Positions 1-64,000 of a stretch of 64,000 nt of DNA are shown here, piece after piece. How positions within the stretch are numbered: position 1 is the stretch's first letter; each line of letters starts with the position of its first letter. A program made the translations under genes and the position numbers. The DNA lies in the IMG/VR virus record IMGVR_UViG_3300036820_000012, positions 16,724 through 80,723 of that record. One strand, 5' to 3'. The DNA is from a virus. The notes under the pieces were generated by a model, which was not told the DNA's origin, did not search any database, and was given only the letters and a program-made list of their open reading frames with translations.

Positions 1-163
1 CGTCGTCCTGCTGCCAGCCGACACGGCCGATGACTGGTACGAGTTCGGAGGCCGCTGCACCTGCAATCCGGACTACGACGACGCGGAAGCCGGGAAGCGC
101 TGCGCCCACAACGACATGGCTCGGCTTCGCGCGGTGCTTGCGCCAGAGCAGGAGGGGTGACCG

Positions 164-400
164 GTGGCTGAGCAGCTGCGCACCCACGCCATCACCACCC
201 TCGCCGAGCTCGAGAAGGCGATCGCCGAAGCCGTGGACGAAGCCTCCGACGCTGTGGCACCCGGTGCTGAGTTCCGCAAGGCACTGGCGCGGCGCATCTA
301 CGTGGATGCGTGTGAGTTCGCTGCGGCAGAGGCAGAGAGGGTTGCCCGGCCTGCGTACCGGAACTGGAAAGAGCGGCAGCAGGAGGCGAAGCCAGCGTGA
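164..400 (+). CDS. Hypothetical phage protein
   Basis: GGAGG RBS upstream; GTGA overlap with next gene. Confidence 0.7.
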   Translation: MAEQLRTHAITTLAELEKAIAEAVDEASDAVAPGAEFRKALARRIYVDACEFAAAEAERVARPAYRNWKERQQEAKPA

Positions 401-753
401 TCTTCAACTTCGCTGCCGGCTTGCTGCTGCCGCCGCTGTCGGGCGTGGGCTGGCACTGGTTCTACCGGATCTTCCGCGTCCGCGCCTCCGTGCTCAGCGG
501 GTGGATGTGCAGCGCTGTCGTCGGCGGGACGTACTCCGTGATCCAGAAGGAGGACGCCTTCGCTGCGGGAGGCGGGATCAGCCTCATGATCGCGCTGGCC
601 ATCTGGCTCTGGCGCAGGCGGGAGGGCCGCAAGCGGGCCCCTAAGGCTCTCGGCTACAAGGCCCGTGCCCTCGTCGCTGCTCTTGTCCAGCGGGCCCGTG
701 AAGCCGCACAGCCCAGGCCAGTTCTGAAACCGCAGCGAGGAGGGGCGTTGTGA
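397..753 (+). CDS. Membrane protein (about 3 TM)
   Basis: Hydrophobic segments then basic tail; coupled to upstream gene. Confidence 0.7.
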   Translation: MIFNFAAGLLLPPLSGVGWHWFYRIFRVRASVLSGWMCSAVVGGTYSVIQKEDAFAAGGGISLMIALAIWLWRRREGRKRAPKALGYKARALVAALVQRAREAAQPRPVLKPQRGGAL

Positions 754-845
754 AACGCCGTGGCGGCAAACGCTTCTCGTCGGCGGGGCCGCGTGTGGAT
801 GACCCGGAATCAATGGACGGTACATGGAAGGTGTGCGAACGGAGG

Positions 846-932
846 TTCCGGTGTTCCTGTCGTCAGCTTCCGGTGTTCTGCGCGACGTTCCGGTGTTGCG
901 CGTCAGGATCACGTGATCCTGGTTCCGGTGTT
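846..932. repeat. Iteron-like repeats TTCCGGTGTT x4 plus 18-bp palindrome
   Basis: Copies at 846, 868, 888, 923; CAGGATCACGTGATCCTG at 904-921. Confidence 0.85.
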
Positions 933-1331
933 CCACTCAGCCTCAGCCTTCCGGGCGAGTGCAATCTTGCGCTCGTCGGCGCACAGCACGAAGACGCTGG
1001 CCCATCCACGCCGACCGTGGAACTTCCCGTTGGAGTGCCGGTACAGCAGGCCCTCCTCGAGCAGCACGTTGACGTGCTCGCGGACGGCCCGGGTGGACAG
1101 TCCCGTGGCCTGAGCGAGAAGCCGCTCACCGGGGCGCACGTTCTCGCCCGTGCCGTAGTCGGCGAAGGTGGCCAGCGCGTAGGCGACGGCCTTGGTCGTG
1201 GACGCGAGCGGCAGCCAGCGGATCAGGGGCACCCAGTCTTTGGGCGGCTGGGCCACGAGTTGGCGGGCGGTCACTGCTCGCTCGCCGTGCGGGGAGTGCC
1301 ACGGTGAGTCACCGCGCGAGTCCGTGGACAA
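909..1331 (-). CDS. Winged-HTH replication-initiator-like protein (short, possibly truncated)
   Basis: AVAYALATFADY..G..VRPGERLLAQATGLSTRAVREHVNVLLEEGLL resembles the N-terminal HTH of phage replisome organisers; repeats at its 3' end. Confidence 0.7.
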   Translation of the reverse strand: MSTDSRGDSPWHSPHGERAVTARQLVAQPPKDWVPLIRWLPLASTTKAVAYALATFADYGTGENVRPGERLLAQATGLSTRAVREHVNVLLEEGLLYRHSNGKFHGRRGWASVFVLCADERKIALARKAEAEWNTGTRIT

Positions 1332-1434
1332 GTAGGGGCACTTCGCTTAGCATGAGGGCGTTCCTTGGGCTAACGGGGGCACGCAGGGCCGGTTATCTCT
1401 TGGCAGGGAGACCGGCCTTTCGCATGCGCGAGGG

Positions 1435-1668
1435 CTATTCAGGCTTGCGGGCCGGCCTCTGCGGCATGTCGTCGATGTCGCCCACGTACCACCGGGCGAA
1501 CTTGCGCAGAAGTGCGGAGCGGTTGGAGTCGGGGTCGGCGCGCTTAGCCGACTCGTCCAGCCGCCGCCATAGGTCGTCATCCATGCGGATGCGCCGGAAT
1601 GGCGTTCCCTCTTGGGCCACGTGCTCTCCGTTGTCGGGCTTGCTGTCGTCCACCGGACATCCTCTCAT
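1435..1668 (-). CDS. Ribbon-helix-helix (Arc/CopG-like) DNA-binding protein
   Basis: TPFRRIRMDDDLWRRLDESAKRADPDSNRSALLRKFARWYV fits the RHH pattern. Confidence 0.75.
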   Translation of the reverse strand: MRGCPVDDSKPDNGEHVAQEGTPFRRIRMDDDLWRRLDESAKRADPDSNRSALLRKFARWYVGDIDDMPQRPARKPE

Positions 1669-1673
1669 GTGGG

Positions 1674-1702
1674 TTGACTGTGCCTACAGTATGCCCTACG
1701 CT
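1674..1702 (+). promoter_or_regulatory. Sigma70-type promoter for the rightward early operon
   Basis: TTGACT-17 nt-TACGCT; spacer holds a TGCC(C)TAC direct repeat; divergent from the RHH gene. Confidence 0.7.
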
Positions 1703-1733
1703 GGGGAGGACAGCAAGCGATCTAGGAGTACCG

Positions 1734-2093
1734 ATGAGCGTGACCCTCACCACCATCGAGGCGACTGGCGACGCCATCGCGGTCCTGCGTGACGCTGGCT
1801 ACCCCGGCGCGTACTTCGCCCCGGACGGCGGCGTCACGGTCGAGAGCCACGAGTCCGCATACCCCGGAATCCAGCGCGCCGATCACACGCCGAAGGCGAT
1901 CCGCACCGTCGTGCGGAAGGCCGCGCCGCGGACCGATCTCAGCGCCGCCACCGTTGCGCTCCGCTCGCTGCCGGGCGTCCTCCAGATCTCGGCGGACGCC
2001 GACACCGTGATCGTCATCCGCAACAAGGATCACTGCGGCCATCCCGGCTGCGTCTTCACGACGCCGCACACCCATGGAGGGATCGCGCCGTGA
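1734..2093 (+). CDS. Hypothetical protein
   Basis: AGGAG RBS, ATG at 1734, GC3-rich codons. Confidence 0.7.
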   Translation: MSVTLTTIEATGDAIAVLRDAGYPGAYFAPDGGVTVESHESAYPGIQRADHTPKAIRTVVRKAAPRTDLSAATVALRSLPGVLQISADADTVIVIRNKDHCGHPGCVFTTPHTHGGIAP

Positions 2094-2305
2094 GCGTCAC
2101 CGCCCGCGACATCCTTCTCGACGCCGATACCTTCCGCCGGGCGTATCCGCACTGGCCGCACCCAGAGCCAGAGCCCGTCACCAGCGACTCGCGCTACGAC
2201 TCCGTCCGGACCATGCTGCACAACCGCTACAACGGCGTCATCCCAGTCACTGACGAGATGGTCCTGGCAGTCCTGGACGCGATAGACGAGGAGGCAGGGC
2301 AGTGA
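2090..2305 (+). CDS. Hypothetical protein
   Basis: Start/stop overlap chain. Confidence 0.7.
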   Translation: MSVTARDILLDADTFRRAYPHWPHPEPEPVTSDSRYDSVRTMLHNRYNGVIPVTDEMVLAVLDAIDEEAGQ

Positions 2306-2559
2306 CCGACCTACCGCGCGGCTCACTGAAAGCTGGAGCCGAAGCCATCGACGGCGACCGCAAGACCGCCGAGGCAGTCCTGCGCGCAGCAATGCCGCAC
2401 ATCGAACGGGACGTGCGCCGCCAGATGGCCCGGCAGATGAAGAACGGCGCCATCGGCCTGGACCTGTACGGCACCTACTACGCGTGGCAGCGGTCACTGA
2501 GCCACGCTGCGCGGTCCGGGCTGCTGCCTGAGCCCGCAGATACGGAGGAGTCCCGATGA
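2302..2559 (+). CDS. Hypothetical protein
   Basis: Start/stop overlap chain. Confidence 0.7.
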   Translation: MTDLPRGSLKAGAEAIDGDRKTAEAVLRAAMPHIERDVRRQMARQMKNGAIGLDLYGTYYAWQRSLSHAARSGLLPEPADTEESR

Positions 2560-2861
2560 CCAGCCAGCCCACACCCGACACCCTCGCCGCGCTGCTGCGC
2601 GAGACCTTCGCCGAGTACGACGGCGACCACATGGGCTTCCACGTCTACAAGGCAGTCCTTCGCCAGGTGATCATCGTGGAGATCCGCGGCGTCGACCTGC
2701 TGCCGTTCAATCCCGGCGAGGGGCCGAGGGCGGTCCTGGATGACTACGCGGCGGTGATCGCCGCTGCGGGCCATGAGGTGTGCAGCACGGGCTCGGTGCT
2801 CATGGTGTCGCCCACCCCTCCCACCTCCCCACCTGACCCAGCGCTGAGGAGCGAGCAATGA
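2556..2861 (+). CDS. Hypothetical protein
   Basis: ATGA overlap, GGAGGAG RBS. Confidence 0.7.
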   Translation: MTSQPTPDTLAALLRETFAEYDGDHMGFHVYKAVLRQVIIVEIRGVDLLPFNPGEGPRAVLDDYAAVIAAAGHEVCSTGSVLMVSPTPPTSPPDPALRSEQ

Positions 2862-3262
2862 CCGAGACCACGACTACGGAGCGAGCGTTTGACCGCCGCT
2901 GCCTTTGCCGCAAGCCCATCAGGAAACTGGCCCCCGAGAACCCCGAAGGCAACGCGTGGGAGGACGAGAAGGGCGACCTCTGGCACGAAGGCGGTGCGCT
3001 GCACGCACCAGACCCGGCATGGAAGCCACCTGAGACCGCGCCCTTCGTTTACGGCGTCGTCTTCTGCGGCGCCGACTGGGTCAGCGACTACTTCGGCGGC
3101 TGCCACGCGCACTCCCGCTACCGGGTGGAGCGCCCCGGCGACGGCTACGAGCCAGCCGAAGCGTGCCCAGCCCATCTCGCTGACATGATCGCCTACCTCG
3201 TGGACGGCGATGACGTGGCGGCCACGGTGCACGTCCGGTGGGACGAGGAGGACTCCCCGTGA
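2858..3262 (+). CDS. Hypothetical Cys/His-containing protein
   Basis: ATGA overlap, RBS. Confidence 0.7.
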   Translation: MTETTTTERAFDRRCLCRKPIRKLAPENPEGNAWEDEKGDLWHEGGALHAPDPAWKPPETAPFVYGVVFCGADWVSDYFGGCHAHSRYRVERPGDGYEPAEACPAHLADMIAYLVDGDDVAATVHVRWDEEDSP

Positions 3263-3621
3263 CCACCGCCACCCTCCCGCTCCAGCCGGGCTGCATCCGT
3301 CTCATGCTCATCTGGGACGTGGCAGGCATCAGGATCATCAACGCGGACGTCTTCACCGACGCCGCCGAGGCAGCCCAGGCCCGCGCGAACCTGCGGGCCG
3401 GCCTGGATAGCGAGTTCCGCGACTATCCCGTCTCGCTGCCGGGGTTCATCTCGGCCGCATCCCTCCGTGAGCATCTGGAACGGCAGGCAGGCATCGAGCA
3501 CGAACTCGGCGACGACTACTCCGAGCGCGACATGAACGACGCGTACGAGCACTGGGGCGCTGCCCGCGGGTTCCGGGAAGCCGTCAAGCACATCGATCAC
3601 GAACTGGAGACATCCCGATGA
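3259..3621 (+). CDS. Hypothetical protein
   Basis: GTGA overlap, RBS. Confidence 0.7.
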   Translation: MTTATLPLQPGCIRLMLIWDVAGIRIINADVFTDAAEAAQARANLRAGLDSEFRDYPVSLPGFISAASLREHLERQAGIEHELGDDYSERDMNDAYEHWGAARGFREAVKHIDHELETSR

Positions 3622-3911
3622 CCACCCGCCAGCCACCCCCTGACCGTGACGCCCCCGAGGGCTACCACCTGGTCGCCGTCCCCGAGGCCATAGGGCACTG
3701 GAGGGTGGCCGACGGGAAGCCGTGCCGCTATGCCCGGCAGGGTCACATCCGGTGCGGCCAGCCGTCTGTCGCCGAGATCCAGCGCGGAACCGTGCGGCGC
3801 CAGTGGTGGGCCTACTGCGAAACCCACGCCTACAGCCGCTGGGTCGAGAACGGGCGCGTCTGGGTCTGGATCCTGCGGGCCGACGATGACGAACTGGAGA
3901 CGGCCCGATGA
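3618..3911 (+). CDS. Hypothetical protein flanked by direct repeats
   Basis: ATGA overlaps; near-identical 33-bp boundary sequence at both ends. Confidence 0.7.
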   Translation: MTTRQPPPDRDAPEGYHLVAVPEAIGHWRVADGKPCRYARQGHIRCGQPSVAEIQRGTVRRQWWAYCETHAYSRWVENGRVWVWILRADDDELETAR

Positions 3912-4120
3912 CCACCGAAGCTCTGGACTGGCCAGCCGCACGCAAGGCCATCGACACCGCCATAGAACGCGCCCGGATCGAGATCGGGCGCACGGTCGAG
4001 GGTGCGCTGTACGAGCTCGGTGACGTCGGGAAGCGCATCGAGGCCACCATCCTGAGCCAGGTGCAGGACTCCCTGGACGACATAGACCAGACCGTGCCAC
4101 CGGAGGAAGACGATGGCTGA
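3908..4120 (+). CDS. Hypothetical protein
   Basis: ATGA overlap. Confidence 0.7.
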   Translation: MTTEALDWPAARKAIDTAIERARIEIGRTVEGALYELGDVGKRIEATILSQVQDSLDDIDQTVPPEEDDG

Positions 4121-4361
4121 CGAGCGCCCCCCCAACATCCACCTCGGCGCCGAGGCGACCGGCATCAAGGTCGGCCACGCCTGGACCGATGAGTGGGGTA
4201 CCACCCACGGCTCGCTGGACTTCGCCGCCTACAGCGACATCGTGTTCCACGACCCGCACCAGCCGCGCCACGTTGCTGCACTGCTGGAGGAACTCGCCGC
4301 AGCGATGGAGGCCGAGGCCGCAAGAGCGGAAGCAGAGAAGGAGGAACCCGATGGCGACTGA
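4113..4361 (+). CDS. Hypothetical protein
   Basis: RBS, overlap chain. Confidence 0.7.
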   Translation: MADERPPNIHLGAEATGIKVGHAWTDEWGTTHGSLDFAAYSDIVFHDPHQPRHVAALLEELAAAMEAEAARAEAEKEEPDGD

Positions 4362-4848
4362 GACTGACCCCGTAACCGCCGAACTGGCCAAGATCTGCGC
4401 GATCACGGACGCGGCGACGCAAGGCCCGTGGGAGCACCTGCTTGACAACGAGGTCACCTACGGCTATCGGCGCGAAGGCTCCAAGCACATCGCTACCTGG
4501 ATCGCCACAGCCGGCGAAGGTGACGAGGACATCAGCGAGGAGGAGGACGACGCCAACGCCGACTTCATTGCTGCTGCCCGGTCCTACGTCCCCGTTCTCC
4601 TCGCTGCGGTTGAAGCGGTGCTGGCGCTCCACCAGCCGGGGCCCTTCGTGCTGCTCGGCGCCCTGTGCAAGGACCATGCGGTGTGCCGCGACTTCTCGAT
4701 TACCAGCAATGAGGCAGATCGCGTCAGGGCCTGCCCGGACTGCTCGGCGACCGTCAGGGTCTCCTGCACCTGCGGCTACCCGGATATCGAACGCTGCCCG
4801 CACCGTGAGGCCATCACCGCCAAACTGCTCAGCGAGGAGGGGGAGTGA
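4351..4848 (+). CDS. Ead/Ea22-like phage protein with Cys-rich C-terminus
   Basis: AATQGPW...ANADFIAAARSYVPVLL motif. Confidence 0.55.
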   Translation: MATETDPVTAELAKICAITDAATQGPWEHLLDNEVTYGYRREGSKHIATWIATAGEGDEDISEEEDDANADFIAAARSYVPVLLAAVEAVLALHQPGPFVLLGALCKDHAVCRDFSITSNEADRVRACPDCSATVRVSCTCGYPDIERCPHREAITAKLLSEEGE

Positions 4849-5201
4849 ACAAGGAAGCGCTGGACTGGCTCGGCGAGGTCGTCCCCGTCTTCCGGGAGGC
4901 ACCGGCCGCCAACTATCCGCTGGCCGCCATCGGCGGATGGTCGCACGCCAATACCACTGTCCGCGAGGTTGCCGCCGAACCGGAGTTCTGGGAGTACGCG
5001 GACCTGCCGCGAGCCGAACTGGAGGCGCGCATCGCGGCAGCCGACGGCATCGAGCCCGCCCACGCGCTCTACGGCTGCACGTTCCTGTCTGGCGAGGTTC
5101 TTCTCGTTGACGGCTGCCACCGCTGGGCTGCCGCCGCAGCCCTCGGCTTCACGATCGCGCCGGTAGAGATGGCGTTCGAGCTGGTGAAGACCGATGACTG
5201 A
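4845..5201 (+). CDS. ParB/Sulfiredoxin-like domain protein
   Basis: LLVDGCHRWAAAAALGFTIAPV resembles the DGHHR..AA...G...PV motif. Confidence 0.6.
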   Translation: MNKEALDWLGEVVPVFREAPAANYPLAAIGGWSHANTTVREVAAEPEFWEYADLPRAELEARIAAADGIEPAHALYGCTFLSGEVLLVDGCHRWAAAAALGFTIAPVEMAFELVKTDD

Positions 5202-5433
5202 CACCGCCTTCGTCACCGCCTTCCTCGAGGACGTCCGCGCCCAGGCACAGCAGGGCATGGTTCCCGCTGACGACGCGCTCAGGCTGCTGGCCATCGCCCA
5301 GGGCGTGCTGGACCTCGCCGACGGCTGGGAGGACAAAGCCACCACGCAGTACGCAGCTGTCCGGCAGTGCGCGGACGAGCTAAGGCGGCGGGTGGAACGG
5401 GAACTGCTCGGCGAGGGGGAGAGCGATGCCTGA
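5194..5433 (+). CDS. Hypothetical protein
   Basis: Overlap chain. Confidence 0.65.
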   Translation: MTDTAFVTAFLEDVRAQAQQGMVPADDALRLLAIAQGVLDLADGWEDKATTQYAAVRQCADELRRRVERELLGEGESDA

Positions 5434-5971
5434 CCCCGGAGAGCGCGTGGCCGAGACGAGCGGCCACCAGCATCGTTGGACTAGGCGCAGCTGGAAGGCG
5501 CAGCGCAGGTTCTGCGTCTGCGGCGAATGGGAGCCGGAGCCCGAGACGCCACTCCGCCCCCCACCCGAGCCGTGGATGACGCCCGAGGAAATGCTCCGCG
5601 AGTTCCACGAGACGGCCGGCCTCAGGCTGCCGGATCACCCGACGTTCGACATCGGCGCCGAGTTCGTCTCCGACGAGGTGCGGCAGAAAATGCTGGACTC
5701 CGAGGTGCAGGAACTCCGCGATGCCGTGGCGGCCGGGAACCTCACCGAAATAGCCGACGCGCTGGCCGACATCGTCTATGTCGCGGTCGGAACAGCGGTG
5801 ACCTACGGCATCCCGTTCGACGCGGTTTTTACTGAGGTCCACCGCAGCAATATGACCAAGTTCCTGCCGGGCGGCCCCGTGATCAACGAGGACGGGAAGA
5901 TCGTCAAAGGGACTGGCTACAAGCCGCCGCGCATCGCCGAACTACTCGGCAAGGAGACGGACCATGCCTGA
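5426..5971 (+). CDS. MazG-like nucleoside triphosphate pyrophosphohydrolase
   Basis: REFH...EVQELRDA....EIADALADIVYVAVGTA...EVHRSNMTK...DGKIVKG..YKPP. Confidence 0.85.
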   Translation: MPDPGERVAETSGHQHRWTRRSWKAQRRFCVCGEWEPEPETPLRPPPEPWMTPEEMLREFHETAGLRLPDHPTFDIGAEFVSDEVRQKMLDSEVQELRDAVAAGNLTEIADALADIVYVAVGTAVTYGIPFDAVFTEVHRSNMTKFLPGGPVINEDGKIVKGTGYKPPRIAELLGKETDHA

Positions 5972-6293
5972 CTACCCAGACGAGGCCGTCCAGCGCGCCG
6001 CCGAGGTGATGCTGCGCCAGTACGAGAGCCAGTACGACGCGGCCCATCTCACCTGGCAGGACTTCGCCGATGACGCCAAGGCAATCCTGGACGCCGCCGC
6101 ACCTTCCCTCGCTGAGCCTTATGAGGATCTGCTCGGCAGCATCCACCTCTACATCCCCTGGCGCTTCGTCACGCTGCACCTCACGACGGAGCAGAAGGAA
6201 CTGTGGGCCGACGCGGTTGAGGCATGGTCAGCACGGCTGAACGCGGGCACCGAGGAGACGGCGACGGTCGACCGGTGGTGGCGTGATGCCTGA
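5964..6293 (+). CDS. Hypothetical protein
   Basis: RBS, overlap chain. Confidence 0.7.
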   Translation: MPDYPDEAVQRAAEVMLRQYESQYDAAHLTWQDFADDAKAILDAAAPSLAEPYEDLLGSIHLYIPWRFVTLHLTTEQKELWADAVEAWSARLNAGTEETATVDRWWRDA

Positions 6294-6609
6294 CCTGTCC
6301 CTCCTCCTCGGTGCCGCTGTCTTCGCCGCAGGCATGCTCACGGGACGGCTGTGGCCAGCGCGGCGCAAGCACCCGAAGCCGCCGAAGGCCGTGAAGCCCA
6401 CCTGCGGCTGTAAGCACGACCTGGCACACCACGAGCCAGACGGCAATGGCGGGGGAACCGTCTGCCACGGCACGCGCTCCGTGCCCATCGGGTGGAACAT
6501 CTACGGTGAGGAGCGGCAGTGGCGCGAGGAGCCATGCACCTGCAGGCAGTACACAGGAGCAAGGATCATCGACCCTGGCTACGTGGCCAGGGAACTGACG
6601 GAGGGTTAG
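6283..6609 (+). CDS. Membrane-anchored Cys/His zinc-binding protein
   Basis: N-terminal TM; CGCKH...H...C...CTC. Confidence 0.65.
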   Translation: MMPDLSLLLGAAVFAAGMLTGRLWPARRKHPKPPKAVKPTCGCKHDLAHHEPDGNGGGTVCHGTRSVPIGWNIYGEERQWREEPCTCRQYTGARIIDPGYVARELTEG

Positions 6610-6619
6610 CCTGAGTCCC

Positions 6620-6871
6620 GTGACCGACGACACCGCCTACCTCCAGGCAATCCTTGACAGGGGAGGCTGGCCGCCGCCAGGCGTGTATCAGATCAGCGCT
6701 CCGCTGACTCTGACAGGTGGCGGCGGCGGGTGGACTTCCGGTATCGCGGGCGCTAACGGAGGCTCAGGCGCCCCGAGCACCACGGCTGCCGTTCTCGCTG
6801 AGATTGACGCGGTCCTTGAAGACTGGGAAGACGACGAGGACGCCGCGCGGTGGCGGCCGGATGGCGAGTGA
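6620..6871 (+). CDS. Hypothetical protein
   Basis: ORF continuing the operon. Confidence 0.55.
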   Translation: MTDDTAYLQAILDRGGWPPPGVYQISAPLTLTGGGGGWTSGIAGANGGSGAPSTTAAVLAEIDAVLEDWEDDEDAARWRPDGE

Positions 6872-7115
6872 CGGCCCGGTCATCCTCACCGCGTTCTGTC
6901 CGCCCGTCTGTGAGCACGGCCACGTCCTGCGTTACGGGGGCCGCAAGGACGCCAGGTTCCTGCCGAACAGAGTCACAGTCTCGTTCGCTACCTGCGACTG
7001 CCCGGCAGCCAGAGCGAAACCCGGTGCGTCAGGGCACATCGCCGTGCTCTGCCGCCGTTGCGAAGACGCAGGAGTTGAGACCTTGTTCTACGACCCTCCC
7101 CACGTTCCCGGTTAG
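6861..7115 (+). CDS. Hypothetical Cys-rich protein
   Basis: CEHGH...CDC...H..V.CRRC; converges on the GIY-YIG gene. Confidence 0.6.
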   Translation: MASDGPVILTAFCPPVCEHGHVLRYGGRKDARFLPNRVTVSFATCDCPAARAKPGASGHIAVLCRRCEDAGVETLFYDPPHVPG

Positions 7116-8527
7116 GGCGCGGGAGGGGCAGACCCCCAAAGTGCGTGGACCTCGGCCAGATAGTCGTCCGGGCTCATATGGTCAGGCTGGGCGAGGCCCC
7201 TGCGAACCAGCGCGCCGCTGATTGCCCGTGCCTCGATGACTCCGCGCCCTGACCAGTTGTAGTAGTCCGGGAGTGCGACGGCAGGCAACGTCTGCGCTGA
7301 GCGGTCGGCGGCCCGCCGGACCCCTACGCCAGCCGAATGCGGGCCGAGGCGCTCAACCAGCGCCTGGAGCACGCGGCCCGTAGTGCCCGCTGGCAGGCTG
7401 AGGCTGAGATCTAGGTCGCGGGCGACATCATTGCCGAAGGCCGAATCGAGCGCGCCCGGGTCCAGTTGCACGAGCAGATCGGCCATGGGCCGCGTCAGCA
7501 TGTGGTCTCTGGCAGCATCGCTCAGGACGCCCCCGACATTGGACCGGATGGCCGGTGCCGGGATCACGTCCGAATACGCGGCCGAAACTGCGCCGAGCAG
7601 GTAACCCGGGCCCTCTTCCCACGGTTTGCGGCCTACCGACAGCTTCGCCAGCATCCCATCACCACGGCCAGCCAGGAAGCCGAGCGCCTCTCTGACCGCA
7701 GCATCTTGGCCGGCCCACCTGGTGAAGGATGCGTCATCCATTGGCAGCCCTGCGAGTTCCGCCAGGTGTCGCCATGGGTCCACCGCCACCATGTACCAGA
7801 CGATCAGCGCCAGGAACTGGGAGGCGTCCTCGCGCCTGCCGCATGGCGTTTCTGACGCACGAGAGAAGTTGCGCTGCATCCGCGGGCCGAAGAAATCGTC
7901 GCTCATCCCGCGGACTTGCCCCCACGTCCGGCGCGTCTCGCGCCACAGGTACTCCGCCGCGCCGTCCTGCTCGCTGCTCAGGGCGCGCCAGAGTTCGTGC
8001 TTCCCGGCAGTCCTGGTCAGCGACCTCATGTACTCGTGGTGGCGTGGGCCCACTTTCGACATGAAGCGCCACGACACGTCCGGGATCGTGATCTCGGGCA
8101 GGTCGCCGGGCGGCACCGGGCCGCCCAGGACGGACATGGCGAGGTCGGCTAGTTCTGCCCAGCCCGCTCGCTCAGATGCTTTGCGTTCCGCGTCGTGGCG
8201 CTCGTACAGCAGCTCGCGCCCGAGTGCTGTCGCTTGTTCATTCAGGAGCGTGCCGCCCGCGGCGACGATGCGCGTGATCTCTTCGCTCTCGGCTACGAGA
8301 AGATCCCCTGCCGGTACGTCCTCCCGGATTGGGACCATCAGGGGCCTAAGCCCGGCGTTCCGCAATTCGGCTATCCAGGAGCGCACTCGCCGCGCATAGC
8401 TACCGCGCAGGCGCTCCGGGAGAGTCTTGGTGGTCTGGCCGATGTACTTCAACTGGTCGTCGCGCGGGTCAACGAGTCCGTAGACGGTGCCCGTGGCGGG
8501 GGGTGCCGCAGTTGTCGTCGCCATCAT
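7112..8527 (-). CDS. GIY-YIG nuclease domain fused to a large unknown helical domain
   Basis: VYGLVDPRDDQLKYIGQT...ER...E..I......LLN; ATGA-coupled to the recombinase gene. Confidence 0.75.
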   Translation of the reverse strand: MMATTTAAPPATGTVYGLVDPRDDQLKYIGQTTKTLPERLRGSYARRVRSWIAELRNAGLRPLMVPIREDVPAGDLLVAESEEITRIVAAGGTLLNEQATALGRELLYERHDAERKASERAGWAELADLAMSVLGGPVPPGDLPEITIPDVSWRFMSKVGPRHHEYMRSLTRTAGKHELWRALSSEQDGAAEYLWRETRRTWGQVRGMSDDFFGPRMQRNFSRASETPCGRREDASQFLALIVWYMVAVDPWRHLAELAGLPMDDASFTRWAGQDAAVREALGFLAGRGDGMLAKLSVGRKPWEEGPGYLLGAVSAAYSDVIPAPAIRSNVGGVLSDAARDHMLTRPMADLLVQLDPGALDSAFGNDVARDLDLSLSLPAGTTGRVLQALVERLGPHSAGVGVRRAADRSAQTLPAVALPDYYNWSGRGVIEARAISGALVRRGLAQPDHMSPDDYLAEVHALWGSAPPAP

Positions 8528-9177
8528 GCGTCCACGTGCGGCAGGTCGACGGCTTGCAGCGCCGCGATGGCCTCACGGTTGGTGAGGTGTGACAGATAGC
8601 GGTGGGTCACGGCGATGGATGAGTGGCCCAGCAACTTTGAAATCTGGGTCACCGGCACGCCTGCCGTCTCAAGCTCAGCCGCATAGGTGTGCCGCAGACC
8701 GTGGGGCGTCACCCGCTTTTCCACCCCCGCCTCTGCAGCGAGGCGGTGAAGCATCAGCCGCACATACTGGGCCCGTAGCGGGGAACCCCTGAGGGTGCAG
8801 AACAGCGGGCCCCGGATGCCCATGGCCTTCCGGGTGTCGATCCACCTTGCCACCGCGTCCGTGGCGCTCAGGTGGAAACCGCGAGTCGTGGCCACGTCGC
8901 CCTTGCCGTGAAGCACGCGGATGCTGTGCTCGCTCAGGCTGACGTCAGACACCTTGAGCGGGGGTATGTCCCGCCGGTCATCCCCGACCGCCTCCGCGAC
9001 CCGCAGCCCGGAGCGGTACAGCAGCATCAGGAGCGCGCGATTGCGGATACCTGTCGGTGCTGCGGCTGAGCAGCCCGCGATTATGGCCTGGACTTCATCG
9101 GTCGTCAGGACCTGGGGTGGGTACTTCTCACCCTTGTTGGCAGGCTCCTGGCCCTTCACCGAGCCAAACTGCACCAT
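8524..9177 (-). CDS. Short tyrosine recombinase (catalytic domain only)
   Basis: RNRALLMLLYRSGLRVAEA...GKG...HGLRHTYA...LLGHSSIAVTHRY; GGAGG RBS before ATG 9177. Confidence 0.92.
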   Translation of the reverse strand: MVQFGSVKGQEPANKGEKYPPQVLTTDEVQAIIAGCSAAAPTGIRNRALLMLLYRSGLRVAEAVGDDRRDIPPLKVSDVSLSEHSIRVLHGKGDVATTRGFHLSATDAVARWIDTRKAMGIRGPLFCTLRGSPLRAQYVRLMLHRLAAEAGVEKRVTPHGLRHTYAAELETAGVPVTQISKLLGHSSIAVTHRYLSHLTNREAIAALQAVDLPHVDA

Positions 9178-9213
9178 GCGGGTCCTCCCGGCCGGTTTAG
9201 AAGTGCTACTGCA

Positions 9214-9286
9214 CAGAAGCACTATCATTTCAGCCTGGAATCCAGCCCTCCACATGCCACGCCGCAGAAGCGCAACTATTTCGGCC
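9214..9286. repeat. Two 22-bp direct repeats CAGAAGC-N6-ATTTC-RGCC (candidate recombinase sites)
   Basis: 9214-9235 and 9265-9286, immediately upstream of the tyrosine recombinase. Confidence 0.55.
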
Positions 9287-10678
9287 CTACTCGCGCGGCT
9301 CTACCTTCACCGAATCGCGGTCAAAGCCAGGCCCGCGCCGAGCCGGCAAGATCGTGATGCGGAAGCTTGCCGCCACCAGCCCCCGCCGTGTAGCCAGCGG
9401 AAGCGCCTCCCACTCCTCCAGCGTGATCCCCTCGTACTGGGCCAGCAGCCGCCGTCCCGGTGTAGCTGCGATCCGCTCCCGCACCGCGGCGATGCGCTCG
9501 TCAAACGAGGCGATGGCCCGCACCGTCACTGCCGGGTCCAGCCCCGGATGGTCGGCCAGTGCCTCCAGCGACTTCTGAGCCGCAGCCTTCCGCTTCTCAA
9601 GGACGGTGATCTCTGACGCTGCTGCAGGCTCCGGGGCCTTGCGGACGAGCGCGGCCAGCTGGTCCGAGGACAGCCACTCCAGCATCCGTCCCACGATGTA
9701 GGCGTCGAGGTGGGCCACCGACCGGTGCAACTGTCGCTTGCACGCCGGGTTCACGCAGCCGTAGCCCAGGCGCAGGATGCCGGCCCGCCTGGTCTGGCGC
9801 GGGCCGGCTGGCTTGCCGCAGCTGCCGCACAGCGCGATACCTGAGAGCAGGTGCCGACGCTGGCCGGAGGCGTTCGCGTACCCGGCGGCCCGCCCGGCGA
9901 GCATGGCGCACGCCAGTTCCCAGTCGTCGCGCTCCAGCACCGGCTCCCACGCCGCTTTCTGCTCTCCGTCCGGCATCAGCCCGGCGTAGCGCGGGTTCGT
10001 CACCACACGGCGGATCCCGGCATGCGTCCACGCCTTGCCGGTGACGGTCGTCTCGCCGCGGCTGTTGAGGCTGGCGGCGATGATCCGTGTGCCTTCCCCG
10101 GCCAGCACGCGGCGGGCCATCTCCCGGATGAGCGCAGTTTCGGCCGGGACGTGGGTGACGCCGTCGCTGGTGAAGCCGTAGAACCGGCCGCCGGGGCCGC
10201 CGGGGCGCACGAGGCCCTCGCGCCGCATCCGGTCGTACTGGGTTTTCTTGCGCCGGGAGATGGTGTCGGACTCGTTGCAGGCGCGGGCGACTTCCCAGCG
10301 CATCATCATCCGGTGGTCGGGGTTGTCGAAGTCGTACTGCCCGGCGATGGAGGCCACGGTGATGTGCCGGCCGTCGCGCAGGTCGAGCAGGTCTTCGAGG
10401 TCGCGGGGCTGGCGGACGATCCGGTCGCCCCAGTAGCTGACGATCGCGGCTGCCTTGCCTGCGGCGACGTCGGCGAGCATCTGGTCCCAGGCGGGGCGCT
10501 TGCGGTTGCGTTTCCAGGCAGATTTTGAGTGGTCGGTGTAAACGCCGGCGATCTCCCAGCCGCGCTGCCGGCACAGTTCCCGGCACTGGCGTTCCTGGTC
10601 GTCGGTTTTCGTGGTGTCCTCAAGGGCGGCAAGGCTGATCCTGCAGTAGATTGCAGCGCGCAGGCGTGGCTTAGGCAC
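9287..10678 (-). CDS. int: Large serine recombinase (integrase)
   Basis: AAIYCRIS catalytic Ser motif, SAW..RPAW, DRIVR, recombinase domain NPRYAG, zinc ribbon LLSGIALCGSCG...YGC...C, coiled coil. Confidence 0.95.
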   Translation of the reverse strand: MPKPRLRAAIYCRISLAALEDTTKTDDQERQCRELCRQRGWEIAGVYTDHSKSAWKRNRKRPAWDQMLADVAAGKAAAIVSYWGDRIVRQPRDLEDLLDLRDGRHITVASIAGQYDFDNPDHRMMMRWEVARACNESDTISRRKKTQYDRMRREGLVRPGGPGGRFYGFTSDGVTHVPAETALIREMARRVLAGEGTRIIAASLNSRGETTVTGKAWTHAGIRRVVTNPRYAGLMPDGEQKAAWEPVLERDDWELACAMLAGRAAGYANASGQRRHLLSGIALCGSCGKPAGPRQTRRAGILRLGYGCVNPACKRQLHRSVAHLDAYIVGRMLEWLSSDQLAALVRKAPEPAAASEITVLEKRKAAAQKSLEALADHPGLDPAVTVRAIASFDERIAAVRERIAATPGRRLLAQYEGITLEEWEALPLATRRGLVAASFRITILPARRGPGFDRDSVKVEPRE

Positions 10679-10687
10679 CGCCCGATA

Positions 10688-10739
10688 TTACCGCTACCTG
10701 GGGACAATGAACAATTTCACTGTATAAGTCTGGCGGTAA
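10688..10739. other. Putative attP site
   Basis: 52-bp imperfect inverted repeat TTACCGC-N9-ACAATGAA caat TTCACTGT-N9-GCGGTAA directly upstream of int. Confidence 0.7.
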
Positions 10740-10865
10740 CCTGAACGGGCTCGCTGGACGTCCTACAGGAGCACGGAACCGTCCCCGTGGTACGTGGCCG
10801 CGCGCAGGCCGAGGGCGACGGCGTGACAGGAGTTCGATGAAGGGGGAACTGCATGGCCGCCATCG

Positions 10866-11720
10866 GTGAGCCCGTCAAGACCTACGAGATACCGGATCCA
10901 GAGGAAGTCCCCGATGAGATTCCGCAGGAGGAGCCAGCCGAGCCCGTCCGCGAGCCCGGCGCCCCCGTCCCAGCGTGAGCCACCGGACCCGGAGAAGGAA
11001 GCAGCGGGGGAGATGTCCAAAGAGGTAGCGAAGCCAGGGCTTCCGCAGGAGCCCCGGCAGGACCCGATCCGCGCCCGGAAGGCCGCGTACCTGATGGCCA
11101 CCAATGAGCGCATCGGGTTCGGGCCGCTGACCCAGTCCGGCGTGATGTACGCCCCGGAAGGGGTGGCCGAGTGCCGGTGCGGTAGCTCCAGCGGCTACGT
11201 GCTGGCATCCGGTGGCAGCATCTCGGTGACACCGGGCACCTACTACGGCCTGGTCGCCAACAGCGGCGGCGGAGGCGGCTACCCGGTGGTCTACGGCGGC
11301 GGCGGTGGGGGGGGCTCGGCCTTCTATTACCCGGAGCCAGAGCCGGCCAAGCAGCACGGCCGGCCCGACCCCGACAACTCATGCGGGTTCTACGCCTGGA
11401 AAGCGGACAGCGACCTCCCGTGGCAGGTCGGCACATGGCTGCTGGAAGTTGACCTTTACGGGACCGTCATCGAGCACGAGAGCGGCTACCGCGCGCAGAA
11501 GCAGCGGGTCCTGTCCATCTCCCCGGTGCCGGGTTTCCTGTGCGACGAGCCCACGTCGCTGAGCGTCGATCGCGACAGCGGGCACCTGACGGCCCTTTGC
11601 CCAGCGTGCCCGTCACCAGCAGGCCACGTAGTCACCCCGGACCGCCTGCGCAGTTTCCTGAACGTGGAGGTCGACATGACCCGCGCGTGGCGGATGCGCA
11701 AGTCCGCGACCGCTCCGTAG
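10866..11720 (+). CDS. Hypothetical actinophage protein
   Basis: C-terminal CGFYAW...EVDLYGTVIEHESGYRAQ domain; start may be ATG 10914. Confidence 0.7.
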   Translation: MSPSRPTRYRIQRKSPMRFRRRSQPSPSASPAPPSQREPPDPEKEAAGEMSKEVAKPGLPQEPRQDPIRARKAAYLMATNERIGFGPLTQSGVMYAPEGVAECRCGSSSGYVLASGGSISVTPGTYYGLVANSGGGGGYPVVYGGGGGGGSAFYYPEPEPAKQHGRPDPDNSCGFYAWKADSDLPWQVGTWLLEVDLYGTVIEHESGYRAQKQRVLSISPVPGFLCDEPTSLSVDRDSGHLTALCPACPSPAGHVVTPDRLRSFLNVEVDMTRAWRMRKSATAP

Positions 11721-11843
11721 CCCGAAAGCTTCCCCGTAGCCCGCTCCACGGGGGGAACGCGCAACCGCCCGCGTGGCACGTGGCCTGAGGGCCGAGGGCG
11801 GGAAACGAAAGCTAGCTAGCTACGAAGTGAAAGCGAGATCTCT

Positions 11844-12551
11844 GTGAGATTCCCGAAGTTCCTTCCCACCCTGGCGGTCGTGGCGCCTGTCGTGGCTGCC
11901 GGCGCCCTGTCGGTAGCGATGGCAACGCCAGCGTCAGCCGCGGTGCACGGCGTGAAGCCGCAGGCCACCTCGGCGTGCGGCCATAAGTGCTTCGACCTGT
12001 CCAGCCTGCAGCTCGGGCCGGGCTTCATCCAGGACAAGTCCAACACGAAGGCCGGCCGGGTGATCCTGCGGATCGCCTCAAACACCTTCACCAACGAGGA
12101 CTTCATCGACCAGGCCGACGGGACGGTGGCCGACTACTGCACCACCGGCACGCCGTCGGCGCAGCAGTTCGCGTCGACCAGCTACATCTGCTCGCACTAC
12201 AGCGCGTTCCCGGTGTTCGAGGCGAACTTCGCGCCGGACACCAACGAGAGCGGCCTGTGCGCGGGCGTCTCGGCGCCGAACACCTCTGGCGCCAACGTCA
12301 AGATGATCGCCTGCGGCCAGACCACGGCGACGCTGTGGATCTCCGACATCGCTGACGGCACCTTCCACCACGGGCACCTGTACACCCCGTGGATCAACGG
12401 CGGCGACACGTCGTTCAGCCACCCCGAGATCATGACGCTGAACATGGGCACGAAGCCCGCGGATGAGCTCCAGCTTGAGCCGGAGAACACCACGGGCGGC
12501 GCGCTGCCGCTAACCCAGGAGTTCACGGAAGTGCAGGGTCCGGCATCCTGA
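11844..12551 (+). CDS. Secreted protein, possibly ricin-B/lectin-like
   Basis: Signal peptide ending ATPASA; CAGV....GANVKMIACG.....W motif. Confidence 0.7.
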   Translation: MRFPKFLPTLAVVAPVVAAGALSVAMATPASAAVHGVKPQATSACGHKCFDLSSLQLGPGFIQDKSNTKAGRVILRIASNTFTNEDFIDQADGTVADYCTTGTPSAQQFASTSYICSHYSAFPVFEANFAPDTNESGLCAGVSAPNTSGANVKMIACGQTTATLWISDIADGTFHHGHLYTPWINGGDTSFSHPEIMTLNMGTKPADELQLEPENTTGGALPLTQEFTEVQGPAS

Positions 12552-12709
12552 TCCGCTAGATGTGCCCGGTTCGCGCGGCCTTTGCTGCTGGGGGGTTCAG
12601 GCCGTGGACGTCCGGGCACCCGCGCAGGACTGGGGTCCTCCCCCGAGGCTCTGGTCCCGCGCCTGACGGGCGGCAGCCGTCCCGCGCATGAGGCGGCTGT
12701 AGCCCCCGG

Positions 12710-12749
12710 CCCCCGGCAGTCTGGTGCTCCAGGCCCAGACTGCCGGGGG
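12710..12749. terminator. 15-bp stem hairpin
   Basis: CCCCCGGCAGTCTGG / CCAGACTGCCGGGGG. Confidence 0.55.
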
Positions 12750-12778
12750 CTCTCGTATCCCAATCGGCAGGAGAAGCG

Positions 12779-12943
12779 ATGGGACTGCTGAGGCGTAAAC
12801 GCGGCAAGCCCGAACCCGAGGCTGGCGAAGACCGCAGCGAAGAGGAAGCCGAAGTCCGCGAGGTTGGCGAGCCCGACCCGTCCAAGGTGACGGTTCGCAA
12901 GGACACTGTGACTGGCCGCTGGGCCAGCCTGAAGGGCATGTGA
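12779..12943 (+). CDS. 54-aa hypothetical protein (below ORF-track cutoff)
   Basis: AGGAG RBS, MGLLRRKRGKPEPE...LKGM stop. Confidence 0.55.
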   Translation: MGLLRRKRGKPEPEAGEDRSEEEAEVREVGEPDPSKVTVRKDTVTGRWASLKGM

Positions 12944-12949
12944 TCCGCC

Positions 12950-13201
12950 GTGGACGATGACGCCGTGATCACGCTGACCAGGACGGCGGCCGGCCAGTTC
13001 CAGGTCACCGTAGACGGGGACGGGGCGCCTGACGTGATCGACCTCTGGCTGTCGGTGTCTGCTGAGTCGCATCCTTCAGCGGCATCCATCGGCCTGACCC
13101 GGATGAGGGTCGAGGGCGATGACCTGTGGAAGGCGGAGCAGCACTTCGAGGTCACCGAGGTCACGATGACAGTCAAGGGGAAGCGCTACCCGCGGCACTA
13201 G
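12950..13201 (+). CDS. Hypothetical protein
   Basis: Follows the 54-aa ORF, ends at the terminator. Confidence 0.6.
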   Translation: MDDDAVITLTRTAAGQFQVTVDGDGAPDVIDLWLSVSAESHPSAASIGLTRMRVEGDDLWKAEQHFEVTEVTMTVKGKRYPRH

Positions 13202-13213
13202 TCCGGGCACACG

Positions 13214-13260
13214 AAAAAAGCCGCTCGCCGCACCACCCATTAGGGCAGTGCGGCGAGCGG
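13214..13260 (-). terminator. Intrinsic terminator at the end of the late/lysis operon
   Basis: CCGCTCGCCGCAC / GTGCGGCGAGCGG stem followed by U6 on the - strand. Confidence 0.85.
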
Positions 13261-13322
13261 TTATGGCGTCAGCGCCGAGTGTCGCAAGCAGGGATCAGGC
13301 TAGCAGGGCGCGGCGACAGTCC

Positions 13323-13826
13323 TCACCAGGTCCCCAGGAGCAGCGACGTATCGTAGGCCGCTGTCATGCCGCCGGCGTACTGCTGAGCCCAGACGTGGGC
13401 CGGGTCAAGCGTGACGTGGTAGCGGGTGGCCATCTCCGCGAGCTCGGCTGCGGTGCGCTGCACGCCGTCGAGCGTTGCAAGCCACCAGCGCACGTTGGCC
13501 AGTCCCTGCAGCCGCGCGGCTGCGAGGGCGAGGTTGGCGAAGCTCGTGTAGCAGCGGGCGAGGTTGCCGGCCGCGAGGCGCCCTTGCGCCCAGGCACGCA
13601 GCGCAGCCGGGTCCTCGAAGCTCTCGTTACCCGGCTCGAAGTCGCATGCGCCCGCTCTGGCTGCGACGGCCTGCCCGGCGAGCACGGTGTTCCACCGGAC
13701 GTGCGGGATCGCCTTCACCTGCTCGGCGGTGGCTGCGTAGCGGCCGTCGACATACGGGATGGCGTACTGGGTGCCTGCCGGGAAGTGCTCGCTCGCTGCG
13801 TCGTAGACGCGGATGATCTCGGTCAC
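13323..13826 (-). CDS. Putative endolysin (GH25/DUF1906-like catalytic domain)
   Basis: YDA...Y.DG...DFEPGN...CYTS...WWLA..DG...AQQY.....YDTSL; last gene of the membrane-protein cassette. Confidence 0.6.
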   Translation of the reverse strand: MTEIIRVYDAASEHFPAGTQYAIPYVDGRYAATAEQVKAIPHVRWNTVLAGQAVAARAGACDFEPGNESFEDPAALRAWAQGRLAAGNLARCYTSFANLALAAARLQGLANVRWWLATLDGVQRTAAELAEMATRYHVTLDPAHVWAQQYAGGMTAAYDTSLLLGTW

Positions 13827-14302
13827 GGCTGGCGCTCCTTCGGGTCACGCAGCTTGCGGGAGTCGGTCACCGTTGGCTCGCTGGGCGGCCCGGCTCGCTC
13901 GTCGCGGGTGGCGAGTCTCTCGCTGGTGCCGTTCGGCTTCGCTGGCCTGCGCGCTGGGGGCATCACGGCCAGTCCCTTGTGGTGCTCCGCGAGCCGTTCT
14001 TCCAGGTGCCGCTTGATGCGTCCTTCGGCCTTGTCGACGTGGGTCGCTGTCAACCCGCTGGTAAAGAGGGAGAAGCTGGCGCCAAAGAGCGGGACCACCG
14101 ACAGGCACTCGCCGGCGTTGACTATGTGCGCCCAGACGCCCACCGGGGTCACGTCCCCGCCGAGGGTCACGGCGTTGGCTAGCGCGTTGTAGAGCCCGTC
14201 CCAGACGCCGATGTGCATGGCTGCCGAGTAGGCGATGCCGAGCCCTGCGTCGAGCACCAGGGCGCTGGCGATCACCAGCAGGGCAACCCGGTGGTGCCTC
14301 AC
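13823..14302 (-). CDS. Two-TM potassium-channel-like (KcsA fold) protein with altered filter
   Basis: WDGLYNALANAVTLG-GDVTPVGVWAHIV...FG aligns with the KcsA pore helix, filter and M2. Confidence 0.75.
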   Translation of the reverse strand: MRHHRVALLVIASALVLDAGLGIAYSAAMHIGVWDGLYNALANAVTLGGDVTPVGVWAHIVNAGECLSVVPLFGASFSLFTSGLTATHVDKAEGRIKRHLEERLAEHHKGLAVMPPARRPAKPNGTSERLATRDERAGPPSEPTVTDSRKLRDPKERQP

Positions 14303-14400
14303 ACCCGCTCTCGCAGGAGAGCTATCAGTTCGTCAAGCTTGTCCTCGAGCGTCTCCTCTGGCCGCGCGTCCTCGTGGTGGCGGTTGCACCACGCGGAAAT
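14299..14400 (-). pseudogene. Orphan 3' end of a gene next to the HNH insertion
   Basis: WCNRHHEDARPEETLEDKLDELIALLRERV stop; GTGA-coupled to the channel-like gene. Confidence 0.5.
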
Positions 14401-14414
14401 GGTAGGATCATCAC

Positions 14415-14870
14415 ATGCCCGAGTGGAATCCATGCAGCGTTGAGACCTGCGGCAGGCTCGCTCAGAGCAGCGGTGGCCGGTTTTGCTCGAAGCACCTTTC
14501 CCGCTTCCGCAAGCATGGAGATCCGCTGTTTGAGCGGAGGCCGGGACGTCCTGACAAGCACGGCCATGCGAAGCGCAGGGGTAAGGGCGCGGTACGGCCT
14601 CCCACTCGCGAGTACGTGACTTGGTGCGCGATGAAGGCGCGCTGTCAGAGCACGGCGTGCAAAGACTGGCCCCGGTATGGCGCCCGTGGGATATCAGTGT
14701 GCGAACGCTGGCAAGTCTTCGAGAACTTCCTGGCCGATATGGGTACGCGCCCGGCAGGCATGACACTTGACCGGATTGATGGTGACGGTAACTACGAGCC
14801 CGGTAACTGCAGGTGGGCAACGTACGCCAAGCAGCGGGCCAACCAGCGCCGGACGCGGCGCTCCGGCTGA
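14415..14870 (+). CDS. HNH-type homing endonuclease
   Basis: YVTWCAMKARC....WPRYGARGISVCERW..FENFLADMG.RP...TLDRIDGDGNYEPGNCRWAT; TAGGAT 6 nt before ATG. Confidence 0.9.
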   Translation: MPEWNPCSVETCGRLAQSSGGRFCSKHLSRFRKHGDPLFERRPGRPDKHGHAKRRGKGAVRPPTREYVTWCAMKARCQSTACKDWPRYGARGISVCERWQVFENFLADMGTRPAGMTLDRIDGDGNYEPGNCRWATYAKQRANQRRTRRSG

Positions 14871-14899
14871 TAAGTGGCGCTATCGCGCTGCCGACTGGG

Positions 14900-15259
14900 C
14901 TATGCATGATCGTCATGCCACCTCTTGATGTGGCTGTGGCTAACGTTGCCGTGCCTGACCTCATCTGCTGGGTGATGCCTGCGGCACACGCGAAAGGCCC
15001 CCCCGGCTACGTGGTAGCGGCCTACTCTCATGCACCTGTCAACATGACAGTTCACGGAATGCCACAGGCCGGTGATGATCGTGGACATGCCGACGATGGA
15101 GACAATGGCGGGCACAGAGCCGGACCACGCCGAATAGTTGTCCGAGGTCTGGCCGTCCCAGCCGAGGAAGTGCAGCAGGACGCGGTCAAAGACGCAGACG
15201 TAGGTGATGGCCAGGGCAACCAGGAGGAAGACGATCAGCAGGCGCAGCGGCCGTCTCAC
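14900..15259 (-). CDS. Membrane protein with Cys/His-rich tail (lysis cassette)
   Basis: 2 TM then NCHVDRCMRVG...VCRRHHP. Confidence 0.7.
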   Translation of the reverse strand: MRRPLRLLIVFLLVALAITYVCVFDRVLLHFLGWDGQTSDNYSAWSGSVPAIVSIVGMSTIITGLWHSVNCHVDRCMRVGRYHVAGGAFRVCRRHHPADEVRHGNVSHSHIKRWHDDHA

Positions 15260-15417
15260 GCCGGCGGCGTCCTGCGGAACGGCCAGACAGCCCAGACAAG
15301 GTGCGCGGCGATGCAGAGCCAGCCGAGGATCTCGGCGTCGCTGACGTACTTGCCGACCCCGGCGACGTGGAGGATAAACGCTACAGCGAAGGCGATGATG
15401 GCCAAGATCGCGAACAT
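15256..15417 (-). CDS. 53-aa two-TM protein, candidate holin
   Basis: MFAILAIIAFAVAFILHVAGVGKYVSDAEILGWLCIAAHLVWAVWPFRRTPPA; GAGGGG RBS; GTGA overlap. Confidence 0.6.
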   Translation of the reverse strand: MFAILAIIAFAVAFILHVAGVGKYVSDAEILGWLCIAAHLVWAVWPFRRTPPA

Positions 15418-15439
15418 GGCTAGCCCCTCTCAGGGATGG

Positions 15440-15901
15440 TCACTTGCGCCCCAACGCGGCACAGTTGCGAGGCGCGTACGTCTTCGCCAGATAGGCCTTG
15501 AACGACCGCTCGAAAACCCGGGCCGCCTGCGTCTTCGGCTCTCCGAGGTCGCCCAGGAGGGTGTCCCAGACGCCGATGGTCTGGCGCCTGCTGGTGTTGC
15601 TGGCCTCGCACAGGGCCTTGTTGCTGGCGTAGGCGTGCTGGGCGGTCGCCGTGGCCCTCGTCGCCCGGCTGCTGGCGTCCGTGGCCTGGTTGCTGGCGTC
15701 GTGTGCCTGCACGGCGACCAGGCCGAGGATGATCGTCAGGGCCACGTCCACGCACAGCGAGACCGCCAGGGCGATGATGATGTGCCGGGACCGGCGCACG
15801 CGGCCGTTGAGCCGCTCAAGCTCAGCCCGGACGCCGCCCAGCGCCTCGGTGAGGCCTCTTGCCGTGTTCAGTGCTTCGCGGTCCGGGGTCGGCTCGGTCA
15901 C
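15440..15901 (-). CDS. Single-TM coiled-coil protein (lysis cassette)
   Basis: TM flanked by helical regions with two Cys in the C-terminal part. Confidence 0.7.
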   Translation of the reverse strand: MTEPTPDREALNTARGLTEALGGVRAELERLNGRVRRSRHIIIALAVSLCVDVALTIILGLVAVQAHDASNQATDASSRATRATATAQHAYASNKALCEASNTSRRQTIGVWDTLLGDLGEPKTQAARVFERSFKAYLAKTYAPRNCAALGRK

Positions 15902-16083
15902 TGCGGCACCAGCCTTTCCTGGGCGTCATCGCCGGGCGGCGCCGCCGGGCGCGTGAGGATCTCGTTCATCGCGGCGACGTTGCCTTCGAGCCGGGCCAGC
16001 AGCGCATCTAGCTCGGCGGCGACCCGGCGCACTTCGGCGTCCTTGTCCTTAGCCACCAGGACTCCCTGCGGGATCGCCATCAT
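15898..16083 (-). CDS. Small coiled-coil protein
   Basis: Overlap chain. Confidence 0.6.
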   Translation of the reverse strand: MMAIPQGVLVAKDKDAEVRRVAAELDALLARLEGNVAAMNEILTRPAAPPGDDAQERLVPQ

Positions 16084-16312
16084 CGAGGAGAGCGGCCAGG
16101 CTTCCGAGCAGGTAGGCGACCCTGGCCGCCTGGGCGATGGCGTCAGTGGCGAGCTGGCGGATCTCGTCCGGCGTCATGTCCGCTCCCGAGGTCATGGCCA
16201 TCTGGGCTATCTCGGATGCCTGCGGGGCGTGCGCGGCCCGTTCCTGGACGCGGGCAGCGATCACGCGGGCTTCGTCCGAGATGTCATCGTCGCGGCCTGC
16301 GGTCGATGGCAC
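16049..16312 (-). CDS. Hypothetical protein
   Basis: GGGAGG RBS, overlap chain. Confidence 0.6.
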   Translation of the reverse strand: MPSTAGRDDDISDEARVIAARVQERAAHAPQASEIAQMAMTSGADMTPDEIRQLATDAIAQAARVAYLLGSLAALLDDGDPAGSPGG

Positions 16313-16703
16313 GGCGGTCCTCCCGGTCGCGAATCAGCTCCTGCAAGACCGGCAGCAGGCTTCCCGTGGCGGCCGTAAATTGCCCGAGCAGCGGGACCAG
16401 TTGCTGGACGGCGAAGTCGCGGGCGTCATCCCGCTGCCGCTCGGCTTCGGCCTTCTCGGCGATGAGCCGCTTGTTCTCCTCCATCAGGTCGGCCCGCGCC
16501 TGTTCCCTGGCCTCGTCGACGGCCTTGCCGGGAACGATGACGCGCATCGTGTAGAGGACGACGCCGATCCCGAGTGGCCCGAAGCCCAGCACGTAGGTCG
16601 TGATATCGCCCGCTACCGAGGAGAGCGGGGAGATGTTGCCGCCCGTCGCCATGAGCCACGGGGCAGCGGCGGGGAGGCCCGATGCAAGATAAGCCAGCCA
16701 CAT
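16284..16703 (-). CDS. Membrane plus coiled-coil protein (lysis cassette)
   Basis: GPLGIGVVLYTMRVIVPG TM followed by coiled coil; GGAGG RBS. Confidence 0.7.
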   Translation of the reverse strand: MWLAYLASGLPAAAPWLMATGGNISPLSSVAGDITTYVLGFGPLGIGVVLYTMRVIVPGKAVDEAREQARADLMEENKRLIAEKAEAERQRDDARDFAVQQLVPLLGQFTAATGSLLPVLQELIRDREDRRAIDRRPRR

Positions 16704-16847
16704 TCGCCGCCTCCTCGCCAGGGTTTGCCGCCTCCCGGCGAGGGGGTGTGGGTGCTTGTTTCGGCTCAGCCAGCCGCCGGTCCTTGTCCGGACCGCGCTA
16801 GCGTAGCACGAGGAAGCAAACTCGTCATATCGGCACTTCTTAGCCCT

Positions 16848-16961
16848 CTGACCTGCGGTGTTGTCGCGGATTTGCGACAGCGTTCCGAAGCGTTCCGATG
16901 TCAGGATGTCGCAGAATTGCGACAGTCACTGACCTGCGGGTTTGTCGCAGAATTCCGACAG
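16848..16961. repeat. Palindromic operator/iteron-like array
   Basis: TGTCGCRGAWTTSCGACAG at 16862, 16907, 16943; CTGACCTGCGG at 16848, 16929. Confidence 0.85.
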
Positions 16962-17387
16962 CTGATCTCGTATCCGGTAGCGGCTCGTGCGGTCAATCCC
17001 GAGTTTGTCCATCGCGGCATTCCGGCCCATGCCAGCCATCTCGAGGAGCGCCACCTTGAGGGCGGTCGCCGGGATGCCCGACAGCGCCAGGGCGGTGAGG
17101 TCGTCGGCGCTCATGGCCGCTCGCCGCTGCGATGGCTTCTTGCCCGTGACGCAGTCCGGCAGCAGGTCCCGCAGCGCGGCTGTCACGACGTCCTGCGGGC
17201 ACGGGTCGCCGCAGTGGCACTTCCACAGCAGCCCTTTGCCCTTGACCGTCAGCGACAGTCCTGGCTTGCCGTGGACCGGGCACCAGCCGTCCCACTGCTG
17301 ACCCGCGCGGGTGCAGCGGAGATGGAGTGGGGCTATCTCACACCAGTGCTGGACAACGCACTCAGCGGCATCGCGTCCGCAGTGCAC
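16926..17387 (-). CDS. Primase-type zinc-binding domain fused to C-terminal HTH
   Basis: CPVHGKPGLSL....LLWKCHCG..C....V..AL; AMDKLGIDRTSRYRIR. Confidence 0.65.
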   Translation of the reverse strand: MHCGRDAAECVVQHWCEIAPLHLRCTRAGQQWDGWCPVHGKPGLSLTVKGKGLLWKCHCGDPCPQDVVTAALRDLLPDCVTGKKPSQRRAAMSADDLTALALSGIPATALKVALLEMAGMGRNAAMDKLGIDRTSRYRIRDQLSEFCDKPAGQ

Positions 17388-17681
17388 GGGGCGGCTACGC
17401 GGCGGGAGAAGGGGAGGCTATCGAGAGGGGCGCCCGCGCGAGGGCAGGCGCAAAAGGTATCGTGCTCATGGGCTTCACCGTGTTCTTAGCGGAGGCGGTG
17501 TGGTCAAGTCCCTGGCGGTGGCCGAGAATCCATCGCTGGGGGCGTTTTAAGTTGTGCCGACCACAATAGCGGATAGTCGCTACCTGATCACTGGCGGTCG
17601 AAAAGCTGACCGATAGCGCTCTCGTTAGCGCTTACCCGATTACCCGACGTGACGGAGTGGTGACCGGTAGGGTCTGCGGGC

Positions 17682-17888
17682 ATGACCAACGGGGGATGGT
17701 TAGCAAGAAGGCGCCGGCGGCAGGCCGCGTGGTGCGTGACCGGGTTCGGTGCCCTCTGCTTCAGCGCGGCGCTCGTCCTTTACGCAGCCCGGGTGATCTC
17801 GCGTGAAGGTGCGATGGCGGTCACTGAACTGGCTGTGCTCGTGGTGCTGGGAGGTGCCCGGTGTGCGTACCTGTGGCGCCGTCAGTGA
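17682..17888 (+). CDS. Small two-TM membrane protein (moron)
   Basis: Two hydrophobic helices; TAGGGT 8 nt before ATG. Confidence 0.6.
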   Translation: MTNGGWLARRRRRQAAWCVTGFGALCFSAALVLYAARVISREGAMAVTELAVLVVLGGARCAYLWRRQ

Positions 17889-17896
17889 CCAGGCGC

Positions 17897-20800
17897 CTAG
17901 GTATTGATCCCGGTGGCCCGGCACTTCTCCACCCAGTACGTGCCGTTGTAGATGAACGTGACCGAGTCGGTGTAGTTCGCCGTCGCGGTCGCTGACGGAG
18001 CCGAAGCGCCGGCGAACTTGCACGCCGTCGGCCACGCGTAGGTGCGTGACCCGGTGGCGTCCTGAATCCACTGGATGGTCAGTTCCTGCCCGGTCACGGG
18101 GTTGGTGATGGACGAACTGGTTGCGTTCGCCTCCAGGGTGACGGCCTGGACGTTGCCGTTGTTCGCGTTGATCGTGACCGCGCCGTTTGAGGCCAGCGTC
18201 TGGGTGGCGATGAGGTCAGCGACGCCGCCGCCGAACACGGTCTGCGCGGCGTTGCAGGTGATCGGGTTCAAACTCTCGCTGCCGTTGTAGAGCCTGAACG
18301 GGATGCCGCCGCCCGAGCTGTATGCAAGCCCGAGACCCCATGACACGTCACTGCTGAGCCACACCGCTATGCGCCTGTTGTCGGTGCCGTCGTTCTGGTA
18401 GGCGGTGAACCCGACCGTGCCCGCCGCGCTTTCCGTCGTGACGCTGAACTGGCCCTGCTGCAGTGGCAGCGCGGTGTTCCTCGGGGGCGCGCCGTTGACG
18501 TACATGTATGACGGGACGATCACGCCATAGCCGGGGTCAATAACCTGGCAAGTCGTCCCGGACGTGTCGGTGTAGTTTGCGACGCTGCTGTCGACGTAGA
18601 GCGGGCCGATGATGTAGTTGTAGTTGCTGTCAGCGTCAGTGGTCCAGCCGGTCGCGTTCGCCTCGAACCGGCAGCCGTCGATCACGTTGCCGGTGCTGTT
18701 GCCGCCAGAGCCTCCGGTCGAGGTCATCGCCACGCCGGTCGTGTTGGACTCGAACTGGCAGCCGAGGAACTGGTTCTGGTTGGAGTCGGCTATCGCCACG
18801 CCCGTCGTGCCGCCGCTGCCCCGGCAGCCCATGAGGGTGTTGGAGTTGGAGCCTTCCCCGCCGATCTGCCAGCCGGTGCCGTTGCCGATGGAGTCGACGT
18901 TCTGGAACCGGTTGTAGACGCAGCCGCCATCGGTCGTGGAGGTGAGGCTGACACCGGTCCCGAAATCGGTGACCAGGACGTCCTTGACGGTGGCCGCGCT
19001 GCGGCTGTTGAGGTCCAGGCCGATCGTCGCGTTGCCGGAGTCGGCGCCGTAGAGCTCAAAGCCTTCCAGGTGCCCGAACGTGATCAGCGTGCCGGGGCTC
19101 GGGTTGGCGAACGCGGAGCCGGAGGTGATCGTGGAGTGGAACTTGGTGACGTCCTCACCCTGGCCGGTGATGGAGATGCCCTGCGCCCAGTTGATGGTTG
19201 TGAACGCGAACGTCCCGGCCCCGGCGGTGATCATCCCGGGGCTGCCGCCGAGGGCGGAGATGGCCCCGGCGAGGGTGGCTTTCGCCGACCCCCAGGACAG
19301 CCCGTCGCCGGTGTCGCTGGCATAGGCGTCCGACGACAGGTAGATCACCGCGTCAGCGGAGGTGCCCTTGGCCGCGTACGGGACCGTGACCACGCCGTAG
19401 GCGTCGTCGATCTCCGTTGCGGCGGCGGATGAGCCGCGGTAGTAGGTGACGCGGTTGGTTGAGGCGTCGTTGAAGATCCCGTAGACGTTGACGTGGGCCG
19501 GGGCCTGCCCGGCGAACCCGGCGGAGATCGTCCCCGAGCCCGAGGAGAGGGTGACGCCGGTCAGCGTCGTCGAGGTCGTGCCGGTGTAGGCGAGCACCGC
19601 GGTGCCTGCGGAGGTGGGGACCGTGACCGTGCCGGAGCCAGCGAAAACTGATGTGGGAGAGGTGTTGCGGAGGGTTCCCTGGAGGGTCAGCGTCGTGACC
19701 GAGGACACGTTCAGGCCCACGGAGGCGGAGGCCAGGACGGCCTGGGCCTGCACGGTTCCCGTCGTGCAGGTCAGCACCGGCCCGATCGTCCCGGTGCTGT
19801 ACCCGGACGGCAGCCAGACCGCGCCGGCGTGGCCGAGGGTGTCCCACGCGTCGGTGACGGTGTTCGCCCCGATGGTGAAGCCGTCGTTGTCGTGGTAGAG
19901 GCAGATCCCCGCCGGGCCGCAGCCGTGGACCGTGTTCCCGGTGATCACCAGGCTCTGGGTGGCGAACGCGGTGATGCCGCCCTCGGTGACCGTCGACTCG
20001 TAGGGCTGCCCGTAGCCGGTGACCTCGTTCCCGGTCACCGAGCACCCGGTGGCCGGGTCAGTGGGTGACCCGGTGGTGACGATGGCGCCGGAGACGACGA
20101 TCCCGTATGTCCCCTGCCCGGCGCCGAGCGCCCCGATGTCGGCGACGTTCCCGGTGATCTTGACCCGGTGGGGGCCGGTGACGGGCGTGCTGGCGGTGTC
20201 GTGCTGGGCGCCGACCTGAATGGCGAGGTTGCAGCCCTGGACGATGTTGTTCGCGATCGTGACGTTGGTCCCGGCGTGCATGTCGATGCCGGTCCAGATT
20301 GCAACATTGGTGACCGTGTTGCCGGTGATGGCGATGTTCTCGCACACCGGGTCGATGGAGCCGACGCCGAGGATCGCTTCCGACAGGCTGATCCCGTAGC
20401 AGTCCGTGGAGTTCGAGGACGACCCGGTGATGTTGTTCACCCGGTTATCCGCTATCTGCCCGGTGGCCACGCTGAGGTAGACGCAGCCCGCGTACTGGAT
20501 GTCGTAGATGTCGTTATCGGCGACCACAACATCGTTCGCGTACTGCGCGTACACGCCGTAGGCGCCCCAGCTTGAGATCGCGGCGTGGCGGATGCGGATG
20601 AAGCTGATGTAGGACGAGGACGATGCGCCGGTTACCTTGATCGCTGACTCTGATGCGTGGTAGGCGGCGTACTGCGGGCCGGTGAGCGCGGGGCCGTCCC
20701 AGGTGAACCCGCCTGCGGTGACCAGCACGCCCGCCGTGTTGGAGGTGACCTGGATGATCGTGGCGCTGCCGTAGAAGGCCAGGGATTTGCTGACCGTCAG

Positions 20801-21556
20801 CGCGGTGTCGATGTAGTACGGGGCGCTGGCGTTCAGCGTGATGGCGCTCCCCGCCGGGGCCGCGCTGATGAGGGCCGACAGCGCGGCGTAATCGGTTGCC
20901 CCGGAGGTGTCGTTACTGGGCGCGGGGACCGCCACGCCCGTGCCGCCGCTGCCCGTCGCCAGTGTGGAACTCAGCCCCGCTGCGGTCCCGGAAGTGCTCG
21001 CGGCATTGGCCGGGATGTCGGCGGAGACGAGCCCGCGGAACGACGGTGCGCCAGTGCCGCCGCTCCCTGGCCCGGCGAAGATCTCGTTCTGCGGCGCGCC
21101 GGTTTCCGTTCCGGTGCCGCCCTGGTTTACGGGCAGCGCGGCTGTCAGGTGGGTGCTGACCACGGCGGGAACGGCGGTGGTGCCGCCGAGATCCCCGGCG
21201 AGCTGCACGGTGCCCGAGGTGCCGCTTTCGAGGGCCGCGATGGCTGCGGTGTTCGCCTGGATCAGCGCCGGCTCATAGCCGGTTGTGCCGTGCTCGACCT
21301 GCGCGCCCGCGTTGTGCGCCTGCTGCGTGGTTCCGTCTATCCCGCGGGTGCAGGGGAGGGTGTACGGGCCGGTCCCGGTCGGGGCTGAGGTGACCAGGAT
21401 CGCTTCCTGCGCCGACGTGCCCCAGTCGATCAGGACAGGAAAGGGATATTCCGTCGGCCACGTTCCGGGCAGGTTCAGCACCGAGGGATTCCCGCTGGCC
21501 CCGAGGGCCGAAGACAGGACTGTCGGGAGCGCTGTGCTGACGTAATACCGGGTCAC
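17897..21556 (-). CDS. Tailspike/receptor-binding protein with right-handed beta-helix domains
   Basis: N-terminal TRGIDGTT.QAH.AGA.V.H anchor; repeated ITGNTV/GCQFESN rungs in two blocks. Confidence 0.85.
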   Translation of the reverse strand: MTRYYVSTALPTVLSSALGASGNPSVLNLPGTWPTEYPFPVLIDWGTSAQEAILVTSAPTGTGPYTLPCTRGIDGTTQQAHNAGAQVEHGTTGYEPALIQANTAAIAALESGTSGTVQLAGDLGGTTAVPAVVSTHLTAALPVNQGGTGTETGAPQNEIFAGPGSGGTGAPSFRGLVSADIPANAASTSGTAAGLSSTLATGSGGTGVAVPAPSNDTSGATDYAALSALISAAPAGSAITLNASAPYYIDTALTVSKSLAFYGSATIIQVTSNTAGVLVTAGGFTWDGPALTGPQYAAYHASESAIKVTGASSSSYISFIRIRHAAISSWGAYGVYAQYANDVVVADNDIYDIQYAGCVYLSVATGQIADNRVNNITGSSSNSTDCYGISLSEAILGVGSIDPVCENIAITGNTVTNVAIWTGIDMHAGTNVTIANNIVQGCNLAIQVGAQHDTASTPVTGPHRVKITGNVADIGALGAGQGTYGIVVSGAIVTTGSPTDPATGCSVTGNEVTGYGQPYESTVTEGGITAFATQSLVITGNTVHGCGPAGICLYHDNDGFTIGANTVTDAWDTLGHAGAVWLPSGYSTGTIGPVLTCTTGTVQAQAVLASASVGLNVSSVTTLTLQGTLRNTSPTSVFAGSGTVTVPTSAGTAVLAYTGTTSTTLTGVTLSSGSGTISAGFAGQAPAHVNVYGIFNDASTNRVTYYRGSSAAATEIDDAYGVVTVPYAAKGTSADAVIYLSSDAYASDTGDGLSWGSAKATLAGAISALGGSPGMITAGAGTFAFTTINWAQGISITGQGEDVTKFHSTITSGSAFANPSPGTLITFGHLEGFELYGADSGNATIGLDLNSRSAATVKDVLVTDFGTGVSLTSTTDGGCVYNRFQNVDSIGNGTGWQIGGEGSNSNTLMGCRGSGGTTGVAIADSNQNQFLGCQFESNTTGVAMTSTGGSGGNSTGNVIDGCRFEANATGWTTDADSNYNYIIGPLYVDSSVANYTDTSGTTCQVIDPGYGVIVPSYMYVNGAPPRNTALPLQQGQFSVTTESAAGTVGFTAYQNDGTDNRRIAVWLSSDVSWGLGLAYSSGGGIPFRLYNGSESLNPITCNAAQTVFGGGVADLIATQTLASNGAVTINANNGNVQAVTLEANATSSSITNPVTGQELTIQWIQDATGSRTYAWPTACKFAGASAPSATATANYTDSVTFIYNGTYWVEKCRATGINT

Positions 21557-21609
21557 AGCGCCCCCTCAGGAACAGGTAAAGCGTGCTTGACCCAAATTCG
21601 GGCGAACCG

Positions 21610-22977
21610 TTACTGGAAGTACGTCACGACCAGGACGTAGCCCTGGGCGCCGGTCCCGCCCGCTCCGGAGCTGAACGCGGATTCCGCGGCACCCCCTCCG
21701 CCACCCCCGCCGCCATAGCCTGCGGCGTTTGCGCCCTGCTGGGCGTTCGTGGTGATGGACGACGCGCCGCCGCCAGCGCCAGTGCCGCAGTTGCCGCGGA
21801 CGGCGACGGAGTTCCCGCCGCCCGGCGCGGTGCTGTCCACGACGCCGCCAGTCGCGGTGTTGCCGGTGGATGGCCCCAGCACGGATGTGCCGGCGGCGCT
21901 GCCGTTGCAGGCAGCCGGCGTGGTGATGGTCAGGCCGCCTCCCGCGCCGCCTCCCGCCGCGGCCACTGCCGTTGATGAGGTCGCCCCGATGGTGCCCGCT
22001 GCAATGCTGGGCGAGCCGGCGCCGCCGGCCGCGATCCCGGTCCCGCCGTTGCCGCCCGCTGCGGCAGTCCCGGCCCCCCCGCCGTTACCGCCAAACCCGC
22101 GGATCGCCTGGAGGTAGCCGCCGAACAGGGAGTTGCCTCCCGCAGTCCCGGTGTTTCCGGGATTCGTCCCGGTGACGGACGCGCCAGTACCCGAGCCGGC
22201 CGCACCAACGGTGACAGTGACGGTGCCGGTGAGGTCAGCCGCCGCGAACAGGCCCCATGCCGCACCGCCTCCCCCTCCGCCGCTCCCGCCGGTCCTGGCC
22301 GCCGCAGAGGTCCCCGCTGCCCCGGAGCCGCCCTGGCCCCCGCCGGCGACGGCGAACGCGTAGACCAGCGCCGCGCCCGCCGGCATAGTCCACGTGAACG
22401 TGCCCGGCGTGCCGTTGAACCACTGGACGTTCGGCGCCTTGACCCCGAGGTTCGTCAGCGCGGTGCTGGCACTAGTGAGATCCGACAGGTTGTTCGCGGT
22501 CTGCGCGACGGCTGCGGACGCCAGGGTTGCGGCAGTGCCGAGGCCGAGGGCCGTCCGGGTGGCGCTGCTGTTCAGCGCGTTGCCGGCGATCTGCGCCACG
22601 GCGGGGTTCGGGTAGGTGCCCGACAGGTCCCCGCCAGCGGCCCCGGTGGGCGGGCCCCCGCCGCCAGTCTGTCCCTCTAAGCTGTATGCCAGTTCAGCCG
22701 TTATCGTCCCAGTGCCGCTGTAGCCGGACAGAACAGCCTGGAAATACTGATACAAAATGCCGGTTCCCATGCTCGTCCCGGCCGTCGTGCTCGTGATCGC
22801 CGAGCCGATAGCGCCGAAGTTGAAACCGTCGATAGAGCCTTGCAGGACGACCGAAAATGCGGACACGGTGCCCGTCGTGGAGACCGAAAGCGTTAGGTTC
22901 CCGTAGGGCGTCCCGAGCCCGGCAACAGGCCCGGTTGTGTTCGCCGAGACAGCGTTCAGCAGGGTGACAACAGCCAT
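21610..22977 (-). CDS. Glycine-rich tail/fibre protein
   Basis: GTFTWTMPAGA...GGGQGG...GAQGYVLVVTY Gly-rich domain. Confidence 0.8.
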   Translation of the reverse strand: MAVVTLLNAVSANTTGPVAGLGTPYGNLTLSVSTTGTVSAFSVVLQGSIDGFNFGAIGSAITSTTAGTSMGTGILYQYFQAVLSGYSGTGTITAELAYSLEGQTGGGGPPTGAAGGDLSGTYPNPAVAQIAGNALNSSATRTALGLGTAATLASAAVAQTANNLSDLTSASTALTNLGVKAPNVQWFNGTPGTFTWTMPAGAALVYAFAVAGGGQGGSGAAGTSAAARTGGSGGGGGGAAWGLFAAADLTGTVTVTVGAAGSGTGASVTGTNPGNTGTAGGNSLFGGYLQAIRGFGGNGGGAGTAAAGGNGGTGIAAGGAGSPSIAAGTIGATSSTAVAAAGGGAGGGLTITTPAACNGSAAGTSVLGPSTGNTATGGVVDSTAPGGGNSVAVRGNCGTGAGGGASSITTNAQQGANAAGYGGGGGGGGAAESAFSSGAGGTGAQGYVLVVTYFQ

Positions 22978-22989
22978 CGGGCAGTCCTC

Positions 22990-23121
22990 TCAGGAGCCGG
23001 TCGGGACCGTAAGCAGGGTGGTTGCGTCGTGGGTGATCACGTTCACGCCCCCAGGAGCAGCCACAGCCACGTAGGAGACGACGGTGACCTGGAGGTAGGT
23101 CGGCGCGGCGGGCAGGCTCAC
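22990..23121 (-). CDS. 43-aa tail-region peptide
   Basis: GTGA overlap with upstream gene; fills the gap. Confidence 0.4.
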   Translation of the reverse strand: MSLPAAPTYLQVTVVSYVAVAAPGGVNVITHDATTLLTVPTGS

Positions 23122-23468
23122 GGCTGCGTCACCGCGGGCGTGACAGTGAACAGCCCGGCCAGCAGCGTGACCACGTCCCCGCCGCCGTCCGTCATCTGCA
23201 GGTCGTAGACGCCGGCGCCGAACGCCCAGCCCGTGGTGACCGAGGGAGCGGCCAGCAGCGTGATGGTCCCCGCTGACCCGCCGAGGGTGATCGAGGCGTC
23301 CGTGGTCGTGAAGCTGGCGAGCAGTGCGCCTGCCTCGGAGCGGACCTGCATGGCGGCTGAGGCCCAGGCGCTCAGGTTGACCGGGGTCGCCTGATCCGAT
23401 TCGAGCCAGTAGAACTCGAGGTAGAACGTGGCCCCCTGGTCAGCCGTGATGTCGAACTGCGCGCTCAC
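23118..23468 (-). CDS. Beta-sandwich tail fibre adaptor-like protein
   Basis: ADQGATF...PVNLS....MQVR...GTITL...VYDLQMT....V.TLLAG.FTV. Confidence 0.75.
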   Translation of the reverse strand: MSAQFDITADQGATFYLEFYWLESDQATPVNLSAWASAAMQVRSEAGALLASFTTTDASITLGGSAGTITLLAAPSVTTGWAFGAGVYDLQMTDGGGDVVTLLAGLFTVTPAVTQP

Positions 23469-23478
23469 GGCACCTCCG

Positions 23479-24318
23479 TCACAGCATCCCGCTCATCAGC
23501 ACGCCGCCCGGCCCGTAGCCGTAGCCAGGAGGTGGTGGAGGCGGCGGAGGACCGCCCCCGCCAGAGGTGGACCAGGTGATGATCACCTGGCCGGGTGCGC
23601 CAAGACCGCCGGTCCAGTACTGGCTGCTGCCGAAGAACGAGCCGCTGGGAGGCGAACTCGCGCCACCACCACCACCGCCCGGGCTGCTGCCAGCGACTCC
23701 GTTGCCGCCTCCAACAGCGCCGCTGGCCCCCCCGGCGCCACCGCCAGCGACCGCAGCGCCGCCCGCAGCCGGGTACGCCTGGATGTCCGGCGGCGTCTGG
23801 CCCGCGTTCCCGGGCACTGACGGGCCCGCTGAGGACCCGCCGCCTCCGCCGAGCCCGGAGATGTAGCTCCCTGCCCCGCCTGCGCCCCCGGCGTTCTCCG
23901 GGTTCGCTGAGCCGCCGCCCCCGGTGCCGCCGATGGCCGGGTAGGACTGCGTCTGCGACTGCCCGCCGCCGCCGCCGTGGGCTACGATGGAACTGCCGCC
24001 CACGGTCGTGGCAGCCCCGGCCGAGCCGTTGCCGCCGAAGTTCGGCGGCAGGCCGCCAGCCGCGCCCCCGCCGCCGATCACGATGGTGACGGTGCCGGAC
24101 ACCGACAGGGCCGCCACGGACGCGTACTCCCCGCCGCCGCCGCCGCAGCCCGCGTAGGCCGTGGTGTCGCCGGACGCGTCGTTCTGCACGATGCCGGCCT
24201 GGCCACCGCCGCCGCCCGCACCCCAGCACTGAACCGTAGCCACGGTTACGCCTGCGGGGACGCTCCAGGAGTACGTTCCGGCACCGGAGCCAGCCGGCGG
24301 CCAGGTCTGGGACGGCAA
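23479..24318 (-). CDS. Glycine-rich tail protein
   Basis: WSVPAGVT.ATVQCWGAGGGGG...GAPGQVIITW. Confidence 0.8.
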   Translation of the reverse strand: MPSQTWPPAGSGAGTYSWSVPAGVTVATVQCWGAGGGGGQAGIVQNDASGDTTAYAGCGGGGGEYASVAALSVSGTVTIVIGGGGAAGGLPPNFGGNGSAGAATTVGGSSIVAHGGGGGQSQTQSYPAIGGTGGGGSANPENAGGAGGAGSYISGLGGGGGSSAGPSVPGNAGQTPPDIQAYPAAGGAAVAGGGAGGASGAVGGGNGVAGSSPGGGGGGASSPPSGSFFGSSQYWTGGLGAPGQVIITWSTSGGGGPPPPPPPPGYGYGPGGVLMSGML

Positions 24319-24319
24319 G

Positions 24320-26557
24320 CTAGACCGCTGCGACCGTGATGGTGACCGGGGCGCCCAGCGTGCCCGTCGGCGTGGTGCCGGACTGGCCGATGGCCTGGAT
24401 GGTCAGCGTGCCCGTGGCGATAGCGCCGAGCAGGTCGAACTGGTAGCTGCTGCCGCTCGTCAGGCCGCTTACAACGAAGACGAGATTGTGGAACAGCTTG
24501 ATGTTCGCGCTGCTGACCTCGCAGGTGATGACGTTGCCGACCGGCGTGGTAGTCCCGTGGTCTGCGAGCGCGAAACCGTAAACCTGGTTGGCGCTCGCCA
24601 TCGTTGCCGAGCAGGTCACGGTGACCACGACCGTGCCGCTGGCTGGCGCAAGGAACGAATTAGTGGTCAGCACCGAGGACGAGAAGGCGCTGAGCGTCGA
24701 GCCGGACGCCGTATAGGTGGTCAGGCTGCCCGGGTTTACGACAGTGGGGACGCAGAGGTACTGGCCAGAGACGGTGCCGGCGGCCACGGACGGGTTGGCG
24801 TAGGTGCCGTTGCCGCAGAGGAAGTCGCTGGAATTGCCGTTCGGCTGCGGGGTTTGCGGGATCGCCGCAGAGGCGGAGTCGATGATGGCGGAGATGAACG
24901 AGCCGCCGCCGCCGAACACAACGTTGCCGTCCAGCCGGATAGCACCCGACGGGATACCGCTGTGCCCGCTGAGCTGCAGGAGCGCCGTGACCGAGGAGCC
25001 GTTCAGATTACATTCGTTGCCCTGGAACGACATCTCGGCGGGCGACCCGACGCTGACTGCGACCAGGCTGACCGCTGTTGACGTGGATGCGGCCAGCAGG
25101 TGGTTGGAGTTAAAAACGCCCTTATCGTTGGCAAGCTGGACGCAGACGTCAGAACCGTCCTGGTCGAAATAATTGCCGACAATTGAATAGTCCCCGGCTT
25201 GCGAACCGAGGGACAGGTGGTAGCCGCCCGAGGATGCGCCCGTGTAGGTGGCGTGCACGCCGTTCATCTGCAGGCCGCCGCCACCCGCCGTGGCACCGAG
25301 CGTCACGTTTTGCAGGCAGGCGTGCAGCAAGCCGCCCCGGAGCCGCAAGTCAGTTATTCCTGCGCCGTCGCCGTATATGCCGCGCCACGAGGCCGAGAAG
25401 ATAGACCCGTCGCTCTCGAATCCGACGCCGTTGCCAGCCGTCCCCGACGCCAGTTGCACGCAGGTCCCGGTACTGCCCGGCCGGTCGAAGTTGCCCAGGA
25501 AGCACCGGTCCATGTACACATCGGCCGTGTCGGTGATCAGGATGCCGATGCAGTTCGCGGCATAAGTCGACGACGTGCCGGCTACCACGCCGGACATGCA
25601 CAGGCCCCGGAGCTTGACCCCGCACGGGTTGGTGGTGGGCGCCCCGGATGTGCCGATAGCCATCAGCGGGGTCGGCGAGCCCGTGGGGAAGCTGCTGGAC
25701 GGCTGGATGCAGCCGCCGACGAACGTGTCCGGGAAGACCCCGCCGCCCCGGTTGCCCTGGCCGGTGCAGAGGATGTCCACGCCGGGCAGCAGCGTGAACG
25801 TGGAGTCAACCGCGCAGGGCTGCTCGATCACCAGCGGGCCCGGGTTCGTGCCTGCGTTGATCGCGGCGATTGCAGCCGTGAGCGCTACCTGGTCACCGGA
25901 GGTGCCGGTGATAGTTCCGAAATCCTCTGGATGCGTACCCGTGGTCGATGCCCACCTGGCCGCCGTGGGGGACGTCGCAACCGGCGCAAGCCCCGCTGCG
26001 GGTGTGCCCGTGAGGGTCACGCCAATGCCTGCCGCATTGCCGCCCGTGGTCGAGCCCAGGAACTTCCACAGCGAGGTACCCGCGTTGTAGCTGAACCCAA
26101 CGACGTCGGTCGCCCCAGCCGCGGTGGACAGCACGGGAGCGGAGCCGCCGGTCCCGAAGTCGAACGCGGCGTTCCAGGTCACGAGCCGGGAGCCGGTGCC
26201 GTCCTGGGTGAGCCAGATCTGGATGGTCTGCCCGTCAGTGGGGGAGACCGGCGCGGCGAAGGTGGGGCTGCCGGTCAGGGTGACCCGGAAGTCATTGCCC
26301 TGCGTCGCCGTGATCGTGATCGTGGAGGCGTAGGAGAGCGAGGCGACCGAGGGCGCGACGTAGCCGGTGTACTCGGCGCCGGACAGCAGGGCGTACCCGG
26401 AGCCGCCGCCTCCGCCACCAGAGCCGCCGAGCTGGGAGACCGTGATTATCTTGGTCGTTCCCGCTGGCGACTGGGTTGGGTCAGAGACGTCAACGATGGG
26501 GATGACGTCAGCGCCCTCAACCGTGACGATGGCCGGGTAACTCGTGATGTCGGGCAC
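24320..26557 (-). CDS. Second beta-helix receptor-binding protein
   Basis: PEDFG....DQVALTAAIAA pectate-lyase-like start followed by beta-helix rungs. Confidence 0.8.
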   Translation of the reverse strand: MPDITSYPAIVTVEGADVIPIVDVSDPTQSPAGTTKIITVSQLGGSGGGGGGSGYALLSGAEYTGYVAPSVASLSYASTITITATQGNDFRVTLTGSPTFAAPVSPTDGQTIQIWLTQDGTGSRLVTWNAAFDFGTGGSAPVLSTAAGATDVVGFSYNAGTSLWKFLGSTTGGNAAGIGVTLTGTPAAGLAPVATSPTAARWASTTGTHPEDFGTITGTSGDQVALTAAIAAINAGTNPGPLVIEQPCAVDSTFTLLPGVDILCTGQGNRGGGVFPDTFVGGCIQPSSSFPTGSPTPLMAIGTSGAPTTNPCGVKLRGLCMSGVVAGTSSTYAANCIGILITDTADVYMDRCFLGNFDRPGSTGTCVQLASGTAGNGVGFESDGSIFSASWRGIYGDGAGITDLRLRGGLLHACLQNVTLGATAGGGGLQMNGVHATYTGASSGGYHLSLGSQAGDYSIVGNYFDQDGSDVCVQLANDKGVFNSNHLLAASTSTAVSLVAVSVGSPAEMSFQGNECNLNGSSVTALLQLSGHSGIPSGAIRLDGNVVFGGGGSFISAIIDSASAAIPQTPQPNGNSSDFLCGNGTYANPSVAAGTVSGQYLCVPTVVNPGSLTTYTASGSTLSAFSSSVLTTNSFLAPASGTVVVTVTCSATMASANQVYGFALADHGTTTPVGNVITCEVSSANIKLFHNLVFVVSGLTSGSSYQFDLLGAIATGTLTIQAIGQSGTTPTGTLGAPVTITVAAV

Positions 26558-26610
26558 GAACCCCCCTGCTCTGCTGGGCGTGAGTGCGTGCCGGACGGAA
26601 GGATGACGGC

Positions 26611-26808
26611 ATGAGCGTCTTCGAACTGTTCAGGCAGACGTGCGATGGCTGCGGCGCGGCGATCGACGACATGGCCAAGCACGTCGTGTGGCACGAGGGA
26701 CTCAGCGAGATCACGCGGCTGGTTGTCGCACCTGACGTGTCAAAAGAGGACTGGGCCGAGGCCGCAGAGCAAGCCGCAGCGAGACGGCGCGAGGACGAAC
26801 GGAGCTAG
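26611..26808 (+). CDS. Small zinc-finger-like protein (antisense moron)
   Basis: CDGCGA....KH..WH; fills the gap between tail genes. Confidence 0.6.
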   Translation: MSVFELFRQTCDGCGAAIDDMAKHVVWHEGLSEITRLVVAPDVSKEDWAEAAEQAAARRREDERS

Positions 26809-26817
26809 GCGGCGCGG

Positions 26818-29800
26818 TTAGAACATCGGCTCCCCAGCCTGATCAAGGATCGGTGCGCCGGATTCGTCGTCCAGTTCCTGGGCCTGCCCGGTGCCCCACC
26901 ACCACGGCGGGCACCAGTCAGCGAGGACCGCGGCGGAGGCCGTGCCAGCAGCAAAGTTGAGCTTCCGCTTGACCTGTGTCACACGCCAGATTCCGGTGAA
27001 CGCGGACTGGCCGGGCATCCACTGGGTGACCTGGATCACGTCGCCAGGGTTGACGCTCAGCACGTACTCCCACGCCCCGGCAACGCCCGCCATCGCTGCC
27101 GCGTCCACGGTCAGCGACGTGACCCGCTGGCGGGGGGTGCCGTAGGTCGCGAACACCCACGAGGCCTGGTCCTGGATCTGCGTGGTGTCCTGCAAGTACG
27201 AGGTGAACTGAAGCTGGCAGTCACCGAATTGACCGAGGCTTGCCTGCACCGCTGCCGCGTACTCGGCGCCCGGCCCGAACACGAGGCCGCCGTGGCTCTC
27301 ACCGGAGCCCGTTGCGGACCCGGCTTCGCCTGCGGGAACGGACGTGACGTCGTACTGCGTGATGGCGATGTCGTTGTACACGCGCTGCGGGTCGGTGTCG
27401 AACGTGACGTCCGGCAAGTACGGAACCTGGCCGTAGGCGACCAGCGGGCCGAGATGCCACGCCGGGGACTGGGCGGCGAGATGCGGGCGGGAGAAGTAGC
27501 ACAGGTTGCCGCAGGTGTCGACATACATCAGCCCGTCGTCGGACTGGACGATGTTGGAGATGTTGTCGCCGCAGCTTTGCCCCGCCGTGTCGAGTTCGGC
27601 GACGCAGGCGAGGTCAGCGGGGTCGATGCACCGCTGCGGGCTGGTCACGCCACCGGACCACAGCAGCCGCTCGATGCGGTTCTGCACCGAGTCCCCGAGC
27701 GCTGAGGCTTCCGCGGGCGGCACGGGAGCGTCGGGCGGGGCGTAGGACGTGCAGTAGATGTAGGGCAGGATGCCCGAGCCGAGAAGCTGCTCGCCGCCCC
27801 CGGTGTTGCCCACCCAGAAGCTGTAGGCCGGCGCGAGGCCGGTGGCCGACAGCCACGCCTCACCCGTCTGCGCGCCCTCGGAGATCGTGAACAGGTTCAC
27901 GCTTTCGGGCTGGGAGACGGCCGAGGTCAGCTCACCCGCCGTGGCGGTGACGTAGCAGGCGAGGACTGAGCGGTCCACCCCGTGGGAGTAGAAGCTGGAC
28001 CCGGCGCCGATCAGGTTGAAGAACGGGATGTTGAGGTACGCGTTGCCGTCCGGGTAGTACGTCGGGCCGCCCGCCGCGTTGCCGAAGAACTGGCAGCTGA
28101 CCGTAGGTGCCGGAAGCTGCCCGAACGCCGAGTACGCCGCGAGGAAGTGCGCCATCACCCTGGCAGCGGGAAGGACGCCCGGGTAGATCGCCAGGTGCGA
28201 CCACGCGGCGCACGGGATGCCGGTGATCGTGGAGGCCGTGGGAGGTGCCCCGGTGTTCCCCGTCGCTGCGGTTGTGGCCCCGCCGAAGAAGACCCAGTCC
28301 CAGTTCGCCGGCATCGACGCCGTCCCGGAGACCGTGGCGATGACGCCGCCGTTCACGTAGACGGTCCACGAGTCCTGCGTCATGGTGACGGTGACGCCCA
28401 TCCAGGCGCCGTCCCAGAGGTAGTTCTCCGGGTAGATGCTGTAGATCACCGTGGAACTTGCCACGCCGCCGGACCAGGTGGTGAACGTCAGCTGGGAGTG
28501 GTTGTCGAGCCACAGCATGGCCAGCGGGCCGTCTTCGTTCGCGGCTTCCCAGATGGTCAGCGGCGCGACGGCGACCCCGGTGAAGGTGAGTTCCCGGCCG
28601 GTCATCGGCTGCCCGGTGTAGCCCTGCGGCAGCGGCACTTCGGGAATCGCCGGGGGAATGCTGTACCCCGCGTTGGCGAGGGCGGGCTGCCACCAGATCT
28701 CGATGGTTGCCCCGTCAGCGAGGGACGGGAACGTGTCGTTAGCGGACAGGTACCGGCCGCAGGTGGAGACCCCGCTGCCGGTCTGCTGCCACGCCGCGCT
28801 CAAGCTGTCCCCGTACATCCAGCCGGACTGCTGCGCGAACTGCTGGATCGCGACGTACGCGAAGACCCCGCCGGCGCCGTTGTACGGCCCGTAGGACCCG
28901 ATGCCGTTCGGGCTGACGACGATGTCCAGCGCCGTGTCCGACGCGGGCGCGGCGTTCACCAGGGACGTGGCCTGGTTGACCCCGCTGTCGTCGCACGGCC
29001 ACCACCAGCCGGGCGAGTCAGCGAGGACTTCAGCCCGGTAGCACGCCGGGACGTAGCGGTTGGCCGTGCTCCAGAGGTCAGTTCCGGTGGCGTTGCTGAC
29101 GCCGCGGAACGTCTTCTCCCACGACTGCGGCCAGCGCTCCATGTTCCGCTGGATGATGTGCCACCTGTTGCCATTCGGCGGCACGCAGCGCAGCCGGATC
29201 GGCGTTCCGGGAGTGATCCACGGGTAGTACGGGCTGCCGGGGTTCGACGGGCTCAGGTAGCCGTCCGGATTGTCGAGGGCGATCTCGGTCTCGGATGCCT
29301 CGAGCTGGTCGAGCTCGTACTGGATGCCGGTGGTCTCACTCCACGAGCGCATCCGGTGGCCGCCCTGCGGCGACTGAATGTTCGTCCACACCATCTGATC
29401 CGGCGGCGTCTGCATCCCGCTGCCGAACGCCGCCTCGGCGATCACGTACGGCCAGACGGTGTTCCTGACGACCGGGACGGGCGAGGGTGCGTCAATCACC
29501 GCAGCGAGGATCATGCCGGACAGGTTCTCCGCACCGACCGCCGTGGCGGTGATGTTCTGGCCTGCCGTGGAGATGGTGCACGCGGCGGTGAGGACGGCGT
29601 CCGAGGAGGCGTCGGTCCCGTTGGCGCAGGTCACGGTGGCCAGCGACGTCCAGCCGTACGGCTCCAAGGCGGTCTGCGCCGCGACGGAGTCCCCGCAGGC
29701 TGCGGCGAGGAAGAACGTCACCTGGGGCGTTGCGGAGGCCCCGGTGTCGCTGATGGGGTGAAGGACCGGGCTCAGCACCCCGGCCGTGTACGTGTCACTG

Positions 29801-31695
29801 ATGGTCCCCGCCGGGCAGTACATGTCCAGCGATGTGGCAGCGGGCGCGGAACCGGCCGAGGCCAGGGTCAGGTCCCAGTCCCCGAGCCCGGCGACCTCCA
29901 CGACCAGCACCGAGAAGCCGGGCGCGTAGCCGTTGGGGGCCACGTAGACGTACCCGGGCGGCCGGATCAGGTTCGGCGTGTACCAGATGGTGGTCCGCGA
30001 GCCGCCCGAGGCGTCTGAGGGGGCCTGAGGACGCCACCAGGAGCGGACGTCGTCGCCGCAGTTGATGGTCACCGGGGACTGCGCCGCGTGCCAGCCGATG
30101 ACGGTGAACAGCCAGTTGCCCGCGGTCGGGACGCCCGTGCCACCGCCGACCGACGAGGCTACGTCCAGGGCGACGACCGTCGAGGCGTTCAGCGGCAGCG
30201 ACGGCCCGAACACGGGGTTGTGCGGCGTGGTGTCAGCCCACTGGTTGACGACCTGCGGCGCGGCGAACTGGGACGCGGTGAAGCTGGACGTGCACTGGAT
30301 GCTGGCAACGGCCCACGTGAGCGTGACACGGCCCGCGAACCCGGACCCACCCGCTGCCCCGTCCCCGCCGCCTCCGCCGCCACCGGGGCCGCTGAGGGGC
30401 GTCAGGCCGCCAGGCTGGCCCGAGGCACCCCCAGCCGCACCAGGACCGCCCCCGGTGAGCGCGACACCGCCAGCACCCGCTACGGATGAGGTGGCGTTGC
30501 CGCCCGCGTTGCCGACCGAGCCGGCTGCAGCGGATGACCCGCCGCCTCCGCCGCCGCCTGAGGCACCGGTACCGCCGCTGCCGCCGTTGTAGTGCGCGGT
30601 CGCTGACGACCCGGTACCGCCAGCACCAGCCGACGTGGTCCCGGCACCAGCCGAGCCGCCGTGAGCGGTGACCGTTACCGAACCATCGCCAGGGAAGAGG
30701 GAGTTGCCGCCAGCCGATCCGGCCGAGCCGAGGGAGGTTGACCCGGCCCCGCCAGTACCGACCGTGACGCTGTAGGTGTCCCCGGGCGTGGTCGCGACGA
30801 TCTGCGCCGCGTACTCCCCGCCACCACCTGCACCAGCACCGCCAGAGGACTTCGCGCCCCCGCCGCCGCCAGCGCCCCAGCATTCGGCGAGGACCGAGAA
30901 GACGCCGGCGGGGCATGTCCACACGGGCGGCAGGACGTAGGTGAGCAGGATCTGGCCGCTGGCGCCGTTCCCGCCAGCGGTGCCGCGCCCCGGGCCGAGG
31001 CCGCAGGATCCCCCGCCCCCGCCGCCGGGGAAGCTTCCGGGCTGGCCGTTGGCGGCGAACGCCGAAGCGTAGGTGCCGCCGGTCCCGCCGGCACCGCCGC
31101 CTGACGGAGCGGTTCCCCCGTTGCCGCCAACGCCGTCACCCGTGGGAACGGACGGGTTCGGCGTGGACGACAGTCCGCCGATCTGGCCGGCTGCCCCGGC
31201 TGACGCGGTCCCGGCTGAGCTTCCGCCACCGCCGCCACCGCTGGCCTCCTCGCCGCTGAGGCCCGTCAGCCCCGCACCGCCAGCACCGCCAGCGTGGGCG
31301 ATCGGGGCTGACCCGGCCGTTCCGCCTGCCCCGGCCGCGTAGCCGTTGGTGCCGCTGCCCTGGCCGCCGTTCGCGGTGACCGTGACCGAGGTGCCGGTGA
31401 AGCTGGTAGTCCCGCCAGCGGTTCCGGGGTACATGCCGTTGGTCGTGACGAGCAGGCCGCCAGCGCCGCCCTGGCCGACGGCGAAGTTGTACAGGTTCGG
31501 GTACGAGACAGCGACAGCAGTGTTCGCCGCGTAGGCGCCACCACCACCTGCGCCACCCGAGCCGCCGTTCCAGACTCCGCCGCCACCGCCAGCGCCCCAG
31601 GCCTGGACGGAAACGGACGTAACGCCTTCCGGGCACTGCCACTGACCTGACCCGCTGAGGACAACCACCTGGGGGCCAAAGGTTACGAAAGCCAT
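26818..31695 (-). CDS. Large minor tail/baseplate hub protein (two Gly-rich domains, LamG-like domain)
   Basis: LDNPDGYLSP.NP.SPYYP...GTPIRLR; WWPCDD...YVNG...HLAIY....PAARVMAH; hub-like C-terminus. Confidence 0.85.
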   Translation of the reverse strand: MAFVTFGPQVVVLSGSGQWQCPEGVTSVSVQAWGAGGGGGVWNGGSGGAGGGGAYAANTAVAVSYPNLYNFAVGQGGAGGLLVTTNGMYPGTAGGTTSFTGTSVTVTANGGQGSGTNGYAAGAGGTAGSAPIAHAGGAGGAGLTGLSGEEASGGGGGGSSAGTASAGAAGQIGGLSSTPNPSVPTGDGVGGNGGTAPSGGGAGGTGGTYASAFAANGQPGSFPGGGGGGSCGLGPGRGTAGGNGASGQILLTYVLPPVWTCPAGVFSVLAECWGAGGGGGAKSSGGAGAGGGGEYAAQIVATTPGDTYSVTVGTGGAGSTSLGSAGSAGGNSLFPGDGSVTVTAHGGSAGAGTTSAGAGGTGSSATAHYNGGSGGTGASGGGGGGGSSAAAGSVGNAGGNATSSVAGAGGVALTGGGPGAAGGASGQPGGLTPLSGPGGGGGGGDGAAGGSGFAGRVTLTWAVASIQCTSSFTASQFAAPQVVNQWADTTPHNPVFGPSLPLNASTVVALDVASSVGGGTGVPTAGNWLFTVIGWHAAQSPVTINCGDDVRSWWRPQAPSDASGGSRTTIWYTPNLIRPPGYVYVAPNGYAPGFSVLVVEVAGLGDWDLTLASAGSAPAATSLDMYCPAGTISDTYTAGVLSPVLHPISDTGASATPQVTFFLAAACGDSVAAQTALEPYGWTSLATVTCANGTDASSDAVLTAACTISTAGQNITATAVGAENLSGMILAAVIDAPSPVPVVRNTVWPYVIAEAAFGSGMQTPPDQMVWTNIQSPQGGHRMRSWSETTGIQYELDQLEASETEIALDNPDGYLSPSNPGSPYYPWITPGTPIRLRCVPPNGNRWHIIQRNMERWPQSWEKTFRGVSNATGTDLWSTANRYVPACYRAEVLADSPGWWWPCDDSGVNQATSLVNAAPASDTALDIVVSPNGIGSYGPYNGAGGVFAYVAIQQFAQQSGWMYGDSLSAAWQQTGSGVSTCGRYLSANDTFPSLADGATIEIWWQPALANAGYSIPPAIPEVPLPQGYTGQPMTGRELTFTGVAVAPLTIWEAANEDGPLAMLWLDNHSQLTFTTWSGGVASSTVIYSIYPENYLWDGAWMGVTVTMTQDSWTVYVNGGVIATVSGTASMPANWDWVFFGGATTAATGNTGAPPTASTITGIPCAAWSHLAIYPGVLPAARVMAHFLAAYSAFGQLPAPTVSCQFFGNAAGGPTYYPDGNAYLNIPFFNLIGAGSSFYSHGVDRSVLACYVTATAGELTSAVSQPESVNLFTISEGAQTGEAWLSATGLAPAYSFWVGNTGGGEQLLGSGILPYIYCTSYAPPDAPVPPAEASALGDSVQNRIERLLWSGGVTSPQRCIDPADLACVAELDTAGQSCGDNISNIVQSDDGLMYVDTCGNLCYFSRPHLAAQSPAWHLGPLVAYGQVPYLPDVTFDTDPQRVYNDIAITQYDVTSVPAGEAGSATGSGESHGGLVFGPGAEYAAAVQASLGQFGDCQLQFTSYLQDTTQIQDQASWVFATYGTPRQRVTSLTVDAAAMAGVAGAWEYVLSVNPGDVIQVTQWMPGQSAFTGIWRVTQVKRKLNFAAGTASAAVLADWCPPWWWGTGQAQELDDESGAPILDQAGEPMF

Positions 31696-31701
31696 ATCAG
31701 C

Positions 31702-32112
31702 TCACGACTGCGACAAAATCAGGCCGCCAGCTGCCGGCGCTAGCTCGTCCCCAGGTGGTATAAGCAGGGGCGCACCGGCCCATACGCCCTGGAACTGGCG
31801 CACGGGGGTTGCTTGCGTGGTCCAGATCTCGGCGCCGGTCACTGCCCACGGCGTGGTGCCGCTGTTGGTCCAGAGCGGGACCGACGTGTTGGACGTGAGC
31901 GCGGGGGTGCCAGTGGGCGTGGCCCACGTGACGAGCAGGCCCCCGGCTGTGTAGCCGGTGGCGACAAGCTCGGTCATGTACCCGCTGCCCGTGGGGGCCG
32001 TGGGCGCGGTCGAGCCGAGCCGCAGGTGCACGCCAGAGATCGACGGGTAGGCAGCGATGCCCAGGGCTGCTGCCATGGACGTTGCCGCAGCGCCGGAATC
32101 CCAGCCGCCCAT
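31702..32112 (-). CDS. Minor tail protein
   Basis: STAPT...TEL..TGY...W beta-rich pattern. Confidence 0.7.
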   Translation of the reverse strand: MGGWDSGAAATSMAAALGIAAYPSISGVHLRLGSTAPTAPTGSGYMTELVATGYTAGGLLVTWATPTGTPALTSNTSVPLWTNSGTTPWAVTGAEIWTTQATPVRQFQGVWAGAPLLIPPGDELAPAAGGLILSQS

Positions 32113-32300
32113 CAGCCCGCTCGCAGGACCATAGGTGGCGGGCTGATCCGCACCGGCCGGCAGGGCACACCGCTGGCGATGGCTGCCTGCCCGTGGTCAT
32201 GGGGAAGCGGGCAGCAGCCGCACTGCAGGAGCAGGTGACCGCTCAGGACATCGGCAGCGAAGACGGAGGCACCGCAGCGCAGGCAGGTCACGGTCAGCAT
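32112..32300 (-). CDS. Small Cys-rich protein
   Basis: CLRCG...CGCCP.PH.H...CRP; GGGAG RBS. Confidence 0.6.
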   Translation of the reverse strand: MLTVTCLRCGASVFAADVLSGHLLLQCGCCPLPHDHGQAAIASGVPCRPVRISPPPMVLRAG

Positions 32301-32333
32301 CTCGCTCCCTTCCGGGGCGTTACGCTGGCTGGC

Positions 32334-32633
32334 GTGAGCATGAAAGCCGAGTGCCCGGCCTGCAAGGCGTATCTCTCCGGCGTCTGGGACGCGATGGAGT
32401 ACGGCGGTGCCTGCCCGAGTTGCGGACTGCCAGGGACCGCCATCGCCGATGTCTACGCAGCGCGCAAGACGAACGCCGAGAAGGAACTACTCGCCAAGTA
32501 CGAGGAGGCGGTCATCCGCGCGGGGAGGGCTGAAGCCGAGCGAGATATGCTGCGCGGCCACCTTGAGGCCATTGACTCCGAGATGCGCGTCTGGCAGGCG
32601 GATGAAAAGCACCTGGCGAAGGCCGAGGGCTAA
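32334..32633 (+). CDS. Zinc-ribbon plus coiled-coil protein (antisense moron)
   Basis: CPAC...CPSC; TACGCT 7 nt before GTG. Confidence 0.7.
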   Translation: MSMKAECPACKAYLSGVWDAMEYGGACPSCGLPGTAIADVYAARKTNAEKELLAKYEEAVIRAGRAEAERDMLRGHLEAIDSEMRVWQADEKHLAKAEG

Positions 32634-35600
32634 GTTCCGCGCCCCGAGAGCTGCAGCCCGCTGCCCGTGTTCCGCCGCGCGTGCTGGAGCGTGTACGTCT
32701 GCACGACCTGCGCGATCTCCTGGCCGCCGACTTCCAAGTGAAAATGCATCGTCTGCGACCCGCCGCCACCGCCTGAGCCGCCCCCGGCAACGATGGGCAT
32801 CGGATGGGCCGTCGACCCGCCGCCGTAGCCGGAAGCCCCCCGGGACGCGACGATGGCCAGTTCCCTCGCCGCCGCGCCCACCATCGGGCCGCCCGACGTG
32901 ATGCCGCCCGCCATGCCCGCCGCGAACTGGGAGCCCATGTCGAACGCCACCATCGACGGGGAGTGGATCTTTAGGTCCTTCTGCATCTCGGTGACGATCT
33001 GCGACGCCAGGGACTTGATCGCCGTCGTCACCGAGCCGAGCTCGGACTTCAGGCCCTGCGCGAGCCCTTCGCCGATCTGCGACCCGGACTCGTAGGTGGC
33101 GTTCGCCCCGGTCGTGCCCAGCTGCTTCGCGGCGGCCCCGATCTGCTTCTGCAGCGACGCGATTTCCTGCACGCCCTTGGTGCCGCCGGACAGCATCATC
33201 TTCGAGGCTGACAGGCCCCCGCCGCTGACGCCGGCCTGCAGAAGCTGCTGCAGGGACGTCGGGTCCAGGCCCTCCGCCTTGAGCTTCTTGATGTCGCCCG
33301 TGAACGCGCGGGTCTGGCTCAGGTACTGCTGCAGCTGCCCCTGGATGGAGTCGCTGGCCGTCAGGGACGCCGGGGCCTTGATGTTCATCGTGTTGCCGGT
33401 CATCTGGTTCGCCGCGGCGACGGCCTGGGCGTTCTGCTGCGCGAGGTCGAGCGGCGTCCCGGCCGACCCGTACGGCGAGGAACTGGTGCCCGACGACGAC
33501 GATGAACTGCTGGACGACGACCCACCTGATGTCACGTTCCCGGCGAACGTCGCCACGTTCGCGCCGGCAACAGTGGCCTGGTCCACCGACTTGTACAGGG
33601 CATCGGCTGCGGTGATCTTGGACTCGATGTCCTTGCGCTGCTTGGCGAGCGACATCAGGCGCTTGTTGTCGGCGTCGAGCCACGCCGAGATGCCGGTCTC
33701 CTGCGACGGGGAGATGGTCCCGGCCTTCAGCGCGCCCTTCAGGTCGGTCTGGAGCTTGGCGATCGTGTCGGTGATCGTTTTGTCGGTGAACGGCGCCGTG
33801 ATGCCCTTGGCGGCGTCTTTCGCTGCCGTGGCGAGCTGGGACTTGCCGCCTTCGAGGCCGAGGATGTAGCCCTTCACGTCGTCCTGGGCGATGCCCTTGA
33901 AAACCTTGGACGGGGACTGCGTGCCGTGGGCCGCTTTCACCGCTGCCGTGACTTCGTTGGCCATCGTCCGCGCTGCCGCTACGGCTGCCCCGGTGGACGC
34001 GGCGATCCCGGCTGCCAGGCCCGCGCCGAGGGCGGCGCCTGCTGCCGAGCCTGCGCCGCCGAGGGATGACAGGGCGGACTTGATCTCGGCCACGACATGC
34101 TGCGCTGCCGCTTCTGGCTGCCCGGCGCCGCCGTTGATGCCCGAGGCGAGGCCCGTGTCGAACGAGCGGCCGGCGGAGGACCCGGCTGAGTTCAGCGACG
34201 AGGACAGGGCGGTCAGGCCGGACAGTTTCGCGTCGGACAGGTCGACGGTGACGCCGTGGATCTTGACGTTGCTCGCGGCCTTGTTGATGCCTGAGGTGTC
34301 TACCTTGTCCACCTGGGCGGTAGCGGGGACCTTGGTGTCGCCGCCCTTGAGGCCCGAGGTGTCGGCCTTGTCGACCTTCGCCTCGGCGGGGACCGGGACC
34401 TTCGGGCCGCCCAGGTTCAGGGACTTCACCATCGCGCCCGGGTCGATCTTGGGTTCCACCTTGACCGGCAGCGGCAGTGCCGATCCGCCGGACAGCTGGT
34501 GCGCCAGCGCGCCCGTGTCGATGTGGCCGCCCTTGACGTCGACCTTCGGGTCGACCGTGACCGGCCAGTGCAGGGTCTGCGGCTTCAGGTTGGAGCCGAG
34601 GCCGGGAATGATCTGCCCGAGCGCTTCCTTCGCGGCGCTCCCCAGGCGGCTTGTCAGCCCCTTGGGCAGCGTGTCATAGTCCTTCTCGTACTTGTCAGCC
34701 AGGCTGAGGATCTGGGTGAGCGGGTTGCTGCTCTTGCTCCCGCTGCCGCTGGCCTGGTTGCCGAGGTTGAGGATGCTCTGAAGCTGGGAATGCAGGCTGC
34801 TGAGGTTGATCTTCTCCAGGGCGCCGAGGCTGCCGGCGATCTTCCCGATCTGGGGGGCCGCCTGGGACGCGTCGTTCATGATGTCCTGCATGGCGCCAGC
34901 CAGGCCCTTGACCACACTGCCGGTACCGGGGCCGATGGCCTTCAGGAGGCCGTCGAACGACTTGATGAACGACTCGGACCCCTTGAGCCCCTCGCCGCCG
35001 AACGCGTCGCCGATGTACTTCCCGACACTGGAGATCGCCGACCCCGCCGACTTGACCGCTCCCGGGGTCTCCTTCAGCAGGTCGTTGAAGGTCTTGACCG
35101 CGCCGCCGGACTCCATGAACGTCTGGAGATTCTTGATGCCCTTGTCGAGCAGGCTCCCGCCGAGATTCGCCGCCGGCTTGAGGAACTGCGACATGCCCTC
35201 GGACACCGCCGACAGGGCATCCCCGGTGACCCGCAGCACCTCGGGCTGGAACGATTTCGCCATCGAGTCGTACTGCGACTGCAGGTTCCCGAACGCCTGG
35301 ATGACAGGGCGGATCGTGGCCGGCACGTCGGCGTAGGCGGCTTTCAGTTTCGCCGCGTCGGTGGCTGCGTCCGCGATGTTGGAGGTGGTCGGGTCAAGCT
35401 TCGCGACCTGCTCAGCCTGCGTCCACGTCTTGCGTGCCGTCGCGACGTTCTCGTAACTCGACTCGATCTTGGACAGGGTCGGCAGCGCGAGAGCGGCGAA
35501 CCCGCCGAGCGCGACACCGCCGCCCGCCGCAGCCGTCGCGAATGCCGGGCCGAGGCCGCCGACCAGCCCGATCAGGCCGCCGATCGCGCCCGTCATCGGC

Positions 35601-36673
35601 GACAGTTTGGACGTGATGGGATCGAACGCCTCGGAGACCGACTCCCCGAACCCGCCGACGCCTTCCTCAGCGTCGCCCGCGCCGGCAGCAACGCCCTCAA
35701 GGCCGGCAGCCGCGCCCTCAACCACCGGTGCGGCGTCACCCAGGGCAGCGGCCACATCGTCGTACTGGCCAGCGAAGTTGTGCAGGCCGTCAACGACCCT
35801 CGGGACGGTCCCGCCGAACTGGCCGAGATGGCTCTCGGCATCATCCAGCCCGTCGCTGAGCGAGTCCATCCGCATCTGGATGTCTTCCAGCGCGGACGCC
35901 GTCGTGCCGCCCCTGGCCCCGACTTCGCCGAGACTCTGGCCAAGGTCCTCAAGATCGTTGTGCAGGCCTGCGGTGGAGATGTCCGCCCCGCCGGCAGCCT
36001 GGTCGAACTCGCGAAGCTCGCCCGACAGCGCCGAGAACCGCTCGTTGGCTTCCGAGATCTCATCAGCCGTGGCCGCGATCCCGGACGCCTTCGCAGCGCC
36101 GCCGCCGGCACCCGCAGCGTCCATCGCGGTTACAGCGGCGGCGGCCTCGGCCGCCTCGTCCCGGACGTGGCCGAGGGAACTGGCCAGCGCATCCGCCGAC
36201 GCCGCATCCCCGGCCAGCCCTGCGCCTGACGTGCCCAGCGAGTCAAGCGCCGCTTCGGCCTCAAGGGCTTCGTCACGCAGGTGCCCGAGCGCCGTGGCGT
36301 CAGCATCAGCGGCCGGGGCAATGTCCGCGATGTCGTCGCCAGTGGTGGCGAGCGACTGGACCGCGGCCTCAGCCTCTGCGGCGTCGTCCCGCATCGAGGC
36401 GAGACCCTTGGCGGCAGCCTCAGCACCAGCGGCGACGTCGCCGACCCCGGCGCCGGCGTCCCGGATCGACTTGAGCGCCTTGGCTGCTTCCTCAGCGTCG
36501 TTGCGGAGTTTGCCTGCCGCCTCGGCGGCGGACCCGAAGGCGCCGCTGATTGAGCCAGCCGACGCCTCGGCGTCCTTCAGCGCTGAGGCGAGGTTCCGCG
36601 CTGCCTCAGCGGCATCCTCAAGAGCCCCGGCGCCTTCGACGGTGATATCTACGTTGCCTTCGACGTCAGCCAC
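32630..36673 (-). CDS. Tape measure protein
   Basis: 1347 aa, Ala/Gly-rich helical, SPSKVF and KIHSPS motifs. Confidence 0.9.
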   Translation of the reverse strand: MADVEGNVDITVEGAGALEDAAEAARNLASALKDAEASAGSISGAFGSAAEAAGKLRNDAEEAAKALKSIRDAGAGVGDVAAGAEAAAKGLASMRDDAAEAEAAVQSLATTGDDIADIAPAADADATALGHLRDEALEAEAALDSLGTSGAGLAGDAASADALASSLGHVRDEAAEAAAAVTAMDAAGAGGGAAKASGIAATADEISEANERFSALSGELREFDQAAGGADISTAGLHNDLEDLGQSLGEVGARGGTTASALEDIQMRMDSLSDGLDDAESHLGQFGGTVPRVVDGLHNFAGQYDDVAAALGDAAPVVEGAAAGLEGVAAGAGDAEEGVGGFGESVSEAFDPITSKLSPMTGAIGGLIGLVGGLGPAFATAAAGGGVALGGFAALALPTLSKIESSYENVATARKTWTQAEQVAKLDPTTSNIADAATDAAKLKAAYADVPATIRPVIQAFGNLQSQYDSMAKSFQPEVLRVTGDALSAVSEGMSQFLKPAANLGGSLLDKGIKNLQTFMESGGAVKTFNDLLKETPGAVKSAGSAISSVGKYIGDAFGGEGLKGSESFIKSFDGLLKAIGPGTGSVVKGLAGAMQDIMNDASQAAPQIGKIAGSLGALEKINLSSLHSQLQSILNLGNQASGSGSKSSNPLTQILSLADKYEKDYDTLPKGLTSRLGSAAKEALGQIIPGLGSNLKPQTLHWPVTVDPKVDVKGGHIDTGALAHQLSGGSALPLPVKVEPKIDPGAMVKSLNLGGPKVPVPAEAKVDKADTSGLKGGDTKVPATAQVDKVDTSGINKAASNVKIHGVTVDLSDAKLSGLTALSSSLNSAGSSAGRSFDTGLASGINGGAGQPEAAAQHVVAEIKSALSSLGGAGSAAGAALGAGLAAGIAASTGAAVAAARTMANEVTAAVKAAHGTQSPSKVFKGIAQDDVKGYILGLEGGKSQLATAAKDAAKGITAPFTDKTITDTIAKLQTDLKGALKAGTISPSQETGISAWLDADNKRLMSLAKQRKDIESKITAADALYKSVDQATVAGANVATFAGNVTSGGSSSSSSSSSSGTSSSPYGSAGTPLDLAQQNAQAVAAANQMTGNTMNIKAPASLTASDSIQGQLQQYLSQTRAFTGDIKKLKAEGLDPTSLQQLLQAGVSGGGLSASKMMLSGGTKGVQEIASLQKQIGAAAKQLGTTGANATYESGSQIGEGLAQGLKSELGSVTTAIKSLASQIVTEMQKDLKIHSPSMVAFDMGSQFAAGMAGGITSGGPMVGAAARELAIVASRGASGYGGGSTAHPMPIVAGGGSGGGGGSQTMHFHLEVGGQEIAQVVQTYTLQHARRNTGSGLQLSGRGT

Positions 36674-36707
36674 GGGTCACCCCCGTCCGCCGTCTCAGCA
36701 GGTCAGA

Positions 36708-37142
36708 TCACAGTCCGGACGCGTCGAAGATCTCCTGGACGACCTCCTCCATCACCCCGGGCAGCGCACCGTCAGCCCACGAGATCGTCCGCTCGAGGTA
36801 GTGAGCGCCTTCCTGGTGGACGTGGCGCGCGAACGTTCCGTCGAAGTGCAGGAACCCCATGTGGACCTTGCCGGTGCGCTTGTCCACGTACGTGTGCTTC
36901 GGCTCGATGTCGCCGCCGTAGTTGCGGAACGACGCATACAGCGGAAGGTGGGTGCGGAACGTCACGCCGCCGTCAGACACTTCCGTGCCCTCGGAGTCGG
37001 CCAGCGCCCCGGTCAGCTTGGGCGTATAGCCCCTGAATGCCTCAAGCAGTTCCGGGGCGAACTTCTCCGCGATGGTGCGCGGGCAGTTCTCGAGTTCCCC
37101 GGCGAGCTTGTCCAGCGCGTCAGCGAGGCCACCGAGGTCCAC
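36708..37142 (-). CDS. HK97 gp10-like tail completion/neck protein
   Basis: TPKLTGALADS...YASFRNYG...HYLER. Confidence 0.7.
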   Translation of the reverse strand: MDLGGLADALDKLAGELENCPRTIAEKFAPELLEAFRGYTPKLTGALADSEGTEVSDGGVTFRTHLPLYASFRNYGGDIEPKHTYVDKRTGKVHMGFLHFDGTFARHVHQEGAHYLERTISWADGALPGVMEEVVQEIFDASGL

Positions 37143-37145
37143 GGG

Positions 37146-37768
37146 CTAGCCGCCGTTCTCTATGGCGCGGATGCAGGACTTCATCGGGTTGAGCCACCGG
37201 TACATCCCGAGCGGGAGCGCTTGGACCTGCGGTGGCAGCAGGTTGTGCTCCAGGAACCACCGGCAGTCCGAAGCGGTCCTAGGGTCCAGGCCGGGCGGAG
37301 GTTCTGCTACCTCACCTTTCAGCCACTGTCTGAGCCAGAGCCATCCGTCGTACTCGTCTTGGGTTCGGGCTCTTTTGGGCCGGCCGGGCCGTCCAGCGCG
37401 GCAATGTGAGGCTTGGTGGCCTCATTCAGCGTCTTGCCCGCAGTCAGCGGCAGGAGCTTGCGCGATTCCGCGGAGTAGGGCAGCGGGATGTGCGGCACCG
37501 CGCCCTCGGCCGCGTAGGACCAGTCCAGGATCAGCGAGGCGAACAGGGCGTCACGGCGCTGGGCCAGCATGTCGGCGGTGAGGCGCAGCTTCGGCTTCGG
37601 TACGCCCTCGCCCTCCTCGTCGGCGTCGGCGTCAGCTTCCTCGGCGGCCTTTTTCGCCCAGGCCTCCTGAATCACATTGCGCCACGCGTCGTCGTCGGCT
37701 GCGGTGAGCGAATCGGGATCCCGGAGTTCCACCCAATGACTGCCGGGCCCCGGGATTTCGATTCGCAT
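37146..37768 (-). CDS. Tail assembly chaperone (37319-37768) with -1 frameshift extension to 37146
   Basis: Slippery C CCA AAA at 37379-37373; the -1 frame stays open to TAG at 37146. Confidence 0.75.
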
Positions 37769-37905
37769 AGTGCCTCCTGGTCGAACACGTGTGTGGACCG
37801 CCATTGATGACGGTGAGTAGCGATAGAATGACTAGACGAAGGATCGCCGCCGCGATTAGGCCCGCGACGGCGATCTGCCGGACAGCACCTAGATGAGACC
37901 TAGGA

Positions 37906-38490
37906 GTGCACGACATGGAACAACTTACGCTTGACGGTGGCACGGTGCCGATCTGCACCGCCTCGGCCGATGACCTCTTCCGCTGGTGCCGCATGGCGAA
38001 CGTGGTCGCCTTTGAAATGCTCGGCTACCGGAACAGCTGCATTCTGACGTCCCACGCCCTCACTGCGTTTCTGCGCCAGAAGGGACTGGATGCCGAGCCG
38101 TTCCGTGCCGAGGTGCATGTGCACCATCTGACGGACCGCACCGTTTCCGGCTGCGGGCTGGGCTGGGACGGCGACGGGACGCGGCGCCCTGCCGCCGAAC
38201 CCGGCTCCTGGCGCGGTCATCTCGCCGTGATGTGCGACGGCTACGTGCTTGACCCGACGATCGACCAGGCCGAGGTTGGCGGCAAGACGATCCAGCCAGC
38301 CGTGTTCGCCATGCCGCCGGGCTGGGATGACGGCAAGAGGCACATCTGGACGGAGAGCGGACTCCAGGTCAGCCACCAGCGCTACCGCCGGCAGATCGGG
38401 TGGAAGTCAGCACAGGCCGCCCGGCCGATCCACTGGCGGGACGTGCTGACCGTGATGCAGAACTCCGAGGTGTACGGAGACTGGCGATGA
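37906..38490 (+). CDS. Hypothetical protein, possibly transglutaminase/Cys-protease-like
   Basis: SCIL.S...GHLAV...YVLDPTIDQ (Cys-His-Asp order); AGGAG RBS before ATG 37915. Confidence 0.6.
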   Translation: MHDMEQLTLDGGTVPICTASADDLFRWCRMANVVAFEMLGYRNSCILTSHALTAFLRQKGLDAEPFRAEVHVHHLTDRTVSGCGLGWDGDGTRRPAAEPGSWRGHLAVMCDGYVLDPTIDQAEVGGKTIQPAVFAMPPGWDDGKRHIWTESGLQVSHQRYRRQIGWKSAQAARPIHWRDVLTVMQNSEVYGDWR

Positions 38491-39179
38491 GCGCATCAGC
38501 CGCGCTCGAGCTAGTGCCAGCATCCACAGTGGAAGATGAGCCTGAGCGCTGGCTGCCCGTCGTGGACTTCGGGCACTACGAGGTCAGCAGCCTCGGCCGT
38601 GTCCGCAGCATTGACCACGACGTCATCGCAGCCAACCGATGGGGCGGCCAGAATGTGCGCCGCCTCCGCGGTCGCATGCTTGAGGGCACGTGGGATCACA
38701 CCGGCTACCTGATGGTCTCGATGTACCGGGCTCCCGGCGAGAAGCAAGAGAAGCGGCCCGTGCACCAACTGGTCGCCGATGCCTTCATCGGCGAGTGCCC
38801 TCCTGGCCAGGAGGTGCGTCATGGGCCGAACGGGAGGACGGATAACCGGGCGTCGCAACTCTGCTACGGGACCAGGAAGGAGAACGCAGGTGACAAGAAG
38901 CGCGACGGCACGGAGTTTTACTCCAGCCGCGATGAGTGCGGCGCAGGTCACAAGTACACGCCCGAGACAAGTTACGTCCGCAACAAGCCTGACGGGACGT
39001 TCAAGCAGCGCGTCTGCCGGATCTGCGAGGCCGACGCTCATCAGCGGCGCGCGGAACGGCTGAAGGAGAACCCGCCACCGCCGTGCACCAAGCCCGGCTG
39101 TGACGATCCCCAGCTAGCCAGGGGCCTGTGCAACAAGCACTACAAGCAGTGGCGGAAGGCCCAGCCCAAGGCCGCGTAA
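38487..39179 (+). CDS. NUMOD4-HNH homing endonuclease
   Basis: ERWLPVVDFGHYEVSSLGRVRS...VHQLVADAFIG.CP.G.EVRH.....DNRASQL.YGT..EN. Confidence 0.92.
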   Translation: MSASAALELVPASTVEDEPERWLPVVDFGHYEVSSLGRVRSIDHDVIAANRWGGQNVRRLRGRMLEGTWDHTGYLMVSMYRAPGEKQEKRPVHQLVADAFIGECPPGQEVRHGPNGRTDNRASQLCYGTRKENAGDKKRDGTEFYSSRDECGAGHKYTPETSYVRNKPDGTFKQRVCRICEADAHQRRAERLKENPPPPCTKPGCDDPQLARGLCNKHYKQWRKAQPKAA

Positions 39180-39192
39180 CCTGATGTCCGTT

Positions 39193-40464
39193 TCAGTACC
39201 CGCTTATCCCGTTCTCCAAGGTGATCTGCACAGCGCCCCACCCGCCCGAGTTGCCCACGTTCACGGTGTTACCTCCCAAAATACCTGAGGTTTGGTACCC
39301 GAAGGTGGTTTTGCCCGGTGTGAGCTGCGCCTTGTTAAATGCCCCGATGTGGGCCGCCACGGAGAACGACACGAGACCCGACCCGCTGCCCCCGTTGCTG
39401 GTTGTCCACAAAAGGGTAGGTTGTACATTATTGATGTAGTTCAGGAGGGCACTCTGATCTACCGCCGGCGAGTACAGGAGGTCAAATGTCCCATCTAGGG
39501 GACCTCGTGCTATTACGTACGGGGCTTCCTGTCCGTCGATAGCCGGAATTGGCTCGACATCGCGGGTCAAAGTGACCGTCCATTCGGCCACATTGTAGAT
39601 AGATGTGCCCCCAACGGTGGATGTGCCTTTCCACGCAGGGATCGCCCGCACCGAGGACAGGGTGGGAGTCACCGCCGATGCTGGTGCCTGCTGCGGCCAG
39701 CCTGTGAAGCTGCCAGACCACATCAAAAGCCCCGTAGCTGCACCAGTCAGCTTAAGCTGTGACATGCAGCAGTACGGGTACTGGTCGGTGTAGTAGTTCG
39801 CGGATCCGCCCGTCTGGTTCCGGTCCAGGATCGCGTGGCTCGGTGGCTGGCCTGAGATGTTCCCCGTTGCCGACGCCGGGTTCAGCGTCGAAAACACGTG
39901 CGTAAAGGGAGCTACTACGGTCGTAACGGTCACGGCTGACGCGTGCGCGAACCGGATCGGCGTCGTCGCCGCGACCACGATGGAGGTGACCCCAGACCCG
40001 GTCCCCACCGTCACGATCTCGGCGAGGCTGCCGGTGTCGATCTGGATGTAGGTGCCGGCCGTGGCGGCGGTACCGGTGGTAACGGCGATCGGGCCGGCGC
40101 CGGGAGTGAGCGCGCTGGAGGTCGTCCAGGTCGGCGTGCTCGCGGTGCCGGTGTCCGTCCAGTCGCCGAGCATGTTGGCCAGGATGTGGCCGATGGTGTC
40201 GCCGAACAGGGGCGAGTCCGGGACCGTCATCTCAGTCCAGAACGCGGCAGGCTGAATGTCGAAGATCGACGTCATCGCGCCGCGGAGTCCCTTGTCCTCC
40301 ACATAGTTCAGCTTCGGATCTGGGGCAAATCCGGCAACTGGGACTTCCACGTACCCTGCGGTCGGCGGCTGCCCGTACCCGGCCAGTTCGCGTGCGATGC
40401 CGAGGTACCGCTCTGCAGGCGGGAAGATTGGGCTCGGAACGGCCAGGTTGCTCACGGAAACCAC
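39193..40464 (-). CDS. Major tail tube protein (paralog 1)
   Basis: YLGIARE...DKGLRG...PFTHVFS...; directly upstream of the chaperone on this strand. Confidence 0.8.
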   Translation of the reverse strand: MVSVSNLAVPSPIFPPAERYLGIARELAGYGQPPTAGYVEVPVAGFAPDPKLNYVEDKGLRGAMTSIFDIQPAAFWTEMTVPDSPLFGDTIGHILANMLGDWTDTGTASTPTWTTSSALTPGAGPIAVTTGTAATAGTYIQIDTGSLAEIVTVGTGSGVTSIVVAATTPIRFAHASAVTVTTVVAPFTHVFSTLNPASATGNISGQPPSHAILDRNQTGGSANYYTDQYPYCCMSQLKLTGAATGLLMWSGSFTGWPQQAPASAVTPTLSSVRAIPAWKGTSTVGGTSIYNVAEWTVTLTRDVEPIPAIDGQEAPYVIARGPLDGTFDLLYSPAVDQSALLNYINNVQPTLLWTTSNGGSGSGLVSFSVAAHIGAFNKAQLTPGKTTFGYQTSGILGGNTVNVGNSGGWGAVQITLENGISGY

Positions 40465-40543
40465 CCGTTTCTGTCAGTCAATGGGCAGGTGGGATAGCCG
40501 GGCCGGGCCATTGCCGTCCGGTAGGTCTGCGGGGAGGTGCAGG

Positions 40544-40891
40544 TCAGGCGCCGTCAGTGCCGCTGGGCAGCGCGGAGGCGAGCGGGGGCGGCGTCACGGG
40601 CCTGGGCGCAAGTGGCGGCAGGGCCGCAGCCGCAGGAGCGCTCTCAGCCGCTTCCGGCTCCGGGTCAGCCAGCCGCTTGGGCAGCGGCCCGTCACTGGCG
40701 AACCAGTCAGCGGTTGGGGCGGGGAACCACCAGGCGCGCTCGTCAGCGTCTTCCGGAGGTGTGGCGCCGAAGGGAGCGTCGAACTCGCGCTCAGCACCGG
40801 GCTCGACGTAGCCCACGATGTCCGCGTGAGCGTCCCGGGACTCAGGAAAATTGGAGGCTACGCAGCCGCAGAAGGTGAAACTGCTGGGCAT
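40544..40891 (-). CDS. Hypothetical protein (Pro/Ala-rich tail)
   Basis: GGAGG RBS. Confidence 0.65.
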   Translation of the reverse strand: MPSSFTFCGCVASNFPESRDAHADIVGYVEPGAEREFDAPFGATPPEDADERAWWFPAPTADWFASDGPLPKRLADPEPEAAESAPAAAALPPLAPRPVTPPPLASALPSGTDGA

Positions 40892-40940
40892 GACGGCCTC
40901 CTGGGGCTAAAGAGCGGCAGCGAGTGGGACGATGGCGCGC

Positions 40941-41339
40941 ATGGTCACTGATGAGCAGGTGGCGTTCCTGCGGGACCGGTTCAGCGAGGACGAGGCGTCC
41001 GCGAAGGCTGCATGCCTGTTTGGCAGCGGGAACTGGGTGCAGGATGACCCCGGCCGGTATCCGGGCCACATTGACTCCGACACCGGCACTGTCACCTACG
41101 ACGAGGGTTCACCGACCCACGATCAGGCTGCGCACATCGCCCGCCATAACCCGGCGCGGGTGCTGCGCGATGTGGAGGTCTGGCGCAGGATCCTGCTGGA
41201 GTACGGGACCGCAGGCCTGGACGCGAAGTACGCAGGCACCGAGCGGGAGACCGGGTTCCAGCTGGCGCTCAGCTTCGCCCTGAAGTCCAAGGCCGCGGTC
41301 TACAAGGACCACCCGGACTACGGGAGGCTGTTCGGATGA
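40941..41339 (+). CDS. DUF6221-like protein
   Basis: AFLR.R..EDE..A...HIARHNPARVLRDVE..RRIL...A.Y.DHPDY. Confidence 0.75.
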   Translation: MVTDEQVAFLRDRFSEDEASAKAACLFGSGNWVQDDPGRYPGHIDSDTGTVTYDEGSPTHDQAAHIARHNPARVLRDVEVWRRILLEYGTAGLDAKYAGTERETGFQLALSFALKSKAAVYKDHPDYGRLFG

Positions 41340-41692
41340 GCGAGATGGCGCAGCGCAGCAGCCTGCCCGCGGTACCGAGCACGCAGAGTTTCGGCGACCT
41401 GCTCGGCCGCTACATGTGGGTCCAGGAGGTCGCGATGGACTGGGGCTGGATGAACGGGGTGCTCACGATCCGGGGCAACCTGAAGCCCGATCCGGACGCC
41501 GCCAGCCCGTCAGCTTTGCGCCGGTCGTTCCTGGACTCGCTAGACGCCGTGATGGCGATCATGGAGGCGGCCGGGGCGAAGTGGGAGTCGCATCCGGAGG
41601 TCGAGATCGTCGGCAGTGCGATTCACAAACTTGGCGGTGGTCAGGAGTTCGCGGGTATCGAGTGCCGCTGCAAGCTGGAGATCTTCGGCTAG
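41336..41692 (+). CDS. Hypothetical protein
   Basis: ATGA overlap. Confidence 0.65.
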   Translation: MSEMAQRSSLPAVPSTQSFGDLLGRYMWVQEVAMDWGWMNGVLTIRGNLKPDPDAASPSALRRSFLDSLDAVMAIMEAAGAKWESHPEVEIVGSAIHKLGGGQEFAGIECRCKLEIFG

Positions 41693-42111
41693 CGCGTCTT
41701 CGGCGTCAGGTTGGAAGCGGTGCCGCGCTTGGCGTGCTTGAGCGGCTTGATTTCCTGCGGCGCAGCGATCCGCATCTCGGTGACCAGGAACCGGAACGTG
41801 CCGGTGACGGGCTTGCCGTCCTCGCCCAGGTGCAGCTTCGCGGGCGTGCGGTAGATGGGCTGCCCGTCCTCATCGGTGAACATGACGACCTCGGCCCAGA
41901 TGATGCCGCTGGCCTTGGCGTGGAGCGTGATCTCCGAGATGGTCGTGACCGGGCCGTCAGCGTTGAAGGGCGCGACGCCCCACCCGGCGATGGCCCATCT
42001 GGTGCCCCGCGCATGAACCGGCCACTCGATTCCGATCTCGCCGATGGCGTCGTCCCACTCGTGCGCCTGGACTAGGTCGTCGTCTGCCACGGCTGCTGCG
42101 CTCTCAGGCAT
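41689..42111 (-). CDS. Hypothetical protein
   Basis: GGAGGT RBS before ATG 42111. Confidence 0.65.
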   Translation of the reverse strand: MPESAAAVADDDLVQAHEWDDAIGEIGIEWPVHARGTRWAIAGWGVAPFNADGPVTTISEITLHAKASGIIWAEVVMFTDEDGQPIYRTPAKLHLGEDGKPVTGTFRFLVTEMRIAAPQEIKPLKHAKRGTASNLTPKTR

Positions 42112-42149
42112 GAGACCTCCCAGGTGGCGTGACGTGCGACGATGGCGAA

Positions 42150-42590
42150 ATGAGCGAAACCGAAGCGCTGCCAGCCGGAACGACCGTCTACTTCTGCCCG
42201 CTGTGCGGATGGTCGCATCCCCAGTTGCCGCCGACTGAGCAGGAACTGATGGAGGCTGCAGCGGACCCGATCGTGACCTACCTGCACCGCAAGTTCCGCG
42301 ATGTGGAGGCCGCGGTTGAGGCGCACCTGAACACGCACGGCCTGCTCGACTGGCTGAACGAGGTGAGCCGTCTGCGGTCAGAGCTGGACGCCTCGCAGGA
42401 GGCATTCCGCCGGCTGGAGGTGGAGAGGCAGAACGGGGAACGCGACGCCGCAATGGTTGCGGCCGTCCTGACGCGCAAGCTTGGCGGGACCGTGCTGGTG
42501 ACCGACCTCGACCTCGTTCAGGAGAGCGCGGCGCTCGTGCGGGTTCCTGAACCGCACGGCTTCACGCTCACCATCGTGAGTCACCCGTAG
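42150..42590 (+). CDS. Zinc-finger plus coiled-coil protein (antisense moron)
   Basis: CPLCGW...H...H and heptad region. Confidence 0.65.
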   Translation: MSETEALPAGTTVYFCPLCGWSHPQLPPTEQELMEAAADPIVTYLHRKFRDVEAAVEAHLNTHGLLDWLNEVSRLRSELDASQEAFRRLEVERQNGERDAAMVAAVLTRKLGGTVLVTDLDLVQESAALVRVPEPHGFTLTIVSHP

Positions 42591-43735
42591 GCGTCCTGCA
42601 CGTAGTTGAGCAGCGTCGCCGTGAACGCCGCCCCGCCTGCTGGCTGCGCGATCCCGGCCAGCGAGTACGTGGCGGAAAGGTAGTTTCCGGTCGTGATCGG
42701 CTCGCCTGTCAGCCACCCGGAGCGCGGCATCGTCAGCGTGACCGAGCAGCCCCCGGCGAGGACGGGCTGCACCAGCGAGTGAACGACGGGGTCCTGCGTG
42801 TTGCCCCAGAAGTTGTCGAAATCGTCCGTGTTCTCAAAGATCGCCGTGTACGTCCCGTCCGCCTGCAGCGGCCCCGGCCAGATGCCAAGCGGCTGCTGAC
42901 TGTTGGCGATGACGGGGCAGATGCCCAGGTCCCGGTGCAGGGTCAGGTCCATCTGCTGGCCACGGGTTGACGCGCCGCCCCCGGTGGTGACCGCCCACGC
43001 CCACCCGTAAGCAGGCTGAGCGGACGTCCCTTCCCAGGCGAAGGTCTCCACCGCAGCAGGCGGGAAGCCGGACGCGCTCGCGGTGAGCTTCGCCATCCCG
43101 TCGCTGCCGATCTTCACCGCCAGCGAGGAGACGACGGTCCCTGGCCAGCCGAGCGGTCCCGTGCCGTCGTCCATCGTCAGGCTCCAGCGGGGCCAGGAGA
43201 ACGTCGGCCCTTCGGAGTTCTGCGTGAACACGTGCTGGCTCTGCGAGACCGCCGTGTCGCCGTCAGGGTGGGCGAACCGCAGCGGCGTGGTCAGCGGCAC
43301 CGTGTACGGCCCGGAACCTGTCGGAGTGCCTGCCTGCGCGTACTCCAGCGCGGCACCGGAGCCGAGCATGAGCACCGCGCCAGCGGCAGGCTCAGCGGCG
43401 AGGGAGACAGCCTCAGCGCCTGCGCTCGCCGCCGCCGTGAGCGTGGTGGTGATGCCGGGGGTGCAGTCGTCCGGCCCGATGACGCTGGCCAGCCAGAAGC
43501 CGATCAGGTCCGGGTACAGGCCGCTGGGGATGACCCACTCCGACCATGCCGGGCCCTGGAGCAGGTCCTGGAGCTCGGAGTCGCTGCCGCGCAGCGCGAT
43601 GTCCCGCAGGGGGGTGATGACCTGCTTGTACTTGGCACCGGAGGAGAAGATCACCGGGAACGTGGGGAGTTCGTAGACGCCGGGGACGGACTCAGCGGCG
43701 ATGCCGAGCTTGGCCGTGCGGCTCAGCACCGACAC
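42581..43735 (-). CDS. Tail tube-like protein (paralog 2)
   Basis: Collinear motifs with 39193-40464 (LGIA.E, LRG, TTP.RFAH, HVF, GPL..DG). Confidence 0.75.
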   Translation of the reverse strand: MSVLSRTAKLGIAAESVPGVYELPTFPVIFSSGAKYKQVITPLRDIALRGSDSELQDLLQGPAWSEWVIPSGLYPDLIGFWLASVIGPDDCTPGITTTLTAAASAGAEAVSLAAEPAAGAVLMLGSGAALEYAQAGTPTGSGPYTVPLTTPLRFAHPDGDTAVSQSQHVFTQNSEGPTFSWPRWSLTMDDGTGPLGWPGTVVSSLAVKIGSDGMAKLTASASGFPPAAVETFAWEGTSAQPAYGWAWAVTTGGGASTRGQQMDLTLHRDLGICPVIANSQQPLGIWPGPLQADGTYTAIFENTDDFDNFWGNTQDPVVHSLVQPVLAGGCSVTLTMPRSGWLTGEPITTGNYLSATYSLAGIAQPAGGAAFTATLLNYVQDAYG

Positions 43736-43764
43736 GGCGGCCTCCCGGCGCTATCGTGGCGGCC

Positions 43765-44169
43765 ATGACCGCGAGCACGAGGATTGACAACCCGCTTGAG
43801 CTGCACTCGGCTTGCGTGCCGTGGCTCGGCCATTCATCACAGGTCAGGGTGCCGTGGCTCGGTGCCGTGACGGGCTACATCCCTGCGACAGTCGTCTCAC
43901 TTGCCGGCAACGTTGAGCCGGGCGATGGCGCGGACATGACCAGTGCCGGTGTGGCGCGACTGCACCTGCTGACGCGCGCCCACGAACTGATCACGTTCCT
44001 GGCCGCCAGCGGCTGGGTGCTGAACGACGCTCCCGTGATGGACTTCCGCGGTCACCTTGAGAGTGGCCGCTGGACTATCGGCGGCGAGATGGCCGAGCCG
44101 CCTCAGGAGTACGGCATCTGCCTGTCGGTGAGCCTTGAGTTGATCGCGAGCGGACTCCACCGGGTGTAA
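43765..44169 (+). CDS. Hypothetical protein (antisense moron)
   Basis: TATCGT 7 nt before ATG. Confidence 0.6.
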   Translation: MTASTRIDNPLELHSACVPWLGHSSQVRVPWLGAVTGYIPATVVSLAGNVEPGDGADMTSAGVARLHLLTRAHELITFLAASGWVLNDAPVMDFRGHLESGRWTIGGEMAEPPQEYGICLSVSLELIASGLHRV

Positions 44170-44220
44170 CCTTCCCGCCAGCGCGCAACGGGGGAACGTC
44201 AGCCGCGCCAGGGGGAGAAC

Positions 44221-44550
44221 ATGAACGCTGACATCAAGCCGCGCCGCAGTAACCAGCGGTGGCCCATCGTGGACGTGATCGCCGGGGGCGTACTCGTGCT
44301 CGCCCGGCTGATCGCGCCAGGGGTTCCGGGGCTGGTCTTCAGGGACAGCATCAGCCAGGTGCAGGGCATCTGCGCGTCGAACTTAGGGACGTTAGCCCAG
44401 ACCGCTGACTCATCGGTTGCGCATGGCTGCGCGAATGCATCCACCGCGATGACCGTGCTCAACGTCGCCGCCGCAGTCGGCGTCCTGCTGCTGGCAGTCG
44501 GGGGCGCGAACCTGCTGCTCAGGGCGATCCGGCAGGCCCAGCACGGCTAG
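44221..44550 (+). CDS. Two-TM membrane protein with Cys-pair loop
   Basis: TM-loop(C...C)-TM; GGGGAG RBS. Confidence 0.65.
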   Translation: MNADIKPRRSNQRWPIVDVIAGGVLVLARLIAPGVPGLVFRDSISQVQGICASNLGTLAQTADSSVAHGCANASTAMTVLNVAAAVGVLLLAVGGANLLLRAIRQAQHG

Positions 44551-45062
44551 CCGTTCACCTCGAAGTCGTCACCCTTGTAGACGACGGACGCCAGAAGCGA
44601 GTTGGACTGCGGGATCGTGACCGATGGGTCCTGCTTCTCGTAGGTGACCGTGCGCGGGTTCTCGGCGACGGACAGGAACCTGCCGCCGTGGCTCTTGTCG
44701 CCGAGCGGCCCCCGGATCCGCTCGATCAGCAGCGCCGCGGCGTTGTCGAGGTTCTGCTGTTCCGTCTCCGGGATGCGGCTGGTTCCGCTCGCGCCCGCCG
44801 TTGCGCCTTGTGCCTTGAGCGGCCACAGAAGCGTCAGGACGAACGTGTACTGGGGCCGGATGCGCTGGTTCGAGACGCGGGGGTCGGCGACCGGCCGGGC
44901 GTCCACGTAGATGCCGTGCTTGTTCTTTGCGAGGTGGGCACCGGGCCAGTACGCCTGCACCACGTCCCACGGGCCACCGTCTTCGGCGAGCAGCGATGGG
45001 AGCGAGTCGGTCGCCGTCTGGAGCCAGGCCGCCTCGCGGGCAGCGGCGTCAGCCGTTGTCAA
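44547..45062 (-). CDS. Putative tail terminator protein
   Basis: TTG start overlapping the upstream stop; position between adaptor and tail tube. Confidence 0.6.
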   Translation of the reverse strand: MTTADAAAREAAWLQTATDSLPSLLAEDGGPWDVVQAYWPGAHLAKNKHGIYVDARPVADPRVSNQRIRPQYTFVLTLLWPLKAQGATAGASGTSRIPETEQQNLDNAAALLIERIRGPLGDKSHGGRFLSVAENPRTVTYEKQDPSVTIPQSNSLLASVVYKGDDFEVNG

Positions 45063-45724
45063 GCCCGGCCCCAGTTCGTCAGGATCGCCACGGCGTCCGC
45101 GTGCAGCGCGCCCGGGTCGTGACCGGGGCCATCGGCTTCCGGGTCGAGCTCGCGGATGATGATCTCCGCCGTCAGCAGCTTGTTCGCCCGCACCAGCGGA
45201 GCCGGGACGGCCACCGTGTAGCCGCCGGAGTAGGTGCAGCGGACCCGTGAGCCGATGGGGATGAACTGGCCGAGCTGGAACCACAGATGCCCTGTGTCGT
45301 CCGGCCCGTCGAGGATCTGCGACGGGATCAGCGTCTCGGTGCCGCCGTAGGAGCGGATGATCTCCACGGTCAGGCCCGAGTAGGCCCACATGTCCTGGTA
45401 GCGCGGCGGGTGCTCGTGCAGCCAGGCGTGCCGCACCAGCGTCACCGCGCCGAGCGTTGTCGCGTAGGACAGGCCGAGGGTGCCCTGGATGTCCATCGGG
45501 ATGTTCGCCGACTCGGCGTACTCGTCGGGGTCCAGGGCTGAGGCGCGAAGGGTCTCGGTGATGGTGAACGGCGCCAGGCGCCGCTCGGTCAGGTCCTCAC
45601 AGGCCCGCGTCCCCTCGAGCAGGAAGTCCTGCAGCGCTTCCGGCTCAATGGCCGACGCCAGGTCGCTGAATGGCCCGATGCCGAAGTCGGCGAGAGACGC
45701 GAGGCTGGTACCGGGGTCGCCCAC
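45059..45724 (-). CDS. Head-tail adaptor protein
   Basis: ACEDLTERRL...VRCTYSGGY...PAPLVRA. Confidence 0.75.
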   Translation of the reverse strand: MGDPGTSLASLADFGIGPFSDLASAIEPEALQDFLLEGTRACEDLTERRLAPFTITETLRASALDPDEYAESANIPMDIQGTLGLSYATTLGAVTLVRHAWLHEHPPRYQDMWAYSGLTVEIIRSYGGTETLIPSQILDGPDDTGHLWFQLGQFIPIGSRVRCTYSGGYTVAVPAPLVRANKLLTAEIIIRELDPEADGPGHDPGALHADAVAILTNWGRA

Positions 45725-45749
45725 GCCAGCCTCCCGCTGCTGCTAGGTG

Positions 45750-45989
45750 CTACGGCTTCGCGGCAGGCTTGGCCGGCGCTGGCTCAGCCTTGACCGCTGG
45801 TGCGGCCGGTGCCTGCTTTGGCGCTGGCGCGGCGGCCTTTGCCTCGTCCTCAGTGGCCACGGAGTACCCGCCGCCGCGGATGCCGAGCAGCGACCGGGCC
45901 AGGTCGCCAGGGACTTCCTCCACGTCGCCGTCGTGTTTCCAGGTGATGCCCTCGACGGTCGAGCCGCCCTTGTCCTTGCGCAGCAGCAC
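45750..45989 (-). CDS. Small capsid-adjacent protein
   Basis: Position after MCP; Ala/Pro/Lys tail. Confidence 0.65.
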   Translation of the reverse strand: MLLRKDKGGSTVEGITWKHDGDVEEVPGDLARSLLGIRGGGYSVATEDEAKAAAPAPKQAPAAPAVKAEPAPAKPAAKP

Positions 45990-46012
45990 AGCAGGCGCCT
46001 TCCTGATCTGGT

Positions 46013-46055
46013 GACCGCGCAGGTCCCGGCGGCTGAAGCCGGGACCTGCGCGGTC
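46013..46055. terminator. Perfect 18-bp stem hairpin after the capsid gene
   Basis: GACCGCGCAGGTCCCGGC-7 nt-GCCGGGACCTGCGCGGTC. Confidence 0.8.
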
Positions 46056-46060
46056 GGGGC

Positions 46061-47437
46061 TTACACGCTGACGGAGACGCGGTACAGGCGCCCGAGGAAC
46101 TTCAGCGCGCGGACCGCGAAGGTCGTGTCACCGATCAGGGCGTACGGCAGCGTGTCCGGCGAACTGGTCGTCGGGTACACGTCCAGGGGAACGGCCTCGC
46201 GGACGTACGGGCGCACGACGTTGCCCGGGTCGCGGCTGATCAGGTAGAGGTTCTCCTGGCCGACCGAGGGCGGCAGCATGGCCGCGACCGTCCCGATGTA
46301 GGCCGTGGGCAGGATCGACGGCACAACCGACCCGCTGGACTGCTGCGGGATGAGCGCCGCGCCAGTGTCCACGATCTGGTTGGTGAGGATCTGCGTCACG
46401 CCATCGGACTGCAGGCCCACCGTGGCGTCCACGTAGCCGAGGAACGTCTCGCTGCCCGACGCGCCAGCGGCTGCGGTGCGCCACACCTTGTACAACTGAG
46501 GCGCCAGGCCATCGAGGCCGGTCGGCGGGGTGAACGACAGCACCGCGGCGTTGCCGGTCGTGACCGCCTGCGACACCTCGACCGAGGGCGCGATCTCGCC
46601 CTGGCGGGCGATGATGGCGCTGACCTGGTACTTATACGTGGCGTTCAGCGTCGCCCCGGAGTACGTCGCGGTGGACGGGGTGACCGTGCCGACCGAGTAG
46701 CCGCGCATCGCCTGGAACGACGACTTGACGATCGGGACGTTGCGGTAGGACGGGACGATCAGGCCCGCCTCGACTTCCACCTGGTCCACGAACCGCTGCT
46801 GGTTGGTGAGCAGCTGCGAGATCTTGGACTGGCCGGTGGACGAGGTGACGAACATCCACGAGTCGTCCTGGATGGGCATGGCGGCATTGGACTCCACCAT
46901 GTCGATGAGCTCATCGAGGAACGCCAGGGTCAGCGTGTTGCCGGCCTTGTCGATGACGTTCTGGGTGCCGCCGCTGAAGGTGTTGATGAGCGTGTCGAGA
47001 CCGTCGAACTGCGGCTGCGCCTGGTTGAGCGTCGCCGCTGCGTTGCCCCAGCCGATGAACGTCTCCAGGTCCCAGTAGTACCCCTTGATGGCGCCCTCGA
47101 TTTCAGTCGCCCTCAGGTCCTGGATGATCGCCTTGGTCACGGCTTCCGCGTAGCCCGTGACGGCGCCGACCGACTCGATGTGCTTCATGTAGTAGTTGAG
47201 CTGGGCGTACACCGAGCTCGTAACCGGCCGAGCGCCGCCATCCGGCACCGCGCCACCGGACGGGACCGACGTCCTCTGGTTGAAGAAGTACTGGTCCGCG
47301 TCCCACTGCTGCGTCGGGATCGACCGGCACAGCGGGGCGTACCGGCGCTGATACTCGACCAGCACCGGGGAGATGATCTTCGGGATGAATGGCTGTGCGC
47401 CTACGGCGTTCAGCGCTTCCCGCAGTTCGCTGGGCAT
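46061..47437 (-). CDS. Major capsid protein with inserted FN3/Ig-like domain
   Basis: WGNA...QFDGLDTLI...TLAFLDELID...YRNVPIVKS; position after protease/scaffold. Confidence 0.85.
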   Translation of the reverse strand: MPSELREALNAVGAQPFIPKIISPVLVEYQRRYAPLCRSIPTQQWDADQYFFNQRTSVPSGGAVPDGGARPVTSSVYAQLNYYMKHIESVGAVTGYAEAVTKAIIQDLRATEIEGAIKGYYWDLETFIGWGNAAATLNQAQPQFDGLDTLINTFSGGTQNVIDKAGNTLTLAFLDELIDMVESNAAMPIQDDSWMFVTSSTGQSKISQLLTNQQRFVDQVEVEAGLIVPSYRNVPIVKSSFQAMRGYSVGTVTPSTATYSGATLNATYKYQVSAIIARQGEIAPSVEVSQAVTTGNAAVLSFTPPTGLDGLAPQLYKVWRTAAAGASGSETFLGYVDATVGLQSDGVTQILTNQIVDTGAALIPQQSSGSVVPSILPTAYIGTVAAMLPPSVGQENLYLISRDPGNVVRPYVREAVPLDVYPTTSSPDTLPYALIGDTTFAVRALKFLGRLYRVSVSV

Positions 47438-47545
47438 GCTGAAGTCCTTCCGGTTGAGATCTGGATCGGTGCGACCGTCTCCGCCGGAAGGCACCACGGC
47501 ATGAGCGCGTGGCGGTCAGGTGAAACTCAGGGATGAAGCCCGGGT

Positions 47546-49429
47546 CTAGCCGAACTTCTGGGCGCGGTCGCCGAAGACGTAGGCGGCCAGGTACGGCGCC
47601 GAGTGCCGGCGCAGTTCGGTCGCCGACAGGTCCTTCGCGTCCTTGTCCGGGAACGTGCCGGGCATGCCGTGGGCGTTCAGTTCCGGCTGCCCGCCGTCCG
47701 CCCTGGGCGCACGGTGCTCGTCTACCGAGCCCGTGGTCAGGCCCTTGCGGTCGGTGCCGACACCGCCCTCGGCGAGCTTCTGGCGCTCGGTGACGAGGGC
47801 TTCGGCGACCAGGCGGCTGACCTTCTGGTCCTCGGTCTCGGTCGCGCCGTCGATCTCGGCCGGGTGCTGCTCGCTGGCGAGCGCAGCCTTCACGCCCTCG
47901 GCGACCAGGCGGGCGATCCGTGCGTCGTCGGCCTCGGTGGCGGCAGCCGTGGCGGCAGCCTCTTCCGCAGCGGCGCGCTCAGCCGCAGCGCGGTCCTCGT
48001 CGCGCTTGGCCAGCGCGGTGGCGATGGCCTCGGCGAGGGTGTTCGGGTCGAGCGCCGGCGCAGCCTGCTCCGCCGGGGTGGTGGCGTCCGTCATCTCGGA
48101 CTCCTCCTTTGTGTTGATGGCGGCAGCCGGGCTGGCGGCCGGGTCGGTTTCGGTCTCGGGCTCGTCGTCCGGAGCGGACTCGCCGCCGTCGTGGTCGGTG
48201 TCGGAAGCGGTCGCGCCAGGGACGTCGATGTCGCCGTCCATGTCCGGGTCCAGCGCTGCGAGTGCCTTGCACGCGGCATCCGCGGCGGCCTTGAGGACCG
48301 GGTCCAGGTCGGAGGGGTCCATGGAGTAGCTGGACAGGCTCAGGCTCACCGGGCCGTTCGATGCACTGATGCACCACGAGCCGGCGCAGGACGGGTCACC
48401 GAAGTACTCCGCGACCGCCTCGGTCACCTGCACGGCCGGGTCGAACGTCCAGCCTGCGGACTCGCTGTTGACGGTTACGCCGAAGCGCTTGAGCGCGGAC
48501 ATGATCCGGCCCTTGATGCGCTTGAGCTGGGCCGAGGAGTACTTGGACGCGTTCGACTTCTGGTTGATGTACGCCCACGCGGCCTTTGCGTTGGCCTTGC
48601 TCGAAAGGTCGTACCGGGACTTCTTGTCCGACTGATAGCCCGGGTCCGCGTACGTCTTGCCGCTCCCGGACAGTCCGCTGCCGCGCTTGGACATCGCCAG
48701 CGCCGACTCAGTAAGCCCCGCACAGGTCACACAGTCGCCGTCCTCGAGCACGTGGCCTGGCTGAGGCACGAACGCCAGCGTCTCGGCCGGTGCCGCCTGC
48801 TTGCAGCACGTGTGGCCCATCTCGTCGCATGACTGCTCAGGCTTGGCGGGCGCCGTTTTCTCGGTGAAGGTCACGAGTGCCTCCTCGGCGCTCTCAAAGA
48901 TGGGGACGCGCTCGGTGGTCTCCGACGCACCGCTGCGGTCCGCCCACGCGAAGGTGTCGTTCTCGGCGCCGTCAACGCCCGGGTCCTTCGTCCAGTCCAG
49001 GCCGGCCAGTTCCAGGCCGTCGCCGGACTCCGCGGGCTCGCCATCCGGGCCCCTGACCTTGCGGACAGTGCCGGTCCAGAAGCCGCGGATCGACACGCCC
49101 TTCAGGTGCGGATCATCGCCGTCGCTGGTGTCGATCAGCGACGCTATGTCCCGGCCGGCCGTCGTGTCAGCGACTGCGGCGGTATAGCGGGCGTTGCCGT
49201 CCTCGTCCAGGCTGACGCCGGTCAGGTGAGCGACGATCTGGCGGCTGTCATCCCCGGCGCCGTGGTGCGACAGCATGACCAGCGGCTTGCTGCCGTCGCG
49301 GATCCGCTCCTGCGCCGAGGCAACCGCCCTGGCGATCATGGGCCGTGTGTAGAGACGGCGGTTACGGCTGACGCCGGGGCGCAGGGCTACGCCGCCGATG
49401 GTCGCGATGACCTTAGCCACGGCTGCCAC
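47546..49429 (-). CDS. Prohead protease/scaffold fusion with DUF6582-like domain
   Basis: GVSRNRRLY...H...GVSIRG...LDWTKDPG protease; YADPGYQ.DKK.RY..; acidic scaffold C-terminus. Confidence 0.8.
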   Translation of the reverse strand: MAAVAKVIATIGGVALRPGVSRNRRLYTRPMIARAVASAQERIRDGSKPLVMLSHHGAGDDSRQIVAHLTGVSLDEDGNARYTAAVADTTAGRDIASLIDTSDGDDPHLKGVSIRGFWTGTVRKVRGPDGEPAESGDGLELAGLDWTKDPGVDGAENDTFAWADRSGASETTERVPIFESAEEALVTFTEKTAPAKPEQSCDEMGHTCCKQAAPAETLAFVPQPGHVLEDGDCVTCAGLTESALAMSKRGSGLSGSGKTYADPGYQSDKKSRYDLSSKANAKAAWAYINQKSNASKYSSAQLKRIKGRIMSALKRFGVTVNSESAGWTFDPAVQVTEAVAEYFGDPSCAGSWCISASNGPVSLSLSSYSMDPSDLDPVLKAAADAACKALAALDPDMDGDIDVPGATASDTDHDGGESAPDDEPETETDPAASPAAAINTKEESEMTDATTPAEQAAPALDPNTLAEAIATALAKRDEDRAAAERAAAEEAAATAAATEADDARIARLVAEGVKAALASEQHPAEIDGATETEDQKVSRLVAEALVTERQKLAEGGVGTDRKGLTTGSVDEHRAPRADGGQPELNAHGMPGTFPDKDAKDLSATELRRHSAPYLAAYVFGDRAQKFG

Positions 49430-49447
49430 CGTTCACCGCGAAGCGGA

Positions 49448-49807
49448 TCAGCTGTAGCCGATCGTGACCTGGCCTGCGGTGATGGTCCCCGAGGCGTTGG
49501 TCAGGTAGATCCCGTTCACTGCCGGCAGGTCAACGGTGACGATCGCGCCGATGACGTTGTTGGCGGTGCTGGCGACGGGGAGGATGAACAGCGGCGTGCC
49601 GGACCCGGCGCTGGCGTTGTCCCAGAACTCAAGGACGCCACTGGAACCCACGAGTGCCACGACGACCATGATCTTGAGCAGCCGGCCGGCGCTGCCCTTG
49701 ATGACCTGGCCGGTGAGGCTGGTGGTCAGGGTCACAGACGTGGTGAACGCGGACGAGGACGGGAAGCCAGCGTCGTCGTAGGTGGTGAAGATGCCGTTCT
49801 TGGCCAT
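49448..49807 (-). CDS. Small beta-rich virion protein
   Basis: GQVIKGSAGRL...WDNASAGSGT...NGIY; head module position. Confidence 0.6.
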   Translation of the reverse strand: MAKNGIFTTYDDAGFPSSSAFTTSVTLTTSLTGQVIKGSAGRLLKIMVVVALVGSSGVLEFWDNASAGSGTPLFILPVASTANNVIGAIVTVDLPAVNGIYLTNASGTITAGQVTIGYS

Positions 49808-49854
49808 TGCCGGAACGCCCCTCTCAAGGGTCGTGGTTACTGGTGAAGGGCGGC

Positions 49855-50271
49855 CTAGCGGCCGATGAGCTCTATCGAGGTGCCGGTGACGGTGCCGCCG
49901 GAACAGGTCCAGGCGACCTGCCCCCAGCTGCCCAAGACGACGCCAGGCGATCCGTGCAGGCCCGCGGTGACGGTCGTGGCCCCGGCGGCGTCCAGGGTTG
50001 TGGACGCGACCGGGTACGGGTTGCCGGAAACGAACACGTTCAGGACCACGGCGAACGCAGGCGTCCCGGTCACGGCGCCGACGGTGACGTACAGGGTCAC
50101 GTCGGTGACGTCGCGCAGGTCGACCGGGGTCTCGGCGTTGGCCGCCTGCTCGCCTGATCCTGCGGCGATCGTGCCGTACGCGCCCGAATTCCCGGCCGCA
50201 CTGATCGTCGTGCCGGTTCCGGAGCGCGCGAGCGACCAGAGGCCCTTTGAGCGGTGGTCGATGTTGCCCAC
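49855..50271 (-). CDS. Small beta-rich virion protein
   Basis: GGAGG RBS; head module position. Confidence 0.6.
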   Translation of the reverse strand: MGNIDHRSKGLWSLARSGTGTTISAAGNSGAYGTIAAGSGEQAANAETPVDLRDVTDVTLYVTVGAVTGTPAFAVVLNVFVSGNPYPVASTTLDAAGATTVTAGLHGSPGVVLGSWGQVAWTCSGGTVTGTSIELIGR

Positions 50272-50280
50272 GTCCGCCTC

Positions 50281-52368
50281 CTAGGCTGCGAGATAGGCGG
50301 AATAGGCGTCAGCGGGAAGCGGTGAGCGGCCATCCGGGACGATCACGCAGCGGCAGCCGAAGTGATCGGGGCAGGCAGGCATCTCGTCAAGCGGGTACGG
50401 GCCATGAGCCTCGTATCCGTCACAGACGCTGCAGTTATGGACACGAATTCCAGCGGCGTAGAATTCGTGCGCTTGTTCGACTTCGATGTCGTAAACTGGG
50501 ATTGAGCCAATCCCAACGACGCAAAGACTGGTGACCGACCCGTCATGGCAATCCGCTATGAATGCGCTCAGTGCGGCAAGGAATTCACCAGGCATTCCCG
50601 CATCATTGGCAAGCGCGCGTTCTGTGGCCGGGAGTGCTACCAGCGAGCGTCCATCAAGCACCCCGACCGGGAGTGCCCCCAGTGCGGGCGCACCTTCAGT
50701 CCCAGGAAGGGATCGCGATCCGGCCCTCGTACCGGCAACCCGAACCGGGCCTACTGCACTCGCGAATGCTACGAAGCCAGCCGTGTCAACTCGGTCACCA
50801 AGACGTGTCCCGTCTGCGGCAAGGACTTCACTATCACGAAGGGTGCCATCGCTGACCGGTACAGGAGATGCTCGGCCGCTTGCAGGGACATTGATGCGAT
50901 CTACGTTGACTGCGAGCGGTGCGGCAAGCGGTTCCGGGCCGAGAAGCATCTCAACCGCCGCCACTGCTCCGAGGAATGCCGGCGACCGCCTGTCTACGTG
51001 ACCTGCATGACGTGCGGCGAAGAATTCCGCCCAACCCCCAGCGAGGCTGCCGGGCGCCGGTTCTGCTCCGTGGCGTGCTATCGGCGGTTCCGGGGCGAGA
51101 CGACCCTCGAAGCCAAGATCCGCGTCTGCCTTGAGGGACTCGGCATCGACTTCGAGCAGGAGATCCCGGTCGGCCGATGGGCAGTCGACTTCGCGCTGCG
51201 GTCGCACATGATCGCCATTGAGGCTGACGGCGACTACTGGCATGAAATCAGCGCCGCGCGGGACCGCAAACGCGATGCGGCTCTGACCCGGCTTGGTTGG
51301 CAGGTCGTGCGCTTCGGTGAAAGCGAGGTGAACGACGCGGCTGACCTTGGCAAGCTCGTTCTCGAGCGTCTGCACGACGTCACCGGGCTGCATCTGGCCG
51401 ATCTCGCGCCAGCCGTCCCGCGTCCAGACGGGGTGATCATCGGTCGCGAGCACCGACCGGCCTTCCGCGTGAATCGCGGTCAGCCCTCCGCCGTACTGGC
51501 GGCAGGTGGCAGCGGCTATACGGTGCTCACCTTGTGGAGTGAGGATGAACTCGCCGCACTGAAGTGACTCGATCGGCCGGTCACCATCGGGCGTCGCCAC
51601 CTTCGTTCCCGCTGGGAAACAAACGCGGTTGTCGCCGGCCGTGACCCAGTTAGCGCGCTCCACGCCGTACTGGGACATCACACTCAGCGCTGACGCCGAG
51701 ATGGACGACGCCATTGAGTGCGTGAGCACTACGCCGAGCGGCTGCGCGGTCCTCAGTGCCGCAGTGATTGCCTTCGCCATCGCGGCAGCCGTGGCACCTG
51801 CGGCGGCCAGGTTCACCAGGACGCCAGCCAGCGCATAGGCGATGCCTGCGGTGATGGCCGTCGCTACCTCGGCGGGTACTGCCTGCCCGGGATTCCGCTG
51901 GCCATCCGCAACGGCAGCGTTCCAGTCGAACGATCCGTCAGCACCTGCCGCAGACGCGGCCACGGCCAGCGTGGAAGCGAATCCCTCGCCAGCGGATGCC
52001 GTGAGGGCCGTCGTGATGGCAGCGAGGAAGTCAGCGAGGTGCGGTGAGTCCGCCGTGCCGGCGAGCATCCCGGACGCCACAGCAGCAGCCAGGGCGCGGA
52101 GTTCCTTCTTGCGCTGCACCGCCGTGTCGCCGTCAGTTGCCGGGGCGGGGCTGCCATCGGAGGTCATGTACGCCTCGCGGCGGAACAGCGCGACCATCGC
52201 AGCCACGTCGAGATCCGCAACCAGCTCAAGCCACGCCTTCGTGACCGCGGCTACCTGTGTGGCGTAGAGCGCGTCCTGGCGGTCGTAGACGTCTTTCCAG
52301 GTTCCGGTGAGCTGCCCCAGGATCAGGGTCGTCTCATCGGTGCTCATGCAGGCAGCAGTCCCGTCCAT
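50281..52368 (-). CDS. Mu gpF/SPP1 gp7-like minor head protein, intein-containing precursor
   Basis: Spliced sequence WVTAGDNRV|CSVC...Y......P.CP.HFGCRC...P restores the family motif. Confidence 0.9.
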   Translation of the reverse strand: MDGTAACMSTDETTLILGQLTGTWKDVYDRQDALYATQVAAVTKAWLELVADLDVAAMVALFRREAYMTSDGSPAPATDGDTAVQRKKELRALAAAVASGMLAGTADSPHLADFLAAITTALTASAGEGFASTLAVAASAAGADGSFDWNAAVADGQRNPGQAVPAEVATAITAGIAYALAGVLVNLAAAGATAAAMAKAITAALRTAQPLGVVLTHSMASSISASALSVMSQYGVERANWVTAGDNRVCFPAGTKVATPDGDRPIESLQCGEFILTPQGEHRIAAATCRQYGGGLTAIHAEGRSVLATDDHPVWTRDGWREIGQMQPGDVVQTLENELAKVSRVVHLAFTEAHDLPTKPGQSRIAFAVPRGADFMPVVAVSLNGDHVRPQREVDCPSADRDLLLEVDAESLKADADLGFEGRLAPEPPIARHGAEPAPGSLAGGWAEFFAARHAGHVDRRSPAFLGAVAAVEMLLGPEPLAAPLAVNVDRINVPASGRASPVPVSDGTLRDSEVLAADGTRLGDRVDTAGFVAFASAVGPVRVAGTRAGSRSLPGTEGAPALGALPVGVLDGRSLVALPATERALANDAGMPGEFLAALSAFIADCHDGSVTSLCVVGIGSIPVYDIEVEQAHEFYAAGIRVHNCSVCDGYEAHGPYPLDEMPACPDHFGCRCVIVPDGRSPLPADAYSAYLAA
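50434..51621 (-). mobile_element. Intein (396 aa, Cys1 ... His-Asn, Cys+1)
   Basis: Block A CFPAGTKV, block B ATDDHPVWT, block F VYDIEV, block G FYAAGIRVHN/C. Confidence 0.93.
50545..51567 (+). CDS. Zinc-finger-repeat DUF559/Vsr-like endonuclease, antisense inside the intein
   Basis: Five CxxCGxxF...C(S/T/G)xxC repeats then E...FEQE......VDF.....IAIEADGDYWH...RD.KRD..L...GW.VVRF.E. Confidence 0.88.
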   Translation: MAIRYECAQCGKEFTRHSRIIGKRAFCGRECYQRASIKHPDRECPQCGRTFSPRKGSRSGPRTGNPNRAYCTRECYEASRVNSVTKTCPVCGKDFTITKGAIADRYRRCSAACRDIDAIYVDCERCGKRFRAEKHLNRRHCSEECRRPPVYVTCMTCGEEFRPTPSEAAGRRFCSVACYRRFRGETTLEAKIRVCLEGLGIDFEQEIPVGRWAVDFALRSHMIAIEADGDYWHEISAARDRKRDAALTRLGWQVVRFGESEVNDAADLGKLVLERLHDVTGLHLADLAPAVPRPDGVIIGREHRPAFRVNRGQPSAVLAAGGSGYTVLTLWSEDELAALK

Positions 52369-52447
52369 GCGCCCTCTGCTTCCGGCGCTGCGTCACCGCA
52401 GCCGGTGAAACGGAGTGATGACTGCCCTTGCCGGCGCATCGGCCTGC

Positions 52448-52753
52448 TCAGAGCGTCGTGCCGCCTCGGAGCGCCCACCCGGAGGCGTGCGGCGCGATGT
52501 CCTCGCCAGCGATGTGCTCAGCGACAGGGCGAGACGGCCCCAGCGTCCGCAGCATCGTCCAGGCGCATGCCCGGACTGCCTCAAGGTCACGGACGGCCAG
52601 GACGGGGAAACCGCGGACGGTCTCGCCTTCAACCGTTGCGTCCGCGTCCCAGAGGTCGCCGTCGTGGCGGGTGTAGGTGACCATGGCGGGAGGCAGGTGG
52701 GTGGTTTCGAGGACCGGCTCGGGTGTGCCGATGCGGTGCCGCTCGGCGCTCAA
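52448..52753 (-). CDS. Hypothetical protein
   Basis: ORF between portal and minor head genes. Confidence 0.5.
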   Translation of the reverse strand: MSAERHRIGTPEPVLETTHLPPAMVTYTRHDGDLWDADATVEGETVRGFPVLAVRDLEAVRACAWTMLRTLGPSRPVAEHIAGEDIAPHASGWALRGGTTL

Positions 52754-52888
52754 GCGATGACCTTTGACAGGAACGGTGCTGCGGCGGCAGCGGTGAGCGG
52801 CCAGTTAGGCAGGTTCGACGGTTCCCATGCTGGCTGCGTGCCCGGAATGGAATACGGCTGCTCGGGTGGTGGCTGCTGGCTCACGAGC

Positions 52889-53083
52889 TCACCCCGCCTC
52901 GTGGATCTCCGTCCAGCCGGCCGGGTACTGGTGGCCGCCTGCCGGGTGGGACGTGACCGCGAACATCAGCGATGTCCCGCGCTCAGCCAGTCGCGTGTTC
53001 ACCTTGTCGACCAGGCGGCGTGCCTGCTCAATGTCGGCGTAGTCCTCGGCGGTGGGGCTGGAGTCAGGTGGCGGCTGGCTCAT
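52889..53083 (-). CDS. Hypothetical protein
   Basis: ATGA overlap with portal. Confidence 0.55.
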   Translation of the reverse strand: MSQPPPDSSPTAEDYADIEQARRLVDKVNTRLAERGTSLMFAVTSHPAGGHQYPAGWTEIHEAG

Positions 53084-54645
53084 CGGCGCTCCGTGAACGC
53101 GCGCCGGAATGACTCAGCGAGGCGGTCCCGGTAGATGCCCTCGGCGCTGCTCACCTGCTTGCCCTTGGCGCCGGGCTTCTTGCCGGTGGCGCCAGGCTTG
53201 GCGTCGTCGTCATCGGGCTTGTCCTGGTCGTCGTCCTGGTCTGCGTCGTCCTTGGCGTCATCGTCCTGGCCTGGCGGTGGCGGGACGGGCAGCAGGCCGC
53301 TTCCGCCCCCGGCCGCAGCCTGGACCAGCGCGGCGGACAGTGCCTTCAGGTCGGACGTCAGGACCATGTTCTGGCGGTTGACGATGAACGCATCGTCGCC
53401 GCCGTCAACGGCAGGCTCGCCGATCTCGGTGCGGTACTTATTCAGGGTGTATGCGCCATCGCGCAGCCGTATGTCACGGATCTGCTCGACGACCATCGAG
53501 TCCCGGTAGTCCACGTCGCCGAACTTGGAATGCCAGTCCTCAACGCCGAAGCCGTTCTTCGCGATGCAGAAGTTCAGCTTCTCCAGGACCAGCTCAGCGA
53601 TTGGCTGGCAGGTGTTGAGCTCAAGCGTTCGGTGCTGCGAATCGCCAGTGCCGCCGCCGAGGTTGCCCGACTCGATGACCATCGCCTCAGCCGGCGGGAC
53701 GCCGTACTGGGCCAGGATCTCGTCGCGCGCCGATTCCTTCGCCGACAGGACATCGGTTAGCTTGCCGGTCTGCAGTTCCTGGAGCGTCGCCCCGCCGCGG
53801 GTCATCCACGGGACGCCGATGTTGCGCGACCCGAGGTTCTGCGCGGCGGCCTGGTTGCGCCACTTCTCGAGCTCGGTCTCGCTCCTGGTGGCGGGGAAGT
53901 CGGCGTGCAGCGCCGGCGGCAGGCCTTTCCTCAACATCTCTTTTTCCGTGGCCGCAGCGAACAGCCAGATCGTGATCGGTGTCATCGCGGCGTGCGTCGG
54001 GCCGATGCCGAACACGCCCGGCCGGGCCGAGTCCAGCGAGATGTGGATGACCTCGCGCTCCTCGAAGACCGCCCGCTGGCCGTAGTCGGTGACCTGCACG
54101 TAGCGCAGCACCTTGCCGTGCTCGTCGGCGACGGGGGTAGTGGTCGGGCAGTCGAGGTTGTACAGCGCGATCGGCTGGCTGCCAGACCAGACGACCTCGA
54201 GGTATGCGTCGCCGAACACGAGCAGGTCAGCGATCAGGTTCCGCAGCAGCTGGCGGATGTCCTGCGTCGGGTTGCAGAACGAGTAGAACCGCTCCAGGGC
54301 GACGACGGCCGGGGGCTTGTCCGGCATCTTCTGGTCGCCTTCGCCCTCGTCAGCGTCCCAGTCGCTGACAAGACCGCCGGCCGTAATCGTTCGGGCGATG
54401 ACCTGCACGCACGTCCACGACCACGGGCAGGTCAAATACGCCTGCCACAGTTCCTGCAGGGTGGAGCGCCGGTCGGTGCCGGTCGCCTCGCCCATCGTGG
54501 CTGACTGCTCGTTTATCCCGCCCTGCGGGATGCCCGGGATGAACCCGGACCGCTCTGGGAGGGTGGTCCGCTGAGCCGGGGCGCGCGACTTCGCTACCTC
54601 GGTGACGCCTTCGCGTTCACGGCGCAGCGAGGGAAGGAAGCGCAC
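53080..54645 (-). CDS. Portal protein (HK97-like)
   Basis: DLLVFGDAY...EVIH....FGIGP...ILAQYGVPP...TLNKYR..IG. Confidence 0.92.
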   Translation of the reverse strand: MRFLPSLRREREGVTEVAKSRAPAQRTTLPERSGFIPGIPQGGINEQSATMGEATGTDRRSTLQELWQAYLTCPWSWTCVQVIARTITAGGLVSDWDADEGEGDQKMPDKPPAVVALERFYSFCNPTQDIRQLLRNLIADLLVFGDAYLEVVWSGSQPIALYNLDCPTTTPVADEHGKVLRYVQVTDYGQRAVFEEREVIHISLDSARPGVFGIGPTHAAMTPITIWLFAAATEKEMLRKGLPPALHADFPATRSETELEKWRNQAAAQNLGSRNIGVPWMTRGGATLQELQTGKLTDVLSAKESARDEILAQYGVPPAEAMVIESGNLGGGTGDSQHRTLELNTCQPIAELVLEKLNFCIAKNGFGVEDWHSKFGDVDYRDSMVVEQIRDIRLRDGAYTLNKYRTEIGEPAVDGGDDAFIVNRQNMVLTSDLKALSAALVQAAAGGGSGLLPVPPPPGQDDDAKDDADQDDDQDKPDDDDAKPGATGKKPGAKGKQVSSAEGIYRDRLAESFRRAFTERR

Positions 54646-54717
54646 TCGTCCTCCCGGGAGCTACCGGCCAGTACGGGTGCCGACCTGCATCGACCCGGGA
54701 AGATGTCGGGATATGGG

Positions 54718-56250
54718 CTAGGCGCCGAACGGGGACCGCTGCACAGTGCCCCGTCGCGGGTCGCGCTCCACGGTGACCGGCTGCTCCCACGGGGCCGCAT
54801 ACTGGTCTGGCCGTACCGCCCAGGTGCCCCTGGCGTCCAGTACCTCGGCGATGCCGGGAGTGGGAGTGGCGCCGAGCGTGGGGAAGTCGGGGCCGCCGCC
54901 GAGGTTCAGCAGCACGTACCTGGTCGCGTCAGCGAGGTGGTCGGGAGCGCGGGTGTCGGCGTCTTCCGGGTCGCCCGTGGGGGCGTGCGGGAGGCTTTCC
55001 ATCTCCGCGTACCAGTTACGGCAGGTGGTGAAGACATGCAATTTCGGGCAATCGTCCCAGCCTTGCGCACGATGATGCGGGCACGCCGGGGCGTCTTTGA
55101 GGTATGAGTGGATGCGCTGCCAGCCCGCGATGCGCGACCCGGGGCCCTTCCCGGCCGCGCTGAGGTGGCAGCCCTCGTCGGCGTAGACATCGGCGATCGG
55201 CTTGGCGTCACCCCGGACCGCCCACATCGCATCATCTGCGTAGCGGACCGCGACCTGCTCGCCGGCTTCGGCGGCAAGGATGCGTTTCGCCTGGTCGGCC
55301 TCGCCGACGCCGGGCTGATACGCCTCGCGGTAGCACCACAGCCGGCCGTCTTCGTCCTCGGCGATCCAGATGACCGCCCATGGCGCGGTGTAGCCCCAGT
55401 CCACGCCTGCGTACCTGCGCCATGACTCCGGGATGCTGAACGGCTGGACGACGTGCCGGTCCCACGACAGTTCCGGGAACACCTGGCCCTCGAAAGTGGA
55501 CCAGTCGCCGTCTTCGTAAGCTTTCCGCAGCCTTTCGGGCAGGCCGGACAGCGCTTTGCGGTAGTCCTCACCCAGCTGCGGCGTATCGGCCAGCCTCGCC
55601 TGGATGAAGATCCGGCGCCGGCCGTACCGGTCGGTGATCTCGGTCTCGCCGTGCCGGGTCGCGTCGATAAAGTCGCGCTTCACCGCGGCGTGAGCAACCT
55701 GCCCCGGGTTGGTGGCGCTGCGGATTCCCAGGCACGGCACGCCGAGCACGCCGGAACGCACCCGGGAGTACAGCAGGTCGGTGACCTCGGCGGGGATGGT
55801 TGTGCGCTCGTCGATCACCAGCAGGTTGATCTCCGCCGACAGCAGCGCGGACGCTTCCTGCAGGTTCTTGGCGTGACCGAACGTCAGCGAGGACCCTGTG
55901 AGCATCGTGAGCTCGTACTTGCTCTCATTCCACCGGGCGCCGATCGTCTTCGCGTACCCGTAACGCGCGAGCATCCGCAGCACGGACTGCTGCAGTTCGG
56001 GGAAGGTGCGCCGGAACCAGAACGCCTGCAGCCCCGGATACCGGGAACAGGCACGCAGGGTGTACATGAGCAGGCTCGTGGATTTAGAGCCGCCAGCCGC
56101 GCCACCGTAAAGGACATCCAGGTTCTCATCCGGCAGATCCAGGAAACGTGTCTGCGGGCCCGGGTTCGGGACGAACCCCAGCCGGTCGAAAACGTCGTCC
56201 CGCGGCGGCTCAAACGCTGCAGCTGCTGCTTCCAGCCATTGCACGGTCAT
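54718..56250 (-). CDS. terL: Terminase large subunit
   Basis: YGGAAGGSKS Walker A, LLVIDE Walker B, ATNPG, GVDWGY and DHLADATRY nuclease motifs. Confidence 0.95.
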   Translation of the reverse strand: MTVQWLEAAAAAFEPPRDDVFDRLGFVPNPGPQTRFLDLPDENLDVLYGGAAGGSKSTSLLMYTLRACSRYPGLQAFWFRRTFPELQQSVLRMLARYGYAKTIGARWNESKYELTMLTGSSLTFGHAKNLQEASALLSAEINLLVIDERTTIPAEVTDLLYSRVRSGVLGVPCLGIRSATNPGQVAHAAVKRDFIDATRHGETEITDRYGRRRIFIQARLADTPQLGEDYRKALSGLPERLRKAYEDGDWSTFEGQVFPELSWDRHVVQPFSIPESWRRYAGVDWGYTAPWAVIWIAEDEDGRLWCYREAYQPGVGEADQAKRILAAEAGEQVAVRYADDAMWAVRGDAKPIADVYADEGCHLSAAGKGPGSRIAGWQRIHSYLKDAPACPHHRAQGWDDCPKLHVFTTCRNWYAEMESLPHAPTGDPEDADTRAPDHLADATRYVLLNLGGGPDFPTLGATPTPGIAEVLDARGTWAVRPDQYAAPWEQPVTVERDPRRGTVQRSPFGA

Positions 56251-56891
56251 CAGTTCAGGCTCAGTGACGCGGCAGCACGCCGAAGCTCCTCCGGCACCAC
56301 CACGGCAGCGAGACGGGACTGCACGTCCGACAGGTCCAGGCGCCCGAGGATGCGGCGGAACACGTCCACCACGATCTGCCCCTGCGCCTCGGCCAGCTTG
56401 ACGCGGCGCTCCTCGAGCCCAGCCGAGATCGCAGCCTTGCAGACGTCAACCAGGTGCTTGCGCTCGCGGTAGTAGAGCTCCAGCCACATGTTCACCGCTG
56501 CCGAACGGGTGACATCTGTGCCGGCGAACTCTGTCGCGTTCTTCTCCGCTTCCTCGGTGACGCCCCAGACCAGATCCCCGGACTCCAGGGCGCTGACCTG
56601 CTCACGCAGCCACATCACATGCCCGGCGGTCCACTGAACCTCTTCGAGCAGCGCATCCGTGGCGTTGATGTCCCGGCGCAGGCCGTAGGTGACGACCGCA
56701 GCTTCCGCCGCTTGCATCGCCTTGGCTGCCGCAATGGCCGGCGCGGCCTTCTTCCCCAGGTGCATCCGGCACTTGTCGCTGCCGCGCACCAGCCGGTGGC
56801 TGTGGCAGTCGCCCCGGCCGCTCTTGCGGGGACTGACACACTCCCACCGCTGATGCTCGTCGCACCAGCGGCCCCGGTCAGGAGATTGCAT
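56250..56891 (-). CDS. Putative terminase small subunit
   Basis: C...C....CRMHLG N-terminus, helical body, directly upstream of terL. Confidence 0.7.
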   Translation of the reverse strand: MQSPDRGRWCDEHQRWECVSPRKSGRGDCHSHRLVRGSDKCRMHLGKKAAPAIAAAKAMQAAEAAVVTYGLRRDINATDALLEEVQWTAGHVMWLREQVSALESGDLVWGVTEEAEKNATEFAGTDVTRSAAVNMWLELYYRERKHLVDVCKAAISAGLEERRVKLAEAQGQIVVDVFRRILGRLDLSDVQSRLAAVVVPEELRRAAASLSLN

Positions 56892-57047
56892 GCGGGACGC
56901 CTCCCGGCCAGGTTCGCATGGGGAGACCGCTTAGCCTGCGTCGTCCTGCACATCGGTTCCGCAGCACTGGCACCGGGAAGAAGTGCAGGCGCCCTGGAGG
57001 TCTGTGCAGTCACCTCTTTGGCAGGGCTTGCAGACGAACTCCACGCC

Positions 57048-57317
57048 TCAGGCTCCCGGCACGCCAGGGTCTGGCTGCGGCTCCGGAGCGAGCTCGGGCG
57101 CGGGTTCCGGCTGCGCGGGTGCATGATCGCTGGCGAAGTGGTCGATGGCCATCTTCACCTGGTCGGCTGCGTTCTGCGCCCACGCGGGCGGCACACCTGC
57201 TGCGGTCATGGCCGAGTAGATCGCAGCGTCGATTGCCGGGGCGCTGGCCTCGGCTTCACGCACCGCGTCCTCCACGAATGCCTTCAGCCTGGTCTCGAGG
57301 CCTTCGAGCACGCTCAC
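57048..57317 (-). CDS. Hypothetical protein
   Basis: GGAGGAG RBS before GTG 57317. Confidence 0.6.
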   Translation of the reverse strand: MSVLEGLETRLKAFVEDAVREAEASAPAIDAAIYSAMTAAGVPPAWAQNAADQVKMAIDHFASDHAPAQPEPAPELAPEPQPDPGVPGA

Positions 57318-57430
57318 GGCTCCTCCTTGGGTGGCGGGTCGCGGCGCAGTACCTCGTTGGCGAGCGAGATGAGCTCGGCTGCCTGCTCGGTGAGGCGGTC
57401 GGCCAGCCGCTGGCTGTCGGTCACTGGGAC

Positions 57431-58039
57431 CTAGCTCGCCGGAGGGGTGGCGGGGGCCTCGGGCGACGGGGTGCCGGGGACGATGCCCACGGTCACGGCC
57501 TCGGAAGCCTGAACGATCACGGCTTCGGCGCCGTTCAGGACCGACGTGGACCCGTCCGGGTTGGTGATCGTCACCGCGACCGACACCAGGAGGTTGGAGT
57601 CGGGGGCGCCGGCGGACAGGACCGCGGTCGTGGTGTCCGCTGACGGGGTAAGCACCGCACCCGTGGAGTCGGGGTCGGCCAGGGTCCACGCGGCGGAGAA
57701 ACCGGCGGGAAGCGGAACTACTGCATTCTGGACGTCGAGCCCGGTCAGGGTGAACGGTACGGAATCGGCGTCGGACAGGTCGAAAGTGGTGGTCATCGGA
57801 GTGGTTCCTTCCGGGTAAGGCGTGCCTGGGGTGATGCCCACGGACACGGCTTTGAGTGAGTCCCGGCAGCGGAGCCACCGGTAAGCCTGATCGGCGAGGC
57901 TGAGCCAGACCCGGCGGGAGTCGTCGCCCTGCCACGGCCACGCCTCATCGCTGGAGCATGAGGCAGCGAGACCGGTGGCCATGTCGAGAGCGGCGCGGCG
58001 GTCAAGAGCATCAGCGAGGAGATACGCCTCGTCGCTCAC
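57431..58039 (-). CDS. Hypothetical protein with Ig-like C-terminal half
   Basis: GTGA overlap; beta-rich Thr/Val region. Confidence 0.6.
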   Translation of the reverse strand: MSDEAYLLADALDRRAALDMATGLAASCSSDEAWPWQGDDSRRVWLSLADQAYRWLRCRDSLKAVSVGITPGTPYPEGTTPMTTTFDLSDADSVPFTLTGLDVQNAVVPLPAGFSAAWTLADPDSTGAVLTPSADTTTAVLSAGAPDSNLLVSVAVTITNPDGSTSVLNGAEAVIVQASEAVTVGIVPGTPSPEAPATPPAS

Positions 58040-58866
58040 GCGGCGGCGCTCACGCGGGTGAAGCCGTCAAGCTTGTGCAGCACCTTGGCGACCTCCACCG
58101 CTTCGTAGACCCGCTGCCCGGCTTCGTTGAGGCCGGCGCACTCAAGATGCCCGCGGCGTTCCCAGGTGCGGATCCGCTCCACGGACACCCCGGCGACCTC
58201 AGCGGCTTCGGCGCGGGTCAGGAGCATGTCCCCTCGGGTCTGTGCGGGTACTGCCGGAGCGGGGCTGCCTGCAGGCGGTGACGGCCGGGGGGCTGGTGCA
58301 GCGGTCACCCATGACGGATCAGGTGCTCCGTGAAGCGCCCGCAAGCGGGCCGCGTGATCAACCAGTTCGGGAGCGGCGCTGAAATACTCGCCCGCACATC
58401 GCAGGTGAGCGAACTGCCGGTGACGGCGACGTTCCTGCTGGTAGGTGCCTGGCTCAACGGCGAGGATCTCGTCTGGCATGAGTTCCAGGAAGCGCCGTTC
58501 AGGGCGCCTCGTCGTGCCGATCTTGATAAGGCCGCCCCGCCGGACGTAGTAGACGATCGAGTTGGGCGCGCACGGCAGTTTGCCCGTTGATGGCGGGGCA
58601 TACTGCTCGCGGTGCTCCCATCGCTGCCGGCCAACGCTGACCGCGATCCGCACTGCGGCCTCATCCATCTCGGCACCGGATTCGCGCATCTCCCGCAGCA
58701 CGGCAATGACCGTGGCCGACGCGGGGTGATCCAGATCCACGAGATTCAGCAGGAAGGCCGCTTCTGAGCTACTGGGGCCGCACTCATCAGCGTGGAGAGT
58801 GTCGGGGATGAGCGGGTCGCCATAGAGCGCCCGGGACTTATCCTTAAGCATGTCGGGCCTGCGCAT
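58036..58866 (-). CDS. T5orf172/GIY-YIG-like nuclease fused to MerR-type HTH
   Basis: VYYVRRGGLIKIGTT..P..R.....LA.EPG....E...HRQF......EYF; C-terminal LTRAEAAEVAGVS...IRTWERRG. Confidence 0.8.
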   Translation of the reverse strand: MRRPDMLKDKSRALYGDPLIPDTLHADECGPSSSEAAFLLNLVDLDHPASATVIAVLREMRESGAEMDEAAVRIAVSVGRQRWEHREQYAPPSTGKLPCAPNSIVYYVRRGGLIKIGTTRRPERRFLELMPDEILAVEPGTYQQERRRHRQFAHLRCAGEYFSAAPELVDHAARLRALHGAPDPSWVTAAPAPRPSPPAGSPAPAVPAQTRGDMLLTRAEAAEVAGVSVERIRTWERRGHLECAGLNEAGQRVYEAVEVAKVLHKLDGFTRVSAAA

Positions 58867-58944
58867 TCAGGTTCGGCGTGCGCCACGGTGCCTGCTACTT
58901 GGAGAGGTGCAGGTGCCGTGGCCTAATACGAAAAGTCTAGCGGA

Positions 58945-59157
58945 TCATGCGACGTTGCGCCGAGCGCGCTCACGAGTGGCGTACTCCGCTTTCGCGACAT
59001 CCACCGCCCGGTAAACGGGCCAGCCGTTCTCATCCAGCCCAGCGCGGTCAAGGTGCCCGCGCCGCACCCACTTGCGCACAGTGTCAATCTTCACACGGCA
59101 AAGCTCGGCGGCCTCGCGGGTAGTGACCAGCATGTCCGGGCCCGTGATGGTGACCAT
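58945..59157 (-). CDS. MerR-like HTH DNA-binding protein
   Basis: VTTREAAELCRVKIDTVRKWVRRGHL. Confidence 0.8.
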   Translation of the reverse strand: MVTITGPDMLVTTREAAELCRVKIDTVRKWVRRGHLDRAGLDENGWPVYRAVDVAKAEYATRERARRNVA

Positions 59158-59173
59158 TTCCACCCCAGAACAG

Positions 59174-59209
59174 GAAAAAGCCCCCATCGCCGCGCTGCGG
59201 ACTGGGGGC
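59174..59209 (-). terminator. Intrinsic terminator-like hairpin
   Basis: GCCCCCA/TGGGGGC stem with U5 on the - strand. Confidence 0.55.
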
Positions 59210-59258
59210 ATGGTGGTACCGGTTCCTAATCATGTACGTGTCCACCACCTCGCGCAAG

Positions 59259-60014
59259 TCAGGCCGCGTCGGCCAGCGCGTCGTACTCCTGGCGGCTCAG
59301 CACACGGCCGCAGTCATCGTTGACGCACTTGATGTACTCATCGCCCACCGTCAGCCACAGCGTGTACAGATCGCAGCGAGGACAGGGCCGTTTCTGGTGG
59401 CGGCGGATCTGGCCGGCGGACGCGCGCTTCATCAGGTCGCGGTGCCAGCGCCTGACCTCCTCGCCGAAGTCTTTCCCGGCGTCCGGGTTCAGGATCAGCA
59501 CGTCATAGTGGTGATAGAGCCAAGCGGTGAGCGTTGTGGACTCGCGCGCCAGGATGCCGCGTCTCGGCCGCGGGTCGTCCTCGTCTCTCGCTGCGGCTTC
59601 CCAGGAGCGCAGCCACGAGTTCAGGTCCTCGAGGTCGTCCATCCGCGCCGAAGGGGAAGGCGCCGAGCGGGTGCCGGTCACCTTGCCGCTGCCGTCGTCT
59701 GCGGGACGGGCGAGCGGGGGGATGGCTCCGGCGAGGGCGGCGAGGTCGTCGAGCTCGGCCAGCTGCTCACGGATCGCGGACATGCACTTGCCGCACCAGA
59801 CAGGGGAGCCGTACCAGGGTGAGATGTCGGGAGGCTGCGGAGGTTCGGGAACCGGGTCGCCGTTGCGGAGGAACTCCAGTTTGCGGGTGTACTCGGCGGC
59901 GTCTGCTTCGTAGAGGGCGCGGCGGCGTCTCCAGCCAGAATTGCAACTACCGGGGCAAATGCCGTCAGGTTCCAACAGCGCCACCTCCGCAAGACGTGAT
60001 GAGGATGTGGCCAC
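59259..60014 (-). CDS. Zinc-binding phage protein upstream of the packaging genes
   Basis: CPG.C...C..C and CPRC...C...CG clusters. Confidence 0.7.
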   Translation of the reverse strand: MATSSSRLAEVALLEPDGICPGSCNSGWRRRRALYEADAAEYTRKLEFLRNGDPVPEPPQPPDISPWYGSPVWCGKCMSAIREQLAELDDLAALAGAIPPLARPADDGSGKVTGTRSAPSPSARMDDLEDLNSWLRSWEAAARDEDDPRPRRGILARESTTLTAWLYHHYDVLILNPDAGKDFGEEVRRWHRDLMKRASAGQIRRHQKRPCPRCDLYTLWLTVGDEYIKCVNDDCGRVLSRQEYDALADAA

Positions 60015-60053
60015 AGACTAGGTCACGCGCTGTGAGCGGGGAAACGCGGACGG

Positions 60054-60269
60054 TCAGGTCAGCGGGCTAGCGCAGCGGCAGGGCACCTGGGTATAGACCT
60101 GCTCCGTGTACGGCTTGTGCGGGTCGTCCACGACGTTGTCAGCGGCATTGCACTCCACCTGACGGGTCAGCACGTTCGCTTCGTGAAAGTAAGCCGAGTG
60201 CTGGCAGCCTGGGCTGTTCGGGCATGGCTCGCTCACCTCACCCACCCTAGGGCTGGGGGGTGCTGGCAT
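60054..60269 (-). CDS. Small Cys/His protein
   Basis: C...CQH...H...C...CRC. Confidence 0.55.
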   Translation of the reverse strand: MPAPPSPRVGEVSEPCPNSPGCQHSAYFHEANVLTRQVECNAADNVVDDPHKPYTEQVYTQVPCRCASPLT

Positions 60270-60708
60270 CTACTGCCTGTCTGTCCCAGGAGCCGTAGCC
60301 GGGGTGGTCATGCCAAATCGCAGCAAGGGCCGAGCGGATAGCGGCGCCCCAGCGCTCCTCGGTGGCGTGCGTCTCGGGGCCGTGGTCCAGGCAGTCATCG
60401 GGGCAGCCGGACTCAGCGAGGCGCAGCAGCCGGCGCATGGCTTCCACCTCGCGCAGGGCGCGGGCTGGGTCATGGCGGGCGATGTGGGCGCACACTTCGG
60501 CAGTTGAATTCGTGACCGAGCTGTACATCATCGCGAAGTCGTCATCATCGGCGTCGACCACGGTTCCGTACCTGGCCACCCAGTGAGCGTGGCCGACGAG
60601 GGACATCTTCTCCTCGGGGTCGGGCTTGGCCGCCGCCATCGCCGCCGCCTCGTCTTCGTCCAGGCGTGCGGCGACAAACTCAGCGCAGCGGTAGACGCTG
60701 ACCGCCAT
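60247..60708 (-). CDS. DUF6221-like protein (paralog of 40941-41339)
   Basis: FVAARLDEDEAAA...HIARHDPARALREVEA.RRL...A.IW.DHPGY. Confidence 0.75.
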   Translation of the reverse strand: MAVSVYRCAEFVAARLDEDEAAAMAAAKPDPEEKMSLVGHAHWVARYGTVVDADDDDFAMMYSSVTNSTAEVCAHIARHDPARALREVEAMRRLLRLAESGCPDDCLDHGPETHATEERWGAAIRSALAAIWHDHPGYGSWDRQAVDASTPQP

Positions 60709-61115
60709 CACTTCCCGCCCTTCCACTCGCCGCAGGTCTCGCACCAGCCCTTGGTTGGGCAGCGATGCGCGGGCTTGCGGCGCTTGGCAGGCGCATCGTC
60801 ATCGGCAGCAGCGGGCGGGGTGAACTTCGCCTCGGCAGCCGAGATGGACGCGCGGGCCATGTCATCAGCCCAGCTATCACCCGTGATGGCCTGCCGTGCC
60901 TCGGCGTAGGGGCCGGAGGGCTCCTTGCAGATCTGGCGCAGGCGCTCGCGGGTCAGGCCGGTGATCTCGACCAGATCCTTCTGGCGCTCACCAGCCTTGT
61001 GCGCAGCGACGATGGCGTCCAGCTGCTCCAGCCGTGCCGTCCTGGCGCCCGTCTCGGCGCTCTTGCGCGCCTGGGTGGTGCGGCGCACGCGGGCTAGCGG
61101 GGGGCTTTCGTCCAT
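60708..61115 (-). CDS. HTH DNA-binding protein (candidate repressor)
   Basis: AGERQKDLVEITGLTRERLRQI. Confidence 0.75.
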   Translation of the reverse strand: MDESPPLARVRRTTQARKSAETGARTARLEQLDAIVAAHKAGERQKDLVEITGLTRERLRQICKEPSGPYAEARQAITGDSWADDMARASISAAEAKFTPPAAADDDAPAKRRKPAHRCPTKGWCETCGEWKGGK

Positions 61116-61189
61116 GCCAGAAGCATAACACGTTGTGCCTATGCCAAATGGACTTGCATGCCAACCACGTTTGGCGTACTGTCAGTGAC
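61116..61189. promoter_or_regulatory. Divergent leaderless promoters with two 16-bp palindromic operators
   Basis: TTGCAT-17-TACTGT-7-ATG on +; TATGCT-6-ATG on -; GCATAACACGTTGTGC and GCCAACCACGTTTGGC. Confidence 0.65.
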
Positions 61190-61540
61190 ATGAACACCAC
61201 GGGGACCACGCTCGCCGCGCCAGCCATCCAGACCACGAACCGCGAAGGCGTCTACCGCGCCCAGTCCGACAGCGGCAGCGGGTCCTACTTGTGCAGCCCG
61301 GTCGGCGCAGGCTGGTGCCAGTGCCCGGCAGGCGAGCGCGGCAGGGCCTGCAAGCACGTTGAGCGGGCACGCTCCTCCGTGGCAGACGCTCTGAGGGCGC
61401 AGGCAGCGGCGAGAGGCATCAGGGTGCTGGCAGGGGCTTCGGAGGTGGAGATGCTCGGGGCAGACGTGGAGACCGACGTGTACGGGCCTGCGCAGGACTG
61501 CGGGCTGGACGAGTGCGACTGCGAGGACTACGCGGGCTAA
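61190..61540 (+). CDS. SWIM zinc-finger protein
   Basis: SGSY......WCQCPA......CKH. Confidence 0.7.
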   Translation: MNTTGTTLAAPAIQTTNREGVYRAQSDSGSGSYLCSPVGAGWCQCPAGERGRACKHVERARSSVADALRAQAAARGIRVLAGASEVEMLGADVETDVYGPAQDCGLDECDCEDYAG

Positions 61541-61579
61541 GCGAAGTAAGCGGATTAAACCAGCAGCGAGGAGAGCGCA

Positions 61580-61774
61580 ATGCGGATCCAGATTCCGCTG
61601 GTCATCGAGATGACCGACGAGCAGGTGAAGGTCTACGCGGGCGAGAACGGGCTGCCAGTCCCAGTGCGGGCGAAGGACGTCATTGAGAACGTGCGTTCGT
61701 ACGTCCTGACCAGCGTGCAGGACTCGTACTCGTTCGTGGGCGACCGCGCCGACGTGAGCATCAAGGGACGGTGA
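61580..61774 (+). CDS. Hypothetical protein
   Basis: GAGGAG RBS. Confidence 0.65.
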   Translation: MRIQIPLVIEMTDEQVKVYAGENGLPVPVRAKDVIENVRSYVLTSVQDSYSFVGDRADVSIKGR

Positions 61775-61777
61775 GCG

Positions 61778-62113
61778 ATGGGTGGCACCTTTATGGCCGA
61801 GACAGTCACCGAGGACGACGCGCACAAGGCGTCTGATGCCCTGCTGGCGCGATTCCGTGAGTGGGGCTACACCGACTCGGAACCACCCGAGGACGGCGGT
61901 TACGAAGGGCCGCAGTCGTGGCCTGACCCGTTCACCAAGGGCTTCCGTCAGGTCTGGGGCAAGCCCGTCGATGACTGCGCAATCGAGTGGATGCGCGGCT
62001 GGGTCGCGCAGCACCCGCCGCAGGGCACTGACCCTGACGACAAGTGGGGACCGTGGATGGCGTTCCGGCTCACGTCCGGAGGCTGGCATTTCTTCGGCTG
62101 GGTCAACACCTAG
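61778..62113 (+). CDS. Hypothetical protein
   Basis: DKWGPW.A......WHFFGW C-terminus. Confidence 0.65.
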   Translation: MGGTFMAETVTEDDAHKASDALLARFREWGYTDSEPPEDGGYEGPQSWPDPFTKGFRQVWGKPVDDCAIEWMRGWVAQHPPQGTDPDDKWGPWMAFRLTSGGWHFFGWVNT

Positions 62114-62318
62114 CCGGATCACCAAGGGGGGAGAGCAATGCGGATCATCGGCAGGGCGGCGTGGATGGCCGAGAGGCACCTGCGCAGGCGGGTCACCAGG
62201 ACCGTCAGGAAGTCCGGGCGTCACCACAAGAGCGCAGCGAGGAAGCGGGGCGCGCGGAGCAGGTAGCAGTCAGAGGGGAGCGGCCACGTCAGGGGGAGGC
62301 GTGGCCGTTTCTGTGTGC

Positions 62319-62519
62319 TCAGGTCCGCATGCTGTCCGGAATGGGCACGCCCGGCGCGGCCTGGACGTGAACGGAAGCGCCGAGCCACATGCCGCAGACG
62401 CAGTTGCCGGAACCCGAGCAGATATCGCGGGCGTAGACGTGCGGCTGGCCGTACTCACTCGGCGACGGGCCGATGGAGCCTTCCCAGCCGGGGATCTCAA
62501 TTCGCAGTTCGCTGCTCAC
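62319..62519 (-). CDS. Small hypothetical protein
   Basis: GNCVCG...H motif. Confidence 0.5.
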   Translation of the reverse strand: MSSELRIEIPGWEGSIGPSPSEYGQPHVYARDICSGSGNCVCGMWLGASVHVQAAPGVPIPDSMRT

Positions 62520-62569
62520 CCGCCCATTCTCTCACCCTGCTGCCCGCTTACGGGGGGATAGCAGGCCGC

Positions 62570-62815
62570 CTACGCGCCGCCGAGCAGATCCTCTGGCGAC
62601 GTGAACTCCCCTGCAAGGTAGACCCCAACTTCGTCGCCGTCTGCCGCGAGTTCCTGGATCCGCGCGAACACCCGCTGCCGCTCGGCGGCCATCCGGCTCG
62701 CGCACTCGTCCAGGCTCGCGCAGGAGCGCTCCTGGAGCTCGCCGCCAAAAAAGCAGACGGCGCCGGACTCGCGGCCCTCAGGACCGTAGGCAGTGCACTC
62801 GAAGCCAGTGCTCAC
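62570..62815 (-). CDS. Hypothetical protein
   Basis: GTGA overlap. Confidence 0.6.
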   Translation of the reverse strand: MSTGFECTAYGPEGRESGAVCFFGGELQERSCASLDECASRMAAERQRVFARIQELAADGDEVGVYLAGEFTSPEDLLGGA

Positions 62816-63939
62816 CGTGCCACCTTCAATCCCTCTTCAACCTCGCGGATACGGCCTGCGCCCCACGTCCGGGAGCGGCCGAACATCTCACCGAGGGCAC
62901 GGTCGGACAGTGGCATCTGGCTGCGCCTGGACTTCCGGTAGGCACTCCTGGCCTCTTCCGCCTCTGGCTCTTTGCTGGGGCGCCGCGGCTTCTTGCGCGG
63001 CTCGCCCGGTGGCACAGGGGCCGGCACTGCCGATGGACCGGCGGCCGGCACCGCAGCGGCTCCTGTTACGGCACCCGGGGTGGCTTGACCCGTGGCACCG
63101 GCCGCGGCTTCCGCCGGGGCGGTCCTGGTGGCTTCCGGCGTGGCTTCCGGCAGCAGGTCAAGCTCGTCCGTGACGTGCTCACGCAGGCAGTGCTGCCAGT
63201 CGTCCCCGTCGCCAGCGCCTGCGGGGAACTGGCCGGTGCCGAGCTGGAACCGCAGCGTCACCGGCAGCCTTCGCCGCCACACCAGCGGCGCCCTGCCGAC
63301 ACGCTTGTCCGCCTGGGCGATGGCGATGGCGTACAGCAGCCGCGTGTACCTCTCGTGCGCCGCCTTGCGGGACGGCTCATCCCAAGTCCGCATCCAGCGC
63401 CACAGCGCCGCCGACCGGAACGGGTGCGCCACCCACTCCCCGCCGCCGATCCTGTCGGCGCGGACCTTCCCGCCGCGCAGCAGCATCACCGTGGACTTCC
63501 CGCCGAGCAGCACCCCGTAGAACCCGTCAACGACCACGAGGTGGCCGGCCATGTCCGGGGTCGCCTTGCTCGACGCCCAGGCGACCAGGAACGTCGACCC
63601 GCCGAGGATCGCGGTCATCAGCAGGCCGCGCAGAGCGCCGGCGGGAGCGCGGCGCAGGGCCAGCAGCAGGCCGTTGAGGAACAGGAACGTGAAGGCGATC
63701 TCCCCCGACACCGGCACCACCCACGACCAGGCGCCCATGTACGGGTGCATCAGGTGGGTTACGGTCTGGTAGATGACGATGAACGCGGGCCCGGCGATGG
63801 CTGCACCGAGCAGCATCAGCGCGCCGGCGAGGATCCGGTGCGACTTCGGCCACGGCTGGCGCCCGTCCCTGGGCAGCAGGAGGACAGGCACTTCTGCAAT
63901 ATGCATCTTGGTGCGCTTCCTGTGTTTCATGCCGAACAT
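62812..63939 (-). CDS. DUF2637/SpdA-like multi-TM protein with C-terminal HTH
   Basis: About 4 TM, Pro/Ala linker, PLSDRALGEMFGRSRTWG. Confidence 0.6.
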   Translation of the reverse strand: MFGMKHRKRTKMHIAEVPVLLLPRDGRQPWPKSHRILAGALMLLGAAIAGPAFIVIYQTVTHLMHPYMGAWSWVVPVSGEIAFTFLFLNGLLLALRRAPAGALRGLLMTAILGGSTFLVAWASSKATPDMAGHLVVVDGFYGVLLGGKSTVMLLRGGKVRADRIGGGEWVAHPFRSAALWRWMRTWDEPSRKAAHERYTRLLYAIAIAQADKRVGRAPLVWRRRLPVTLRFQLGTGQFPAGAGDGDDWQHCLREHVTDELDLLPEATPEATRTAPAEAAAGATGQATPGAVTGAAAVPAAGPSAVPAPVPPGEPRKKPRRPSKEPEAEEARSAYRKSRRSQMPLSDRALGEMFGRSRTWGAGRIREVEEGLKVAR

Positions 63940-64000
63940 CCTGAACGCGCTCCTGTCTTGGGTGCTGGCTTTCGGCGGTTGCGGTGAGTCGTGGGACTGG

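Follow-up and report, generated by a model that had tools for sequence, protein, structure and literature searches.

A natural short-filter pore-loop channel gene in the late operon of an uncultured soil phage

The locus

The stretch of DNA analysed here, 64,000 nt in all and hereafter termed the window, is part of a viral contig of 80.7 kb in IMG/VR that derives from a soil metagenome. The DNA run of the source soil was the only sequencing run listed for it, and no RNA run was among them. Its GC content is ~68%, and no tRNA genes were found in it. On the minus strand, a late operon carries terminase, portal, capsid, tape measure and tail fibre genes and then a series of small transmembrane (TM) genes (Table 1). 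These are followed by a gene termed g119, the channel gene that is the focus of this work, a gene with a GH25 fold and finally a terminator, with start/stop overlaps along the way. The terminator-like hairpin lies ~60 nt 3′ of the muramidase stop, and the late operon ends there. Past it are plus-strand genes and two recombinases, one of the serine and one of the tyrosine type, whose presence indicates that the phage is temperate. The channel and the muramidase, as DNA and as proteins, have no match among 50,697 deposited phage genomes, and likewise for the open reading frame at 47546-49429. A search of PHROGs returned no match for the channel, g119 or the muramidase.

Table 1. Features of the locus, with positions in the window.
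Feature	Position	Strand	Remarks
Tyrosine recombinase	8524-9255		
Serine recombinase	9287-10678		
Recombination module common with L002	13206..14009	-	87-100% DNA identity
Intrinsic-terminator-like hairpin	13221..13260	-	18-bp stem, 14 G-C pairs, T run
Compact GH25-fold muramidase, likely endolysin	13323..13826	-	167 aa
2-TM pore-loop channel protein	13823..14302	-	159 aa; GTG start; GC3 0.88
Filter codons ACC CTC GGC GGG GAC	14153-14167	-	T-L-G-G-D (T46-D50)
Orphan 3′ end of the original g119	14299..14391	-	WCNRHHEDARPEETLEDKLDELIALLRERV + stop
Antisense HNH endonuclease gene	14415..14870	+	Inserted between g119 and channel; phrog_374, E 5.7e-37
g119, 2-TM membrane protein	14900..15259	-	
53-aa protein, candidate small holin	15256..15417	-	Two hydrophobic segments
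153-aa single-TM protein	15440..15901	-	Lysis-proximal membrane gene set; homologue in L003
139-aa TM + coiled-coil protein	16284..16703	-	BLAST homologue in L003
Beta-helix tail fibre	17897-21556	-	Late operon
Tape measure	32630-36673	-	Late operon
Major head protein	46061-47497	-	Late operon
Portal	53080-54645	-	Late operon
Large terminase	54718-56250	-	PHROGs

The small membrane genes upstream of g119 include a candidate holin of 53 aa, which has no family match in Pfam or PHROGs. A related locus (L003) has a 57-aa protein of like composition in the equivalent place; BLAST finds no match between the two. At a further locus (L050), a 109-aa protein upstream of the endolysin has a TM-segment motif in common with the window's 139-aa protein, as judged by eye.

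An earlier note on this DNA, made from the sequence alone, described the channel as lying inside the lysis cassette and as coupled to a putative endolysin by a GTGA overlap. Both descriptions stand. The channel comes next to last in the late operon, past the tail fibre and the small membrane genes. Its stop overlaps the GTG start of the muramidase, as read directly from the sequence (tcac at 13823-13826 on the plus strand). This coupling, together with the terminator after the muramidase, puts the channel at the late-operon end, in a lysis-cassette position.

A two-TM pore-loop channel

The channel protein comprises a first TM helix (residues 2-29), a pore helix (33-45), the filter TLGGD (46-50), a second TM helix continuous with a cytoplasmic helix (56-111) and a disordered tail (112-159). 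An AlphaFold2 (AF2) monomer model (pLDDT 82.8) places helices at 2-29, 33-45 and 56-111 and coil at 46-55. Searched alone, the protein falls under the threshold of Pfam Ion_trans_2 (PF07885), with E 0.31 and 11.4 bits against the 22.5 bits needed. A HMMER profile built from 33 homologues matches full-length KcsA with E 7e-8, and also matches 181 PDB channel sequences at E<=1. Nine of those 33 homologues (40-57% identity) pass Ion_trans_2 singly, the best with E 1.9e-15. The Pfam search suggested in the earlier note therefore fails for the window protein by itself and succeeds for these nine relatives.

Structural comparison leads to the same family. Superimposed on open KcsA, the model gives an rmsd of 1.4-1.5 Å over 88 residues. 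Against the pores of KcsA, NaK and MthK it scores Z 10.3-11.3 over residues 2-96, far past chance. The top Foldseek and VIA matches are all pore-loop channels (rmsd 1.4-3.3 Å over 88-95 residues), namely cation-channel pore domains and, in Foldseek, also a few glutamate-receptor pores. As judged from the profile match and the predicted fold, the encoded protein falls in the tetrameric 2-TM pore-loop cation-channel superfamily (KcsA/NaK type), as the earlier note had proposed, and would form a homotetramer around a central pore.

KcsA, the pH-gated K+ channel of Streptomyces lividans (3EFF, 1K4C, 5VK6), is the family's best sequence-profile match at the E-value given above. The two proteins share the plan of two TM helices, pore helix and filter, a C-terminal cytoplasmic helix, and charged or His residues at both membrane-cytoplasm edges. 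Unlike KcsA, the channel described here is phage-borne, sits in a late operon and is paired with g119.

Homologues were collected as 52 clusters from a 90%-clustered collection and as 130 representatives at E<=1e-3 from a 50%-clustered library. Members of the family are found in uncultured high-GC soil phages. A scan of 185,579 representative genomes recovered a single relative of the channel, in a metagenome-assembled genome of 35% GC that lacks g119. The earlier note had called the channel domesticated, a claim that stays unproven: only that one relative turned up among the representative genomes, and a single phage-borne family has both canonical GYGD and short-filter members. We found no description of tailed-phage channels of such kind in the literature searched.

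A conserved, shortened selectivity filter

Relatives that are 50-57% identical to the window protein carry TTVGYGD where the window protein reads VTLG-GD. In the HMMER alignment, the KcsA Tyr is precisely where a gap of one column opens (G.gd against GyGD), in agreement with the one-residue filter deletion reported in the earlier note. The intact TxGYG/TxGFG K+ signature is thus absent from the window's filter, which is TLG-GD rather than the TVGYGD of KcsA, and the equivalents of KcsA W68, E71 and T74 are N, A and V.

The short filter is widespread in the family. Among 177 cluster representatives, 62 have G-GD filters (the window's included), 48 have GYGD, 32 have GC filters such as TVGCD, which are of the same length as G-GD, and 35 have other, rewritten loops (TSGNSP, TAGAD, TSGSS and more). 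LANAVTLGGD is invariant in the 16 sequences of the window's own subgroup, which are 46-75% identical to the window protein. We placed the filter types on a FastTree phylogeny of 102 columns from which the filter columns had been taken out. On this tree, whose deep forks are weak, the four types require 26 changes against a shuffled-label mean of 88, and short versus GYGD filters only five. This distribution indicates that the short filter arose long ago and has been passed down within lineages.

Residues around the filter change with it. KcsA W68 packs against the filter Tyr. Of 49 GYGD members, 48 have an aromatic residue at the W68-equivalent position; the figure falls to 2 of 62 for G-GD filters and to zero of 32 for GC filters. 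At the T74 equivalent, T/S gives way to V/I, and the Thr that forms site S4 is retained in every filter type. Loss of the aromatic co-varies with the short filter, which points to a remodelled filter and not to decay; on the sequence evidence, the outer filter changes are a coordinated remodelling. We considered a decayed pseudo-channel as the main reading and rejected it: within its clade the short filter never varies, and it changes in step with the pore helix. The short filter is kept by selection.

The closest structural counterparts of such a filter are engineered. Top among the structural neighbours of the model (Z 11.0-11.3) are NaK from Bacillus cereus and mutants of it with a shortened filter, the mutants being C-DI (7OOR/7PA0/8AYP), S-ELM (7OQ1) and CNG mimics (3K03/3K0D/4ZBM). 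Like the phage channel, the mutants keep only the inner T-V/L-G part of the filter. The family's GC variant TVGCD is the filter sequence of NaK C-DI (TTVGCDI), and the window's TLGGD is equal to it in length. The likeness has limits, as identity to the NaK mutants is only 12-14%, the outer filter residue is Gly in the phage channel and Cys in C-DI, and the phage filter is natural and conserved whereas those of the NaK mutants are engineered.

Viral precedents for minimal pores of this type come from chloroviruses and phycodnaviruses, whose Kcv, Kesv and Kmpv are likewise virus-encoded 2-TM pores (~80-125 aa) that change host potential. In the case of chlorovirus Kcv, both the membrane potential and the K+ content of the host are altered. 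These proteins come from giant viruses of eukaryotes, have canonical GYG/GFG filters, reside in the virion internal membrane and act at entry. The channel described here differs in its tailed-phage origin, its late/lysis position, its shortened filter and its dedicated partner, and the comparison holds at the superfamily level.

What such a filter would conduct can be gauged from NaK. As described in PMC9822992, NaK has sites S3 and S4 only and is non-selective, with four sites needed for K+ selectivity. In NaK C-DI, a filter one residue shorter still retains K+ at S3/S4 and lets monovalent cations through, and in its crystals those sites contain K+ but not Na+ (bioRxiv 10.1101/2022.08.08.502946). 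By analogy with this short-filter work, it is reasonable to infer that the window's channel would be poorly selective among cations.

A channel that mainly conducts or prefers K+ is an improbable alternative. It would act late in infection on K+, turgor or potential, either as an antiholin-like delay or by releasing K+ and so lowering turgor. The 48 TVGYGD members among the 177 family representatives and the nine of 33 homologues that pass Ion_trans_2 speak for it, as do the S4-forming Thr common to all filter types, the K+ without Na+ at S3/S4 in the NaK C-DI crystals and the precedent of Kcv as a viral K+ channel. The window's own filter is the difficulty, since it has lost the residue and the aromatic partner required for the S1/S2 layer, and two contiguous sites make a non-selective channel according to PMC9822992.

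The partner protein g119

The product of g119 has a strongly conserved external loop (GWDGQTSDNYAAWSG) and a cytoplasmic zinc-finger-like motif, NCH-x3-C...C-x-RHH, in which C71, C76 and C92 are invariant and H95 nearly so. It belongs to no known family in Pfam or PHROGs, and a PDB sequence-profile search gave nothing meaningful. HMM searches of six-frame translations were used to survey 47 loci of viral and metagenomic contigs. With two exceptions (L012 and L026), every locus with upstream DNA has a g119 homologue on the channel's strand and immediately 5′ of it, and the g119 stop and the channel start usually overlap. The family-wide conserved partner of the channel is g119 and not the endolysin. 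Two loci have g119 and no channel. At L059 it occurs in two tandem copies, and at L050 a g119 homologue directly overlaps a mini-GH25 gene, which suggests that g119 itself belongs to lysis cassettes.

In the window, the HNH gene has been inserted antisense between the two partners. What remains of the original g119 is an orphan end of 30 codons, 74% identical to the C-terminus of a g119 homologue (P0213; E 6e-15) and still GTGA-coupled to the channel start. In the present g119, the 3′ part has been replaced by that of another allele, which came in with the HNH insertion, and the insertion broke the channel's translational coupling to g119. An HNH homologue occupies the same g119-channel junction at another locus (L039).

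The downstream muramidase and a shared module

The gene after the channel has no Pfam match at E<=1, Glyco_hydro_25 and Rv2525c_GlyHyd-like included, and a PDB sequence-profile search with it returned nothing meaningful. Its AF2 model (pLDDT 94.1) has barrel strand 1 at residues 5-9. The top 17 VIA matches are all GH25 lysozymes/endolysins or Rv2525c-like proteins, with Z 9.5-12.2 across 136-152 residues; no unrelated TIM barrel scores above Z 7.9. The candidate catalytic acids D9, D62-x-E64 and D159 do not vary among 27 homologues and fall at strand ends of the model in GH25 order. On the model, the protein is a shortened, divergent form of GH25, and the putative endolysin of the earlier note is upheld by this predicted fold despite the missing Pfam match. 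On five other viral contigs, muramidase homologues come directly after tail-fibre genes, among small TM proteins; this is the place where an endolysin would be expected.

The N-terminus of this cytoplasmic muramidase (MTEIIRVYDAASEHFPAGTQY) has no hydrophobic stretch and hence no signal or signal-arrest-release (SAR) segment, so a hole-forming holin would be needed. An ion channel would be unable to export such an enzyme.

The muramidase gene belongs to a module that the window has in common with locus L002. An ungapped stretch of 803 nt runs from about codon 98 of the channel through the muramidase gene and the terminator. Upstream of it, the channel cores of the two loci are unrelated at the DNA level, and the L002 filter is TSGCN. 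This arrangement suggests that the cytoplasmic tail of the channel travels with the endolysin, while pore cores are exchangeable.

A module of this kind could also be read as a sign that the protein is a non-conducting membrane scaffold or regulator, which would bind g119 or tether the muramidase through its C-terminal tail. In favour of such a scaffold, the C-terminal domain from about residue 98 and the GH25-like gene recombine as a unit independent of the pore core, and filters are very variable across the family (TSGNSP, TAGAD, TSGSS and others). The pore itself argues the other way: in each filter class, strong conservation extends over the pore helix, Thr-x-Gly core, TM2 and PLF(G/A)A, as in a working pore, and filter types are inherited stably. 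We consider a scaffold very improbable.

Genomic context across the family

A homologue neighbourhood survey had been proposed as a check on the association with lysis genes. Neighbour counts are approximate, owing to a crude GC3-based ORF caller and to poor annotation of the low-GC loci L008, L014, L016 and L026; read with this caution, only one distinct locus in every four or so has a cell-wall hydrolase downstream of the channel. The association holds for that part of the family, and the constant partner is g119. Where a wall hydrolase is 3′ of the channel, six distinct locus types present five enzyme kinds: mini-GH25 (the window and L002), Amidase_2 (L003), Pfam GH25 (L029, E 2.5e-23), a PG_binding_1 protein (L016) and an Rv2525c-like hydrolase (L038-L043). 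The mini-GH25 was tried as the family's conserved neighbour and discarded, as its profile lies beside the channel in L002 only, besides the window.

At most distinct loci, the g119-channel pair has no adjoining recognisable lysis enzyme. It is found between the head-tail adaptor and tail terminator genes (L009, L015, L020), ahead of a conserved 135-aa gene and virion-type genes (L021-L025), or ahead of terminase/portal genes (L004, L011, L012, L027, L035). In this last group, the neighbour is sometimes a VIT1-like membrane protein of small size or a gene with a weak match to Phage_holin_2. One phage contig carries both the pair (L025) and a mini-GH25 gene (L052), ~17 kb from each other.

Such scatter invites the reading that the pair is a mobile two-gene membrane moron serving superinfection exclusion or host takeover, outside the lysis machinery. 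It could alter the potential or ion content and thereby block phage DNA injection, or it could be a RexB-type ion-channel effector gated by the zinc-finger partner. The order and overlap of the pair are preserved across lysis-cassette, head-tail and pre-terminase contexts, HNH homing has struck its internal junction at two loci, recombination swaps channel cores, and the phage, with its serine and tyrosine recombinases, is temperate. However, the pair is on the late strand in the window and at most loci, with codon overlaps to late genes. No sigma-70-like site was found in 12500-18000, so the pair has no promoter-like site of its own, and it lies outside the immunity/integration region that is the usual home of lysogen-expressed exclusion genes. 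The slot directly 3′ of the pair has also been filled by five different wall hydrolases. On balance we judge a moron of either kind unlikely, though it deserves to be taken seriously.

A proposed role in lysis timing

We tentatively favour a role in lysis timing, the leading idea for this channel: a poorly selective cation channel that would depolarise the membrane and so trigger or time holin-dependent lysis. We hold this as plausible, a little short of probable. Late in infection, the channel tetramer would assemble in the cytoplasmic membrane, probably together with g119. Its filter would keep the inner Thr (S3/S4-type sites) and lack the outer S1/S2 layer. Opening of the channel would then dissipate the membrane potential, and the drop in proton motive force (PMF) would make holins fire, such that the channel would serve as trigger or timer for a true hole-forming holin. 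Candidates for that holin are the 53-aa 2-TM protein and/or g119, either of which might release the signal-less muramidase. Triggering by PMF loss is a standard holin diagnostic, mycobacteriophages included (PMC13056207).

The earlier note had called the channel pinholin-like. It does resemble the pinholins and holin/antiholin pairs (S21-68/S21-71; mycobacteriophage LysF1a/LysF1b), which are small late membrane proteins beside the endolysin, arranged as two-component pairs. Those proteins collapse the PMF and set lysis time; for the phage channel this role is a proposal. There is no relation in sequence or fold. Pinholins partner SAR endolysins, whereas the GH25-like protein here has no N-terminal hydrophobic SAR or signal segment, and we have therefore dropped a pinholin role in the strict sense. 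Nor could the channel stand in for a holin, as a tetrameric pore-loop channel cannot pass an 18-kDa enzyme.

Several observations temper the proposal of a depolarising trigger. Mycobacteriophage D29 has documented lysis regulators encoded outside the lysis cassette (bioRxiv 10.64898/2026.08.27.747656); by that example the scattered location of the pair does not exclude a lysis role, yet it weakens the case. A single depolarising role misfits some members, because roughly one family member in four retains the canonical K+ filter, and such a filter would clamp the potential and not collapse it. Other holin-like genes in the phage suggest that the channel may be dispensable.

Gating is a further consideration. 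An HHR at the N-terminal membrane edge, with conserved His/Arg, and E93/R95/H99 after TM2 are at the places of the KcsA pH sensor. That cytoplasmic acidification gates the channel is purely speculative.

A broader version of the lysis-timing idea, which we think rather doubtful, would cast g119 and the channel as a two-component lysis clock of actinobacterial-type phages, in which a zinc-finger holin or sensor is coupled to a gated pore. The filter would be a cassette (GYGD, G-GD, GCD, TSGNS and others) exchanged repeatedly to tune which ions pass, so that the membrane is either clamped, giving a delay, or collapsed, giving a trigger. Opening by acid, as in KcsA, might make triggering all-or-none.

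Outlook

The KcsA/NaK-type fold is well known; here it occurs as a natural, conserved short-filter pore-loop channel in the late operon of a tailed phage. The family amounts to a natural experiment in filter evolution, with canonical and shortened or rewritten filters on one 100-aa scaffold at 40-60% identity. One of its natural sequences, TVGCD, is that which was engineered into NaK as a glutamate-receptor mimic. Channel proteins this minimal are attractive for work on selectivity and structure. To our knowledge, little is understood of how phages of Gram-positive, high-GC hosts time lysis, and we know of no account of which molecular step initially brings the membrane potential down ahead of holin firing. 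As a candidate for that holin trigger, a natural pore-loop channel embedded in lysis cassettes would be both concrete and testable.

An HNH endonuclease gene at the g119/channel junction

In the window, an HNH endonuclease gene interrupts the junction between g119, the conserved two-transmembrane partner, and the KcsA-type channel gene (see table). The last 30 codons of the original g119 persist as an orphan that retains its GTGA coupling to the channel, and the tail of the present working g119 derives from a different allele. The insertion therefore looks like a homing event with co-conversion of flanking sequence. An HNH homologue (46% identity) occupies the same junction in L039, an unrelated metagenome contig, where it shares the channel's orientation, whereas the window gene is on the plus strand. 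The g119/channel junction may be a recurrent homing site.

A shared module at the downstream end of the operon

Window positions 13206–14009 and L002:8282–9085 share an 803-nt ungapped module (87–100% identity), which begins near codon 98 of the channel gene and takes in the terminator as well as the muramidase gene. Upstream of it, the pore cores have no DNA-level relation, and their filters differ (TLGGD in the window versus TSGCN in L002). A very strong terminator-like hairpin ends the late operon, and opposite it lies a plus-strand gene block that adjoins the integrases. The large serine recombinase there carries Resolvase, Recombinase and Zn_ribbon_recom domains.

Coordinates of features in the window and in related loci
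Feature	Location	Strand	Remarks
HNH endonuclease gene	14415–14870	+	within 3′ part of g119; affected region 14299–14964
Orphan g119 3′ end	14302–14391		
HNH homologue	L039:665–1060		
Terminator-like hairpin	13221–13260	−	18-bp stem, 14 G-C pairs, T run
Plus-strand gene block	10866–13201	+	
Two adjacent recombinases	7112–10678		large serine recombinase, short tyrosine integrase
VIT1-like genes	L005:7097–7597, L048:6866–7405, L025:7127–7570, L023:17–352		
217–266-aa family	L005:5474–6127, L020:6127–6870, L022:2232–3029		
g119-family genes without a channel	L050:5552–6498, L059:4959–5476		

Neighbours and outlying relatives

Immediately upstream of the g119–channel pair, several distinct loci encode a small, multi-transmembrane VIT1-like protein of 112–180 aa (best E 2.1e-7 against Pfam VIT1; 3e-4 for the L005 protein), which may be a third membrane component alongside g119 and the channel. 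Where the pair sits amid virion genes, a second family, of 217–266-aa proteins, recurs a few genes upstream; its members have an N-terminus rich in Lys and Ala and a C-terminal Cys/His domain that is conserved. At L005 and at L022, the gene is followed by one for a 348–385-aa protein, with a weak GH26-like match in L005. These proteins are candidates for unrecognised lysis enzymes.

Members of the g119 family are also present at loci that lack a channel: one directly overlaps a mini-GH25 endolysin gene (L050), and a 47% GC contig (L059) bears two short paralogues in tandem. The only relative found among 185,579 representative genomes, on MAG contig JAJZWH010000039.1, has no g119 upstream. That contig is 35% GC, and the family therefore extends well beyond high-GC hosts.

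Follow-up and report, generated by a model that had tools for sequence, protein, structure and literature searches.

A soil-metagenome phage very probably carries, within its minor head gene, a composite selfish element made up of a cis-splicing class-1 intein and a homing-endonuclease gene (HEG) of the free-standing type that lies antisense to it, in the same codon register, at the endonuclease-insertion site. The element was studied in a window of 64,000 nt, by which we mean the whole stretch of DNA analysed, from the IMG/VR record IMGVR_UViG_3300036820_000012, a phage whose host is possibly non-actinobacterial. In this arrangement each strand of about 770 bases would code for a protein of its own, and one of these proteins is a mere stop-free spacer. 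The coordinates of its parts are collected in Table 1.

Table 1. Parts of the minor head gene, its intein and the antisense nuclease gene, in window coordinates
Feature	Coordinates	Strand	Basis
Precursor ORF (695 aa + stop) of the MuF-like minor head (capsid morphogenesis) protein	50281..52368	-	ORF list
N-extein, residues 1-249, C-terminal end ...WVTAGDNRV	51622..52368	-	End-to-end alignment with P0006-P0015
Class-1 intein (predicted), residues 250-645 (396 aa)	50434..51621	-	Pfam Hint_2 E 1.4e-11; invariant splicing residues; Foldseek
Hint N-terminal lobe, residues 250-351	51316..51621	-	AlphaFold2 pLDDT 80-93, beta-rich
Filler, residues 352-608, complementary to the endonuclease gene, without stops and unfolded by prediction	50545..51315	-	AlphaFold2, GC3, substitutions
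Hint C-terminal lobe, residues 609-645 (37 aa), directly after His608	50434..50544	-	Alignment, AlphaFold2
C-extein, residues 646-695, its first residue being the Cys (+1) of the conserved CxxC ... H..CRC motif	50284..50433	-	Intein-free allele alignment
Homing-endonuclease gene, 340 aa + TGA, same codon register as the intein	50545..51567	+	Pfam, PHROG, GC3
Five CxxC...CxxxC zinc-ribbon units, residues 1-180	50545..51084	+	Cys conservation, model
EDxHD / Vsr-like nuclease domain, residues ~185-285	51097..51399	+	PDB profile, Foldseek, residues
HEG C-terminal tail, residues 286-340	51400..51564	+	pLDDT 38-42; outside the fold
Overlap of the folded parts, about 28 codons: Hint residues 324-351 versus nuclease 258-285	51316..51399		Both models and register

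The precursor occupies a single open frame, as a sequence-only reading of this DNA had described it and as the list of open reading frames bears out, and the portal gene (53080-54645, PF04860) lies immediately upstream of it. The protein P0004 carries PF04233 in the precomputed domain list, and the intein-free homologue P0015 matches the same family (Phage_Mu_F) with 28.1 bits, slightly below the cut-off of 29.6; the N-extein of the window, searched alone against Pfam, gave no match. This N-extein can be aligned over its full length with the intein-free alleles P0006-P0015 (65-93% identity), which are proteins of 290-299 aa, at most 92% identical, in which the junction reads GDNRVC-xVC exactly. 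The 299-aa protein (249 + 50 residues) with a restored GDNRV-CSVC motif, which had been predicted as the outcome of excision, is therefore matched by natural intein-free alleles with the same junction, carried by closely related phages. A further intein-free allele, at 66% identity, is found at locus L085, and within the C-extein the conserved positions are C646, C649, H669 and C672-C674. The sequence-only reading had also assumed an actinophage, an assumption that is left without support, one of the intein-free alleles being named from an Opitutales MAG. Against GenBank phages, tblastn of the precursor returned distant Hint matches in Vibrio phages and nothing else, and a single-sequence search of IMG/VR with the N-extein found no match, whereas alignment-based searches did yield relatives.

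The intein extends from Cys250 (codon 51619-51621) to Asn645 (codon 50434-50436) and is inserted directly before the first Cys of the minor head CxxC motif (GDNRV/CSVC). Its blocks are recognizable throughout, with Cys1, T309-x-x-H312 in block B, VYDIEV in block F and the terminal His644-Asn645, so that the complete intein proposed from the letters alone (CFPAGTKV, TDDH, VYDIEV, VHN/C) is recovered in all its motifs and coordinates; C250, T309, H312, H644, N645 and C646 are invariant among 17 relatives. The features that define class-1 inteins at the level of sequence, namely Hint lobes, splicing residues and precise intein-free homologues, are all present. When the predicted structure was compared by Foldseek, the best matches were inteins (6qaz, TM 0.70), the Hint fold being closest to that of the split intein gp41-1, and 37 matches were obtained at E<=0.001, all of them, among the matches listed, inteins or Hint-type domains. 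The C-terminal lobe is modelled with a pLDDT of 58-85, and its size and position agree with the site at which inteins usually receive an endonuclease or are split. Both lobes, as well as the exteins, show the substitutions of normal coding sequence, with codon positions 1 and 2 more conserved than position 3. The intein portion is 43-47% identical in relatives whose N-exteins scarcely align, and this disparity, together with the exact intein-free alleles, gives a hint of mobility.

On the opposite strand, the sequence-only reading had seen five zinc-finger repeats followed by a DUF559/Vsr-like nuclease, and both Pfam and the conservation of the cysteines agree with it. The product of the HEG matches DUF559 (PF04480) with E 1e-12 and 48.3 bits (cut-off 20.6), the matches to DUF559 and to REase_MTES_1575 (E 1e-10) covering residues 190-265, and it matches PHROG 1271 with E 2e-24. 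The GC3 of this frame is 0.77-0.87. Relatives are numerous in IMG/VR (218 by an alignment-based search, none by a single-sequence search with the HEG), and among GenBank phages the only ones are free-standing genes, ~26% identical, that adjoin DNA methylases in mycobacteriophages. That the + strand frame might be a chance shadow ORF is excluded by the domain E-values, the GC3 and the conservation. The evidence thus supports a real and conserved nuclease gene, apparently of a homing-endonuclease family.

The model of this protein (overall pLDDT 81) consists of an array of zinc ribbons, a nuclease domain and a tail. The array, modelled mostly at 86-95 with two 10-residue blocks in the 70s, has Cys pairs that are invariant or nearly so among 22 relatives, and it is presumably the DNA-binding part. 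The nuclease domain finds I-Bth0305I (3r3p) both by profile against the PDB (E 1.2e-10) and by Foldseek (TM 0.79, with 1cw0 at TM 0.56). Of its residues, D215, E226, D228 and H233 never vary and D240 hardly does, and these align with D196, E206, N208, H213 and the D222 region of I-Bth0305I, the active site of which has been described (PMC3239194). In the tail, the GC3 signature belongs to the - frame; this stretch would probably be nothing other than read-through antisense to the Hint N lobe, outside the nuclease fold.

What the intein frame encodes across the nuclease gene is, according to the model and the substitutions, merely an unfolded linker. AlphaFold2 gives this filler a pLDDT of 24-38, with values below 50 across residues 355-593; Foldseek finds no structural match to the - strand interior beyond Hint; and the Pfam search of the - strand returns Hint only, with no LAGLIDADG or HNH domain. 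The GC3 signature of the filler belongs to the + frame, and in the intein frame codon position 1 is the least conserved, the reverse of normal coding. A degenerate in-frame nuclease domain was considered for this interior and rejected, there being no domain match, no fold and a reversed substitution pattern. Three earlier proposals are thereby upheld: that LAGLIDADG and HNH motifs are missing between the Hint halves, that the interior is a shadow frame, and that the domains should divide by strand, with Hint only on the - strand and DUF559 plus zinc ribbons on the +. A disordered linker of 257 residues might, for its part, slow or impair splicing.

The two frames share their codon boundaries, as had been claimed, intein residue 609-h lying opposite HEG residue h. 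The ATG of the HEG is the complement of the CAT of His608, and its TGA (51565-51567) is the complement of the TCA of Ser268. Antisense to the Hint N lobe lie the last ~55 codons of the HEG and, in addition, about 28 codons that encode folded nuclease; the proposal that the end of the gene lies opposite the Hint N-domain and stops on the complement of an intein Ser codon is borne out, with the tail taken as ~55 codons.

At the GC content of the window (68%) the chance of an open antisense frame, given the codon use of the phage itself, is about 0.07-0.10, so the caution of the sequence-only reading that openness alone is no evidence of selection holds for the window taken by itself. The explanation offered there, that TTA, CTA and TCA are rare at high GC and so leave the frame open, stands for the window alone, but does not extend to relatives at GC 0.31-0.58, which are also open. 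The intein frame is stop-free because the nuclease gene never uses these three codons, which are found in 0/4283 codons of 15 related in-intein nuclease genes (locus GC 0.31-0.69), as against 205/6559 (3.1%) in free-standing or broken relatives, where even the high-GC ones have 1-5 each. In 15 of 16 loci the intein frame is open and the two Hint lobes are encoded in a single frame on the strand opposite the HEG; those 15 (GC 0.43-0.69) have 0 stops over 410-479 aa, where 1.5-7.7 antisense stops per gene would be expected. These loci are related, and the per-locus probabilities are therefore partly dependent, while at 35-58% protein identity the synonymous sites are saturated. Nucleotide identity in the HEG frame is 0.54-0.72 at codon positions 1 and 2 and 0.28-0.49 at position 3, and this per-strand comparison, which had been suggested as a check, points to the nuclease frame as the selected one inside the filler. 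Since 15 relatives lack TTA, CTA and TCA and the substitutions follow the nuclease frame, dual coding is, as far as sequences can tell, maintained by selection at the level of the family.

One low-GC relative departs from the rule. L003 (GC 0.43) has the same layout and an intact HEG, which ends directly after the nuclease domain, yet 15 stops interrupt its intein frame, and the N and C parts are separate ORFs in one frame; an open intein frame would therefore be dispensable in some lineages.

In the cycle that we propose, the precursor would be translated through the linker and the Hint lobes would splice out the intein to give the 299-aa head protein, while the nuclease would be made separately from an antisense transcript. 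The nuclease would then cut an intein-free allele of a co-infecting phage near the GDNRV/C junction, and repair would copy the intein and the nuclease gene together. The -1 register would have survived because it is the one that needs the fewest codon restrictions. Around the HEG of the window the search returned neither a sigma-70-type promoter nor a terminator, and no clear Shine-Dalgarno sequence; a TAAACT located 50 nt upstream of the ATG was discarded as a promoter, since the same letters also complement the conserved Val-Tyr in block F. In relatives, sigma-70-like promoters are seen 30-40 nt upstream of the HEG ATG in L012 (11/12), L030 (10/12), L003 (10/12) and L017 (9/12), and Shine-Dalgarno-like sequences are seen for the HEG in the same four. 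More tentatively, the antisense layout may be an adaptation by which the expression of the nuclease is timed independently of the late head operon, for example by its own promoter and convergent transcription.

One alternative explanation is that the nuclease gene was joined to the intein by an assembly chimera or a sequencing artefact, the former of which had been named as a possible objection; the sequence does come from a metagenome-assembled viral contig. Nevertheless, in the independent Logan assembly of the same soil sample, made with a second assembler, one contig (depth 55) spans 49800-52800 with zero differences, and the same layout recurs on >15 contigs from different samples, so that the probability left to a chimera is negligible. 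It could also be supposed that a gene was inserted backward into a mini-intein as a dead end, with the frame open by chance at GC 68%, no splicing, and a head gene that is crippled or dispensable; the chance of openness at the GC of the window, the length and unfolded state of the filler, and the estimated completeness of this metagenome assembly (83%) would all suit that idea. What makes it highly improbable is that the frame stays open in relatives down to GC 0.31 with no offending codon in 4283 against the 3.1% of the comparison set, that the splicing residues are all invariant and both Hint lobes are under purifying selection, and that intact exteins are preserved, which share 92% identity with intein-free alleles.

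The idea that the head protein is produced as two separate halves that are then spliced in trans, after the manner of fractured genes, the linker never being translated through, draws on the separate ORFs of L003 and on the nearness of the Hint fold to gp41-1. In the window, however, no stop interrupts the frame, nor is an internal start with a ribosome site seen for the C part; moreover, the selection against stops in 15 relatives is sensible only if the intein frame has to be read through, and therefore we hold trans-joining to be most improbable here. The cis-splicing element with its homing nuclease should finally be compared with a nuclease that is kept but does not home, whether domesticated, acting in exclusion or vertically inherited, with the open frame serving only to protect the head gene. 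Vertical inheritance has been reported for some VSR-like groups (bioRxiv 10.1101/2025.01.02.630785), and family members just 35-58% identical suggest old associations; against this, purifying selection acts on the nuclease frame, in which the catalytic residues are preserved, and alleles with 92% identical exteins differ by the whole element, a sporadic distribution such as recent gain or loss would produce. This non-homing alternative we regard as unlikely.

The family offers a clean natural test: because of what the opposite strand encodes, a nuclease gene has to do without three sense codons, and it does so from GC 31% to 69%. To our knowledge, it is rare, whatever the genome, for long antisense overlaps to be demonstrably under selection. 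Others are likely to have been missed, because gene callers keep one of two heavily overlapping ORFs; in the single annotated phage record checked, that of Angelicage, the antisense ORF has no annotation. The family supports an origin of bifunctional inteins by the invasion of mini-inteins by free-standing endonuclease genes. More tentatively, and with some doubt on our part, the nuclease family could display a series of intein housings, all selected through codon choice: in frame, in a +2 sense overlap, in an antisense overlap and, in L003, antisense with the intein frame broken into two ORFs. The +2 sense-frame overlap with VSR-like nucleases is not reported in the preprint (bioRxiv 10.1101/2025.01.02.630785). 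If L003 were a working trans-splicing pair, inteins with antisense genes would be a natural route to split inteins. For those in search of compact sequence-specific nucleases, the combination of a zinc-ribbon array with a small EDxHD nuclease may also be of interest.

As regards known systems, the layout of the window has already been described as a kind by Gosselin, Arsenault and Gogarten (bioRxiv 10.1101/2025.01.02.630785), who report that MuF-like minor capsid proteins of actinobacteriophages contain full inteins with a VSR-like endonuclease encoded in anti-sense, entered in their table as 'minor capsid, MuF-like ... VSR -1 ORF', with gp15 of Gordonia phage Angelicage as an example; novelty as a kind is for that reason not supported. 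Those inteins share with the window the MuF-like host protein, the contiguous class-1 intein, the opposite-strand nuclease ORF in the same register, an in-frame interior without recognisable structure, and a nuclease that matches Vsr (1CW0) and I-Bth0305I (3R3P). However, the intein of Angelicage stands before a CRC motif (...HEVIN/CRC) and that of the window before a CxxC motif (...GDNRV/CSVC), the Angelicage nuclease's N-terminal part reads helix-turn-helix-like in place of five zinc ribbons, and BLAST finds no similarity between the two nucleases. In the main text of the preprint the terms codon usage, GC content and promoter do not occur, and 'stop codon' appears there solely for HEN decay. 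The window thus appears, from its sequence, to be a separate and new lineage, and its value lies in this and in the added evidence for a kind already published as a preprint.

The 'fractured genes' of Dassa et al. 2009 (PMC2677866), in which a free-standing Vsr-like endonuclease gene lies between the halves of a split intein, have in common with the window a Vsr-like/EDxHD gene at the same intein site, a mainly phage distribution and a model of invasion by a free-standing gene; in them, all three coding regions share one strand, and a stop followed by a restart divides the intein, whereas the HEG of the window is antisense (+, with the host gene on -) and the intein frame is continuous from 52368 to 50284. 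I-Bth0305I (Taylor et al. 2011, PMC3239194; PDB 3r3p), the prototype of EDxHD homing endonucleases, has the same nuclease fold, catalytic residues and bipartite design of a DNA-binding part plus a nuclease, but it resides in a group I intron of recA and bears NUMOD-type motifs, in contrast with five zinc ribbons inside an intein. Anti-sense LAGLIDADG endonucleases, known for the inteins of Synechocystis dnaX and a Chloroflexus SpoVR-like protein (Gorbalenya 1998 and Gogarten et al. 2002, as related in bioRxiv 10.1101/2025.01.02.630785), likewise place an endonuclease ORF opposite a functional intein, the splicing of that in the window being predicted; from what the preprint relates of them, the nuclease family and the hosts differ. 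Lastly, the canonical bifunctional inteins of LAGLIDADG or HNH type also hold an endonuclease sequence between the Hint lobes and presumably follow the same homing cycle, whereas the intein polypeptide of the window does not include the nuclease and has no in-frame nuclease domain.

The 695-aa minor head precursor, one uninterrupted reading frame, is encoded on an IMG/VR viral contig of 80.7 kb (GC ~68%, CheckV completeness estimate 83%), and the window sequence was traced to one soil metagenome run; a portal gene (PF04860) lies directly upstream and an SU10-type major capsid gene farther downstream. The phage has no obvious kinship to cultured actinophages. The sole Pfam match in the protein is Hint (Hint_2, E 1.4e-11), and, as the sequence-only reading had proposed, no LAGLIDADG or HNH domain was found on the - strand; the intein span and all the motifs named in that reading were found, the splicing residues being conserved. 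A search with the N-extein returned ten proteins of 290-299 aa, 65-93% identical, from which 396 residues are absent and in which the alignment runs from GDNRV directly into C-x-V-C; the intein boundaries are therefore exact, and the 299-aa spliced product that had been predicted is found as an allele in nature. The P0013 allele bears the name of an Opitutales MAG, and thus, to judge by that name, the host may be something other than an actinobacterium; another intein-free homologue (P0015, encoded on locus L085) matches Phage_Mu_F just below the family cut-off. In the AlphaFold2 model of the precursor, the Hint N lobe (residues 250-350) has pLDDT 80-93, the C lobe (614-645) 58-85, and the intein-frame interior between them, here called the filler (355-593), 24-38; the structures listed as matching the precursor model are inteins or other domains of the Hint type, first among them the split intein gp41-1 (6qaz, TM 0.70). 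The same intein was also seen in an 881-aa MuF protein with an N-terminal 2'-5' RNA ligase-superfamily domain (P0001, PF13563), and two Phage_Mu_F proteins (P0004 and P0005, 723 and 721 aa) carry an intein at another site (HWN/AVPEG to SN/CRS), with an interior that has the look of a shadow frame and may conceal a further overlapping gene.

On the + strand, the putative homing-endonuclease gene (HEG) matches DUF559 (E 1e-12), REase_MTES_1575 (E 1e-10) and PHROG 1271 (E 2e-24), and a three-sequence profile of it finds the homing endonuclease I-Bth0305I, in the form of its catalytic domain (PDB 3r3p), at E 1.2e-10. AlphaFold2, given 22 relatives, modelled the HEG product with a mean pLDDT of 81, residues 1-285 being confident and 291-340 below 50, and Foldseek places the model nearest to 3r3p (TM 0.79), 3hrl (TM 0.75) and Vsr 1cw0 (TM 0.56). 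Residues D215, E226, D228 and H233 are invariant, D240 nearly so, and all five align with the described active-site residues of I-Bth0305I; residues 1-180 form five CxxC...CxxxC zinc ribbons, the cysteine pairs of which are invariant or nearly so among relatives. Domain and structure searches of both strands thus gave the expected division, Hint only on one and DUF559 with five zinc ribbons on the other. The nearest GenBank phage relatives, at ~26% identity, are free-standing genes beside DNA methyltransferase genes in Mycobacterium phages (Malithi, Donovan, Kari and others), mostly annotated as hypothetical.

The codon boundaries of the two frames coincide, with HEG residue h opposite intein residue 609-h, in such a way that the HEG start codon ATG is complementary to the CAT codon of the invariant His608, after which come the 37 residues of the Hint C lobe, and the stop TGA to the TCA of Ser268; the shared register and the stop opposite an intein Ser codon had both been claimed, and both are borne out. 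Inteins normally carry an endonuclease, or are split, between the Hint lobes at this position, and the HEG therefore lies exactly at the usual site. From 50545 to ~51260 it is the + frame that has the GC3 signature (0.77-0.87), and above ~51290 it is the - frame. Because in the low-GC relative L003 the nuclease stops directly after the DUF559 domain, the 55-residue tail of the HEG is best read as a stop-less read-through opposite the Hint N lobe; over some 28 codons (51316-51399) both strands are under constraint.

Could the intein frame have stayed open by chance? For the window alone, the caution that openness at high GC is no evidence of selection was right, as the phage's own codon use predicts only 2.2-2.6 TTA, CTA or TCA codons in the HEG, with P(0) ~0.07-0.10. 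With the intein part as query, three diverged MuF proteins came up that carry an intein at this same position, 43-47% identical along its full length, including the filler. Alignment-based IMG/VR scans gave 218 HEG relatives, and among the best 80 of these, which were kept and examined, 16 loci have both Hint lobes opposite the HEG strand and in one frame around it; in 15 of the 16 this frame is stop-free over 410-479 aa, at locus GC 0.43-0.69, and in a further locus (L023, GC 0.31) the covering frame is likewise open. With the codon use of flanking genes (long ORFs in short flanks) as background, 1.5-7.7 antisense stops are expected per gene and P(0) per locus goes from 0.22 down to 1.5e-4, values that cannot simply be multiplied, since the loci are related. 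TTA, CTA and TCA are absent from the 4283 codons of the 15 in-intein antisense HEGs; in 27 relatives that are free-standing or whose antisense frame is broken, they number 205 among 6559 codons, with 1-5 in each high-GC member. Identity in the HEG frame is 0.54-0.72 at codon positions 1 and 2 versus 0.28-0.49 at position 3, the filler in the intein frame has the reverse pattern, with position 1 least conserved, and the Hint lobes and exteins have the normal coding pattern. Thus, the nuclease sequence is what selection keeps inside the filler, and the intein frame through it is, at the level of sequence comparison, selected only to stay open, which makes sense only if the precursor is translated through the filler and spliced. 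This is a striking, well-supported case of selected antisense dual coding; the original observation is confirmed, and its interpretation supported in its structural and evolutionary parts.

For the window HEG, scans found neither a sigma-70-type promoter nor a terminator, nor any clear ribosome-binding site. In four relatives, the promoter scan picked out a candidate sigma-70-like promoter at a constant distance of 30-40 nt upstream of the ATG; since these sites fall within the intein ORF, they must also be stop-free on the other strand. An AGGAG-like sequence precedes the ATG in the same four (L003, L012, L017, L030). Separate antisense-strand transcription is therefore plausible for the family, and we infer it for the window. 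The filler would be removed together with the intein by cis-splicing, and the nuclease, produced on its own, would cut the empty MuF allele in mixed infections, after which repair would copy the whole element. A same-register antisense frame would impose the least restriction of any layout, since it rules out no more than three sense codons, and this would explain why independent lineages converge on it.

Features in the window and in IMG/VR loci carrying HEG relatives
Source	Feature	Position	Strand	Details
Window	MuF-like minor head precursor ORF	50281-52368	-	695 aa
Window	Intein	50434-51621	-	Cys250 to Asn645; CFPAGTKV, T309-D-D-H312, VYDIEV, VHN, then Cys646
Window	HEG ORF	50545-51567	+	340 aa
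Window	Protein with DUF6582	47546-49429	-	627 aa; downstream of MuF gene
Window	SU10-type major capsid protein	46061-47497	-	after DUF6582 protein
L012	Promoter-like site	1847-1875		-35 TTGACG, spacer 17, -10 TATAAT; score 11/12; TG before -10
L030	Promoter-like site	2225-2252		-35 TTGAAT, spacer 16, -10 TATAAT; score 10/12; TG before -10
L003	Promoter-like site	3805-3777		-35 TTGTAA, spacer 17, -10 TATAAT; score 10/12; no TG before -10
L017	Promoter-like site	3443-3471		-35 TTGCCT, spacer 17, -10 TATAGT; score 9/12; TG before -10
L003	MuF locus	1911-5246		same MuF site
L003	N-part ORF	1911-3137
L003	Antisense nuclease gene	2874-3737	-
L003	C-part ORF	3681-5246
L035	Same-strand locus	1765-4374
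L042	Same-strand locus	2162-5791
L006	Intein-free MuF locus	19-2388	-

Other layouts occur among the relatives. In L003 (IMGVR_UViG_3300035698_008285, GC 0.43) the intein frame has 15 stops (2 TTA and 13 TCA in the HEG), leaving N-part and C-part ORFs in one frame, and this locus may represent either a copy in decay or a split intein that arose from an intein with an antisense gene. In L035, L037 (same layout), L041, L042, L047 and L051 the nuclease relative lies on the MuF intein's own strand in a different frame (intein frame = HEG frame +2), and there the intein frame has 0 stops versus 6.5-13.8 under synonymous recoding, being open in <=0.1% of 2000 trials; Gosselin, Arsenault and Gogarten, in a 2025 preprint (bioRxiv 10.1101/2025.01.02.630785), describe just one type of gene, endonuclease VII-like, as lying out of frame on the sense strand. 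In L053, L056, L060, L063, L070 and L075 the nuclease match is in frame within long ORFs of 632-1788 aa, in the first two in frame with a Hint N lobe, and thus the family apparently also exists as a conventional in-frame intein domain. In L006, downstream of the stop that closes an intein-free MuF gene, lies an antisense nuclease gene flanked by stop-ridden remnants resembling the Hint N lobe, which may be a relocated or decayed copy.

The kind of element is already described in that preprint, and the window is a new member, not a discovery. The preprint notes earlier reports of anti-sense LAGLIDADG cases, describes an in-frame intein interior without recognisable structure and a VSR-like protein matched to 1CW0 and 3R3P, and lists in its supplementary table "minor capsid, MuF-like ... 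VSR -1 ORF" for Gordonia phages, Angelicage among them. Angelicage gp15 has a 316-aa intein ahead of a CRC motif (HEVIN/CRC) and, in register with it, an antisense ORF of 291 aa whose N-terminal part reads as helix-turn-helix-like. The window intein is at a different insertion site, a zinc-ribbon array replaces that N-terminal part, and BLAST found no similarity between the Angelicage ORF and the window nuclease; the window therefore belongs to the same kind but forms its own lineage. Dassa et al. (2009) described 'fractured genes', which resemble it in nuclease family and in where the nuclease gene sits within the intein; in those, however, a single strand encodes all parts and the intein is split, whereas in the window the gene is antisense. 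The terms codon usage, GC content and promoter are absent from the main text of the preprint, so that the test for selection, the occurrence in low-GC phages and the promoter-like sites go beyond its account of the kind; the window phage further contributes a new lineage.
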